Shown: piece by piece, positions 1-45,160 of the stretch | How the letters are laid out: every line of letters begins with the position of its first letter | Position numbering within the stretch: position 1 is the first letter of the stretch | Source of the DNA: Stramenopiles sp. TOSAG23-2 | Lineage: Eukaryota | DNA: 45,160 bases | NCBI GenBank assembly: GCA_900128395.1 | Contig: LT649289.1 | Span: forward strand, 1 to 45,160 | Direction: 5' to 3' | Translations under genes and position numbers: made by a program | The notes under the pieces: model-generated | Told to the model about the DNA's origin: nothing | What the model saw: the letters and a program-made list of their open reading frames with translations, nothing else | Database searches by the model: none

Positions 1-1291
1 TAAATATTTTTTCTTGACACACACAGAGAGAGACAGAGAGAGAGATAAAAAAGACAGCTAGCCAGAAAAAAAGACTTCCGTTTTTGTATTCTTACTATCT
101 ATGCTGCACCTTTCCATCCTTTGTGTCTATTGATGTATATATAAATGCAATATATCATTATTCATCATAGTTCATAGAACAAATCTTCTTCTTCGATATT
201 TCGAGAAGAATCTCCCGATCTCATCTGATATCTTTTATGAATAATTTCAATCGTAGCTAGTGCTGTGGCTATGTTATAATAGGAATCCAAAAAATATTAT
301 AGCGGAATAAACTAAGAATATCCGCTTTTTGGTAATATCCAATACCTCTCTATCAAATATACATAAATTAGTATACTAAATTAGTACTTAAATTAAACGT
401 CGTTTTGAAATCCACTAATAATCCTTCTCATTTACAAGGTTTATTGAAAGTATGTCCGAACATTATTATATCATCATACATAAAATCACAAAATATCAAA
501 TAATTCATCTATAAAAATATTAATCAAAATATCCGCAAAACAACAACAACAACAATTTAAATTGTTACAATTCTTTATTCTATTTATACATAATTTTACA
601 CAAGGAAAAATAATTTCTGAAATAATCGTTCATACTTTTTTTAAAATATATTAAGTATATATATTTGTATACTAAGATTCCGATTTTTTTATCGAGATGA
701 TTTTTTTCAAACAAATATTCTAAATGTGCAAATACATAAATATATCCGGATAGTATAGACTATAGAATAAATTTTTTGATCAGGCAAAAAAAAAATTTGT
801 ACTCCTGCAAAATATTTTGGCAAAAAAAATTATTATACCCGAATTAGGGCTTGACGATATCACTATGTTTAACAATAGAACGTTTTGTGAAAAATGTTTT
901 TTTGGTTTCACATTTTTGACACAAAAAAAAGTCCCAGTTTATCTTGGCTAGACGACTAGAAAATAATTATTATTATTGTGCATGCATGGCACACACCCAT
1001 ACAGATGTATACACACACACACACAATATATCTATCGTTGTTTTCTTTTCTGTTATTGGTATAATATATCTTTGCAATAAATATTCTTTCAAAATAGAAG
1101 AGGAAGTGCTGTGCATATTATTAATTGAATATATATATATATATATATATAATATTATTATTTTTTTTTGCATTTTAATAATTTCAAAAAAACAATATAC
1201 TATATAATAATTTCAAATAAAAGATTTTCGTCTTACCCCCCTCTATTTTCAATTTGAATATTCACGCAAGTTGTCATAAAAAAATATAACA

Positions 1292-2641
1292 ATGGCATCA
1301 ATTGCAGATGATGAATCGAAAACATCTAATAGTGGTAATGGTGGTAATATAAGTCCATCGTTAAATGAATCGTCAAATGTTCCAACTTATAATTTTGCTG
1401 TTCAAGGTCAAGGTGGCAAAATTCCACAAGTTGGTTTTGGTACGTCTGGTTTGAAAGGGGAAATGGGAGAAGAAGCTATAGTTGAAGCAATACGTTGGGG
1501 ATATCGTTTAATAGATACAGCTTTGCTTTATGGAAATCATGCCGAAGTTGGAAATGCTGTAGCGCGCGCAATGGCAGAATTAGATCTAGATCGCGATGAT
1601 ATCTTTATTACAAGTAAAGTTGGCTTTTTTCCACCAGATTCAAAAGGTAAGGATGATATCTGGATGTACAAAGGTGGCTTAAATTTAAAAGGTGATGAAG
1701 AAGAATCAATTGCTATATCATTATCTGAATTGAAATTGAAGTACGTTGATTTATTTTTAATACACAACCCGACTGCAAGTATTCAAGAATACAACAGTGC
1801 ATGTTTGCCACATTTTTTTGAATTATTTAATTATAAAGATAACGATGGTGCAGTGAAACCAAAGATATTACCAAATGGATATGATGCACGTGAAATGATG
1901 CAAGAAACAGCTAGGAAATCACTTACAGCAAAGGTGGATATGGATGTATCATATGAAAGACGAAAAGCATCTTGGAAAGCATTGGAAAAAGCAAAACGAC
2001 AAGGTAAATGTCGATACATTGGCGTTAGTAATTATACGAAAGAATTATTACTAGAGATGAAGGAATATGCTGAAATAATGCCAGCAGTCAATCAATTGGA
2101 ATACCATCCAAGATTTGCATCAAAAGAATTGCTTGAAACAGCAAAATCAATGGGTGTTATATTAATTGGTTATGGTATGGGAATGGCAACACAAATTTCT
2201 ATGTCAAGTGATGCGAATGTCACAAGTCCTGGTGCAAAAAGAGTCAATCGTACGTTAGAAGAAATTAGTAAACGAATGAATAAAAGCAAACATCAAATTC
2301 TTGCTCGTTGGATGAAACAACAAAATATAATACCGTTGCCACGTAGTTCGAATGGTAAACATATTCGGGAAAATATTGATATATATGATTTCGAATTAAG
2401 TGATGATGATATGATATTAATAGATAAGTGCAACGAAAATTATCCATATTATTGGGACAATCGAACATCATCAATAACAGTTAGACATGCTGTAACTAAA
2501 GCATTTGTCAATACGGGAAAAGCAATAGCAAGACATAGTCAATCATGGGCACAGAATGTTGGGAATTCACTGGGAGGGATGTCAGGTATGCCATCTATGT
2601 CTGGTTTGGGTATTGGCAGTACTGGCATTGGAAGTGTTTAG
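1292..2641 (+). CDS. Aldo/keto reductase family protein (449 aa)
   Basis: AKR motifs IPQVGFGT, GYRLIDTALLY (catalytic Asp/Tyr), IFITSKV (Lys), YVDLFLIH (His), IGVSNY, PAVNQLEYHP, IPLPRSS...HIRENIDIYDFELS. Confidence 0.93.
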   Translation: MASIADDESKTSNSGNGGNISPSLNESSNVPTYNFAVQGQGGKIPQVGFGTSGLKGEMGEEAIVEAIRWGYRLIDTALLYGNHAEVGNAVARAMAELDLDRDDIFITSKVGFFPPDSKGKDDIWMYKGGLNLKGDEEESIAISLSELKLKYVDLFLIHNPTASIQEYNSACLPHFFELFNYKDNDGAVKPKILPNGYDAREMMQETARKSLTAKVDMDVSYERRKASWKALEKAKRQGKCRYIGVSNYTKELLLEMKEYAEIMPAVNQLEYHPRFASKELLETAKSMGVILIGYGMGMATQISMSSDANVTSPGAKRVNRTLEEISKRMNKSKHQILARWMKQQNIIPLPRSSNGKHIRENIDIYDFELSDDDMILIDKCNENYPYYWDNRTSSITVRHAVTKAFVNTGKAIARHSQSWAQNVGNSLGGMSGMPSMSGLGIGSTGIGSV

Positions 2642-3059
2642 TGTCATCAAGTAATCTTGATAATGACTTTTATAACACATGAAGACGATGCAGGGAATGT
2701 GTTTTATAATTTTTTATTAATATACATGTGCATATGCCATAATATCTGGGAATGAGATTGGATATTATATATAATAAAAAAAGATGTACACATAATAATA
2801 ATATTTTAAAAGAATATCTTCTCTGTATGTAATTAATATTTTATATTTTGATTTTGATACAGTGGTTAAATCTTGTTTTAGATGACGACAAATAGCAAAT
2901 ACTATCCCTCTTCTCCTCTGTCAAATAAATGACTCACTTCTAATATCATACGCTCTGCTAATACTCACCCATATATATATATAATAAATAGACAATAGGA
3001 AGAGAGAAGAGATATATATGAAAGAACATAAATTGAAATCTTAATACGCTCGTTATCAC

Positions 3060-4879
3060 ATGATGGAACATTATAAACAATACTTCGACATGGAGTCACC
3101 GGAAGATAGAATATCTGCATGTTTCATATTAGCTGTCTTTGTATTTGTTGGTTCATCAGTAATAGATGGTTCTATTAATATATTGCAGTTGCATCACAGG
3201 CTCTATAAAACACATCAATTAAATACAGTTGCAGCATTATTGAGCTTTCTATTTACACTCGTCGCAGGAATTGTGAAAAACACGCATCCAACTATACTGG
3301 CATACATTGCTGACGAGGAAGCAAAACCATATTTATTCATATGGAAAGATTCACTTTCAATAAAATCACATCAAACTATATTTTTACACATTGTGTTTTA
3401 TTTATTAGGACACGTTGTCGCTGTTTTGTATAAGTTGATCATTGTAGCATTTAAAGCATATAAATATAGGCAGTTAACAAAAGTTGGGTTAAATAAATGT
3501 ACAGGGCAACCAAAGCGTATCTTAATTATTCATGCATCTGTTGGTAGTGGGCACAAGCGTGCCGCGCAAGCAATAGAAGAAGCTATTAAAAAACGCATTA
3601 TTAATTCAGGTGGTGAAATAGCAAGTGACAATGATAATGATAATAATAATGACGAGAAGAATGGTAAAACTGTTGTGAAAGTATTAGATATTATTGATAC
3701 ACAAGAATGGTTTTTACGAACAGTATATAAAAAAGGTTTTATGACATTAGTAGGTGAAGATTGGGGACAAGCATTTATCGGATTGATGTTTGATAGATCA
3801 AATCAGCAAGCTCCTGGATTAGATGTTGGCGAACATGGTTTCTTTCAAACTGTTTTAGAAGAAGCATTTTCATTATCGTTTGTCGAGTATTTATTTAATT
3901 TCAAACCAGATATTATAATCAATACGCATTTTCTTGGATTAAAGATTATATCACATTTAAGACAGAAATTACCTGCATTCAATGTACCGCAAGTAACAGC
4001 AGTAACCGATTTTGACGTTCATGCATATTGGGCATGTCAACCATGTGAGCATTTTTTCGTTGCAAGGGATGAATGTAGACATGCCTTACAAGAAATGGGA
4101 ATTTCAAATGATTTAATACAAATTACCGGTATGCCAATTGTTCAAGCATTTTCAAATGTACGTTCAAAACAAAAGTGTTTAAAAGATTTACAATTAGATG
4201 GTAAATTACCAATTATATTATTAATGGCTGGTGGCGATGATATCTTTGAAACGTATCATGCATTATTAGAAATGACAACTAGTGTACAGATTGCACTTGT
4301 ATGTGGAAGACATGAAGATTTGAGAGATCAATTATTAGCAATCAATGTACCGATTAGGCATAAAGTAAAAATTGAAGGTTTTACTCGTGTGATGCGTAAG
4401 TAAATTCTAATATATTCCCCTATATATATATATTAAACCTCTAAAAAGGATACCTTCTCTCTCTCTAACACCATTTTTCTTGTTCATATACGCTATGCTT
4501 CACAGATGAATATTTATCATGCGCTGATTTAATTATCACAAAACCAGGTGGATTAACAACTGCAGAATCATTGGCAATGGGTACTGCTATTGTTGTGTAT
4601 CATAGTTTACCCGGGCAAGAATTACGGAATGCAGATATGATATTAGAGGAAGGTGCAGGAATCAAAATAAATGATTCAAGGATGTTAGGATATAAAATTG
4701 AAAAAATTTTAAAAGACAAAAAACGTCTTGCTTCATTAAAAAAAAATGCAAAACGAATTGGTTCTACCGATAGTGCTGATAAAATTGCAAAATATATATT
4801 CAATGCTGATTATTATGATACATACATGTCATCAAATGCTCGTCGTAGTAATTATAAAAAAAGGGGGAAAAATGAATGA
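3060..4879 (+). CDS. GT28 glycosyltransferase, MGDG synthase / UgtP-like, with N-terminal membrane segments; exons 3060-4395 and 4506-4879 (569 aa)
   Basis: ILIIHASVGSGHKRAAQA, PDIIINTHF, AVTDFDVHAYW, ITGMPI. Splicing GTAAGT(4396)..CTAAC..CACAG(4505) gives GFTRVM-H-EYLSCADLIITKPGGLTTAESLAMG...PGQELRNA, the canonical GT28 C-terminal motif. Confidence 0.9.
4396..4505 (+). other. Spliceosomal intron (110 nt), member of a related-intron family
   Basis: GTAAGT donor, CTAAC at 4465-4469, CAG acceptor; removal joins two ORFs across a conserved motif. Confidence 0.9.
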
Positions 4880-5037
4880 GTGTGAAAACCAAAAGAGGGA
4901 GGAGAGAGAGAGAGGAAATAGTGAATGTGTGATGTGTGAATGTGTGAATGTGGTGGTTTTTTTTGTGTGCATGTCTTTACATAGAGTTGTTTTAATTATG
5001 AGAGGGATTTTTTGTATCATACAAAAATTTAAAATAT

Positions 5038-6405
5038 TTAAAATATTCTTTTTAACTCAGACGCATGTGCTGCTAGCCTATTGCACCCCTCCAAAAATGC
5101 AGCCTGGGAGTTATTTGGGTCAACTGCCGAGCGATCCAATATAGACAGGGAGTGAGCACACGTGCCTTTCTTTTTCATATACCGGACGACCTCTAAAATA
5201 CTTTTCTGAGTCTCAACCTGCAAAGACTGCCGAATGAATTTTTCTAGCTCCAAGAGCAACCTTTCGCATTGCTCGCTACTTAGGGCGTGCTTGGTACAAA
5301 ACTCGGCAGTCACGGTTTCAAGATTACTTGACGGCCCCAGAGGTATCACTACCTTGTCTGTCTTATCTTCCAGTCCAACTTTAAAGTAGAAGTCTTGGTT
5401 CAATAGCACCGGAACGACAACTTCCAGTAGACTGCGTTCCGACAAACTCATCTTTCCGCACTCGTGGGACTTGGAGAGCATTCTCTCCTGCAGCTGGCGG
5501 CACGCATTTTCATCCAACCCCTTGTAAGCCAGGCAGGCCTGTACTAATATTTGCTTATTGGCTTCGGGTTGCGGGCATTTCAAGCGAAGCAATTTTGTGT
5601 CGCACATACGTGGATCTACAAAAATACCCCGTGCTAATACGAGGCTGGCGTGCACGTATATGTCGTCCATCTCCACGCAAAATGTTCGAACGTACCCATG
5701 GGCTATCAGCAATAGTCTAATTTGTTCTCGCTTTTCGCCCTGCTGGTTGTGCTCTACGGCTACCGCACCAAATGTGTACTTGGAAAAATTAAAATTCTGC
5801 AATATCATGAATTCGGTCCCTTCCGTATCGAGCGATAAGAAATGGACAAAAGGAGGCGCATGATGTTCATCCATCACTTCTTCCAACGTTCGCGTTACAC
5901 GACGCGTCACTTCTCCCCGGGTCGAGTACAGCAAATGCTCGCGGATGCCGCTGTACAGATTTCTTGAGCTTGGATTTGCTCCCAATGTCATTTCACCGTT
6001 ATTATCATTTTTTAGGCGATTTGCAGCGACTTGGATATCCACGCTGCTGTTCTGGACATCTTCAAAAAAATCGACAACGATGCCAGATATATTCGAAAGC
6101 GGCTCATTCCTCATGGCACACCTCCGTCCGCTTGTTACCAAACGCGCATATTGACGAGAGGGCTCGACGCAGAGACCGGTCCACCCGAACGCTTTTTCGA
6201 GTGTCAAGGTGTTGCTCATATGGATTCCGTCCGCGGCTCCAATCTCAACAAAATACCCTGTTCCGAGGGGAACAGAGTCGCCATACACTTGTTGCATGAC
6301 ATATTTCTCTTGATCAACCTGGGAATGCCACACAATTTCACTGTCCCACACGCTTATGGACTGGGCCGACGCTACGAAAAGCAGGAAGAGGAGACCAACA
6401 GTCAT
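5038..6405 (-). CDS. FkbM-family (Methyltransf_21) SAM-dependent methyltransferase with signal peptide and Cys-containing C-terminal domain
   Basis: YFVEIGAADGIHMSNTLTLEKAFGWTGLCVEP, FLSLDTEGTEFMIL, AVAVEHN; hydrophobic N-terminus MTVGLLFLLFVASA. Confidence 0.88.
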   Translation of the reverse strand: MTVGLLFLLFVASAQSISVWDSEIVWHSQVDQEKYVMQQVYGDSVPLGTGYFVEIGAADGIHMSNTLTLEKAFGWTGLCVEPSRQYARLVTSGRRCAMRNEPLSNISGIVVDFFEDVQNSSVDIQVAANRLKNDNNGEMTLGANPSSRNLYSGIREHLLYSTRGEVTRRVTRTLEEVMDEHHAPPFVHFLSLDTEGTEFMILQNFNFSKYTFGAVAVEHNQQGEKREQIRLLLIAHGYVRTFCVEMDDIYVHASLVLARGIFVDPRMCDTKLLRLKCPQPEANKQILVQACLAYKGLDENACRQLQERMLSKSHECGKMSLSERSLLEVVVPVLLNQDFYFKVGLEDKTDKVVIPLGPSSNLETVTAEFCTKHALSSEQCERLLLELEKFIRQSLQVETQKSILEVVRYMKKKGTCAHSLSILDRSAVDPNNSQAAFLEGCNRLAAHASELKRIF

Positions 6406-7484
6406 CCCGCCACCACCACAGCCTTCTAAAGCAATCGAGGGGATAACAAGTTTGAAAAGAACACGACAGTTATTTCTCTTAACACATTCTTATTGACATC
6501 GTTGTAATTCGAACGAGAAAGACATGTGTTCATTTAGTCTGTATGTATTTCATCTAACCATTCCTCGTCGAGATATAATAATGTTTCTTCGCTTTCTTTT
6601 TCCTTTTTTTATTTTGCAAGTATAAATAATAATAATAGAAGAATAATATTATTATTATATTATATTTATAGATATTATGAATGATTAGATCTATGTTGTT
6701 GCCTATTATTTATTATTGAAATTATAATAGGTATGGCTATTGATGAAATTATTATTTTATTTTTCAAATATAAAAAAAATAATAGTCTGCGGCGCGTGTA
6801 CTTGGTAAATTAGATTACCGATTACCTATATATTTATAGCTTGTGTATATGATATATAGTCAATAGTCAAGGATATATGAAAAATATTATTTAGATTTAT
6901 AGGGTCGAGATCCTGATTATGATATCCTCGCCTCTTGCCTCTTTATCTTGCCTCTTGCAAGTCGCAAGTGTAGCAAGTTGCTTCTTGATATTATAATACT
7001 GGTATTACAATATAGCTAATGCTACGAGTGCCAAAATGCTGGACAACGAAAAAGAGCTTTACGATCACAAAATCATTTCATGTTGTTACCACGTATATCG
7101 AAATATTAATGATCTCTAAGAAGGAGAAATTGTATATATATTAATATATATATATATATATATATGGTAGTACTATCCCTTGTGTATTAATTAATATATA
7201 CGTATAAAATATATATGGAATGTAGTATATATATATGTATATATTGTACTTCTCTTTTATCTACATACAATGCATATAAATCTATAAATTTTGTTACTAA
7301 TGTGTCTTAGTTATTCATATTTTTGTTCAAAATAATGAATGCACAAATCGATCACAATTATTATTATTATTTTTTAGTCTTTTTGTTTTTAGTTTTGGCA
7401 TTTTTCTATTTTAAGGTAAGGGCTGTAGCAGGGAAGAACGAAGGGAATAATCGAGTAGCATTTTTCCTATAGAATTTTAGAATC

Positions 7485-7757
7485 AAATTTATGACTATCG
7501 AAAAAATTTAGTAGGGGAAGATATTGAAAATGCCGTTGGACCAATGGATTTGTTAAAATATTGCAAAACAGATCAAGAAAGAAAAGAAATGGAGGCTGTA
7601 ATTAACATAGGAAAAGAGTTAAATGGTATGACGAGTGATGGGATACCATATATTTATCGTTGTTGGGCCGATACAGAGTTTCAAAATGCCCATGAAGTTC
7701 TTGGTAAAAAACCACAAGAATATTTTCATAAAATTATAAAAAAACCAATACTCGACG
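7485..7757 (+). pseudogene. 273-bp near-identical copy of an internal part of the CRAL-TRIO gene (12689-12961)
   Basis: Matches 12689-12961 at offset 5204 with one mismatch seen (G7535 vs A12739); lacks the gene start and 3' part. Confidence 0.9.
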
Positions 7758-7916
7758 CGACTACGATATATATTATTAGAATTTTTTATATGATATAATA
7801 TATATTTTTTATAATAAAAAAATATTAATAATAATTTTAATAAAATTAATGTGAGCATCAGAAATGTTATACACACGACGGCAGCGCATTTAGCTATTGG
7901 TGTCACCACACACACA

Positions 7917-8055
7917 CATGTTATGTGAAATCAGACATATTCTCTCTTCTTCCACGCACACATGTTATGTGAAATCAGACACATATTCTCTCTTCTTCCA
8001 CGCACCATGCGTTATGTGAAATCAGAGACATATTCTCTCTTCTTCCACGCACCAT
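7917..8055. repeat. Minisatellite, 3 imperfect copies of about 44-47 bp
   Basis: Unit CATGTTATGTGAAATCAGACATATTCTCTCTTCTTCCACGCAC starting at 7917, 7961 and ~8006, with small indels. Confidence 0.9.
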
Positions 8056-8238
8056 ATGTTTCAAAAAAATATACATTTTTTTACTTGTTATTTTGTTTTA
8101 TTAATATTTGTGTAATATTGTGGTGCATAAATGATGTATCACAATCGTTTCAATCATCTCCTATTTTTTTCCTTATTTCTTTGTTTTAGACTTTACGTTT
8201 TCTATTACTCTCGGTTTCCAAGTTTCCAATACCATTTT

Positions 8239-11200
8239 TCAATCTTCTTTGTGTTCATCATCATCAACATTAACATTAACTTTCTCTTCTTCTTCTTCCG
8301 TATTCACCACACCATTCTCCTGCCCGTTCATTGTTGTTCCAACTTCTTCTATTACTGTTGCCACACCCAAACGTTCCATCATCATTTCATTCATCATTGA
8401 TTCATGTTCATAATTACGCTTACCACCTTTTGGTCGATACGACATAACTTCATGACCATTTAACATCTTTCGTATTGTTTTAGCAGTCTTATTATTTGCT
8501 TTTATTTCAGTATCACTAGCTTCAAATACCCAATCATCTACTTTTGACATGATGAACAATAATTCTTTTTTTTCATCCAAAACCATTTGTAAACTACGAA
8601 GACAACTATCATCTTCTAATACACCTCCTGTCAAAATTATTACAACATATTCAGCTTCTGAAACAACAGATATAATTGTTTGTTGGCGAGACAGTAATGA
8701 TTTTTCTATATCTTGACCAATATGTTTTCCAGATTTTATATTGTCAACTGAATTTTCAGCATAAATAACCATAAATGAATGTGTTTTAAAACTAAGATAA
8801 ATTGGTCTAGGTACTTGAATCTCAGCACGACGTAACAATTCATACACCATAGCTTCATATTCAAATCCACGACGTCGATGTGGTATCATTTGATCATTAT
8901 CATGCATGTCAATTATCACTTTACGTATATGATTTGCAGTGTCAGGACTGCCTTGGAGTCTTGAAAATTTAGTAAATCCCATATCTTTGGTCTCAAGGTC
9001 CGTATATGTCTTTTCCAACGTTGAAACAATTTTCCCTTTTGCATCAAATCCCATTGAACTTTTCCATCCACGCTCTTCCGCATTTTTATGATTTGACTTG
9101 CGCGAACACATATTTGCTTGCCATCGATTTAAATTCCATTGCCAAAACATTGGATTTTCTTCTACAATAACAAAAATTGGTTTGTTATAGAATAATGCAG
9201 TAGCAAATTCTAATAAACAATACCATCTTGACATATAACTATTTGTTAACATGACAACAAATATATCAGAATCAATCACACCTTGTATCATACTATTCGC
9301 ATCAATTTTTTTCTGTGACATATCACGCCATACATGTACCCCGGATTGTTTCAATGTATTAAATAATGTACCAACCTCCCCAGACGATTCAGCTTGCATA
9401 TGGGATATAAACATATGGTATTTCATAGGTTGTTGACCCGGTTCGTTTTTATTGCTTGGATTCAAAAAACGGTGATCCAATATATTTTGAAGAGATGGTC
9501 TTTCATTTGGTTTACCTTTCAGACACCAACGAATTAAATTTTTTGCATCGTTTATTGTTTGTATGTTTGCCGTATCAGTTTTACTAAATATCACATCAAA
9601 ATATGTATCGGGAATAGTATGCCATGCACACAATATGGCTTTATCTGGTTTATTTGCTAAATTATCATCACTAATATCTTGTGGAAATAAATTTTGACCA
9701 GTACATAATTCGTATAATAATACACCTAATGACCAAACATCAAATGATGATTTTATTATGTCCAACTTGCCACCAATAGTAGTGAATATACAACGAGCTA
9801 ATTCAGGTGGACAATATCCGGTACTATATTTTAAGCTGTTATCCCGTTGGCTATCTTTTTCACATGCAGCATCCATATCACATAATAGCAATTGTTCTTC
9901 TTTGATGCCATCGCGTCTAACATATAAAAAATTACGTGGTTTTAAATCACAATGTACATATTTTAAATCATGATGCAATTCTTTTACTTTTGTCACAGCT
10001 TGATGAAATATATTGACAATTTTATATGGATTGTAACCAGCAATACGTTGTGTAGAAAGCTCGTGAAATAACGATACAATACCACGTTCCATGACTAATA
10101 CATATTGGTACTCAGAGTGAAAGGTTGGTTCTACGATACAAACTCGTTGTTTTCCATGATGATTTTCTAATGGAAGTTTTGTTTCAGCGTTTGGTAAATG
10201 CCATCCAAGTACTTTGACAACACATTTATCAATTGTACTATCAGAATTAATATCACTAATAAATCGTGCAGTAATCTCACGTTCAAATTCATCATAATTC
10301 TTCATTAATTTTAATGCTACTTGGTTATTGTTATCTTCAATATCTGTAGCAAAAAATACAATCGATGTGGAGGATTGATGTACAGGTTTTTCTTCGCTGG
10401 TAATTTTATAACGTTGAAATTTCGTACCGAGCGATTTGGCCCATTTAACGACTAATGGCCATTCGCAATAACGTATTATAGCATCTCGATCTCGATCAGC
10501 AGCATCATGGTATATTGGTTTAATTTTGTTATAAATGTGTTTCGTTAATATAAGATGTTTGTCTTCGTTGGATTTATTAAATTGCATTTCGCATATGTAA
10601 TGTAAATTTGTTTTACCATTTATTTCGAATTCTTCATTGTTTTGATTGATACGTTTAATCCTTGATGCTAATGTTTTATATATGTTCATATTTAAAACAT
10701 CGATGGCGTATCGTAATAAGGGCTTTTCCGGATTATTGGACATGTGATCATTGGACATATATAAAATTATACTACGATCATCTTCATTCATGCATTTCCG
10801 AAATAATTCCATATTTTCAGATTTGATTGCATTGTGTAAATTAGATAATTCTTCTACACATTTTCCACCTTTTGAACGTATAAGATCAATGATCTTTTGT
10901 ATAATTAGACTATGATTACCATAACATGCCCTGTCCAGGGGAGTGTATCCCACCGAATCCTTCTTATTAATGCTATTAAGAGACATATTAGTTAATAACA
11001 AATTAATCACCGCAGTACTCTTTTTGTTCCATTGTGCTGCCCAATGTAATGCAGTTAATCCATGTCTGCTATTTCCAATATTAAGATCAGCTTCACCTTG
11101 TTCAATCAAATATTTAACTATTTGGAAATGTTCTTTCTCTGCAGCTGCCATTAAAGGTGTACATTCGAAACTATCACTACGTTTACCTTCTTGATTCACG

Positions 11201-11556
11201 TATTCTTTCAATGTCATATTATTATTATTACCATTACTACCATTCACATCATTATTACGCCCTGTAATCAATAATTTCACATCCTCAAAACGTCCTTTTT
11301 CACATGCACATACTAATGGCGTACCTTTTGGAAATTCTGTTTTATACTTTTCTTTTAATTTCGTTACCACATTACTATCAATTACTGTTTTTGTTATTGA
11401 ATTATTACTCGCATTATTATTGTTGTTGTTATTATTATTGCTATCATTACTCCCAGTGCTGTTGTTATCACCATTGTTTACAGCATCAACTCCTTGTCGA
11501 TTTGGAGCACCGATTCCATTAGATTCATCTTTTGCATTTGACGCCGTGCACCCCAT
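8239..11556 (-). CDS. Ankyrin repeat + Ser/Thr-type protein kinase + TIR domain protein with predicted N-terminal acylation (~1105 aa)
   Basis: Likely start MGCTAS at 11556; ankyrin repeats (TPLVCAC, TPLMAAA, TALHWAA, TPLDRAC); kinase VALK, HCDLKPRN, CDMD, STGYCPPE, DVWSLG; TIR YHMFISH...VWRD...SDIFVVMLTNSYMSRWYCLLE. Confidence 0.9.
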   Translation of the reverse strand: MGCTASNAKDESNGIGAPNRQGVDAVNNGDNNSTGSNDSNNNNNNNNNASNNSITKTVIDSNVVTKLKEKYKTEFPKGTPLVCACEKGRFEDVKLLITGRNNDVNGSNGNNNNMTLKEYVNQEGKRSDSFECTPLMAAAEKEHFQIVKYLIEQGEADLNIGNSRHGLTALHWAAQWNKKSTAVINLLLTNMSLNSINKKDSVGYTPLDRACYGNHSLIIQKIIDLIRSKGGKCVEELSNLHNAIKSENMELFRKCMNEDDRSIILYMSNDHMSNNPEKPLLRYAIDVLNMNIYKTLASRIKRINQNNEEFEINGKTNLHYICEMQFNKSNEDKHLILTKHIYNKIKPIYHDAADRDRDAIIRYCEWPLVVKWAKSLGTKFQRYKITSEEKPVHQSSTSIVFFATDIEDNNNQVALKLMKNYDEFEREITARFISDINSDSTIDKCVVKVLGWHLPNAETKLPLENHHGKQRVCIVEPTFHSEYQYVLVMERGIVSLFHELSTQRIAGYNPYKIVNIFHQAVTKVKELHHDLKYVHCDLKPRNFLYVRRDGIKEEQLLLCDMDAACEKDSQRDNSLKYSTGYCPPELARCIFTTIGGKLDIIKSSFDVWSLGVLLYELCTGQNLFPQDISDDNLANKPDKAILCAWHTIPDTYFDVIFSKTDTANIQTINDAKNLIRWCLKGKPNERPSLQNILDHRFLNPSNKNEPGQQPMKYHMFISHMQAESSGEVGTLFNTLKQSGVHVWRDMSQKKIDANSMIQGVIDSDIFVVMLTNSYMSRWYCLLEFATALFYNKPIFVIVEENPMFWQWNLNRWQANMCSRKSNHKNAEERGWKSSMGFDAKGKIVSTLEKTYTDLETKDMGFTKFSRLQGSPDTANHIRKVIIDMHDNDQMIPHRRRGFEYEAMVYELLRRAEIQVPRPIYLSFKTHSFMVIYAENSVDNIKSGKHIGQDIEKSLLSRQQTIISVVSEAEYVVIILTGGVLEDDSCLRSLQMVLDEKKELLFIMSKVDDWVFEASDTEIKANNKTAKTIRKMLNGHEVMSYRPKGGKRNYEHESMMNEMMMERLGVATVIEEVGTTMNGQENGVVNTEEEEEKVNVNVDDDEHKED

Positions 11557-12426
11557 AATATTTGGTATAAAATATATGTTAAAAATTATTATTAAACTGA
11601 TTTGTAAATTTATCAAATAATATTATAATATAATCTTTAAAAAAAAAATCCAAATGTAACGTAATATAATTTCAATAGTGTTATACGATCGTATTTATTA
11701 TTATATATATCTTCCTGATAATTCGTAAAAATATATGTCCAAACAAATATGTATACCACTATAGTATTATATTATACCGGATGATAAATTACGAATAAAG
11801 ATGATATAAAATAAAATAAAACCAACCAAATGTTCGTAAACACAACCAAATGTACGTAATTTTTAATATTATTATATTAAAATTAACAAAAAAATGTTAT
11901 ATATTTTAATATCTTCGTAATGTTCTGTATATGGATAAACGTTTCAACTATAGATATATTATCTTGTTCTACAGTTATATCTCTTAAACAATAATATATA
12001 TTTATATATATTCAACACAGTGGTGATATTACAATTATCTACAACCTCCCCCCCTTGTGTAGATTGTATATCATTATTCATTCATTATATATGATGTGGA
12101 TGGGTAAAGAAGGAGGTGGAAAGTCGTCATTGAAATATTGAAATCCTCTCTTCCACACAAGTCCCTAGATCTACCTATCAAATACTGTATCTATAGTATA
12201 CTAAATCTGTACTTATCGGAAAAATAAGGATATAATAACATTTTCTACTTCGTTCTACTCTTGCCACAGAGTAACTTCGTTCTATCTACGTCTTACCTGT
12301 AAATAAAAGATATCTATTAATATATATATTTGTTGCATTTTATTAGAAAACATACAATAACAATTCTTCAACAAAATAAAATTATAAAAGAGAATACCCT
12401 TCGTCATTCGCTTATCACTACCGACA

Positions 12427-13979
12427 ATGGCATCCCTTGCATTTGATAATGACAAAATTACCGATGGTAATTCCGCTTTTATGGAATTACCAGACGAAGA
12501 AGAAAAAAAAATGCTAGTTCAACTACGTGATGCATTAAAACAAGATATGGAAAGATCGAAATCATGCAAAGAATTTCCAGAGATTGTGTCTGATTATAAA
12601 TTGATTAGATATATACGCGGATATGAAGGGGTCGACGGGGCTGTAGCCGCTTACCGTAAAATGCTACGGACACGTGAAACATATCCTGAAATTTATGACT
12701 ATCGAAAAAATTTAGTAGGGGAAGATATTGAAAATGCCATTGGACCAATGGATTTGTTAAAATATTGCAAAACAGATCAAGAAAGAAAAGAAATGGAGGC
12801 TGTAATTAACATAGGAAAAGAGTTAAATGGTATGACGAGTGATGGGATACCATATATTTATCGTTGTTGGGCCGATACAGAGTTTCAAAATGCCCATGAA
12901 GTTCTTGGTAAAAAACCACAAGAATATTTTCATAAAATTATAAAAAAACCAATACTCGACGGCATCTTGATGGAGTTAAGATTGGATGCTTTAAGTAAAA
13001 AAAATAACAAAATAGCAAGGATGATATGGATAGGAGATTCTACTGGATATAGCTTTTCCAAATTTCGATCAAATATCAAAGATGGTCCTTGGAAAATCTT
13101 TGTTGATCATTACTTTCCTAAAGATGAAAATAATAAAGGTCCATTTGAAACATATGCACCAGAATCAGTTGGAATTATCTTATTGGTTAATACTGTAAGT
13201 AATAAATTGCTTTTCTCGTATTGCTTTTCTCTCGTCAAGATATATGCGATGAATCTCGATCAAATTTTAAATTTCGTTTTCAAAGACATCAAAATTCTAA
13301 CATTAATTTTAATCTTTATATTTATAATAGCCGTGGTATTTGGTAAAAATTTACAATTGGATTATTTTAAATTTCGTTTTCAAAGACATCAAAATTCTAA
13401 CATTAATTTTAATCTTTATATTTATAATAGCCGTGGTATTTGGTAAAAATTTACAATTGGATTATTAAAACATTTTTTCCTGCTCGTGTTCAACAAAAAA
13501 TTGTCGTGTTAGGGAAAGATTATAAAAAGCGACTATTAGCATTCATGGACCCATCATCTGTTGATCGTATTATGAAACACCGTGGCGTTGATGATGAGGA
13601 TGATTTGCCATTAAGCAAACCTGATTTGAAAATGAAAAAAGGAAAGGTAAAAGAAGTACCAGTCTCTGGGAAACCCGGGGATACAATTGAATGGACATTC
13701 AATGTAACCAAAAATACTGTTGATTTTTCTTTAATCTTGTACGTTCCTGGTAAGGATGGTGAAGTGGAAGAACGAATCATCTTAGAACCACAACGATGTA
13801 ATATTGACGATGAAGAAATACAAGGTGATTATGAAATTGAAGATTTAAGTGAAGAAGCTGATAATGGTGGCACCAAAGATACTGAGTATTTGCTAGGCTT
13901 GCGGTTTTCAAATAAACATTCACTGTTAAGAACTACTAAAGTTGCATACGATATAAAAATCACAAAGGAGGAAGATTGA
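12427..13979 (+). CDS. Sec14-like CRAL-TRIO + GOLD domain lipid-binding protein; exons 12427-13194 and 13431-13979 (438 aa)
   Basis: DYKLIRYIRG (CRAL-TRIO N-terminal domain); YAPE...ILLVNT|PWYLVKIYNWIIKTFF...QKIVVLG after splicing GTAAGT(13195)..TAG(13430); GOLD-like IEWTFNV...VDFSL...LRFSNKHSLLRTTKVAY. Confidence 0.88.
13264..13466. repeat. Exact 100-bp tandem duplication spanning an intron 3' end and exon start
   Basis: 13264-13366 repeated at 13364-13466; duplicates the branch point and the acceptor (AG at 13330 and 13430). Confidence 0.92.
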
Positions 13980-13989
13980 AAATATTCCT

Positions 13990-14213
13990 GTTGTGTAACA
14001 GAAGTTTTGAATTAAGTGTCCCAATGAGCCAGTGAACTAAAATTTAAAAAGAAAAAAACTCTATACGAAAACTGTGTATATATTAATCTATTAATCTCAC
14101 AGTTGTGTAACAGAAGTTTTGAATTAAGTGTCCCAATGAGCCAGTGAACTAAAATTTAAAAAGAAAAAAACTCTATACGAAAACTGTGTATATATTAATC
14201 TATTAATCTCACA
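13990..14213. repeat. Exact 112-bp tandem duplication between convergent gene ends
   Basis: 13990-14101 equals 14102-14213. Confidence 0.92.
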
Positions 14214-14378
14214 ATTAAATGTGCGCCAATAACTTAAACATATACGTATATGATATATACACGAAGTTAAGATTATATTTTACTTTTTATTCGTATTAAA
14301 ACGCACAACACAAAAACAAAACACACTTTTTTACACCCGGCGTACTTATTCGTAAACGCACACCACATATATATTATT

Positions 14379-17357
14379 TTACCGCAACAACTTATCTTTT
14401 TCAGTAAATTTAAACAACGTATAATTTTGCATAGCCAAACCAACTTGGTGCAAGATGTTGTCTATTGTCTTACGTTTATTACACTCTTTTGTAAGTAAAA
14501 AATAATATTTTCCGTCTTTTTTAAATGTTATGTTCCCATCTTCCAATAGAACGGATGAAAGTGGTGCTTTAACATGCTTAAATATATTTGAAATATTAAA
14601 TGATTCACAATTTGGATTTATCAAGTACGAGTTTCCACATCTACTTTTTTCATATGGTATTTCCATTTTATTTAATAAATCAGACATGTATAAATATGTA
14701 TGATCTTCATTTTCTAATGATAAAAGTTCTTCTACTTCGTTTAATTGATTGGAAAGCATGTCATATTTATCATCATCAATATCTACTATCACGGTAGAAT
14801 GATTCCCATCTAATTTTTGCATCATGAAATCCAATTCATCACTAAAATCATCACCATCATTCTGTGCTATATTATCAATATTATCATTATCCAACTCAAC
14901 CTCTTCTTCCGCTTCAACTATATCCATTTTCTCTACATTCAACAAAGGAAAATTGTTTTTGTCAAAATATTCAATTTCATTTATGATAATTTTCTTACTG
15001 TTTTTCTTTATTGTACTTGTAGCAAATGAATCTAACAATAATCGTTGTTGTAACATGAAGATAAATTTATCATTTTTAAATTTATTTGGTGCATTATAAG
15101 TTGTATAATTTAAATCTCGTTGATAATGTTTTAGCCTTAATTTACTTTGATTGATATCTACATGGCTGCGGTACTTTTCTATTGAGTTTCCCATATTTAT
15201 CATTATTTCATCAATCTGCTCTTGTACAATCAATTTCAAATCATCATCATCTACTGTTTCAACTGCTTTCAATACATTTAGCATGGAAAAATGCAAATAA
15301 AATGATTTTCCAATATACTTAAATGTTGCTCCATGAAAAACATCATTATATATATTACATGCAATTTCCCATTCCCCCGCATTGCCACAAGCAGTAATTA
15401 TACTATTTACAATATAAAGAGGTAGTAAAGTTCTAGAAAGATTCGCTTCGTGAACAATGGTATAATAAATGTCTAATGCTTTTTCCCAGTCATTATATTT
15501 ACCACATATGTCAATCAATGCTACGCAACCATGTGGATCATGTAGACGATTATATGCGATTTGAACAAAATTCCCAAATTTATAAGAGGGCTGTGGTTTG
15601 TTCTTATATTCATCACTATTTACATATTCCTTCTGTAAGCCAAATGCCTTACTACTTTCAAACCTACCAGTTTTTGTAACAATACCCAATTTTACGAACT
15701 TTTCATATCCTTCATTAAATTTTCCTACCTTACCATACACATCAACAAGTCCAGCTACAATGTTCAGATCTATTCTATTTGTCCCTTGTAAACCTGTCAA
15801 TAAATTTGCTGCCATGATTTCCATTGCTTCATAGTGTTTATTATCTGCAAGTGCATGAATAACTTTTAACGATTCACGATGATTTTCATGGACATTTACA
15901 TCACTAGATATTTCATTCTGATGATAACTATCCTTCCATGAAATTAAATTCTTATTTGTTTTTAAAACTGTATGCAACATTGTGTTTGCAACGTCAAATT
16001 TATCATTGCGGATTAAATATGCAAAAACATTATGCAATGTAATGTTGTCCATTTTTATTTTGTATTTACAGTGTAATTTGGCCCAATTTAAAAAATGTTT
16101 CTCATTATTCACTAAAAATATATCATTCAGAACAAGCCACTCCGTCATTTGTATAAACAATTCTTCATCTGGTTTTACTTTTAAATATGTTTCCATATGT
16201 TCAAATAAATAAAATGCATGATCAATCAATCCAATTCGTACTAATACTTCTATCATTGCAGTAAATGATTTTATACCAATATCATATGGCAAATCATTGT
16301 TATAAAGTTTTTCAAGAAATACATTATATAAATTGGTCACATGCGTTGCATTAAATGTCTTAAATTTTTTAACTTCGTTAATAAGCTCTGCAAACATTTC
16401 ATCATTTGCTTGAATATTACTTTCATTATATGCAATATCCTCTTTGAAATCAATAAATAATTGATGAATGGATGAACGCGATTCTAGAATGTGATTTAAT
16501 GAAAGATTAAAACTATGAACACTTTGATCTTTTGGATTTTTCAACATTAATATACGATCATTGGCACCTTCCTCTTCTTCTTCTCTCAGCTTCTTTTGTT
16601 TTTTTGCCATTTGATTTTGTGAAAAACTACGAAATTTTTGGTCGGGTTCTTTGTCTTCTTCATCATCATCTATTTCTTCTTCGACCCGCATGTCTTCTTC
16701 TCTTATTTTTTTTTCTTTTTTTATCTTTTGATTTTGTAATTTTATTTGTTGTCTAAGAGTCGCATTATTACGAAAATTATATATGCTAAAATATTTCAAG
16801 TTTTTAAAATCACGAATACCTTTCGATAATATTTCATTTTTTTCTTCTTGTTCCCTTTGCATTTGCATCTCCTCTATCGATAAGGAGGAGCCAAAATCAG
16901 GACTGGTATTAATCATATTATCAAAATCATCCGAATCAATACTATCAAAAGCAAATTCTGTGTCAATCTGATCAAAGTTAGAACTTTCTTCTTCATCAAT
17001 ATTGGTATCATAATTATCAAATGGAAAAAACATGTCGTTTTCATTATCAAGGTTTAATTCTTCCTCTAAATCAAGTAATTCTCGTTCTAAACTTTGTATT
17101 TCTTTTTCGATCTTAATCAATTCTTTGTCTTTAACTTCTTCCTCCAATGCTGAAATTTTCTTTAAATGTTTGTCGTTATCCTCGCTATTTTCTTCTTTTA
17201 CATTATCATCATCATCTTCACCATCGCTAGTAGATGAACCCATCACTACATTTGTTGAAAATAAACGACGTGGGTGGCCCGTCACTACATTTGTTGAAAA
17301 TAAACGACGTGGGTGGTGGTAACGATATGATAGAAATTGTTTGACGATAGACTGCAT
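14379..17357 (-). CDS. Pentatricopeptide-repeat (PPR) protein, probably mitochondrial (~992 aa)
   Basis: Presequence-like MQSIVKQFLSYRYHHPRRLFS, then an acidic region; PPR-like motifs SFTAMIEVLVRIGLIDHAFYLFEHM...KPDE, CVALIDICGKYNDWEKALDIY, IVNSIITACGNAGEWEIACNIY. Confidence 0.8.
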   Translation of the reverse strand: MQSIVKQFLSYRYHHPRRLFSTNVVTGHPRRLFSTNVVMGSSTSDGEDDDDNVKEENSEDNDKHLKKISALEEEVKDKELIKIEKEIQSLERELLDLEEELNLDNENDMFFPFDNYDTNIDEEESSNFDQIDTEFAFDSIDSDDFDNMINTSPDFGSSLSIEEMQMQREQEEKNEILSKGIRDFKNLKYFSIYNFRNNATLRQQIKLQNQKIKKEKKIREEDMRVEEEIDDDEEDKEPDQKFRSFSQNQMAKKQKKLREEEEEGANDRILMLKNPKDQSVHSFNLSLNHILESRSSIHQLFIDFKEDIAYNESNIQANDEMFAELINEVKKFKTFNATHVTNLYNVFLEKLYNNDLPYDIGIKSFTAMIEVLVRIGLIDHAFYLFEHMETYLKVKPDEELFIQMTEWLVLNDIFLVNNEKHFLNWAKLHCKYKIKMDNITLHNVFAYLIRNDKFDVANTMLHTVLKTNKNLISWKDSYHQNEISSDVNVHENHRESLKVIHALADNKHYEAMEIMAANLLTGLQGTNRIDLNIVAGLVDVYGKVGKFNEGYEKFVKLGIVTKTGRFESSKAFGLQKEYVNSDEYKNKPQPSYKFGNFVQIAYNRLHDPHGCVALIDICGKYNDWEKALDIYYTIVHEANLSRTLLPLYIVNSIITACGNAGEWEIACNIYNDVFHGATFKYIGKSFYLHFSMLNVLKAVETVDDDDLKLIVQEQIDEIMINMGNSIEKYRSHVDINQSKLRLKHYQRDLNYTTYNAPNKFKNDKFIFMLQQRLLLDSFATSTIKKNSKKIIINEIEYFDKNNFPLLNVEKMDIVEAEEEVELDNDNIDNIAQNDGDDFSDELDFMMQKLDGNHSTVIVDIDDDKYDMLSNQLNEVEELLSLENEDHTYLYMSDLLNKMEIPYEKSRCGNSYLINPNCESFNISNIFKHVKAPLSSVLLEDGNITFKKDGKYYFLLTKECNKRKTIDNILHQVGLAMQNYTLFKFTEKDKLLR

Positions 17358-17559
17358 CTTTTGCTTTAATATTTTGACATGTATTTGTATCATCGCTAGT
17401 AGATGAACCCATCACTACATTTGTTGAAAATAAACGACGTGGGTGGCCCGTCACTACATTTGTTGAAAATAAACGACGTGGGTGGTGGTAACGATATGAT
17501 AAAAATCGTTTGACGATAGACTTCATCTTTTGCTTTAATATTTTGACATGTATTTGTAT
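17222..17559. repeat. 169-bp tandem duplication of the PPR gene 5' end, each copy with an internal 36-bp repeat
   Basis: 17222-17390 vs 17391-17559, about 3 mismatches (MQSIVKQF vs MKSIVKRF); HPRRLFSTNVV is encoded twice in each copy. Confidence 0.92.
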
Positions 17560-17782
17560 TTATAATTGTATCTGTTCCATCTGTTTTCTCTTTCTTCTAT
17601 CGATTATGTATATTTTCATTTTCTTTTTCTTCGATTATTATTGATTCTTCAGACAGAAATGGTTGGTGATGATATTCCATGTTGTGTGCTTGTTATGATG
17701 AAAAAGTATATAGTATTACTGTATATATTATAATATAGGCATAGCATTATAAGACAGGGACACAGCACAGAAACCCTGATAT

Positions 17783-18031
17783 TTACACTAAAGGACGTTT
17801 CCATTTTCCAGTGAGGTCCGTAATATCCCTTTTTACCTCCGTAATATCATCACGTACTAGCACCCAATCAAGAGGAATTCGATCTGATTCGTGACCTTCC
17901 CATTCGCCCTTTTCCCATATCACGGTAATTGTATCTCCCTCAATGGATTTAATCATAGCATTGTGCCATGTGAAAGTGTCCGAATCTGTAGCGTTCTGCC
18001 ACCGTACTTTACAGTTTTGCCCAATATGCAT
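17783..18031 (-). CDS. Small Tudor/SH3-like beta-barrel protein or gene fragment (82 aa)
   Basis: Pattern IGQNCKVRW...TWHNAMIKSIEGDTITVIW...DRIPLDWV resembles Tudor/Agenet domains (judged by eye). Confidence 0.45.
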   Translation of the reverse strand: MHIGQNCKVRWQNATDSDTFTWHNAMIKSIEGDTITVIWEKGEWEGHESDRIPLDWVLVRDDITEVKRDITDLTGKWKRPLV

Positions 18032-18223
18032 ATCTGGATTTTTTTTTTAAGCCGTAAATATCGTTATTTAAATTTCTTTTCAAAAAAATACACCCCATTT
18101 TTTTTTTCGTGTCAGATACGTTGTATGAACCAAATAAACATATATACGGACGTCATATATGGCGTAGGCGAGGTAATAAACGTTCCGGTGGTTTAAATAA
18201 TTGTATTATTCGAAATATAAAAG

Positions 18224-18930
18224 CATGTTGACGGAAAGGTGTATGTGTTGCAAATTGTTGATCGAAATAGTCGTGTGGATAATAAAATATTGGAGGATAA
18301 AATGGAAGAAGTATTGGGAAAACATTGTCAGTATCTCAAAAGGGTATATCCAGAATATAAAAAAAGTAATCATAAAGCTAAAAAAAGAATTAATGTGTCT
18401 GATGATGAAAATGAGAAAGCCGATGATGAGAAAGCTGTTGATGCGGAACCTGATCATTTACCTGAAACATTTGCAATAGTTAATACAGCACTTATGGATA
18501 TCAGCGTTAACGATGATTGGAGGCCACTCTGAACTCTGATTGGAGGCCACTCCATTCAGAGTTCAAGGGCAAAGCTAATGTGTTTTTAGTCAATGCTTAT
18601 AATACAGGATTCTTAATAAAACAGTATATGGCATTAAATAATATCTCAAGACACCATACAGGTATTCGCATTTGCAAAGATAAAGTTATAATGGGTATAT
18701 GCATCAAGGTACATGGAATGGGTTTCATTCTCCACGTTACCATAAAATAGAATTCCTCCCATGGCATCTGCCAAACAACTTTAAAAATGATTTGGAAAAG
18801 CAACGGAAAGATTTTTTTATATAAATTCAAACCATTAGATGAGATGAAAGGAAATGAAATATATAGTGTTGAATTTAAAGGTAAACGTTCCTTACAACCA
18901 AAGCTAAAAATAACAAATGGATATAGTTGA
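18224..18930 (+). pseudogene. Frameshifted coding-like relic of unknown family
   Basis: Successive protein-like frames (VYVLQIVDRN...DDWRPL / HSEFKGKANVFLVNAY / YNGYMHQGTWNGFHSPRY / FLYKFKPLDEMKG), broken by a 23-bp insertion and further shifts. Confidence 0.4.
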
Positions 18931-19355
18931 GAGTTGATACTAGCTAGAAACTTCAATCGTTATAGATTGAGTTTCTCATTTCGGAATAGATTACTTTAGT
19001 TGGTTCAATTGGCATTAGTGCTGTGTCTAATATTAGTTCGATAGTATGCATATAGCATTAGATATAGTTTTAGGATAAATGGCTAAATTCCTTAAAAAAC
19101 ATGTATGTAAAAATTTGAATAATATAAAAGTGTAAGAAATAACTAACTATGGTAGCACTATACACCATTACCATTTTTTAGAGATTATATCCCAACATAA
19201 TACACAAAAAAAATACAAACAACAACAAATAAAGTGAAATCAATTCTATTGTAAGAGAAGAAAAGGAATTATTGTAGCTGTGTATGTGTATATATTTATA
19301 CATGACTTTATACATGTATATATTTATTCCAATTCATTCATTTATATTAACAAAG

Positions 19356-20978
19356 ATGTCAGCAATTACCAGTTCAAATAATAATAATAATAATAATAAC
19401 GACAACACAAATAACGTCCCATTTGCGTGTGGAACAACAGCAGAAGGTGAAAAAAACGACAATGTTGACATGTTAAGCAATCTGATAAACAATGTATCAC
19501 TAGGTGCAAAATTACATAATTTAAATTTTCAAATGCATCAAGAATCACGAAATCGTTTAGTTGAACGTTTTAAAACAGATGCGACGGTACCCGCAGGTTC
19601 AGTTATTTTAATGCAAGGTGGATGCAGTGAGACACGACATGAAACGGACCACGAAAAATTGTTTCGCCAAGAAAGCAGTTTTAATTATTTATTTGGTGTC
19701 AAAGAACCAGATTGTTATGCCTCGATTGATGTTGACTCTGGAAAAACCACGTTGTACGTACCAAGATTACCAGAAGACTATGCTATATGGATGGGTGAAA
19801 TTAAACCACCATCTTTTTATTTAAATCATTATCAAGTAGATGAATGTTTATTTGTTGATGAATTAAAAGATGATTTATTGAAAAAAGCAAAGTTATTGTA
19901 TTTATCACGTGGTTACAATACAGACAGTGGGAACTATGCAACTCCTGCTACGTTTGATGGAATCGATGAATTTCAATCCAATACGGATAAATTATATTAC
20001 GACATTGTTGAATGTCGTGTTATAAAATCAGAGAAAGAATTGGAATTATTACGTTATATTAATGACATTGCAAGTGATGCACATTTAGAAGTGATGAGAC
20101 GTGCAAGGCCTGGTATGCAAGAATTTCAATTAGAAAGTTTATTTAAACATTATTGCTATTTCTCTGGTGGTTGTCGTATGGATGCATATACTGCCATTGT
20201 TGGTTGTGGATGCAATAGTGCTACATTACATTACGGCCATGCAGGTGCACCAAATGATTTTGTAATAAAAGATGCAGATATGTGTTTATTAGATATGGGT
20301 ACGGAATACCATTGCTACACGTCGGATATTACATGTTCCTTTCCTGCTGATGGTAAATTTAGTGCAGATCAAAAAGCTATATTCGAAGCCGTTCAAGCAG
20401 CTCAAGAACATGTTATGAGTGCAATGAAACCTGGCGTGAATATGATGGATATGCATATATTATCTTATCGCGTAATATGTGAACATTTAGAACGTATTGG
20501 CATATTACGAAATGGTAATATTGATTTATACATGGAAAAGAATTTAGCTGGATATTTCATGCCACATGGTTTAGGACATTTTTTAGGATTGGATACGCAT
20601 GATGTTGGGGGAATACCAAAGGATCTAGTAGATAAACGACCGAAAGAACTTGGATATAAGAGTTTGCGTTGTTTACGTGTATTGGAAAAAGGGATGGTAC
20701 TCACAGTCGAACCGGGTGTTTATTTTGTGGATATTTTAATGAATAAATTATTAAATAATGAAAATGATTTATTGCAATATATTAATCCAGATGTATTAAA
20801 ACGTTTTCGTGGTTTTGGTGGTGTAAGACTTGAAGATGATGTTATTATAACGGAGGATGGATGTGAAAATATGACAAATTGTCCAAGAACAGTGGAAGAT
20901 GTTGAAAAAGTTATGAATGGAACGATTACGGAACGTGGTCAATTGAAAAAATTATTTTATCGATTATCAAAATATTGA
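19356..20978 (+). CDS. PEPD: Xaa-Pro dipeptidase (prolidase, peptidase M24B)
   Basis: FRQESSFNYLFGV, CLLDMGTEYHCYTSDITCSFP, PHGLGHFLGLDTHDVGG, VLTVEPGVYF, GGVRLEDD, CPRTVEDVE; likely start MSAITS at 19356. Confidence 0.95.
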   Translation: MSAITSSNNNNNNNNDNTNNVPFACGTTAEGEKNDNVDMLSNLINNVSLGAKLHNLNFQMHQESRNRLVERFKTDATVPAGSVILMQGGCSETRHETDHEKLFRQESSFNYLFGVKEPDCYASIDVDSGKTTLYVPRLPEDYAIWMGEIKPPSFYLNHYQVDECLFVDELKDDLLKKAKLLYLSRGYNTDSGNYATPATFDGIDEFQSNTDKLYYDIVECRVIKSEKELELLRYINDIASDAHLEVMRRARPGMQEFQLESLFKHYCYFSGGCRMDAYTAIVGCGCNSATLHYGHAGAPNDFVIKDADMCLLDMGTEYHCYTSDITCSFPADGKFSADQKAIFEAVQAAQEHVMSAMKPGVNMMDMHILSYRVICEHLERIGILRNGNIDLYMEKNLAGYFMPHGLGHFLGLDTHDVGGIPKDLVDKRPKELGYKSLRCLRVLEKGMVLTVEPGVYFVDILMNKLLNNENDLLQYINPDVLKRFRGFGGVRLEDDVIITEDGCENMTNCPRTVEDVEKVMNGTITERGQLKKLFYRLSKY

Positions 20979-20993
20979 ACGTGTAAAAAAGGA

Positions 20994-21205
20994 GAGAAGA
21001 AGGGAAGAAAAAGAAAGAAAAGGGGAGTGTGTGTGTGTGTGTGTGTGTAAATATTTAATTCGTACCCCTGTGAGTGTCATCTTCGCAAGAGTNNNNNNNN
21101 NNNNNNGAGAAGAAGGGAAGAAAAAGAAAGAAAAGGGGAGTGTGTGTGTGTGTGTGTGTGTAAATATTTAATTCGTACCCCTGTGAGTGTCATCTTCGCA
21201 AGAGT
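20994..21205. other. Scaffold gap (14 N, 21093-21106) flanked by an identical 99-bp overlap; assembly artefact
   Basis: 20994-21092 equals 21107-21205 and contains a (GT)n microsatellite. Confidence 0.92.
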
Positions 21206-21544
21206 GTAAGAATGAGATATAAATGTACGAGGTGTAGTTTAGGTAGAGCGAGAATACTCAACAGAGAGACTTTTGCTGTTTAAAAAATTTAAAATTTTTT
21301 TATAAAATTTAATACGAACCCCGTACGTAAAATAAAATTTTAGATTTTTTTCTACTTTTTTGTTGATCTTCCTCGCAATAATATTGACATGTGTGGTTGA
21401 AATTTCGTTGTTAATGTACAATTTAAGGGAAAGGAGCGTTTCCAATTATCAATCGCTAAAATGTCTTCCCTATTTTTTTCACTTTTATATTATTACATTA
21501 TTGCATTGACATATGACACAAACAGGTCACACATTTTTACTTTC

Positions 21545-21843
21545 TCATGCACGTTGATATAAATAATTATAGAACCCAACCAATCCTCTACCAGTGGAAC
21601 AATCAATTTCTAAAATTGGTATAGATGATGTTGCGTCTAATTTTGATCGCAATTCCTCTTCTGACATTGCATTTATTTGATCTTTTTTATCAACATAATT
21701 TCATAATTAAATGAATCAGTCGGATCGAATATTGGATTTGCATTTCTCAATCTCATTTTATATAATAATGATGTTTTCCCTGATGATTCACTGCCAAGGA
21801 AGACGACATTTAATTTCTTTTTTTTCGTATTATTACATCCCAT
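21545..21843 (-). pseudogene. Arf/Arl-like small GTPase with internal deletion and frameshift
   Basis: Hand translation: MGCNNTKKKKLNVVFLGSESSGKTSLLYKMRL...PTDSFNYEI (P-loop and switch I), then a shifted frame YVDKKDQINAMSEEELRSKL...IDCSTGRGL...* (G4/G5). The DxxG (G3) segment is absent. Confidence 0.8.
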
Positions 21844-22504
21844 TTTTTTTTTTAATTTGTTTTTTTTCTTCCTCTTCTCTCTATTGGATATATAATAAAT
21901 AAAATATTATATACTACAACACAATAATTTTTACATACACATAGAATAAAATAAAAAAACGATAAACAATGATACACGTTCTCAATTAATAATGCTTGTG
22001 TTGCTTATTTAAAACACACACACATATATATATATATACACACACAATCTGTCGTCTCTCTATCTATTCCACTTTGCACATTAGAGCTTGTCTAGAAGAA
22101 TATAAATAAAATGTACATATTCATGGGGATATATACATGTATATTTTTTATGAAGAAAAACCTTATACTGTGGGAAGAATTTTTATGACAAAAAAAAATA
22201 TGTGCATGCCAGCATGATGTTATTAGTATGCTATCTGGCCCAGCTGGCTATCACAAGGGGTGTTCATTTTCTAAAATGGCACATGAGTTGTTATGTCCAA
22301 ATAAATTACCATAATGTCATTTTTATACTCTATTTTCATAAATATTAACAAATTTCCGCCAAAATGTTCCTACTATCGTCGTCTACGAGTTATGAGTTAT
22401 GAGTCCATTATCCATTATCCATTATTAGAATTATGAATTACCACCGGTGGTACTCTATTTTATGGAAATAGCTTGAATGATGACTATAATATGAATTAGA
22501 ATGA

Positions 22505-23119
22505 GTTTGTGCTAGAATATCGGTTAAAATAAGGTTAAACGCCAATAATAATAATAATAACAATAACAATATTGTTAATAGTCCTAATCGAAAAACAAAT
22601 GATGCATATTTGAAAATAACAATACAAAATTTAAAAGATGAATTAGATGCTACGTTACGGGATAAAATACGTGCAGAACAAGGTTTTAAACAGGCTATGA
22701 AATTATGTAATATTCGTAATAAAGAATTAAAGAAAATTAAACATTTAGTTGATGCAGTTGCAAAAGAATTGCCAGCTCATAACAACAATACTGGCAATAT
22801 GATGAATTTTAGGAACAATAATAACAATACGATGCAATATCATCACAATAATAATAATACTAATCATATGATACAATTTGATCATCATGCAAATCCTATT
22901 GCCAGCACTACTGCGATTACACCAACAAGGACACATCCTAGTAAGGAAACAACACCATCAATGCAACGACAAGGGGAGCCACGAAATGAAAGATTTAAAT
23001 CACCAAAAGAAGTAGAAAAACGCAATCAACGACAAAAAGTTGAACGACGAAATATGCAAATTTTAAGACGGCGTTCATTGATTGGTAGTGGAAAAGGAAA
23101 TCGTTTACCAAATTTATAA
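22505..23119 (+). CDS. Hypothetical coiled-coil / Asn-rich protein, 5' end unresolved
   Basis: Frame open from 22505 with no early ATG; heptad-like ITIQNLKDELDATLRDKIRAEQ. Probably a terminal exon or truncated gene. Confidence 0.5.
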   Translation, partial: VCARISVKIRLNANNNNNNNNNIVNSPNRKTNDAYLKITIQNLKDELDATLRDKIRAEQGFKQAMKLCNIRNKELKKIKHLVDAVAKELPAHNNNTGNMMNFRNNNNNTMQYHHNNNNTNHMIQFDHHANPIASTTAITPTRTHPSKETTPSMQRQGEPRNERFKSPKEVEKRNQRQKVERRNMQILRRRSLIGSGKGNRLPNL

Positions 23120-23491
23120 ATATCATATAAATTTACGTTCGTATATATATATATGAATTCGAAATCTACTATCCGTAGAACAAGTTGTATAGAGTATATA
23201 TAAAAATAACCTTTTTATGCCCTTCTAAAATTGTTTTTTTTTTTACATCTCCTATATATTAAACTAACATATGGTAGTCTACTAAGCACATCACCAGATA
23301 AAATTACAAAATGTATTTTTATTCTAATAATAAATATATATATATATATTTATGTGCATATCGAATGAGATGCAGTATCCATATATAGAAAAGAAGCTTA
23401 TATATAAAACAAAGTTTACATACATTTTTCTTCAAATAAAGACAAGTTATATACATATTAACGTCTAGTACAAAACAAACATAAGGAAAAT

Positions 23492-24637
23492 ATGAAACAA
23501 TCTACAATGAAATATTCTTTTAATATTTTTTTTTTAATATTATCGTTTTTTTTTATTTTAATTATTTTTACAAATGCAGGTGAAACAGCGAGTTTAAAGC
23601 TTTCCCCTGGATGGCCAAGTGACTTAAATAAGTTTGATGTTGGTAATTTCACTTCAACGGCTGTAGGATTTCCAAACGACTCGTTGAATGAAAAACTGGT
23701 ATTTATTGCACAGCGAAAGAAAAATGCATATAAAGATTGTATATTAGCTTTTGATCCAAATGAAGGAAAATTTATTAAATCATTTGGTAGTAGTGCTAAA
23801 ATCAGTTCCCCACACGGGACATATTTTGATAGTGCAAGAAACTCATTATGGGTTGCAGATATTGAGCGCCACACAGTTTTGCAAATGTTGGGTTCAAATG
23901 GTGATGTATTGAAAGAGTTTGGAACTAGCGGTGTAGCAGGGAAAGGCGTTCACCCAACATTGCAATTTGGCAGCGTAGCTGATGTAGCAGTGGATGACTT
24001 GGGAAATATCTACATTACAGATGGAGATGGTAAGTATATAAAAAAAGTTGATGTATTATCTATTTAAATGTACTGTATATAGATATCCCCACGACAATAA
24101 ATATCATCCTCCTCGCTAACACCATATTATCACTTCTTCATACGTGTGATACACAATCTATTCATAGGTGGTATTAATAATCGTTTTGTGAAACTGAATA
24201 AAACATATGGAGTTGAATGGGTAATGGATCATAATTTTGGCAGCCCACATTCAATTGCATGGGAACGTACTCGTAATTATATTTGGGTAGCTGACCGAAG
24301 TAACAATAGGACACAAACATTTGATGCAAAAACAGGTGAATGGATAATGGACTTTACATGTTTTCGGGATATTGATCCTAGTTCACCTGATCCAATTTCA
24401 CCATGGGGGATACGTATTGATGAAAAGAATCAAGAATTAATCATGGCTGCCAATACTATGAGCGGCACACATGGCCATTTATTACGTTTACCGTTAGATA
24501 AATGCGAAATTTTACAAGATATTAATATTTGTAGTTTATGCAAGCCTCATGAATTAAGTATTGATGAAGAAAATGGTAATGTTTTCTTAGCAAATATTGG
24601 AACTCCTAGCTCCCTAATGAAATTTGAGAGAGTTTGA
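23492..24637 (+). CDS. Secreted NHL-repeat protein, NHLRC3 / PAL-like; exons 23492-24029 and 24168-24637 (335 aa)
   Basis: Signal peptide; SPHG...LWVAD, FGTSG, QFGSVADVAVD...IYITDGD|GGINNRFVKL (matches the NHLRC3-type DGDGGxNNR motif), SPHSI...WVADRSNNR, KPHEL. Confidence 0.88.
24030..24167 (+). other. Spliceosomal intron (138 nt)
   Basis: GTAAGT donor, GCTAAC branch, CATAG acceptor; splicing restores DGDGG. Confidence 0.9.
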
Positions 24638-24899
24638 GAGAGTGTAAAAAAACAAGTGTATAGTCTACACGTATTACACACGTATTACACGCACGCATTA
24701 AGCATTAATTAAAATGTTTTTTTTTTATTTTTAATATTTTTATCTCTAGAGTGGAATTTTCAAAAGATTAAACCGTCCACAAAACTACAAAAAAACGTTT
24801 TGTGGGTGTGTCGGTATACGTGTCCTTTAATATATAAAAAGATAATTTAAATCATATTTCAAAATCAGTAATTTTAAATATCACACGTTCTATATTTAT

Positions 24900-26264
24900 T
24901 TAATATTCTTCCATATCTTCATCTTCACCTTCACCTTCTGCGGTTTCTACAGCTACTTCATGGTAATCTTTTTCCAAAGCTGCTAAATCTTCACGAGCCT
25001 CGGAGAATTCACCTTCTTCCATACCTTCACCAACATACCAATGTACAAATGCCCGTTTGGAGTACATCAAATCGAACTTATGGTCAAGACGTCCAGAAAT
25101 TTCACCAATAGCAGTTGTGTTGGAAATCATCAAAAGTGCACGTTGTACTTTTGCTAAATCACCACCTGGTACAACGGTTGGAGGCTGATTATTAATGGAA
25201 ACTTTGAATGCTGTTGGGCACCAGTCTACGAATTGGATGGTACGTTTGGATTTTACAGCAGCAATGGAACTGTTAACATCTTTTGGTACAACATCACCAC
25301 GGTACATCAAAACGCATGCCATGTATTTACCATGACGTGGGTCGCATTTAACCATCATTGTTGATGGTTCGAATACAGCACTAGTAATTTCACTCACGGA
25401 CAATTGTTCATGGTACGCTTTCTCTGCAGCGATGATTGGAGCATATGAACACAATGGGAAACTAATACGTGGGTATGGTACCAAGTTAGTTTGGAAAGCA
25501 GTCATATCAACATTAATTTGACCGTCGAAACGCAACGAAGCGGTGATACTTGAGATAATTTGGGAAACTAAACGATTCAAGTTGGTGTATGTTGGACGCT
25601 CGATATCTAATGCACGACGACAGATGTCATACAAAGCTTCATTATCAACCATGAAAGCAACATCGGAGTGTTCAAGCATACTATGGGATGTCAATACAGC
25701 ATTGTATGGTTCTACAACAGCTGTGGAGCATTGTGGGGATGGGTATACACTGAACAAAATTTTTGCTTTACGGCCATAATCTACAGATAAACGTTCCAAT
25801 AATAAGGAAGCGAAACCACCACCTGTACCACCACCGAAAGCATGGAAAACCATAAATCCCTGTAAACCGGTACATTGATCTGCGCCTTTACGTAATCTGT
25901 CTAATACAAGATCAACAACTTCTTTACCTACGGTGTAATGACCACGAGCATAGTTATTTGCTGCATCTTCTTTACCTGAGATCAATTGTTCTGGATGGAA
26001 AAGTGATCTGTATGTACCGGAGCGAACTTCATCGATAACAGTTGGTTCCAAATCAAGGAATACACAACGTGGTACATATTTACCTGCACCAGTTTCAGTG
26101 AAGAAAGTACCAAAACTATCATCGTCACTGTAGTTATCATCACCTCCAGATGATGGTTTTTGACCATTTGGCTGGATACCGTGTTCTAGACAGAAAAGTT
26201 CCCAACAAGCATTACCTAATTGACAACCAGCTTGACCTAAGTGGATTAAGATACATTCACGCAT
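24900..26264 (-). CDS. TUBA: Divergent alpha-tubulin (454 aa)
   Basis: MREC start, [60 protein letters not shown]-terminal EEY. Confidence 0.97.
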
Positions 26265-27515
26265 ATTTATATAGTTTTGTTTTTGTTTTGTGTTTTATTA
26301 ATTGTTATGGATTATTCACACGATTTTTTTTTCGTTTTTTTTTTTTTTTCGTTTCTTTATATATTTGTAAAGATACGTGGCAAAGGGAATCTGTGCGCAT
26401 CTGCGCATATATATATATTCTATGGGTTTGATGTGTCTTTCCCCATTGAATTTATGAGTATCCTGTCATAATTATTGGTGTATAACATTAAATTTAATAT
26501 CGTAATAATATAAAAAGTCTGTAAGTTAAATTACTAATATTTTGACAGGATACTCTAGACTTTCGATAGAAAACTTGCAAAGTCACTTGCATGTCCAACT
26601 TTACAACTTTACAAGAATATGCAGTACACAGCATAGTAAACGTACTCAAAATTTTTAAAATCGTATTTTTTTTTTTGAAATTTAACACTGTTTACTATTG
26701 GATTTAGAAACTTGACCGTTCAACTGAAAATTGTAGATAGTAATGCTATTTATATGGTAATTTTATTCGGTTTAGGCAGAACAACAAAAAACACTCAGTC
26801 AAAAAGTCTGCAACTTTACAATAGAAATAGCATGCAAAAATTCTGGCAGAAACTAAAACAAAAGCAATTTTCAATTTTGATGTTGATGGAAATTAAAAAG
26901 AAGAGCATAAAAAAAATTGCTGATTAAATTTAACGATTATATTTCGTCCCTATCATATCCCCTTTACACTACTACAGCATATACCCGTGGTGTGTATCCG
27001 AATCTTTCACATCTGTAGTGGTACATAGCATACTATGCAATACATAGTCATATTTCATGCTATTTTAAATTTTCAAAAGGCTGTAGTATTGCAATAATTA
27101 CAAGGTTCGCCAATGATTTTGCTTCCCAGTAGCGTTTCTTTTTATGATAGTAGGTTTAGTACGTCAATAGCTACTAATACTACTCTCAATGCTATGTCTA
27201 TGGTAGAACGAATTCACCAAAATACAAAAGAAATTTCAATTCAGGAAAAAAATGCGGATATTTTTCTTCCAAATTCGTACTTGGTATAGTCTAATTATTA
27301 GAATAAAAATAATAATTTTTTTATTTTTTTTGAATAATAGCAGCAATATATAACATTTTTATGGCTCTTTATACACACACATTTACATTATTTATATATC
27401 TTTACGACAAATGCAGATGTACAAGATGTAAGAAGATATACAATATTGATCTGTCAAAAGGAATAATGAGAATGACACATGATTTGCATATATTGTAGAC
27501 ATATATGTAATATAT

Positions 27516-27607
27516 AAAAGATGGAAACAAATATTGTTAACCCAATGCATGCAAAGCAACGATCCAAAAAACAAAAGATGGAAACAAATATTGTTAACCC
27601 AATGCAT
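27516..27607. repeat. 35-bp direct repeat (2 copies, 22-bp spacer)
   Basis: AAAAGATGGAAACAAATATTGTTAACCCAATGCAT at 27516-27550 and 27573-27607. Confidence 0.85.
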
Positions 27608-28533
27608 AAGCTGAAAAAATGGAAGAAGAAGGACAATTATATGAAGAAGATGGGAGTTGTTTAGTACGATTGTGCAGGTGTTGCTGCACTGACATATTAT
27701 CAGATGAGGAGGAGGAAAAGGGAAAAAAAGTAAATGTCAAAAATGAAAGAGGTGTGAAGAAGACGAAAATGTTAAAAAGTGTAAATAGCTGGATCACTTT
27801 GCCAATTGTTGAATCGAAGTAAAATACGTCGTAAAAATAAGAAAATGCTGCTGGAGATTTTGTTGACGCAATTTGATTATTGAGATGTTTGTGAAATTTT
27901 AAAGGCTCCCATGACAACTCCTACTTTGAAAAATACTATATTCCACTCCTTACCACATATATAAAGCTAAAGAGCATTGGCATTTGCACTTATAAACAAT
28001 ATATATCCTTATCAAGCAAAAGGTCTTTGGATATGTACTCGCTGTAACATATGTTATAATAGCTAAAATAGCTACCATTCTTCGTTCTTTTAAAAAATTA
28101 TCAACAATTATTTTAATTTACATTTTTAAAAATTTTTAGCATTGGAATAGCATTATAATATATAGTTGGCAAACTATGTTCCGAAATTTATCCAAATAAG
28201 ATACGAATAAGATAATATTTTGTATCATTTATGAAGGAATAATTTCGTTCGTCGTGCGTTCTTCCGCTTGATTTCGGTCAGAATCTCTAATAACGGCATC
28301 ATCATCATCATTTTTTTTTTATTATTTTTTTTTTTTATTTTTTATTTAAAAATTATTTGAAAAAACTAAAAATATACATATTGCATCACACATAGCTTCG
28401 AAAGGAAATACATTGTGTATGTATATAAAAGTATTGATTGGTTGTATTATTCCATTTTGTGTGTGTGTGTGTGTGTGCCCGTGTATATTTTTTTTCTTGA
28501 TTATTGTCGTTGAAGTTTCATACGTGGAAAAAG

Positions 28534-31506
28534 ATGCAATCTCATAAGCGAAGGCGTTGTGAGGACGATGGTGATTTTGGTTTTAATAGGCCACCATCGC
28601 GACAACGAAGTGAAAGTTTATTTCGACGTCAACAAGAATTGTTTAATGCGATGAACATGGATTTCAATGGCAATGACAAACAACAAGAAGAAGATCAAAA
28701 TTTTGATCTTGAATTACCATTTGATGTTCAAGGTAGCGATGTAAATAATGATGGTGATAACGCACCGTTTGATAATATTGTTTCGTATTTATCTTTTGAC
28801 AGTATTAACAATAATAATAATGATAATAATGTCAGTACCGGTCAAGATTTTGTAGATATCTGTCACATATTTTCGTCTGACGAGGATGATGAAGGTGGCA
28901 ATGATTATAGAAAAAAATGTAGCGACGAAGATAATGACGATGATAGCTGTAGTACGACAAGTAGTTCCGGTAATAGCGTTTCTACCTCAAGTAGTAGCAG
29001 TAGCAGTAGTATCACCCTTGCTAAAACAAATACAATGAAGATGAAAAAAGCAAAGTATTTAACTACTAATGTATTGCCCCCCAACAGCAACAATATTGAT
29101 AATGATAACAACCTTCTTTCAACCAATAAAAATGGCAGTAGTACTAAAAAATATGAACGTAGATTAGAGAAAAAAGTTGGGAGTAATTTATTGCCTTTGG
29201 AATATCAAAAATTTTATAAACGTGGATTTCGTATAACAATGCAAGTAGATTCTCCATTATCTGATCAATACGTTTGGAATCGAATGTTAGATGATTTACG
29301 TGTTATTGGTTTTTTAGAAGGACGCGGAACTGGTACTTTGCTTCAAGACTCTATTCCCAGCTCTACTAATACTATAGGAAAGGCAAGGCAAATTGATGAT
29401 AAGAACAAATATAACAACAAAGATAGTAGCAATAATAGCAATAGCTTGAAGACCAGTGAAAAAAACGAGTCGAATGCCCGGTCATGTTACCCATTGGTAT
29501 TTACAAAATACTGCTACGATTTTAAATTGTACAGATTGATTTTAAAGCATTTACCAATATTATTTGCGACACGTCTTTCTATCCTTCGTTTGTTGGCATT
29601 TTATGTCTTGCAGTCAAAAGAGGGAAGAAATGTTACATCAGTTGACTATGAATTGAACGATAATGATATGACAGAAATAATCGAACAAACAATACGTTTT
29701 TTCGAAGAAACTATTGTTAATACAGATGTGGAACAACGTTTAGGTATGACGACAGGGGATGATAATAGTCATGATGATATTAGCAATTTACACAATAATA
29801 GTAAGCAAAAAGATGCGAAGGGTCGCACAAGAACATCACCACAGAAAACGAAACGAATACGCTTGGATTTGACGCTATTAGGTACGAAATTGCTAAAAGT
29901 CAAAACATGGCAACCTACACTATCTACAAAATTTGTATTGCCTGTCATATCCACCTGTAAATCTCTTTGTGAAAGAGCAGCGGCAAAATTTAGCAGATTT
30001 TCAAAAACAAAGGATGAACTTTCATCAACAATTAATTTGCCACAGTCTAATGATACACATTGCCTTTTTAGCATATCACCGCGAACATTAAAAGGTTTTG
30101 CAGCTTTTAATCACAAAGAAAACATATCGCAACCATTGTCTCAATTTCCATGGGACAGCAATGTTGATAAGATGCCGAGTAAGCATACTATTACCAAAGT
30201 TAGACAAATCGTTCTGCATATGTTATGTGCAAACATCGAGTTGTGTGGCTTTTTTTGCATTGAACAATTATGGGGTACAGGTAGCATCTGTGATTATATT
30301 TGTAACAAAATCGAAGTATTTGTTAGCGAGATTCCTTCTAGCACAACAAGCAACAAACGAGTCAAAGTACTTTTACGAAGAGATAGCGTTGCACCTGAAA
30401 TACCATGCAGGATTGAAAAGACACGTGTGACTACATATCCATTGAAAAGTATATATGCAATACCCATTAATAGCATTAAATCAGAAAGTGATGACAAAGA
30501 TGTTATGATTGATAAAGAACAAAAGCCAAATATGGTTGTAATTGAAACCGTTTATAATCCTGTTACAAGTATAGAAAAAGAATTATTTATCTCGAAGGAA
30601 ACTATTAATGAAGAATTTGTAAGGCATGAATTTGTAAAAGGTATGAAATTATATGCATATTTTTTGTCATTCTCGATGGTAATCTTACTTTTTGGAATAA
30701 TCTGCTTACCGAACTGGCAAAATGTTTTTTTTGTCTGTGAATTTACTGTGGTAAAACTATATTTGTTCAACAAATTATGGTTGGAGAGAAAAATAGAAAG
30801 CTGTAAAAGTAAGTCAAACATCTTGTATTTAAGAAAGGTACAAAGTGTATGGGTACATGCAACAACGATTGCAGCTTGCGTTCTGATAATGTTTTTAGAT
30901 GATAATCCACATATACCATTAAATTCTGAACAGAAGAAAGTCACTGGAGACAAAGTGCTAGCCGGGGCATCAGTGATGGCTATATATACTACATACAATG
31001 CAACATATACAATGACTGAAGGTTTGACTACAGCAATAATGCTTATCTTCTTTATCTTGCGTCATTATGTTATTGATGAATTACATGACGGAAGTAACGT
31101 AGTGGGTAAACCTTTTGGTATTCCTGTTTCTTATAGTGGAACAGTATTTTTGTCTGGGATTATTGGAGCAGCTGTTGGTGATATTGCAGCAATGATTATA
31201 TTATCCATTAAACGAAAAGCTTATATTCAAATTGCATTGAATAAATTAAATGTAAAACCACTGGACATTGATCCGGATATGCATTTAAAGAAGAAGCAAA
31301 CCAAAGTTGATATTTTAACAAATTTAATAAACATATCAATCCTTATCTTCACGTTAATTCGAATAGTAAAGTATTATTTATTTCCAATGTATACCATAGA
31401 CGATCACGGACTTTTATTAGCGCCCAGTTTCACACCAAATCATATGGTAGTAGTTGGCTTTACTGCCATAGTTGGAATGATTGCCATCTACGTGTCGAGA
31501 AAATAA
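28534..31506 (+). CDS. Hypothetical protein (~990 aa): low-complexity N-terminus, multi-pass membrane C-terminus
   Basis: Long uninterrupted ORF; first ATG gives MQSHKRRR; roughly 7-8 hydrophobic segments in the last ~290 aa; no family recognised. Confidence 0.75.
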   Translation: MQSHKRRRCEDDGDFGFNRPPSRQRSESLFRRQQELFNAMNMDFNGNDKQQEEDQNFDLELPFDVQGSDVNNDGDNAPFDNIVSYLSFDSINNNNNDNNVSTGQDFVDICHIFSSDEDDEGGNDYRKKCSDEDNDDDSCSTTSSSGNSVSTSSSSSSSSITLAKTNTMKMKKAKYLTTNVLPPNSNNIDNDNNLLSTNKNGSSTKKYERRLEKKVGSNLLPLEYQKFYKRGFRITMQVDSPLSDQYVWNRMLDDLRVIGFLEGRGTGTLLQDSIPSSTNTIGKARQIDDKNKYNNKDSSNNSNSLKTSEKNESNARSCYPLVFTKYCYDFKLYRLILKHLPILFATRLSILRLLAFYVLQSKEGRNVTSVDYELNDNDMTEIIEQTIRFFEETIVNTDVEQRLGMTTGDDNSHDDISNLHNNSKQKDAKGRTRTSPQKTKRIRLDLTLLGTKLLKVKTWQPTLSTKFVLPVISTCKSLCERAAAKFSRFSKTKDELSSTINLPQSNDTHCLFSISPRTLKGFAAFNHKENISQPLSQFPWDSNVDKMPSKHTITKVRQIVLHMLCANIELCGFFCIEQLWGTGSICDYICNKIEVFVSEIPSSTTSNKRVKVLLRRDSVAPEIPCRIEKTRVTTYPLKSIYAIPINSIKSESDDKDVMIDKEQKPNMVVIETVYNPVTSIEKELFISKETINEEFVRHEFVKGMKLYAYFLSFSMVILLFGIICLPNWQNVFFVCEFTVVKLYLFNKLWLERKIESCKSKSNILYLRKVQSVWVHATTIAACVLIMFLDDNPHIPLNSEQKKVTGDKVLAGASVMAIYTTYNATYTMTEGLTTAIMLIFFILRHYVIDELHDGSNVVGKPFGIPVSYSGTVFLSGIIGAAVGDIAAMIILSIKRKAYIQIALNKLNVKPLDIDPDMHLKKKQTKVDILTNLINISILIFTLIRIVKYYLFPMYTIDDHGLLLAPSFTPNHMVVVGFTAIVGMIAIYVSRK

Positions 31507-31670
31507 AAGATAAACGAGATAGCGAGATTAATTGTTGCGTGTGTGGTTGTGTAATTTAGTGTGCGTGCTGTGTGTGATGTAAATAAAAAAAGCTACACAC
31601 GGAACCTTCTTTTAGTACGAAATACGTACGAGTATAATATTATAAATAATAGAAAATTTCTTAATAAAAT

Positions 31671-32777
31671 TTACAATTTACTTCCATCAACAACATAATC
31701 CATACCAAACTTATATTGTTTACCATCTCCGTGTTTCACAATTTTTTGGAGATATTTCAAGGGATCTTGATAATCTGCCATGCCAACTATACCAAATGCT
31801 TGATGATATCCCAATAAACGTTGTAATTGTTTTGGATACTCCAATATTCGTTGACGGGATATTTGTATGAATTGATTATGTTGTGTTTTTAAATAGCTAC
31901 GTAAAAAATTCAAATTAATAGTACGCCTTGATTGATCCGTAGTTGTATTCGAACCACCTGCATGAAACATGGATCCATCAAAAATAGCAACAGAACCTTG
32001 TTTCATTTCAATGTATTTTAACACACCTGGTTGTTTAATATCTGGGCGTATGCCTTCCATACCTGTCTGCGACTTTGGCACAATCCATGTGCCACCATTT
32101 TCTTTCGTAAAATCATCTAATGCGAACAATGTATTGCAAACCAATGGTTGATTTGGTCGTTTTGGCCTCCATTGTCCATCATCTTGATGCAAATCTTGTG
32201 GTGCAGAAAATGGTTCAGGATTGGACAATACGTGTGTATTCAATTGAAATTCAGGACTTAATACACCTGCAATAATCCCTAATATCATTGGTTCCATGAT
32301 AATATCATCCAATGCACGAGTTTTTGCCATTGCATTATGTATATGCGTCGTTACATCCCCTTTCGTCGTATCACGATTAAATCTACGCTGCATATTTTTT
32401 ACACCATCATTAAATAATCGGTCCATTTCTTGACGCAAGTACATTACTTTTTCATTTGATAAGAAATTTTCCAATATTGCATATCCATTTACGTGTATTT
32501 CTTCAACAATATTGCGTATTTTATCCATTTGTGCTTGAGTTAAATATGCATATGGATTCTGAACAAGCACACCAATTCTACCAATCGATTTTTGTCGTTT
32601 GCCATTATCATTATTGTTATTATTATCGATTTGTTGTTGTTGTTTAACGGCAGCATCCATTAATAAATTCATTGTACGTATACGTTTTTGATATTCCTCT
32701 TCACGATCACGTAAACGTGCTTCATAATTTAAACGCCGATATTCGTTTATATTATTATTATCGATTGATTGAGACAT
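31671..32777 (-). CDS. Phytanoyl-CoA dioxygenase (PhyH) family Fe(II)/2-oxoglutarate oxygenase
   Basis: NGYAILEN, QDLHQDD (HxD), ALDDFTKENGGTWIVPKS, FDGSMFHAGGSNTT...RR. Confidence 0.92.
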   Translation of the reverse strand: MSQSIDNNNINEYRRLNYEARLRDREEEYQKRIRTMNLLMDAAVKQQQQIDNNNNNDNGKRQKSIGRIGVLVQNPYAYLTQAQMDKIRNIVEEIHVNGYAILENFLSNEKVMYLRQEMDRLFNDGVKNMQRRFNRDTTKGDVTTHIHNAMAKTRALDDIIMEPMILGIIAGVLSPEFQLNTHVLSNPEPFSAPQDLHQDDGQWRPKRPNQPLVCNTLFALDDFTKENGGTWIVPKSQTGMEGIRPDIKQPGVLKYIEMKQGSVAIFDGSMFHAGGSNTTTDQSRRTINLNFLRSYLKTQHNQFIQISRQRILEYPKQLQRLLGYHQAFGIVGMADYQDPLKYLQKIVKHGDGKQYKFGMDYVVDGSKL

Positions 32778-32983
32778 GGACAGTGAAGAGTGGCGATTGT
32801 TTTTTTATTTTTTTGCTCTCTCTTTTTTAATTTCCCTTTCGTCCTGTTTGTTTCTTTTTGTTGAATGACGATTATGTTTTTCTTTCTATTTCTTTCCCTT
32901 TTTTGTTGTTGTTGTTTGTCTTTTACATAGCACCATAATATATATATTTTCGGCCGGTTTGTTTCAAAGAAGTTTTTTTATTA

Positions 32984-33670
32984 CAGATGTTTGCAACCAA
33001 CACCGGACAGTGAGAGAGAGAGAGACATGCAAGAAAAAAAAAAAAATACTAAAGCATATTAGCACATATGAATAGAATTAAAATACATGATTTTGACTAA
33101 AAAATTAAATCGGGTTTTAATCATTTCAGTAATTAATCTTTAAAATTCCAAATTACAACACCCAGAAAATAGCTTCGAATTTATAGTTGATTGTGTTGTA
33201 ACATGATAGTACATGAACTAACTTTGTAGACTCGGTCTGTATTGCCACAATATCCAAAAATAGGTCACAGGTCATTTCTACATTTCCGAATGATAGATTT
33301 CCATTTCTTAATGCAATACACTAACTTGGTATGTATAAAAATTATTAAAAATCATGTATTTTAATGCTATTTGATGCTAATATGCTTTTTTTTTTTTTTG
33401 TTGCATAGCTCTATATTCAGCAGCTTCTTTCTCTAACTGAGCTTGCTCAATTTTACGTTGTTTTTCTTCCTCAGTAGATTCTTTTTGTAAAAAACGTACA
33501 ATGTCATCTTGTTTCTTTTCGGCTTCTCCTAAATATTTGATTAACCCACTGTGCAAAAATAAAGCACGGTATCGATGGCCATTTTTATATATTTGATTCT
33601 AATATGTTTTTTTTTTTTTTGTTTTGGTGTGTCTCTCTCATCACTGTCCGGTGTTGATTGCAAACATCTG
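32984..33670. mobile_element. Non-autonomous TIR element (Tc1/mariner-like MITE), 687 bp, TA-flanked
   Basis: TA|CAGATGTTTGCAACCAACACCGGACAGTGA ... TCACTGTCCGGTGTTGATTGCAAACATCTG|TA (one mismatch in 30 bp); inverted similarity continues to about 110 bp. Confidence 0.85.
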
Positions 33671-33858
33671 TATAGTTTGTCCAACCCAAATGAATGAATA
33701 ATATATAGGAAAAAAAGCCATCATTTCTTCCGTGTGTTTTTGTTATAGGAAAAGAAGAGAAAAATGGAAAAACAAACTTATATAATACAACAAAGGAAAT
33801 ACAAACACATATTCATTATATTCAGTTTTGTATAAATATAAATACTACATGTAAGTAT

Positions 33859-35244
33859 ATGGGAAACAAACAACGGGTTGGAAATAAAGAACAAGTCAAC
33901 GAGATGGAAGAAGAGGTAACGTCGGAGGAAGTACAACATTTATTGCAAGAATTGTTTGAAAAACAGAATGTACAAGTGAAAGATCAAATTATGAAACTAG
34001 CAACGGATGGGAATACTGATATGATCTTTGGATTATGTACACGTATTGTCACAGCATGGGATCATCAAACGGATGTTTTTGAAAACTGCAAAAAGTTAGA
34101 AGGTGGGCTTACGGGTGCAGGTGTATATTTAGTAGCACGAAAGCAACAACAACAAGGACCCTCGTCGTCCTCCACCTCCAGTAACAAAGTTGTGTTTAAA
34201 ATTGCAAATTTTGCAAACGATGATGAATTAGCATGTTTAACACAACCAGGTAAAGCTAATGGTATGTTATATGTTGCAAATAAATCTGTCTCCAATTCAA
34301 ATTTATTTGCCGATGTATGGCAAGATGAATTATTACCTCGTTGTACTGTACTTGAATTTTTAGAAGGTACATCATTTGAAACCCCCGTGAAAAGCCATGG
34401 TCTTGCATTACGAACTAAGGAAGATGCTATTGCACTTGGTAAAGCAATTGCATTGTTTCACCAATCCTCTTCCTCGTCCACATCGTCGTGGTATAATAAT
34501 AATACATTTAATATTTATGATCGATATTATAATACATTTACAAATGATTTAAAGGAAGTTGTTGATCAAATACCATCGGATGAAATGATGATTATTGATA
34601 GAGCTGCAACTGTACAAGGTTTAACGTATATAAATGAGATTGTACCGATACTTTTTAAATTATTATCACCTGATTCATTGATGGGACGTATGGTTGTTGG
34701 ACATAATGATTTACATGATGGCAATTTAATGCGTAGATATGATAATAATCAACCAGGTGATTTAGTACTTATTGATTTTGATCGTATATGCATGATGCAA
34801 GCTGGGAATGATCTTGGTAGTTATATGTCACAGATTGATACAAGCAAAGTAGAATCGCCATGGCCTTCTTATGAAATGAGAGCGTCATTTGCACAATCAT
34901 ATATTGATACTATGCCGGAAGAAGTTATTTCTAATTTTTCACGTACATCTGTTGATGAAGTTATATTTGATTTAGAAATTGGTTGTGTCATGCGTGATTT
35001 ATATCTTGGTATGGTGATACCAATGATATTTCCGCCAATTATTGGTAAATGGGTATCGCAATACCTTGTAAATGAACGTGTTATTAAATGTACCAATGTA
35101 TTGATTGAAGCAAGGAATAATGAACAAATACGAAATGATGTATTAAAACATGGTATACGCCATGTTGCCAATATCAATGGATTAACATTAGGTAATCTTT
35201 TTAAATCGTTTTTTACACGTTCTCCAACTATTAGTAAGATTTAA
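33859..35244 (+). CDS. Choline/ethanolamine kinase-like (APH-superfamily) phosphotransferase
   Basis: LEGGLTG, VVFK, VLEFLEG, Brenner motif GHNDLHDGNLM, LVLIDFD, NDLG. Confidence 0.85.
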   Translation: MGNKQRVGNKEQVNEMEEEVTSEEVQHLLQELFEKQNVQVKDQIMKLATDGNTDMIFGLCTRIVTAWDHQTDVFENCKKLEGGLTGAGVYLVARKQQQQGPSSSSTSSNKVVFKIANFANDDELACLTQPGKANGMLYVANKSVSNSNLFADVWQDELLPRCTVLEFLEGTSFETPVKSHGLALRTKEDAIALGKAIALFHQSSSSSTSSWYNNNTFNIYDRYYNTFTNDLKEVVDQIPSDEMMIIDRAATVQGLTYINEIVPILFKLLSPDSLMGRMVVGHNDLHDGNLMRRYDNNQPGDLVLIDFDRICMMQAGNDLGSYMSQIDTSKVESPWPSYEMRASFAQSYIDTMPEEVISNFSRTSVDEVIFDLEIGCVMRDLYLGMVIPMIFPPIIGKWVSQYLVNERVIKCTNVLIEARNNEQIRNDVLKHGIRHVANINGLTLGNLFKSFFTRSPTISKI

Positions 35245-35751
35245 GATGATGTGGGAGATATGGCTTTTCTGTTATCGCAAAATGTATATGTTTTCATTTT
35301 TTTCAACGCTTAAACATATACACACACACTAAAATCAAAGGAGAAAGGTAGTTTGATAGTAAAATACATGTGTGTTCATCTATATGATTCATCATACATT
35401 GTAAACCGTTTGTTTGCACGTTTTGTTGTGTCGTCGGTATAAAAACACTACTATTTCAAATTATATGCTATTATGATGAGTATAGAGTATAGAGGAAAAA
35501 AAAAAGTTACAGCATTGTAATGGTATTACTATATTATATTTATTTGCCGATATACTAAATATTATATTATACCTATCAAATATATAACTAATGGTATGTC
35601 TATCTTGTATAAGTTGCACTTTTTGAACAACAAAAGATAATGGTGTGGACGTGTGGACAACTAAGACTCTTACCAGCTTACAGCTTACAGCATTTTAAAA
35701 GGGAGTATTAGGCGGCAAAGATTTCACATGATGATGATGTGCAACGTGTCA

Positions 35752-35983
35752 CCTGATATAATTTTTACTGTGCCGGCCAGTCGTAAATTTTCGGTACATA
35801 TTTTTTATTACACTTAAACACTATATTACCTAACAAATACACAAATTAATCGGTTTTCAGGTTTTCGAGTGGTTGAGTTTTGGATTAATTAGTGTATTTG
35901 ATAGTTAAATATAGTGTTTAAGTATACCAAACAATTTGTACCGAAAATTGACGACTGGCCGGCACACTAAAAATTATATCGGG
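35752..35983. mobile_element. Foldback / MITE-like element: ~100-bp inverted arms with 31-nt spacer
   Basis: 35752-35851 (CCTGATATAATTTTTACTGTGCCGGCCAGTCGTAAATTTTCGGTACA...) is the imperfect reverse complement of 35883-35983. No TSD identified. Confidence 0.75.
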
Positions 35984-36260
35984 ATAGTCTATTATATATA
36001 TATATTGAAAAATAATAATAGAATGGAAAAGATATAAGGGTGATGTACAAATTATATATATGTATATAAAAATTTTGCAGAAAGATATATATATATATAC
36101 GTATATTCAAACGAAATATCAAAATTTACAAACAAAACAGAGATATAATACTGGAAAGGGTATAGTATATACACTACACGCGAAAAAATATTTATTAACA
36201 CATAATTAGTGAAAGAATTTGAAACTATAACAAATTAAAAACAAGCGACGAAAATAAAAT

Positions 36261-38789
36261 ATGAAACCATATTTTTTATTTTATAATGTATTAAATGTAC
36301 TAGGATGGTCCTACGTATTGATTAATACGCTAACATCGAAATTGAATAATGATACGCCATTGGAATTATGGGGTAAAATTGGAACTGCATTAACGTATAC
36401 GCAGACGTTGGCAGGGATGGAAATATTACATTCCTTGTTTGGACTGGTACGTTCGCCATTAATGGGTACATTTATACAAGTAATGTCCCGTTTATTGATT
36501 ATATGGTGTTACATGGTACCAGCAGAAGCTTGCCATGAACACTGGTCATTATATTTAATGGTATTATCGTGGTGCTTCATTGAAGTTGTGCGATATTCGT
36601 TCTATGCATGGAATATAGTTGTTGATGGAAACGTACAAAAAGTTCCATATACATTATTTTGGTTGCGTTATAATTTATTTCAAATATTATATCCAACTGG
36701 AATTACTGGTGAGCTGGTACAAATGTATGTTGCAATGCCATATATATTGAAAACAAACCCGGTTGGCTTTCGTTTAGCATTAGCACATTATGGTTTATAT
36801 ACGATATTTAGCCCGTTCGTCATGTTTAACATGTTTAACATGAGGAACAGAGCAACAAAGAAATTGAATAATGCGAAGAAAGGACCAAGACCAATACAAG
36901 GTGTTAGTTGGCCAATTACAAATGCTAAAGGTGATCGTAGTACAACTGCAACAAACAGGGCAATGTATGTAATTCTCTATTATCATATATACAACAAGAA
37001 AACAAAAACAAAAACAATGAACAAGAAAGGCAGTCTGTTCTGTCTTTCTCTTATATTATCTATAACACGTAAAAATTTTGTACTAACTAAATAACACATA
37101 CGTATACACACATACATATACAGATGGGAAGCATCTTTCAATGCAGTAGATGAAGATAAAGGTAGTGAAGTTTCAAAAGTAAAAAATTGGCGTTTTGGAT
37201 ATGTTAAATATGTACAACAAAATGTACGTTTAGCGTGTGAAAGCAAAGAAAATGCATTGAAAATTGCAAATGCTGGTTTAGACAAATCCATGGAAAAATT
37301 TCAATTCGTTCCTTCAAAGATCCAAGGTGGTGGAAATGAACCTATGACGTTGCAAGAAGCTATGGATAAATTTCAAGGAAAAGAAGAATATTCATTTGAT
37401 ACATATGTTTTAAAAGGGGAGAAGTCATTTAAACAACGTTCATTGCAAGTCCCATATTGTGGTAAATCAGGCGCACCATATTATTTATTTGATCCGGAGA
37501 AAAACAAAACATCATTGGAAGGCGAAGGTTTGAAACAACAATTGCAACAATGGGCAAGTTATGGTACGATTGAGCAAAGTGCAGCAGATGCAATTAAAAA
37601 AGTGGTTGATAATCGTGAATGGTTAGATTTACGTAATAAATACTTCGTATTATTAGGTGCAACAAGTGCAATGGGTCCATTGGAAATTTTATTGAAGCAT
37701 GGTGCAAATATCATAGCAGTGGATCTAGATCGTGATTTTATTTGGAAGAAATTGATTAAAAAAGCACGTAATAGTTGTGGTACTTTGTATATACCAGTGA
37801 AACGTGGTGCGATGGAATCTATGCAAGCAAAGGAAAAAACAGATGCATTCTATGATGAATTGTCTAAAGTAAGTGGTTGTGATTTATTATGTGCCACGCC
37901 ATTAATACGCAATTGGATTGTAGATGTCCATAAAAATTATTTAAATGGAAACGAGAAGTTAGTTATTGGTAATTACACATATTTAGATGGTGCATTGCAT
38001 GTGCAATTAAGTGTTGCATGTAATGCTATTATTAAAGGTGTCGCCTCGCAATTACGTAGCCCAAATCAATTGGCCATAGCATTTTTATGCACCCCAACCG
38101 ATGTTCACGTCATACCACAAGAAGCAAGTCAAGCCTCCGCGGAAAATTTATCAAATGCACCAATATGGCAAAAAATTGCTTCCATGTTAGGTATTTTCGG
38201 TTTACGTAAAAACAAATTGCAACCAGTAGAAAATATGGATTATAAGGGTAAGCATATTTACCTTGTCGATGGTACAGTAAGTGCGCAAGGACCAAATTAT
38301 TCATTGGCAAAGCGATTACAACACTGGATGGCAATTACTATGCGTGAGAATGGCCATACAGTAGCAAGTAACGTAGCGCCATCTACTGCTACGTTAAGTG
38401 TTATCCATGCTTGGACGTTTAAAGCTGCATATGGTGGTATGCATCATTTTAAACCAATGGAAGTCATGTATCAAGGAACTAGTAATGCAGTTATGGGTGC
38501 ATTGTTGATTCATGATATTCAAAATGAGAATAGCCATGCAAATCCAAGAACAAAATTACAAAATCCAATGGAATTGTTTAGGTACGGGTCATTCCATGGC
38601 GGTATATGGAGGACTGGATATGCATTAGATAGCACTAGCGTCGTGTGTGTATTAGCATATTTGTCAACAAATCATTGGTTTAGTGTATCAGCTGGTATGG
38701 GTTTATTCACGTCATTTATGTATTATGTTGTAACTGGTGAAATTGGTGGTGTTGATCCAGCAAGTACAATTACAAATCATTTTATGTAA
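36261..38789 (+). CDS. HACD/PTPLA very-long-chain 3-hydroxyacyl-CoA dehydratase fused to a ~550-aa uncharacterised domain; exons 36261-36964 and 37124-38789 (789 aa)
   Basis: QTLAGMEILHSLFGLVRS, QVMSR, EVVRYSFY, WLRYNLFQILYPTGITGE; intron GTATGT(36965)..TACTAAC(37081)..CAG(37123) joins the two ORFs in frame (RA-I-WEASF). Confidence 0.88.
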
Positions 38790-39429
38790 AGAAGAATATT
38801 TACATTATGGGTTGTGATCAGTTGAAACGGAATATGATGAATGAGAGGGTGGAGTAATCATATCAATTCATAAAAGGATACACGCACAATACACCTACAC
38901 ACATTAAATGTACGCACGAGCTTTGTATTCGATATTTACGAGTAATATATATATATATATATGTAATATAATGATATGCATATATTATTATTTTATGATA
39001 TTATGTACTCGTATGATACAGGCTGAGAAAGAGAGAAAACTTTTTTACCAAAGAGAACATAAATATTTTATACTGACTTTTTTAAAACGATAAAAAATAT
39101 CATATTTTTTAGTGTACGTAAAATTATATTAAATACGTACGGAGTAACACTCTTACTCGTACGATCGTAATATATAGATTTTAACCACCAAAATATTTTT
39201 TTACGCTCGCAATTTTACGCAATTAATTTATGAGAGATGTATATTTTTTGAATTTTTTACGACCCTCGTCGTACTCTGGTGTACTCATAAATAAACCATA
39301 TGCATTCTGGCATTATTATTAAATATTAAGATATTGATATTAAAAAAATACGATAACGTTCGTAAAAACATATATTTTCACAAGATAAAATTTTTATTTA
39401 CACACGTATGCCAACACTTCTCGCTTCTT

Positions 39430-40212
39430 TTACTGAGGTGGTGGAAGAGGTGGTGGTGGGCGCATGCCACCTGGCGGCGGTGGTGGTCCCCCCATACCTG
39501 GCATTGGTGGAGGTGGCCTTGGTGCACCTCCTCTAGCTCCCATACCTGGCATTGGTGGAGGTGGCCTTGGTGCACCTCCTCTAGCTCCTTGAATTCCTGC
39601 TAATAAACCAGCTCGTGGTGGCCTTCCCATTCCTGGTAATGGTGGTGGCATTCGTGCTGGTCCCCTACCTGGCATTGGTGGCGGTAATCCGAATCCTCCT
39701 CTTGGTGTTGCTGATGGCATCATGGACATGCCACTAGATACAGGTGGCACGGTACCTACTCCACCAGTTGCTATTGAAGATAAATTGGCCATAAAACTAT
39801 CTCTTGTACCACATTGTTTTATCATAGCAGTTGCTTCTGCATCTGTTAAATCTTCACCTAATAATTTCATAACTTCCTTTAAACGATTTACCTCTAATTT
39901 TCCAGTGCCATCTTTATCTATTAAATCAAACGCGTCGCCAAACGCACCAAGCCATGTATGTTTTTTCGCATGAAAATTTAAGGCAAAATTTGTAAAGTTT
40001 ATTTGGTTTGCTTTTGGGTCACCAGTAAATTCTGTTACCATAGTCTTGACGTCTTCATCTTGAAAAGTTTCTCCAAACTGAGCATAAAATGCTTTCAACG
40101 TTTCTCCACTAATGACACCTGTATTATTCTTATCAAACATATGAAATGCATTGCGGTATTCATTGATATCTTGCTCCGTCAATCCCGCACTTATCAATTT
40201 TTGCATATTCAT
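39430..40212 (-). CDS. Calmodulin/centrin-like EF-hand protein with Pro/Gly-rich C-terminal tail
   Basis: LTEQDINEYRNAFHMFDKNNTGVIS, DAFDLIDKDGTGKLE...LGEDLTDAE; tail of PPPPMPG repeats including a 48-bp tandem repeat (39491-39588). Confidence 0.85.
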   Translation of the reverse strand: MNMQKLISAGLTEQDINEYRNAFHMFDKNNTGVISGETLKAFYAQFGETFQDEDVKTMVTEFTGDPKANQINFTNFALNFHAKKHTWLGAFGDAFDLIDKDGTGKLEVNRLKEVMKLLGEDLTDAEATAMIKQCGTRDSFMANLSSIATGGVGTVPPVSSGMSMMPSATPRGGFGLPPPMPGRGPARMPPPLPGMGRPPRAGLLAGIQGARGGAPRPPPPMPGMGARGGAPRPPPPMPGMGGPPPPPGGMRPPPPLPPPQ

Positions 40213-40674
40213 ATTTTATATTATATATATATATATATATATTACTAAATCTCACTCTAAAATGTTCCTCCCAATAAAAAAACTAAAATTATTAAAAATA
40301 AACAATGTGTATATTAAAATGCTTTCTACCAATATATTTCTTCCAATTTAATAAAATAATCCTTCGTCTATATTAATATATCTAAATAGAAATAAGGCAA
40401 CAGATAGAAAGATGGAAAAGAAGTTAAATTGAAAATCAACACATAATCTACATAAACAACTCGAATTGTATGTTTCTTTATTTATTTTCTATTTTTATTA
40501 AAAAATTGGAATTTTTACTTAACTGATTATTTTTAGTATAATATACTAACAAGTATATTTAGCTATATATCCAGCTTTATACATCATCACATCATCACCG
40601 TTTTAGTTGATTACCAGATTATATGCACAAAGGCACCTTACACATCACACACACAACTCATACATCACCACATT

Positions 40675-41646
40675 TTACAGCCGCCAACACTGAAGAAGAT
40701 CTGGCATTGCATTTTTAAGCTTAGTACAATCTAATCCATCCATATCTTGATTCCCACCAATATTTAGAATGGCTAGTTTTGGCAAATATTTTAAAAAAAA
40801 GTCATTGTTAATTGACGCAAGAGTAAATCGGTTGTGGATGATGTTCAAAAACGTTAACTTGTTCAAGCTACTAAGCCATGAGACAGACCCATTTAAATTA
40901 TTGCTATTTAAAATTAAATTTTGTAAATTGGTTAACTTTTTCAAGACATGTGCACTACCGCTAAGTTTATTCTGTGCCATATCTAATCTAGTTAATCTTG
41001 TTAATGAAGAGACATATTGAAGCTGCTGGCCTTGAAATGAATTTCTAAGAATTCTTAAACTTCTTAACTCTTTCAGATTACCAAGGTACGACATATTTGT
41101 AAAACTACTAGTGATATTAGCAGCTGTTACATGATTTTCCTCAAGGATCAATGATCTTAAATTGGAAAGTCCCGATATTGGTGATATTTCATCATCATTT
41201 AAGATAAAATTATTTTGAATGTCTAAATAAGTCAGCTTGCTCAATAATGATATAGATGGATGAATTTTGCCAGCAAATATCCCAATAAAATGCAATTGTT
41301 GCAAGTTTCCCAAGTGAAGAAACGTTGTATTATCTAAAACTAAATCACACTTTGGATTAGGTTTCATGTCGATATATACAATATAAAATATCAATGGTAT
41401 GATCATAAATAAGATGATAAATACAAAATAAAAAACAGATGCGCGTATATAATCACCAATATCATAATTTATGTTGTTCCTATTCTGATTAACATTGTTA
41501 TTTTTCATTTTATCATATGAATGAAACAATGGATTAATAAATGCACCTTCATCATCTTTATTTATATTTTCCATTTCCTCTATGATGACATTTATATCAT
41601 CATCTTCCATTTTTTTCATTTCGATCGTTTTTTTATTTTGCAACAT
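40675..41646 (-). CDS. Single-pass membrane protein with leucine-rich repeats
   Basis: TM segment SVFYFVFIILFMIIPLIFYIVYI followed by about 8 LxxLxxLxLxxN repeats. Confidence 0.85.
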   Translation of the reverse strand: MLQNKKTIEMKKMEDDDINVIIEEMENINKDDEGAFINPLFHSYDKMKNNNVNQNRNNINYDIGDYIRASVFYFVFIILFMIIPLIFYIVYIDMKPNPKCDLVLDNTTFLHLGNLQQLHFIGIFAGKIHPSISLLSKLTYLDIQNNFILNDDEISPISGLSNLRSLILEENHVTAANITSSFTNMSYLGNLKELRSLRILRNSFQGQQLQYVSSLTRLTRLDMAQNKLSGSAHVLKKLTNLQNLILNSNNLNGSVSWLSSLNKLTFLNIIHNRFTLASINNDFFLKYLPKLAILNIGGNQDMDGLDCTKLKNAMPDLLQCWRL

Positions 41647-42228
41647 GATATATAAATATGTAGAATTCCTATCTTTATCTATCTTTTGTATTAATGAAAC
41701 AATGATGCATTAATGCAAATCGATTTAAAAGAAAGACGCATGGTCATGATTAAGAGATGCGAAAGTCATATTATATTTATATAATGTATATATATATATA
41801 TTTACATATTATTTTTAGTGCACGCTGCCACGTAACGTTATTTGTCCAAAAGCTTCGCCTTTTTCGGATTTCCTTCCTGATTTGGAGACAGAGAGGTATT
41901 AAATCATCCTATTTGTATATACCATATATTACCATGTTCTAATAGGCCGAAATCTGCTCCAAAATCTTTGGAAAATGATAAATATTGTCATAATTTGTGC
42001 GTGTTGTAGTTATACAAACAAAATATTAAGTATACTTGTTTTGTAGACTATATAAAAAAGAATTGTTCTATATAGCCACTTAGAGATTGTTAAAATTGGT
42101 TTTAGTGTCCTTCGTAGTTGGTCTAACATTTTTTTTTTTATACCCGAGAATAATTAATAAAACTCTCTCTTTTTATGTCCACGGCGCGTATAAAAATTTA
42201 CACACCACCACAACTGACTACAGACTTT

Positions 42229-43569
42229 TTATGATATATCATCATATCGCATTATAATATTCGCTTCCATATTATCACAATCAAAAGATATTGTTGCTTT
42301 TGTGTATTCACGTACAAATATATTCTTCGTGGTATTATTATTTTCACTTTTCATCTCTTTCAAAGCACATTTTTGACCATTTATAGGTTTGCCATAGTCA
42401 ATATCCAATTCCTTTGGACGATAATAATCCATATTAGGTGCACAACCGATCCAACCATAACCAATCCAAGCGTAGTCGCCGCGCGCCAATAAAAATGTTG
42501 CTAAATCCGATGTTACATTTGGTAATAATCGTCCAGCGTCTGGATCAGTGAATTGATAGACCCATGGCACATCATACCGTTTTCCACCATCAGCTTGACA
42601 CGCATCTTGAAAATACTTTATACATGTTTCTGTGTTGCTGGGTAAATCTGTACTTTGTGTGAATAGTTGCCAATTAAAACCACCCGCTTGTACAATTTTT
42701 TTTTGTACTTCAGAAATTGTATCTTTCCATGCTGCAGTCAAATCAATCGTATCTTGCTGTGTTAAACCCATATCAAGTGTACAATTTGGATATTCTTCAG
42801 TCGGACCTCCGATTTTATCTGCAGAACAAAATCCAACTTTAGGCCACCATGAAGCATGAGGTTGCTGTTTATCATGCCAACTATCATCTAAAAATACACC
42901 ATCGATATTTTGATTACCAACTCCATCCGGGCCTAAAACGAATTCATTAATCAAATAGGAACGCAAAGAAGAATTCCGATGATCCCATAAATATTCACCA
43001 CATGGATTTGTCCCACAATCACACTCATCTTTACAAGAACCATCACCATGTGGATGTTCTGGTGTTTGATCTTGATCATGATAAAATATAGAACATTTCT
43101 TCTCTGTGCATGGATTACTAAAATATCCTGTACCTTTTCCACCATCACGAAATTTCAAAAACCAACCTGAATACTGTGGGTCATCCAATTTCAGTCTTAC
43201 GTCAGTGTACCAAGGTAATGCTTTAACAAGATTACGATATACAAAGGTTTTAGTGGATGGATTTATTGCTTTTACCTGTTTCACTTGATCTACAAGCAGT
43301 TCCTGGCAGTTCATGGGTTTTGCATTAGCCCATAATTGCTTTCCATTGCTCCAATCAAAATCTACAAGACCCCATTTAGCAGCGAACTCTGCATCCATAT
43401 ATCCAGTATAATTACAAGGCATTATGATTGTTGAAAGAGACATATTATATGTAGACGGCCATGGTGGTAATAAAACTTCTTCTTCTTCTTTACCTAAGGC
43501 AAATTGTAAAAAATTGCTGGTAAAAAGAAGTAGTAATGTTAGTTGGAATGGATGTAACGATTGTACCAT
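42229..43569 (-). CDS. Secreted putative glycoside hydrolase-like (GHL15-type TIM barrel) protein
   Basis: Signal peptide; VKAINPSTKTFVYRN, WDHRNSSLRSY, IDGVFLDD, LATFLL, DYGKP, FVREY. The ORF is solid; the family assignment is by motif resemblance only. Confidence 0.65.
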   Translation of the reverse strand: MVQSLHPFQLTLLLLFTSNFLQFALGKEEEEVLLPPWPSTYNMSLSTIIMPCNYTGYMDAEFAAKWGLVDFDWSNGKQLWANAKPMNCQELLVDQVKQVKAINPSTKTFVYRNLVKALPWYTDVRLKLDDPQYSGWFLKFRDGGKGTGYFSNPCTEKKCSIFYHDQDQTPEHPHGDGSCKDECDCGTNPCGEYLWDHRNSSLRSYLINEFVLGPDGVGNQNIDGVFLDDSWHDKQQPHASWWPKVGFCSADKIGGPTEEYPNCTLDMGLTQQDTIDLTAAWKDTISEVQKKIVQAGGFNWQLFTQSTDLPSNTETCIKYFQDACQADGGKRYDVPWVYQFTDPDAGRLLPNVTSDLATFLLARGDYAWIGYGWIGCAPNMDYYRPKELDIDYGKPINGQKCALKEMKSENNNTTKNIFVREYTKATISFDCDNMEANIIMRYDDIS

Positions 43570-44088
43570 CTTTTGTTTTTATGTTTCAATAAACTTGTAC
43601 AAACACGTTTTTTGTTTGTTTGTATAAAATTGTATTGTGTTTATTTAATGTACATACTACATACATATATATATATAGATATGTTATAGATTTTATAGAT
43701 TATAATAGACGAGACTACTACTAACTACTACTCCGTCCGGGCTCTTCATGAGCATATTAACTTACCAGGTATATAGCATTGGTGGAGCGTGCGAGCGGCC
43801 AGTATTATAAAATTTACACCATTTCAAAGCCAAAAAACAAAAACAACATATGTTATTGAATGTATTAGCATTAATGAAATTAAGACTTATAACGGCAAAA
43901 GGCAAAAGGTGTGGTAGATAGCCATGCAACACTAGCTAGAATACAACAAGTACTAACCCATTATGGAATCCCGTTGCAATAGGCCTAACTTTGGACTAAA
44001 TATAATATTAGGCACTTAGTATGATATATGACATATCGGATTATAACAAATTGAAAGCAATATATATATCGTTCGTCTAATATCATAT

Positions 44089-45160
44089 ATGTGTACGGAT
44101 ATTGTAAGTGATGGGTTAACGAAACGAACATTTGTGTTTTTTTAATATTACGATTTATTATTATTCATCATAAAGTTTTAGAAAACAACTATAGACATTC
44201 TTGATACGTGGGTATTAGGAATTGCAAATCGATTCACCAATCAACATGGGGGGGTAGAAGGTTTTACAAGTGTCGTCATTGAAGCAACGAAAGACCAAAC
44301 GGTACCTTTTACCTTGTTAACGATGGGTGGAATGTCAGTATCAACAAAAGGTAGTCAACAATATTTAAATGATGTATATGCATCACAAAATGATGGATAT
44401 ACATGGTATGAAATACCAAAAGCTATTAAAAAAAATGCATTTCAAGAAGAAATTCCATTGCCACTTCTATATTTGGTGGACGTGCCTATCATACATCATC
44501 AACTTATTTAAAGAAAATATTTGTTTTTGGTGGACGTGCTGGATCATCTACACAAATGTTTAATGATGTTTATCGATCAGAAGATGTTGGGAAAACATTT
44601 GAAAAAATGACAGAAGCTGCACCATGGGAAGGACGATATCGACATATGGGTTTAGCCTATCCGTTAAGTAAAAAAATGGATACTGGAATTTTAGCCATAT
44701 TTGGAGGGTAAGTTCTATTCCCCTAAACCTACAGTAGATGTCCTCACTCTAACATGTCACTCATTCATACGCTACGCTCCCAGATACCAAAGCGGATCAT
44801 CAAAATGGTTTGATGATTTTTGGATTAGTGCAGATGATGGTAAAAATTGGTGTATGAATGGCGACAAGATGCCATTTGGACAACGAAGTGCTGGTACAAT
44901 TATACAAATTCCACGTCATTTACCAGATTGGGCACCAAGTAAATTACCGGAACTTCCTGCGGGTGATATGAATACAGATTATCATCCATTTCCACCAATT
45001 GTTATTTGCGGTGGATTAAATCCAGTGAAAGGACGATTGAATGATTGTTGGAAACGACATCGCGCACCAGTTAAAATGTGTATACCACAACCAGAAAAAA
45101 AACCAGAGGATTTAGGTTGGATCGTATTGATAGTTGTATTGGTATTAATGTGCATTGCTG
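44089..45160 (+). CDS. Asp-box (BNR)/kelch-like beta-propeller membrane protein; partial (runs off window), with introns and one frameshift
   Basis: Repeats MGG...LNDVYASQNDGYTW, VFGG...FNDVYRSEDVGKTF...APWEGR, IFG|G...FDDFWISADDGKNW; intron 44708-44783; possible intron 44104-44181; frame change at A8 44428-44435; TM-like segment at the window end. Start is uncertain. Confidence 0.75.
44708..44783 (+). other. Spliceosomal intron (76 nt), member of a related-intron family
   Basis: GTAAGT..CTAAC..CCCAG; removal gives IFGGYQSG in an open frame. Confidence 0.88.

What the first reader, a model, noticed from the sequence alone, without database searches (positions are those of the whole stretch)
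4396..4505. Introner-like family: homologous introns in unrelated genes
Seen: this GT28 intron and the intron at 44708-44783, 40 kb away in an unrelated gene, share colinear blocks well beyond splice signals: GTAAGT / TCT / ATTCCCCT / AAACCT / CTCTAACA / TTCATA(TA)CGCTA(T/C)GCT(T)C(A/C)CAG. They differ mainly by (TA)n and (CT)n expansions. Established: introner elements create families of similar introns, notably in aquatic protists. Inference: an aged intron-generating element in an otherwise intron-poor genome. I see no TSD or TIR, so the mechanism is open.
Basis: partly seen in the sequence, partly recalled or inferred. Interest (0 to 1): 0.75.

Follow-up and report, generated by a model that had tools for sequence, protein, structure and literature searches.

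The report
Self-copying 80-base intron family
The two introns are worn copies of one short intron that has copied itself into many unrelated genes of an uncultured marine microbe, always in the reading direction and often several times in one gene, a new example of the known 'introner' route by which genomes gain introns.

Summary
Confirmed. The introns at 4396-4505 and 44708-44783 are homologous beyond their splice signals (0 of 3000 shuffles with those signals fixed). They are two worn members of an ~80-nt family with 146 distinct sites found in this genome and 18 more in marine metagenomes. Each copy carries donor, branch site and acceptor. There is no TIR, no TSD and no fold. Paralogues and relatives' orthologues are continuous at these sites with no codon gained or lost, so these are lineage-specific gains. 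All 164 placed copies interrupt coding exons in sense orientation. Copies pile up in single genes: 31 of 139 have a neighbour within 3 kb against about 3 expected. It is an introner (about 95%) of the 'direct insertion' type. Spread by reverse splicing at the transcribed gene is my best mechanism (about 55%); a TSD-less DNA transposon filtered by selection is the rival (about 30%). 'Aged' fits these two copies, but others reach 98.7% identity. This scan reported the same family before on other pieces of this genome.

The parts
4396..4505 (+). Family copy 1: 110-nt phase-1 intron, lengthened by TA- and CT-rich insertions; CTAAC at 4465-4469
   Evidence: profile score 30.7 bits, E 1e-8; also present in a DNA contig of run X4
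3060..4395 (+). Exon 1 of the host GT28 / MGDG-synthase-like glycosyltransferase
   Evidence: PF06925 E 3e-18; homologues 40-82% identical
4506..4879 (+). Exon 2 of the GT28 gene
   Evidence: PF04101 over its cut-off; gapless junction with 10 of 10 homologues
44708..44783 (+). Family copy 2: 76-nt phase-2 intron with an in-frame stop; CTAAC at 44749-44753
   Evidence: 14 of 14 near-identical database proteins end at this stop
44433..44707 (+). Upstream exon part of the host Kelch-like beta-propeller gene
   Evidence: weak Kelch hits below cut-off; 98% and 79% identical relatives
44784..45160 (+). Downstream exon of the Kelch-like gene (runs off the window)
   Evidence: continuous with orthologue P0173 across the junction
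24030..24167 (+). Probable very old third family copy: 138-nt phase-1 intron in an NHL-repeat gene
   Evidence: p=0.003 against consensus with splice signals fixed, 1 of 10 introns tested; RNA contigs of two studies stop matching at 24028, as expected for this joint

Best explanation
A non-coding ~80-nt introner of the direct-insertion type. The mobile unit is the whole intron (donor, branch site about 32 nt from the end, acceptor), so a new copy leaves the mRNA unchanged. SHOWN: homology of copies in unrelated genes; precise gain; sense-exon placement; clustering in single genes; decay by short-repeat expansion towards ordinary-looking introns. INFERRED: the excised intron, still held by the spliceosome, is spliced back into a transcript or into the displaced coding strand of a gene being transcribed (R-loop), then copied to DNA by a reverse transcriptase or repair polymerase supplied in trans. 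Genes that already host a copy are re-hit because donor and target are then at the same place. Membership as an introner about 0.95; the confidence below is for the splicing-coupled mechanism.
For: All 164 placed copies lie in coding exons in sense orientation, although the pattern searches were blind to genes and 149 of 445 kb sampled is non-coding. Element ends equal splice sites; no TSD; no TIR. Empty sites are exact: ubiquitin codon 25|26 in three other genes, tandem SDR paralogue 34 of 36 nt identical. 21 same-strand pairs within 3 kb in this genome (42 sightings against 3.3 expected, upper bound 9.6); 23 of 26 pairs have no stop between them; no opposite-strand pair in this genome. 5 of 26 pairs share derived changes beyond the 5% tail. 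No 3' bias (mean position 0.50, n=111), which fits insertion into DNA better than a cDNA route (argument of PMC4540971). Reverse-transcriptase domains are present (8 matches).
Against: No intermediate was observed; the mechanism is untested in any organism as far as the papers read say. Many DNA-type introners are also more than 95% genic (PMC9860276 Table S5), so gene bias is not diagnostic. The target is not the classic AG|G proto-splice site (AG before 5 of 147 sites). The RNA has no fold, whereas the published models invoke one. 21 of 26 neighbour pairs are not especially alike and the pairs are not independent, so most clustering may reflect permissive genes. DBR1 is present. The position test is biased to the middle by locus size.
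Confidence: 0.55

Rival explanations
1. A non-autonomous DNA transposon that leaves no TSD (helitron-, crypton- or Acanthoeca-introner-like), prefers GC-rich DNA and hops locally; selection removes every insertion that is not spliced.
For: GC at sites 40.3% against 34.8% (p=2e-4). A weak reverse-complement symmetry centred between +3 and +4 (r=0.74; position-permutation p=0.004). Most surveyed introner families show a DNA-transposon sign (PMC9860276). Local hopping is known for DNA transposons (recalled).
Against: No TIR, TSD, terminal hairpin or fixed target dinucleotide. No intergenic or antisense copy in 164, and selection should not clear intergenic ones. The symmetry fails the sign-flip test (p=0.20). 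No long copy: 5'-end hits that were fetched resolved to ordinary or internally expanded introns or to contig ends. Local hopping would also give opposite-strand neighbours.
Confidence: 0.3
2. The excised intron or its cDNA is captured at DNA breaks, or by template switching during reverse transcription of mRNA, with no dedicated mobility; only sense, end-to-end copies survive.
For: Reverse transcriptases are present; subfamilies suggest that several copies acted as donors (405 pairs sharing 4 or more derived changes against 206 expected, maximum 280 in 30 shuffles; alignment slippage in the A-run may inflate this).
Against: Break repair usually leaves microhomology, indels or truncations (recalled); junctions here are exact. 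It does not explain why one sequence dominates. No 3' bias.
Confidence: 0.11
3. Not mobile: an extended lineage-wide splice signal, a conserved intronic RNA, or gene conversion between old introns.
For: The branch motif is the best-conserved part (98-100%); 3 of 4-6 introns called in a blind sample resemble the family.
Against: Similarity runs over all 80 nt, up to 98.7% between unrelated genes; other introns lack it; sites are empty in paralogues and relatives; no Rfam match on the copies of 6 loci scanned.
Confidence: 0.04

Closest known systems
Introners without TSD or TIR ('direct insertion', e.g. Alternaria alternata) in Gozashti et al. 2022, PMC9860276
   Same: Multi-copy similar introns in unrelated genes, both splice sites carried, no TSD or TIR, GC-rich target, aquatic host; length within their 30-654 nt range.
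   Different: No genome labelled as an uncultured marine stramenopile is in their list of 175 (Table S5 read in full); Blastocystis is the only Bigyra name I recognised there. Their MAG labels are genus names, so a relabelled relative cannot be excluded.
Fungal introner-like elements (Collemare et al. 2013, PMC3609843; 2015, PMC4457414)
   Same: Hundreds of copies, splice-competent, no TSD or TIR (per PMC9860276), decay into regular introns, some genes with two gained copies.
   Different: ILEs are long and have stable predicted structure; this family is short and unstructured (median z +0.29).
Micromonas introner elements (Verhelst et al. 2013, PMC3879977; Simmons et al. 2015, PMC4540971)
   Same: Marine protist, sense strand of genes, unique positions, short families of 74-75 nt (E2-IE), neighbours in one gene; source of the R-loop reverse-splicing model.
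   Different: About half of D-IEs are phase 0; here phases 0/1/2 are 44/40/63. The main M. pusilla family has TSD and TIR (Table S6). A stem-loop is predicted there. I did not compare sequences directly.

Membership tests
Introner | Many similar introns in unrelated genes | tested here: met
   164 distinct sites, nearest-neighbour identity median 86%, maximum 98.7%
Introner | Positions are lineage-specific gains | tested here: met
   Orthologues continuous on 58-, 224- and 403-kb contigs; empty paralogues
Introner | Copies are spliced out | tested here: inconclusive
Introner | Presence/absence polymorphism or ongoing activity | tested here: inconclusive
   All orthologous metagenome sites compared carry the copy, but they were found through it; 14 of 14 at 44708; one empty tandem paralogue
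MITE-type (TIR DNA transposon) introner | Terminal inverted repeats | tested here: not met
   Ends of the consensus are not complementary
MITE-type (TIR DNA transposon) introner | Target-site duplication | tested here: not met
   147 sites: k=2 9 vs 11.2, k=3 8 vs 3.4 (p=0.026, 1 of 7 lengths tested), k=4 1 vs 0.8, k=5-8 none; empty sites exact
MITE-type (TIR DNA transposon) introner | Insertion in nucleosome linkers | not tested
   No chromatin data or predictor used
Fungal introner-like element | No TSD or TIR, genic, decays into regular introns | tested here: met
Fungal introner-like element | Stable predicted RNA structure | tested here: not met
   Median MFE -2.9 kcal/mol, 1 of 130 with z below -2
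Helitron- or crypton-derived introner | Fixed target dinucleotide, 3' hairpin, or recombinase-bearing partner | tested here: not met
   All 16 dinucleotides occur at the junction; no hairpin; a partner was not searched by protein family
SINE / non-LTR-derived introner | TSD, poly-A tail, 5' truncation | tested here: not met
   none of the 8 RT-bearing contigs is in the hit lists

The most novel reading that the evidence does not exclude
An unstructured, G-poor 80-nt intron is enough to be mobile: the spliceosome reinserts it into the gene being transcribed, with a preference for its own gene, with no transposase, and successive waves of this single family made most introns of this intron-poor genome. 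The same-gene, same-strand pile-up would then be a genomic signature of spliceosomal retrohoming.
Probability: 0.3. Interest if true: 0.8.

Novelty: new member of a known kind. Interest (0 to 1): 0.5.

Why it matters
How introners without TSD or TIR move is an open question. This family is small, structure-free and sits in an intron-poor genome, so its sites can be read with little background. The strict sense-exon placement and the roughly tenfold same-gene clustering give testable predictions that separate splicing-coupled spread from DNA transposition. The graded series from 98% copies to barely recognisable introns shows new introns becoming ordinary ones. The phenomenon itself is known.

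Tried and rejected
MAFFT of the two introns with flanks failed. Alpha-tubulin search for taxonomy was mostly uninformative; best named identity was Hondaea, 83%. Looking for empty sites in this genome for L089 and L100: the host genes were not found. Insertions over 35 nt in 28 locus pairs: none was an absent family copy. RNA joint for 4396: not shown. First intron caller too noisy; replaced. Palindromic target at the cut: at chance. G at -1 and +5 did not replicate in 33 held-out sites (p=0.38, 0.40); G at +1 did (p=0.004). G+5 is not linked to GT at +1+2. Telomere-repeat origin of the CCTAAA doublet: only short TTAGGG-type runs, 14 against 8 in the control; rejected. Rfam: nothing on the copies. 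Long-copy candidates L129 and L165 are internal expansions or contig ends. Flanks of the RT loci were not read. Literature: 'introner'+'MAST' 0 papers; 'introner'+'stramenopile' 9 papers, listing only.

Full report
OBSERVATION. Their interiors align far above shuffled controls (0 of 2000), also when donor, CTAAC and acceptor are held fixed (53.3 against 28.6 +/- 5.7; 0 of 3000). The host genes are unrelated: a GT28/MGDG-synthase-like enzyme and a Kelch-like propeller. Against the family consensus the 4396 copy is 65% and the 44708 copy 83% identical counting gaps; they are not each other's nearest relative.

THE FAMILY. The genome (G000, 32.8 Mb, 9146 contigs) gave 40 matches among 40 scored candidates for the 76-nt intron, 39 of them other sites at 78-85%. 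Three motif searches gave 79, 61 and 68 hits with 0 in reversed controls; a looser one gave 70 against 8. A metagenome scan gave 41 loci, all 29-38% GC; many are the same sites as in G000 at 93-99% identity. After merging sites with similar flanks there are 164 distinct sites, 146 from G000; not every hit was fetched. Eight were left out of the statistics (six with mis-set ends, two under 18 bits); on inspection all eight are introns, mostly internally expanded. Nine more profile hits could not be placed, seven at record ends. On 130 copies: length 70-110 nt, median 83; donors GTAAGT 101, GTACGT 12, GCAAGT 3; acceptor CAG 114; CTRAC in 127, median 32 nt from the end; nearest-neighbour identity median 86%, up to 98.7% in unrelated genes; no fold and no TIR. 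The sense strand is 9% G. In a blind sample of 40 x 10 kb the profile found 3 copies at E<0.001, all worn, and 0 in reversed DNA. That scales to about 250 copies (Poisson range about 50-720, my arithmetic; the sample came from larger contigs). A simple intron caller found 6 candidates there: 3 family, 1 clear non-family, 2 doubtful. So the genome is intron-poor and the family may supply half or more of its introns, on very small numbers.

GAIN, NOT ANCESTRY. The spliced GT28 frame aligns without a gap to 10 of 10 homologues. Relatives at 78-87% identity run through the site on contigs of 31, 62, 224 and 403 kb, and a 56% relative is a 1578-nt uninterrupted gene call. I infer that these calls are continuous genomic ORFs; I could not see their DNA. 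For 44708, 14 of 14 near-identical proteins end at the in-frame stop in the intron, while 3 of 6 members of the 79% cluster run through it, one on a 58-kb contig; the other 3 do not reach the site. At DNA level, ubiquitin repeats on C4707 carry a copy between codons 25 and 26 and three other ubiquitin genes with the same peptide do not; two tandem SDR paralogues on L105 differ by one exact copy (34 of 36 flanking nt identical); two duplicated domains on L145 are each empty where the other is filled.

SPLICING. Four runs were laid on 4270-24269. RNA contigs of two studies stop matching at 24028 with 373 and 56 nt left, which is where a joint for intron 24030-24167 would be cut; the joint itself was not among the 15 of 54 shown. 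Nothing was shown for 4396, and 44708 was outside the stretch. Splicing of the two named introns therefore rests on frame and protein evidence.

TARGET SITE. No TSD on 147 sites (only k=3 is slightly up, 8 against 3.4, p=0.026 before correction); AG precedes 5 of 147; phases 0/1/2 = 44/40/63. Sites are GC-rich (40.3 against 34.8%, p=2e-4, n=118). G is raised at -1, +1 and +5 in 152 sites, but only +1 held in 33 held-out sites. A hint of palindromic symmetry 3 nt downstream passes one null and fails another (p=0.004, 0.20).

PLACEMENT. All 164 placed copies interrupt coding sequence in sense orientation: 147 cleanly, 9 near ORF ends or other introns, 8 as above; a third of the sampled DNA is non-coding. 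Among 156 copies there are 26 same-strand pairs within 3 kb with different flanks; 21 are within G000 (14 loci, 31 of 139 copies), against 3.3 expected sightings (upper 9.6); 23 of 26 have no stop between them; the only opposite-strand pair is on a metagenome contig. Five pairs share derived changes beyond the 5% tail and the set leans that way (p about 0.012, pairs not independent); 21 do not. There is no 3' bias (n=111 of 150).

MECHANISM. Shown: whole-intron unit, exact gain, sense-exon placement, same-gene clustering, decay. Inferred: reverse splicing at the transcribed gene followed by copying into DNA (0.55), in line with the R-loop model of Simmons et al. (PMC4540971), which predicts nearby insertions and no 3' bias. 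A TSD-less DNA transposon with GC preference remains possible (0.30), since many DNA-type introners are also nearly all genic. Capture at breaks or template switching (0.11) and a non-mobile signal (0.04) are weaker. RT domains and DBR1 are in the genome.

HOST. Held by seawater and marine metagenomes of 12 studies. The best named relatives of two window proteins are stramenopiles (Hondaea tubulin 83%; Triparma GT28 40%), so an uncultured marine stramenopile is likely; no tree was built.

WHAT I READ. PMC9860276: abstract, part 2 of 7, passages, Table S5 in full and the first rows of S6; its SI appendix could not be read. PMC12130899: passages; 12 of 14 supplements searched, with 0 hits for Stramenopiles, Bigyra and a family 15-mer. 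PMC4457414: part 1 of 4. PMC3609843, PMC3879977, PMC4540971 and bioRxiv 10.64898/2026.04.17.719054: passages. Paper searches. None of these showed this family; the unseen supplements could hold it.

VERDICT. Real, and a new member of a known kind. Eight earlier notes of this scan describe the same family on other pieces of this genome; they are unchecked and not independent support. What I add is the empty-site proof for these two introns and the measured same-gene clustering. Interest 0.5.

Noticed in passing
window 44455-44470: The Kelch-like gene lacks about 160 residues that a 98%-identical database protein (P0172) has, and changes frame there: a deletion allele or an assembly artefact.
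   Followed up: partly
window 3160-9590 and G000:C615 (L072): A 6.4-kb stretch including the 4396 intron is present a second time at 99.8% identity on another contig: haplotype or recent duplication.
   Followed up: partly
window 13195-13435: A GTAAGT intron in the CRAL-TRIO-like gene holds a ~100-nt tandem duplication that run X4 lacks (skip 13245-13365); a second partial copy of the gene lies near 7481-7798.
   Followed up: no
window 2930-2970: A short stretch just upstream of the GT28 gene resembles the 3' block of the family by eye; possibly a decayed 5' UTR copy. The profile did not score it.
   Followed up: partly
window 36965-37123: 159-nt intron with TACTAAC joining a HACD/PTPLA-like exon to a long downstream frame; only borderline family similarity (p=0.055).
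   Followed up: partly
window 5038-6489: A minus-strand methyltransferase-like ORF with visibly higher GC than its neighbours, transcribed in both RNA runs.
   Followed up: no
L229:2031-2152: A family copy carries a ~36-nt insert with 10-bp inverted ends and a possible 3-nt duplication, like a tiny MITE inside the intron.
   Followed up: no
L005 (- strand 1484-1575), L071:1098-1224: Copies whose own donor has decayed appear to use an upstream GT, turning 17-40 nt of former exon into intron.
   Followed up: no
L067 (G000:C4707): Each repeat of one polyubiquitin gene carries the same copy at the same codon, so the intron spread with the repeats; its ubiquitin reads VKQKIQ.
   Followed up: partly
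L103/L117 against L039: A 268-nt stretch of an ABC-transporter-like coding region is present in two metagenome contigs and absent from G000.
   Followed up: no

Follow-up and report, generated by a model that had tools for sequence, protein, structure and literature searches.

An ankyrin-kinase-TIR-TIR gene from a marine stramenopile and its family: a possible single-chain switch for immunity or cell death

Introduction

Here we describe a gene of Stramenopiles sp. TOSAG23-2, a unicellular marine eukaryote, that encodes ankyrin repeats, a non-RD kinase, and two TIR domains in a single chain, and the family to which it belongs, whose make-up suggests an immune or cell-death switch within one chain. 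On balance we lean towards reading the protein as a sensor-kinase-effector switch in one chain that serves defence or regulated cell death, in which the kinase would control an NADase, TIR1, and TIR2 would serve as partner of TIR1. Very little is known of immunity in free-living marine protists; enzyme activity of protist TIRs was, according to the available text of a 2026 preprint, first reported there (10.64898/2026.04.20.719644).

Results

Gene and domain order

The gene occupies positions 8239..11556, minus strand, of the window (the whole 45,160-nt stretch of contig LT649289.1 that was analysed) and is an intronless open reading frame with a 1105-aa translation that opens with MGCTAS and contains zero internal stops. 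Contigs from two DNA runs cover 8765-10827 without a single difference and 11309-11838 with no more than one. An earlier, sequence-only reading had proposed a sensor, a kinase with DMD in place of DFG, a catalytic-type TIR, and a second, inactive-type TIR-like unit with Ser in place of the catalytic Glu, and had called for an HMM search with TIR_2, Pkinase and Ank. All motifs quoted in that reading are present in the translation, and Pfam, profile alignment and models bear out the anatomy: the Pfam matches comprise ankyrin at residues 111-193 (E 5.7e-20), Pkinase at residues 470-698 (E 2.5e-27), and TIR_2 at residues 716-799 (41.1 bits, cut-off 28); DMD is at residue 560; the second unit has Ser988 for Glu; and both C-terminal regions, on which the proposal hinged, model as TIR folds. 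We consider the ankyrin-kinase-TIR-TIR gene, as a sequence observation, confirmed.

Outside the kinase and TIR domains, the translation contains an Asn-rich low-complexity spacer (about residues 28-53; 11398..11475, minus strand), a four-repeat ankyrin cassette defined by Pfam and genome search (residues 63-232; 10861..11370, minus strand), a helical linker seen by eye and with no Pfam match (residues 233-378; 10423..10860, minus strand), and an acidic tail that comparison shows is not conserved (residues 1063-1105; 8242..8370, minus strand). By eye, the linker includes an ankyrin-like repeat and a pre-kinase segment, the latter common to LRR- and caspase-bearing relatives. Neither NB-ARC nor NACHT has a Pfam match in the 1105-aa protein, and the domains leave no space for either; SARM1-type ARM and tandem SAM domains also have no Pfam match, ankyrin and kinase being in their place. 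No transmembrane segment is predicted, and the sole hydropathy peak above 1.6 (1.75 at residue 961) is a TIR2 strand in the model. A target-site duplication flanking the gene was ruled out: the 273-nt repeat comes from within the neighbouring ORF.

The N-terminal MGCTAS (11539..11556, minus strand) is what we take to be an N-myristoylation/palmitoylation-type motif, and the protein had been called membrane-anchored. The motif itself is there. As a family trait it does not hold up: no conserved acylation motif was found among homologues (MGxxxS in 1/155 kinase-bearing relatives, many with incomplete N-termini), and a sister copy is without Gly-Cys-Thr owing to a 9-nt indel. The junction of the MGC N-terminus and the kinase body spans a high-copy repeat, bridged by none of the contigs listed. 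We regard the label "membrane-anchored" as weak on this sequence evidence.

Family, copy number and expression

The kinase-TIR1-TIR2 core defines a family of 673 clusters, with named members in stramenopiles, Picozoa, and Paulinella (Rhizaria). The count and diversity of paralogs that the sequence-only reading had wanted are now available: the core is found at 8 loci in this genome, and the N-terminal domains of family members vary (ankyrin, LRR, HEAT, WD40). In a kinase-only search, 68 of the 98 top matches have both TIRs immediately after the kinase. Related kinases bear caspase C14, CHAT or ART (ADP-ribosyltransferase) domains, or other TIRs, C-terminally in place of the TIR pair, and the same N-terminal ankyrin array occurs in a caspase form and in a TIR form. 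The ankyrin cassette recurs at 175 or more places in this genome and is joined to many unrelated proteins. A second genomic copy, on contig C615, lacks the stretch corresponding to 8839..11676 and retains upstream DNA and TIR2 alone. Expansion, domain shuffling and deletion copies are the behaviour of immune gene families, and caspase, CHAT, ART and TIR are typical death or defence effectors; the 8 core loci, the shuffled ankyrin cassette and the deletion copy fit such behaviour. RNA contigs from two environmental RNA runs, neither of them with a known infection, differ from the gene by about 4-7%, so that it is the family, rather than this copy in particular, that they show to be expressed.

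The same observations can be set in a different frame, in which the protein serves prey sensing, stress or development by making a second messenger or by phosphorylating targets, and the expansion reflects general domain shuffling in the genome. The spread of the ankyrin cassette over unrelated proteins, the adjoining genes, which are housekeeping by Pfam, and the presence of family transcripts without known infection all agree with non-immune signalling, but the alternative C-terminal domains (caspase, CHAT, ART, other TIRs), the copy turnover and the deletion copies point away from it, and we consider it rather unlikely. Paralog expansion, shuffled N-termini, and the caspase, ART and CHAT alternatives raise the probability of the predicted immune or cell-death role.

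The ankyrin block is nearly identical to that of paralog C3036, which we do not take to prove gene conversion, since a collapsed repeat could produce the same near-identity. The kinase tree is a quick version with long branches. At limited sensitivity, no prokaryotic or viral source of the family was found: when GTDB genomes were scanned for kinase motifs, the best 80 of the 436 confirmed matches were all generic kinases (best E 3e-11; none of these 80 extends to residue 783), each of 16 loci in IMG/VR is a generic kinase, and in a viral fold library two algal giant viruses gave weak matches, each to a single TIR. The ESM Atlas matches, at 0.92-0.94, are eukaryotic clusters that are either unnamed or labelled TIR_2, taxon records being few. 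Our literature search found no paper that describes the kinase-TIR1-TIR2 family, and kinase terms gave nothing on it in the available text of PMC3019232 and PMC7075850.

TIR1 resembles enzymatic TIRs

TIR1 (residues 711-912; 8821..9426, minus strand), delimited by Pfam, alignment, AF2 model and structure comparison, has three hallmarks of an enzymatic TIR, namely the fold, the alphaC Glu and the BB-loop Asp; NAD+ cleavage itself is a prediction. The closest structural match is the SARM1 TIR (Z 16.2, rmsd 1.9, 130 aligned, 22% identity), and the match to TIR-1 (SARM1 / TIR-1 NADase) has Z 15.2. The putative catalytic residue, Glu783 of WYCLLE (9208..9210, minus strand), is kept in 88/88 aligned relatives and, in another alignment, in 101/102; BB-loop Asp745, a position described as important in TIR enzymes (PMC13732033, available text), is kept in 76/76. 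The sequence-only reading had placed a TIR with this Glu at about 9150-9420; the Glu stands, and the boundary moves, because an insertion of about 50 aa (residues 821-872) precedes betaE and TIR1 thus extends to about 8821. A PDB sequence search with the TIR pair returned weak TIR matches only, and in the best, Roq1 (E 0.018), E783 aligns with the WCLEE motif. According to the available text of the 2026 preprint, 4/29 unicellular-eukaryote TIRs with Glu yielded cyclic ADPR products when expressed in E. coli, and Glu is also retained in the inactive TLR2, IL-1R9 and IL-1R10 (10.64898/2026.04.20.719644); a conserved Glu is therefore no guarantee of catalysis.

TIR2 and the TIR pair

TIR2 (residues 924-1062; 8371..8787, minus strand), assigned by profile alignment, alignment and structure comparison, is a second TIR fold and, as judged from sequence, is a duplicate of TIR1: profile-profile comparison (HHalign) of the two gives probability 97.4 and E 4.9e-11, with E783 opposite S988. 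The AF2 model of the TIR pair contains two five-stranded alpha/beta units, and TIR2 matches the Cat1 TIR (9mud) with Z 11.9, rmsd 2.8 and 124 aligned. TIR2 has neither the catalytic Glu (the Ser988 column is variable among relatives) nor the BB-loop motif, and its betaA-betaC span (median 45 residues) is about 10 shorter than that of TIR1 (55-58 residues). The absence of the BB-loop motif had been overlooked in the sequence-only reading.

The catalytic-Glu position in TIR2 is thus free, while W1009, F1011, E1036 (87/88), R1041 (87/87) and E1050 (86/86), on the betaE/alphaE side, are near-invariant. Values of dN/dS against paralogs are 0.10-0.19 for the TIR1 core, 0.21-0.33 for the kinase, and 0.34-0.62 for TIR2, which, by this sequence measure, is under purifying selection. 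The near-invariant residues and the dN/dS values rule out a decaying remnant, and the earlier term "inactive partner" may underrate a domain with conserved residues of its own.

The TIR pair is modelled by AF2 as one rigid unit (pTM 0.92), and the model of residues 300-1066 (pLDDT 91.9, pTM 0.88) predicts that the kinase-TIR1-TIR2 core is one compact unit. Covariation across the pair gave noise-like pairs only (102 sequences, Neff 96, 303 columns), and a complex prediction with two TIR-pair copies and NAD, alignment unused, scored 0.01, which has no bearing on assembly either way.

A rigid pair could also mean that the two TIRs share a single pocket in cis, as a composite enzyme whose substrate is a nucleotide messenger, e.g. 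cADPR, rather than NAD+, and which switches off or converts signals. Drosophila Raw provides the precedent, requiring both TIRs and hydrolysing cADPR, not NAD (PMC13455253, available text), and the invariant acid E1036, with no conserved counterpart in TIR1, and a relative (P0002) that carries the pair twice, duplicated as a unit, are in keeping with it. However, the likeness to Raw is by description only, TIR1 has the full canonical NADase set with SARM1 nearest, and the caspase- or ART-bearing relatives suggest an output effector; we judge a composite enzyme decidedly unlikely.

The kinase

The Ser/Thr-type kinase (residues 379-700; 9457..10422, minus strand; Pfam, fold and alignment) has the landmarks K416, E427, HCD537, N542, D560-M-D and PPE, and structure comparison supports the kinase fold. 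The residue set of an active kinase is complete, and its conservation among relatives is near-total: VAIK Lys (K416, 43/43), alphaC Glu (E427, 45/45), catalytic Asp and Asn and Mg-binding Asp (D537, N542, D560, 49/49), and APE Glu (E585, 48/49). The Gly-rich loop and the Phe-Gly of DFG are absent, the family consensus being HxSxT in the loop and D[ML]D[AS] at the DFG site; a kinase so built may be weak, as far as sequence can tell. DMD as a sign of a decaying kinase is ruled out, DMD being the family consensus. No Arg precedes the catalytic Asp (Cys536 here), which makes the kinase non-RD; among 49 relatives the six commonest residues at this position are G (26), C (8), S (7), N (3), A (3) and M (1). 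Non-RD kinases mark plant pattern receptors (PMC3411088, available text), an association derived from kinase families unrelated to the present one.

That both TIRs are merely adaptors in TLR/MyD88 style, clustering a weak or pseudo-kinase and keeping Glu for structure, would agree with the atypical kinase loops, the existence of inactive Glu-bearing TIRs and the scores of scaffold TIRs against TIR1, just 2-4 Z units under SARM1, but is very improbable given that all kinase catalytic residues are invariant and that TIR2 keeps its fold although the positions of Glu783 and Asp745, near-invariant in TIR1, have decayed in it.

Discussion

Proposed mechanism

In the sensor-kinase-effector switch that we favour, an exchangeable N-terminal repeat domain (ankyrin here) would bind a trigger or keep the protein off, and the non-RD kinase, which packs with the TIR pair in the model, would be the fixed central switch and would probably govern the pair via phosphorylation or conformational change. 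Upon TIR assembly, TIR1, in which the fold, Glu and BB-loop Asp are observed, would cleave NAD+, leading to NAD+ depletion or an ADP-ribose-type messenger. TIR2, having lost both motifs, would be unable to catalyse or to donate a BB loop; by analogy with the RRS1 TIR beside RPS4, it may be a built-in partner that restrains resting TIR1 and/or completes the TIR1 site through its conserved betaE/alphaE face. Two chains could make a resistosome-like four-TIR unit.

Relation to known systems

Kinase-TIR fusions are already known from choanoflagellates: the "Kinase TIRs" are described as uncharacterised and choanoflagellate-specific, with a proposed streamlined immune pathway (Richter et al. 2018, PMC6040629, available text), and, like the present protein, have kinase and TIR in one cytosolic chain with no transmembrane segment. 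Two choanoflagellate rows of a TIR atlas table (PMC13142454, available portion) show, by eye, the same kinase motifs, HGDIKPRN and IDLDM, but list one TIR of another sequence type, whereas the present family has a TIR pair and occurs in stramenopiles, Picozoa and Rhizaria. A further row, P014918 from Paulinella, has Pkinase and two TIR calls and is marked "Not in supported Clade"; its start and length are those of P0139, which identifies it as a family member. Fifteen named family members and five motifs were not found in the available part of the table, a downsampled one whose cells end at 400 characters. The family is thus listed in the table, and the word "kinase" is absent from the main text as available, so that it is catalogued but not described (PMC13142454). 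One family member is tabulated there without comment.

In the available account of Arabidopsis RPS4/RRS1, the RRS1 TIR, which represses RPS4, is without Glu and its BB loop is shorter; as that paper states, heteromeric TIR proteins with NADase activity had not been known previously (PMC13732033). TIR2 likewise has no catalytic Glu and a reduced BB loop. RPS4/RRS1 are, however, two NLR genes with NB-ARC and LRR, whereas here both TIRs are in one chain behind a kinase, NB-ARC is absent, and TIR2 is a duplicate of TIR1. SARM1 is the nearest solved fold to TIR1 and shares its Glu and BB-loop Asp; the present protein differs from SARM1 in having no ARM/SAM and in its extra kinase, second TIR and insertion. 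Raw/OLRN-1, compared by description, likewise has two TIR folds per chain, each with conserved residues; Raw, unlike the present protein, has dimerisation domains, no kinase, and cADPR hydrolysis (PMC13455253, available text). Dictyostelium TirE is, as here, a protist protein with a repeat domain and two diverged tandem TIRs, but its repeats are RCC1 and the available text mentions no kinase (PMC13142454). In a haptophyte, TIR genes are reported to respond to virus (PMC12489294, available text).

Wider meaning

It is possible, and we put it forward tentatively, that the family represents a class of protist immune receptors that spans supergroups and has so far gone undescribed. Its central switch, set between exchangeable sensors and exchangeable death effectors (TIR pair, caspase, CHAT, ART), would be a dedicated non-RD kinase in lieu of the NLR ATPase, and its commonest effector would be a covalently fused active/inactive TIR pair, with which a dimer could form a closed two-site NADase without filament growth. 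If true, this would provide a concrete, testable pathway in abundant uncultured flagellates and a natural single-chain version of the active/inactive TIR pair, a matter that plant research has yet to settle. The TIR pair, at 360 residues, models well and is suited to assay in E. coli or yeast.

Domain organisation and precedents

The open reading frame at 8239-11556 (- strand) is stop-free over 1105 aa and, in a Pfam search, carries ankyrin repeats, a protein kinase and TIR_2, each above its cut-off, bearing out the domains named in the sequence-only reading; every motif quoted there was found in place, and the Glu assigned to 9208-9210 is E783. The gene lies in AT-rich eukaryotic DNA (GC about 27-46% per kb) among housekeeping genes, including those for tubulin, prolidase and a PPR protein (Pfam). 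The best named relatives of the prolidase are from stramenopiles (55-58% identity), with other eukaryotes so close behind that the lineage call is weak.

Kinase-TIR fusions have been named in choanoflagellates (PMC6040629), and the kinase motifs of two such choanoflagellate proteins resemble, by eye, those found here. A literature search that covered few subscription papers returned no description of the kinase-TIR1-TIR2 family. A Paulinella member is listed in a supplementary table of the TIR atlas (PMC13142454) with a Pkinase and two TIRs, falls in no supported clade there, and goes unmentioned in the atlas's main text. We conclude that the gene and its domain layout are real and that kinase-TIR fusion as such is already known.

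TIR1 and TIR2

An AF2 model of residues 708-1066 (88 sequences; pLDDT 96.1, pTM 0.92) shows two TIR folds, as had been proposed. In a comparison with 48,161 representative chains, the best structural match of TIR1 (residues 711-912) was SARM1 (Z 16.2, rmsd 1.9, 130 aligned), and TIR2 (residues 924-1062), previously read as a TIR-like unit with Ser in place of Glu, matched the Cat1 TIR (Z 11.9, rmsd 2.8, 124 aligned). Profile comparison of TIR2 with TIR1 (probability 97.4, E 4.9e-11) aligns S988 to E783 and shows, at the level of sequence profiles, that TIR2 is a duplicated TIR1.

All 88 aligned sequences carry E783 (101/102 in a wider set), and BB-loop D745 is kept in 76/76; the S988 column is unconstrained (Q 18, L 11, A 9, H 8, E 7). 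From betaA to betaC, TIR1 measures 55-58 residues and TIR2 a median of 45 (range 39-100); TIR2 also lacks the WxDM motif. Near-invariant in TIR2 are W1009, F1011, E1036 (87/88), R1041 (87/87) and E1050 (86/86), the last three lying in betaE and alphaE, the elements that form the EE surface, where the BB loop of a neighbour docks (PMC8635717). TIR1 has conserved counterparts of R1041 and E1050, which may be kept for structure; E1036 has no such counterpart.

Kinase

K416, E427, D537, K539, N542, D560, D606 and R686 are invariant in all rows that cover them, and the residue preceding D537 is Gly, Cys or Ser in most relatives. The Gly-rich loop is absent, and the DMD noted in place of DFG is a family trait, the relatives' consensus being D[ML]D[AS]. 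Sequence search (TTK, E 2.6e-23) and fold search (CLK, SRPK and CaMK, 15-20% identity) each returned distant kinases only. The model of residues 300-1066 (pLDDT 91.9, pTM 0.88) suggests that the kinase and the TIR pair pack against each other.

A modular family

A search with the TIR pair yielded 673 clusters (50% identity, E <= 0.001; best 150 listed), 242 of them at 1e-10. A kinase-only profile recovered 147 proteins (120 listed) out of 7935 candidates. Among the top 98, both TIRs follow the kinase in 68 and TIR1 alone in 5; 9 stop <=70 residues past the kinase and 16 have something else. Pfam analysis of 24 selected proteins placed behind the kinase a caspase C14 domain in four (one from this genome), ART in four (one at and one below cut-off), another TIR type in two and CHAT in one. 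N-terminal domains, by precomputed families, include ankyrin, LRR, HEAT/ARM, WD40, EF-hand and SPRY. Named both-TIR members belong to Picozoa, Incisomonas and Paulinella. The best 80 of 436 confirmed matches in a GTDB scan and the 16 loci from IMG/VR were all generic kinases.

A TIR form and a caspase form labelled MAST-4 have the same ankyrin array at their N-termini (59% across 610 columns). A quick tree built on 75 kinases groups the caspase forms, together with two unannotated rows, into one clade (support 99) and the ART forms into another (support 100); both are nested inside the family, with deeper branches weakly supported. It follows that sensors have been swapped often and effectors rarely. 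Two LRR-kinase proteins within the caspase clade, P0219 and P0220, have tails of 377-457 residues with no clear Pfam match, possibly a new kind of effector; another relative, P0002, has the TIR1-TIR2 pair on both sides of the kinase.

Copies and expression

The paralog count called for in the sequence-only reading gives eight loci with the kinase-TIR1-TIR2 core in this genome, one partial. TIR_2 gave 30 matches above cut-off from 30 candidates, and the ankyrin cassette, which is also joined to unrelated proteins, gave at least 175 matches from the 150 of 569 candidates scored. Pairwise dN/dS against paralogs, by simple counting on small numbers, was lowest in the TIR1 core at 0.10-0.19 (5 pairs), followed by the kinase at 0.21-0.33 (6 pairs), TIR2 at 0.34-0.62 (5 pairs) and the ankyrin block at 0.61-1.78 (4 pairs, with a fifth lacking synonymous change). 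The genome also encodes an LRR-kinase-caspase C14 protein with a kinase of the same family (C1535; L056:635-3949, -) and, read by eye, a second, single-TIR family (L036, L022, L037, L038, L040, L041) with the TIR N-terminal to a kinase, TPR-like repeats, or a helicase-like region with LRRs.

Contig C615 duplicates window 1-8838 at 99.6-99.9% and then runs directly into the gene's upstream DNA, with 8839-11676 deleted, so that of the gene it keeps TIR2 alone; this TIR2 carries 7 non-synonymous changes and 1 synonymous change. Two DNA runs from different samples contain both the intact gene body (depth 156 and 75) and the C615-type joint (depth 244 and 154); these runs may be the assembly's own source and do not count as independent evidence. 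Contigs from two marine RNA runs span portions of the kinase, TIR1 and TIR2 and differ there by about 4-7%, two neighbouring genes match at 0-1 differences and intergenic DNA is nearly bare. Given those 4-7% differences, the results point to a family that is expressed, which need not include this copy.

A candidate switch

We lean towards reading the protein as a sensor-kinase-NADase switch that would serve defence or cell death, on the basis of its domains, conserved catalytic residues, selective losses in TIR2 and modular family. The N-terminal sensor would bind a trigger, the kinase would control TIR output, TIR1 would cleave NAD+ and TIR2 would act on or with TIR1, in a putatively immune setting. 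The nearest mechanistic model is RPS4/RRS1, likewise paired TIRs of which one lacks the Glu and carries a BB loop that is shorter; there, that TIR pairs with the catalytic TIR and represses it (PMC13732033). This reading should not be accepted easily, because in one screen, of 29 unicellular-eukaryote TIRs that carry the Glu, only 4 yielded cyclic products (10.64898/2026.04.20.719644).

Signalling outside immunity is unlikely. Tandem TIRs are known also in Dictyostelium TirE and Drosophila Raw (PMC13455253), and a Raw-like composite hydrolase is a rather doubtful reading. That the protein, with its near-universal E783, is a scaffold and nothing more is improbable.

N-terminus and surroundings

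The proposed membrane anchor stands as far as its motif: MGCTAS is present and fits a myristoylation/palmitoylation-type pattern. As a family trait it lacks support: among 155 kinase-bearing sequences, many without a true N-terminus, the pattern occurs in this protein only, and contig C1767, with 94% identity across 740 nt that take in upstream DNA and the N-terminal coding part, is 9 nt shorter just behind the ATG and starts MAS. Contigs listed from the two DNA runs end at 10827 and 11309, flanking the high-copy ankyrin block, and depth on the MGC side is lower (37 and 23), so the join of the MGC start to this kinase body depends on the assembly.

Three imperfect 47-nt tandem copies lie 3' of the stop codon (7918-8057), and a 273-nt internal piece of the neighbouring ORF recurs as a near-exact copy across the gene (7485-7757 and 12689-12961), which C615 has too. 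Exact tandem duplications at 13264-13463 (100 nt) and 13990-14216 (112 nt) are probably assembly artefacts, since contigs of both DNA runs skip them; the first splits ORF 12388-13979, which had no match in a Pfam search and which we presume to resemble Sec14/GOLD. Similar duplications occur at 17222-17559 and 20994-21205. A ~50-nt element at ~12162-12222 matches about 25 further contigs, frequently in pairs spaced 120-230 nt apart, and may be one end of a small mobile element. At 3045-4879, spread over two ORFs, is an MGDG-synthase-family glycosyltransferase (Pfam), with RNA contigs over 5070-5362; the enzyme would be of note if the organism has no plastid.

Follow-up and report, generated by a model that had tools for sequence, protein, structure and literature searches.

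A natural alpha-tubulin with alanine at the catalytic Glu254 position in an uncultured marine stramenopile

Can an alpha-tubulin gene that encodes alanine in place of the catalytic glutamate of the microtubule GTPase be real and maintained, and what kind of microtubule would its product build? Mutants at the Glu254 site are a standard tool for obtaining "GTP-cap-like" microtubules. The question of a natural counterpart is raised by a 45,160-nt stretch of DNA from Stramenopiles sp. TOSAG23-2 (contig LT649289.1), called the window here. An initial annotation, made from the letters alone, noted Ala at the Glu254 position of an otherwise intact alpha-tubulin frame and proposed a specialised isotype or a lattice dopant. 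Alpha-tubulin contributes Glu254 to finish the GTPase site of the adjacent beta-tubulin. Published work regards this residue as catalytic, conserved through evolution, and necessary for dynamic instability (PMC7018511); it deprotonates the lytic water, and the other alpha-tubulin residues of the site are Arg2, Asp251, and Lys352 (PMC10319017). Published reports state that human E254A, E254N, and E254Q abolish GTP hydrolysis and that E254D slows it (PMC7018511, PMC8764682, PMC11893814). Human E254A microtubules are stable and nucleate strongly (PMC7018511), and an expanded lattice free of catastrophes is described for both E254A and E254N (PMC8764682), in agreement with the premise of the initial annotation that engineered E254A gives hydrolysis-deficient, stable microtubules.

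The gene and the residues of interest are located in the window as follows.
24900 to 26264, minus strand: alpha-tubulin coding sequence, intronless, 454 codons plus stop, with an MREC start and an EEY end (ORF, translation, phmmer, Pfam).
25497 to 25499, minus strand: codon 256, GCT, Ala at the catalytic Glu254 position (translation, phmmer alignment, outside contigs).
25506 to 25508, minus strand: codon 253, GAT, Asp, the canonical Asp251 and second catalytic-site residue, retained (translation, phmmer).
25515 to 25517, minus strand: codon 250, ATT, encoding Ile where the T7 loop canonically has Leu248 (group alignment).

On the plus strand, positions 25497-25499 of the window are agc; the coding, minus strand thus has GCT (Ala) for residue 256. 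A phmmer comparison with PDB sequences aligned this residue to residue 254 of human TUBA1A/1B, without gaps around residue 254; two extra residues in the loop near residues 40-47 account for the offset of +2 from human numbering. The 454-aa translation is uninterrupted from MREC to MEEY. Both the placement of the Ala and the intact frame through EEY were thus described correctly in the initial annotation. Alpha-tubulin chains in the PDB matched with an E value of 3.8e-257 over window residues 1-453, at ~80% identity to human. The best 60 PDB sequences are all named alpha-tubulin, and the top-scoring one is 7sj9, an engineered human E254A tubulin. Pfam matches to Tubulin (PF00091, 1.5e-59) and Tubulin_C (PF03953, 8.7e-46) both exceed the curated cut-offs, and beta-like neighbours found at some loci are only ~41% identical to the window protein. 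Alpha-tubulins typically begin with MREC or MREI and finish in an acidic tail whose last residue is Tyr; the window protein has both features, with MREC and a terminal Tyr. Since Glu254 is a functional hallmark and no criterion of descent, the protein remains an alpha-tubulin by homology, and judged by its sequence the window gene is an alpha-tubulin.

Within the GTPase-activating pair of the T7 loop and helix H8, Asp251 is kept and Glu254 is replaced by Ala. Arg2, Asp251, and Lys352 are all retained, and the Asp at residue 253 (canonical Asp251) is invariant in alignment A1. A substitute acid near the site, which was named at the outset as a finding that would undo the proposal, did not emerge from the alignment: acidic residues gained relative to canonical alpha-tubulin (references P0273 and P0279; P0128, aligned with large gaps, was set aside) are at residues 42, 43, and 47 only, and none is near site 254. 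The protein thus has the sequence make-up of a hydrolysis-deficient type, with a non-acidic residue 254 in what is otherwise predicted to be an assembly-competent alpha-tubulin. Lys40 is absent from the window protein in the alignment to PDB alpha-tubulins. This residue is the acetylation site usual in long-lived and in axonemal microtubules, and its absence makes a simple "axoneme isotype" reading a poor fit.

The altered codon was also found in DNA and RNA outside the window. Contigs were placed on the window at ≥90% likeness, a threshold below which a canonical paralog (~78% identical at the DNA level) falls. A contig from X1, a small organism-labelled DNA run, spans 25282-25532 with 0 differences to the window; X1 is perhaps the source sample of the window assembly and alone offers no independent support. 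A contig from X14, a polyA metatranscriptome from a separate study, spans 25470-25665, again with 0 differences, and leaves GCT unchanged in independent material. Contigs L001 and L002 have the same Ala codon as GCT and GCG, respectively. In the marine metagenome DNA of X4 there is no depth at 25310-25492, and from 25503 onward a second form alone is present. As argued at the outset, GCT is two changes from GAA or GAG, which is more than a single miscall can account for.

Two further features concern transcription and duplication.
Approximately 24883 to 26346, minus strand: span of polyA/oligo-dT RNA contigs placed on the window, with flanks covered by DNA runs only.
26265 to 26318, minus strand: 5' leader of ~54 nt, conserved in L001 and L002, at which the inter-locus alignment ends.

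The gene is present in polyA RNA, as assembled contigs that indicate presence and no expression level. X14 depth is 0 in bins 24700-24882 and 26286-26500, and X1 DNA covers 30 of 30 bins. The gene is also duplicated. L001 is a second Ala254 locus that shares with the window the gene and the ~54-nt leader only (blastn, tblastx); positions 6727-8143 of L001 match window 26318-24899 (blastn), the upstream strings of the loci have AATCCATAAYAATTA in common, and one RNA contig extends to 26320. All 23 letters listed for the second form in X1 DNA and X14 polyA RNA agree with the variant letters of L001, and both forms (window and L001-like) occur in X1 and in X14. Between the window and L001 there are three amino acid differences in 454 codons, with dS 0.52 and dN/dS 0.0127; between the window and L002 there are six in 443 codons, with dS 0.64 and dN/dS 0.0217. 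Among the variant places listed, 39 of 40 are third codon positions (a further 75 places exist), and Ala254 is preserved through the synonymous change from GCT to GCG in L002. The window gene is under strong purifying selection, and its dN/dS of 0.013-0.022 lies far from the value near 1 that the initial annotation had named, together with absent transcription, as refuting.

Relatives that share the change were identified by a motif scan and in environmental protein clusters. Among 194 retrieved proteins, a set partly seeded on the altered region of the window and enriched for the variant, 180 matched the motif and 14 did not; the 199 matches comprise 186 Glu, 10 Ala, and three Ser. At 254, Ala or Ser is found in environmental protein clusters, the largest with 174 members. 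Relatives, for which the initial annotation had proposed a search, do share the substitution. Counted over listed members covering the site, the P0061 cluster has seven Ala, five Ser, and one Glu (n = 13), P0089 has Ala in 11 of 11, P0133 has nine Ala and one Ser (n = 10), and P0112 has Ala in three of three. In P0096, P0112, and P0144, Ala254 follows an N-terminal part that looks canonical, for which an assembly chimera was considered possible. Apart from two residues the protein is highly conserved: the 22 Ala/Ser254 members are set off from 11 sisters and 38 outgroups, all with Glu, at just two of the 454 positions, 250 and 256. Every one of the 22 members has Ile at position 250 (canonical 248), where all 11 sisters and all 38 outgroups have Leu. 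L248I and Ala254 also occur together in the separately placed P0136 group (clusters, tree).

Phylogenetic trees place the window protein with stramenopile sequences (Hondaea, Cafeteria, Platysulcus) and apart from the Ser254 group, and the host is an uncultured AT-rich marine stramenopile. Ser254 sequences cluster with Astrolonche serrata transcripts. Across the tree, replacement of Glu254 is seen in no fewer than four distinct groups of alpha-tubulins from marine protists. The Ala/Ser groups and the nearest Glu254 groups (P0088 and P0104) form a polytomy in a 25-row clade, and quartet site patterns for the grouping of Ala/Ser versus Glu conflict (8/8/5). A single Ala/Ser clade was not rejected by the AU test (p 0.302), which does not prove the clade because the group was defined after the tree was viewed. 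The nearest Glu254 relatives may belong to different species and need not be paralogs. Within the L003 cluster, Ser254 (4 of 15 listed) and Glu254 (11 of 15 listed) forms that are at least 90% identical stand side by side, which indicates that mixing of the types is common. A literature search, with most subscription journals outside its coverage, turned up no description of stramenopile or radiolarian alpha-tubulins with a natural Ala/Ser254; E254 is not mentioned in PMC9294176 or bioRxiv 2024.01.08.573270.

A candidate for the canonical partner is L054, which encodes a Glu254, Lys40-type alpha-tubulin on a contig named with the assembly prefix of L001. In tetranucleotide make-up, the flanks of L054 correlate at 0.961-0.976 with the window and L001, compared with 0.980 between the two halves of the window and at most 0.915 for 13 control loci, nine of which have 24-40% GC. 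No flanking sequence or genes of L054 are common to the window or L001, and L054 is a candidate for the canonical Glu254 gene of the same genome, linked by composition and assembly prefix alone. A metagenome scan yielded mostly canonical alpha-tubulins 73-80% identical, and none of the 88%-identical Glu254 sisters was recovered as DNA. Exact Ala254 proteins were found on 15 and 36 contigs, their closest Glu254 relatives on one to six, and the L054 protein on two; the Ala254 cluster has 174 members and the nearest Glu254 clusters three and nine, counts that depend on expression and ease of assembly and are no gene census. The second Ala254 locus and the higher contig counts lean away from the "minor" specialised isotype or lattice dopant suggested initially. 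The cell probably also has a canonical Glu254 alpha-tubulin, for which L054 is the candidate type.

The closest functional model for the window protein is engineered human E254A tubulin (PDB 7sj9), which has the identical residue at the identical position of an otherwise canonical alpha-tubulin and, in the available accounts, has lost hydrolysis and forms stable, strongly nucleating, expanded lattices. Human E254A, E254N, E254Q, and E254D are laboratory mutants, whereas the window gene is natural, kept by selection, and encodes a protein ~80% identical to human. The window protein departs from human E254A further in L248I, in a diverged H1-S2 loop that lacks Lys40, and in having GGGTGGG instead of GGGTGSG. 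The equivalent yeast substitution, tub1-E255A, is lethal through lost dynamics (Anders and Botstein 2001, as cited in the available text of PMC7018511), but the change is fixed in wild lineages here. A published natural precedent for Glu254 loss is coccidian alpha3-tubulin (Toxoplasma, Hammondia, Neospora, Besnoitia, Cystoisospora), described in the accessible part of PMC10056924 as an isotype without the GTPase-activating residues and as a proposed polymer stabiliser. It has Thr for Asp251 and Gln or His for Glu254, starts with MPREI, extends into a very long C-terminal tail, and occurs beside a canonical alpha1 (PMC10056924). The window protein, in contrast, keeps Asp251, MREC, and an EEY tail of normal length, and only two T7/H8 residues are changed. 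Retarian alpha2-tubulin (Foraminifera, Radiolaria) is another lineage-specific marine protist paralog, with a highly variable T7 loop and helix H8; as far as the available text extends, it diverges across all contact surfaces, including the M-loop and lateral contacts, and forms a Retaria-only clade (bioRxiv 10.1101/064030). Compared by description (the trees included no named Retarian alpha2 sequence), the window protein differs from it in being highly conserved, with only two group-specific residues and stramenopile neighbours.

Our preferred explanation, which we regard as about evenly balanced between right and wrong, is that the window encodes a functional, transcribed, and constrained alpha-tubulin that has lost Glu254 for good together with L248I, and that it is predicted to form a non-hydrolysing, stable lattice while a Glu254 paralog coexists. 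The features for folding, pairing with beta-tubulin, and entering microtubules, including Arg2, Asp251, and Lys352, are all retained. With an Ala254 alpha subunit atop the beta subunit, exchangeable GTP would be hydrolysed very slowly or never, and the lattice would remain GTP-like, stable, and easily nucleating. Disassembly would then rely on co-resident Glu254 alpha-tubulin or on depolymerising or severing enzymes. If a canonical Glu254 copy does coexist, the Ala254 genes would supply a tiny flagellate with its abundant "stable-structure" tubulin. We infer loss of hydrolysis and stable lattices from the engineered mutants, whose behaviour in human and yeast might not transfer to the background of the window protein.

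Alternatives differ mainly in what they assume about the rest of the cell and about the catalytic site. An explanation by sequencing or assembly error, or by a decaying pseudogene, was rejected. It could draw on X1, the best DNA support, being possibly the window's own sample, but the identical letters in the polyA-RNA contig of a separate study, Ala as GCT, GCT, and GCG in three loci, dozens of Ala/Ser cluster members, the low dN/dS, and the intact frame leave it a negligible chance. A credible though unlikely alternative is that the lineage relies on the Ala254/Ser254 protein as its main or sole alpha-tubulin and that the lattices are indeed hydrolysis-poor; nearly all microtubules would then consist of GTP-locked dimers and be dismantled solely by enzymes, for example depolymerases of the kinesin-13/8 type and severing ATPases. 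It is favoured by two separate Ala254 loci with both forms in polyA RNA, by the contig and cluster counts given above, by persistence of the Ala254 state across dS 0.5-0.9, and by the fact that the strongest tie of any Glu254 alpha-tubulin to the organism is one of composition. However, these counts sway with expression and assembly, the composition-matched L054 contig carries a canonical gene, the L003 cluster mixes Ser254 and Glu254 forms, and the yeast equivalent of E254A is lethal because dynamics are lost (PMC7018511, available text).

It is rather improbable that hydrolysis and dynamic instability are instead retained, with the role of Glu254 moved to Asp251 and a water chain, to a change in the partner beta-tubulin, or to an accessory protein, and with L248I reshaping the T7 loop. 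L248I accompanies Ala254 in every member of the group and recurs with it in the P0136 group, a hint of coupled structural adjustment; the site still has Asp251, Arg2, and Lys352, and purifying selection is very strong over the whole protein. Yet no acidic residue has been gained near the site, the human substitutions described above abolish or slow hydrolysis in the available reports, and the Ser254 forms have Leu248, so Ile248 is unnecessary for loss of the Glu. In its boldest form, the argument would be that one abundant lineage of marine heterotrophic flagellates has an alpha-tubulin lacking the catalytic glutamate as its principal or only one, with hydrolysis in most of its microtubules untriggered or proceeding by an undescribed mechanism, and that this arose at least four times in marine SAR protists; we think this unlikely, though not far-fetched.

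The change made in laboratory mutants has been fixed by nature in an otherwise canonical, duplicated gene with transcripts in marine RNA libraries, and related Ala/Ser254 changes recur across several other protist lineages. Residues 248 and 254 offer a concrete pair for swap experiments. If the hydrolysis-dead reading is true, the protein is a prospective natural, selection-tuned GTP-state tubulin for work on structure and dynamics, and a direct test of whether cells can live with, or profit from, a hydrolysis-poor lattice. These cells may build unusually stable microtubules, and if a canonical paralog is absent, the organism would be a eukaryote in which microtubule turnover is independent of tubulin's own GTPase.

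An unbroken open reading frame at 24900..26264 on the minus strand encodes a 454-aa product that begins MREC, ends MEEY, and matches the Pfam tubulin GTPase (1.5e-59) and tubulin C-terminal (8.7e-46) domains. The best 60 PDB sequence matches are all named alpha-tubulin (E ~1e-257, residues 1–453). Their alignments place residue 256 opposite residue 254 of human TUBA1A/1B, with a numbering offset of +2 because of a two-residue insertion in the loop at ~40–47. The codon at 25497–25499, agc on the plus strand and GCT on the coding strand, specifies Ala, and the initial annotation's observation of Ala at the catalytic Glu254 position proved right in every detail. The highest-scoring PDB sequence is 7sj9, the engineered human E254A protein. 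The window protein is an ordinary alpha-tubulin by descent that fails one functional hallmark. The window is AT-rich (GC content of 28–40% in 2-kb steps) and eukaryotic in gene style, with long poly-Asn-rich ORFs, few introns, and no tRNA genes.

Features of the window
8239-11622, minus strand: large ORF in which Pfam finds ankyrin repeats together with protein kinase and TIR domains, an architecture unusual for a protist gene
23492-24067 and 24146-24637, plus strand: NHL-repeat protein in two ORFs beside the tubulin 3' end, apparently a single gene interrupted by a short intron
25819-25839, minus strand: glycine-rich nucleotide-binding motif of the tubulin (residues 143–149), GGGTGGG versus GGGTGSG in human, with Ser, Ala, or Gly at that position in relatives
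26124-26162, minus strand: divergent H1-S2 loop of the tubulin (residues 35–47), canonical counterpart GQMPSDKTIGGGDDS
39430-40215, minus strand: EF-hand protein whose long tail is rich in Pro, Gly, and Met (PPPPMPGMG repeats)

Close protein relatives are all environmental, and the nearest organism-named protein, from Hondaea fermentalgiana, has 83% identity. In a 63-row tree built with the T7-H8 columns left out, the window protein falls in a 25-row clade joined unresolved to a 21-row clade (support 92) of Hondaea-like sequences, sequences from a cluster that includes Cafeteria roenbergensis, and Platysulcus tardus. For the prolidase gene of the window, seven of the first eight organism-named matches are to what we take to be stramenopiles (Chrysoparadoxa, Ectocarpus, Scytosiphon, Phaeothamnion, Nannochloropsis, Hondaea, and a bicosoecid); the sole exception is a partial nematode entry. 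We read the source, from these sequence affinities, as an uncultured marine heterotrophic stramenopile.

Of the 24 public runs listed, 20 contain half or more of the words sampled from 24700–26500; these come from 12 studies, all marine, and eight are recorded as RNA. Four runs were aligned to this region at 90% likeness or more, a threshold that would miss a canonical paralog of ~78% DNA identity. The GCT codon is unchanged in DNA and RNA: a contig from X1, a small organism-labelled DNA run that may be the source of the window itself, spans 25282–25532 with zero differences, as does a contig spanning 25470–25665 from X14, a polyA metatranscriptome run from a separate study. Depth in both RNA libraries is limited to ~24883–26346, and the X1 DNA extends into the flanks. 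The RNA evidence consists of assembled contigs and therefore indicates presence, not expression level. Among the 40 variant places listed (with 75 further), 39 lie at 24900+3k, the third codon position on the minus strand. X1 contigs leaving the gene at conserved stretches (25018 and 25718) run on into sequence whose translation resembles beta-tubulin; these loose ends are probably graph joins of alpha- with beta-tubulin genes from the same sample.

A metagenome scan identified two further Ala254 loci. L001, a 16,989-nt contig, encodes a protein 99.3% identical to that of the window (CDS 90.8% identical in DNA), and L002 encodes one with 98.6% identity across 443 residues. The match between L001 and the window covers only the gene and a ~54-nt leader (blastn), with no common sequence in the flanks by tblastx. 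Neighbours on L001 (an ankyrin-repeat ion-channel-like protein, an IQ-rich protein, and two ORFs, one hydrolase-like and the other large and helicase-like) differ from those in the window. A ~91%-identical second form in X1 DNA and X14 RNA agrees with L001 at 23 of the 23 letters listed; it follows that X1 contains two alpha-tubulin genes with Ala254, located at separate loci, and both forms are found in polyA RNA. Values of dN/dS from 0.0127 to 0.0217 across the three loci indicate that the gene is alive. The Ala254 codon is GCT in the window and L001 and GCG in L002, and Ala has thus been retained through synonymous change.

Pairwise divergence of Ala254 genes (Nei-Gojobori)
Window and L001: 3/454 aa differences, dS 0.52, dN/dS 0.0127
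Window and L002: 6/443 aa differences, dS 0.64, dN/dS 0.0217
L001 and L002: dS 0.88, dN/dS 0.0137

Each of the three Ala254 genes has the leader motif AATCCATAAYAATTA ~30–50 nt upstream of its start codon (leader stretches at window 26265-26318, L001:6727-6777, and L002:2510-2558). The motif may be a common promoter or 5'-UTR element; at a comparable distance the canonical gene on contig L054 shows just CCATAACA. Each end of L001 (1-1854 and 15136-16989) carries a copy of one 618-aa IQ-rich ORF, the two lying in opposite orientations. This terminal inverted duplication may reflect amplification or an assembly chimera and not true genome structure.

In a comparison of 22 full-length members of the window protein's Ala/Ser group against 38 Glu outgroups and 11 Glu sisters, group-specific residues occur at just two of 454 positions. 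Residue 250 (canonical Leu248) is Ile in all 22, and residue 256 is Ala in 20 and Ser in two. Ile248 and Ala254 are also paired in the separately placed P0136 group; the Ser254 groups retain Leu248. Lys40, the usual acetylation site, is missing from the window protein, which has a Lys at residue 36 and none at 40. Hondaea-like and Cafeteria-like relatives likewise lack the canonical DKTIGGGDD stretch.

Ala or Ser at position 254 recurs in several environmental clusters as well as in L001 and L002. One search was seeded on this very region, which enriched the samples for the variant, and the state counts show recurrence, not frequency.

State at position 254 in environmental alpha-tubulin clusters (listed members covering the site)
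P0061, 174 members including the window protein: Ala 7, Ser 5, Glu 1 of 13; the lone Glu comes from a 260-aa fragment whose local context differs
P0089, 111 members: Ala 11/11
P0133, 24 members: Ala 9, Ser 1 of 10
P0112, 3 members: Ala 3/3
P0136, 10 members: Ala 6/6
P0159, 2 members: Ser 2/2
P0088 (sister), 3 members: Glu 3/3
P0104 (sister), 9 members: Glu 9/9
P0143 (includes Cafeteria), 182 members: Glu 15/15

Across 80 metagenome loci, 75 have Glu, two have Ala (L001 and L002), and three have Ser, encoded by TCT (L003:72-1430), TCC (L004:41-1396), and TCA (L017:107-1462). The L017 cluster includes Astrolonche serrata (Acantharea) transcripts, and all 12 of its listed members that reach the site have Ser; the L003 cluster is mixed (Ser 4 and Glu 11 of 15 listed). 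These three loci also have Phe for Tyr262, Ile/Val at the Lys of canonical SAEKAYHEQ (~position 280), and IRFV(D/E)WAPGGF in place of the canonical 11-residue stretch.

Non-Glu states occupy at least four separate places on the 63-row tree, which requires a minimum of seven state changes.

Places of Glu254 loss on the tree
1: L003/L004/L017 group, Ser
2: P0136 group within the Cafeteria-like clade, Ala, support 100
3: P0159 group within the Hondaea-like clade, Ser
4: 25-row clade of the window protein, a polytomy of three Ala/Ser and two Glu subclades

A single group of the 17 Ala/Ser rows in the 25-row clade, chosen after the tree was seen, was not rejected (AU p 0.302), and quartet site patterns among representatives conflict (8/8/5). 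An alpha-tubulin with both Ala254 and Ile248 (P0136 and P0234) is placed, at support 100, within the clade that has Cafeteria roenbergensis in its Glu254 cluster, apparently an independent repeat of both changes.

Whether a canonical partner coexists would decide between an isotype and the principal tubulin. L054, a 9,045-nt contig whose name has the same assembly prefix as L001, carries a canonical alpha-tubulin gene (6937-8295) whose product has Glu254 and Lys40. The contig is AT-rich with poly-Asn-rich neighbour genes, its flank composition matches the window, and the gene is a candidate co-resident paralog. Against this candidacy, its flanks have no sequence in common with the window or L001.

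Tetranucleotide Pearson r
L054 flanks and the two window halves: 0.966 and 0.961
L054 flanks and L001: 0.976
Window halves with each other: 0.980
13 control loci (9 at 24–40% GC) with window, L001, or L054: at most 0.915

Also against L054 as the partner, its exact protein is found on two contigs and the two Ala254 proteins on 15 and 36. A hydrolysis-deficient isotype beside a canonical alpha-tubulin is given about an even chance. The closest relatives with Glu254 (P0088 and P0104 groups) are rare, each exact protein being found on 1–6 contigs and the clusters having 3 and 9 members; they could be separate species or paralogs with weak expression. Very small flagellates have most of their tubulin in the axoneme and flagellar roots, and a stable-lattice tubulin as the abundant form would therefore be plausible; the absence of Lys40 sits poorly with a straightforward axonemal role. 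We consider it unlikely that the Ala254 protein is the principal or only alpha-tubulin, building hydrolysis-poor lattices. The initial annotation's interpretation stands in part, for a catalytic residue lost in a live gene; its minor specialised isotype or dopant is, if anything, disfavoured.

Retention of hydrolysis via compensation is rather improbable. Compared with the L054 protein, the window protein is missing acidic residues at canonical 33, 39, 254, and 433, and its only new ones are residues 42, 43, and 47, all in the H1-S2 loop; none is new in T7, H8, or the Lys352 strand, and no compensating acid lies near the catalytic site. Arg2, Asp251, and Lys352, described as the other alpha residues of that site in a QM/MM study (PMC10319017), are retained. 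Sequencing error or a pseudogene is excluded for practical purposes by the RNA contig, dN/dS, and synonymous Ala codons, and such an artefact has a negligible probability.

Coccidian alpha3-tubulins are described as lacking Asp251 and Glu254 and are proposed polymer stabilisers, but are further aberrant, with an MPREI start, a very long tail, and a canonical alpha1 alongside (PMC10056924). Retarian alpha2-tubulin is reported to vary in the T7 loop and H8 (bioRxiv 10.1101/064030). In contrast to both precedents, the window protein is otherwise canonical with only two residues changed, and its gene is duplicated with transcripts in RNA libraries. A literature search of incomplete coverage found no published account of a natural Ala/Ser254 alpha-tubulin in stramenopiles or radiolarians; a tubulin mutation database (PMC10707541) might include natural variants.

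In PMC10319017, alpha Glu254 is described as the residue that completes the catalytic GTPase pocket of the underlying beta-tubulin and takes a proton from the lytic water. Human E254A is reported to give no GTP hydrolysis, strong nucleation, and stable microtubules, with E254D slowing hydrolysis and the E254A change lethal in yeast (PMC7018511). E254A and E254N lattices are described as expanded and without catastrophes (PMC8764682), and E254Q as acting likewise (PMC11893814). By analogy, the window protein would work like the engineered E254A mutants. Hydrolysis at an interface topped by this alpha subunit would be very slow or nil, and polymers rich in Ala254 alpha-tubulin would be intrinsically stable. 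Judged from the sequences compared, the window protein is part of a repeated loss of Glu254 in marine protists.
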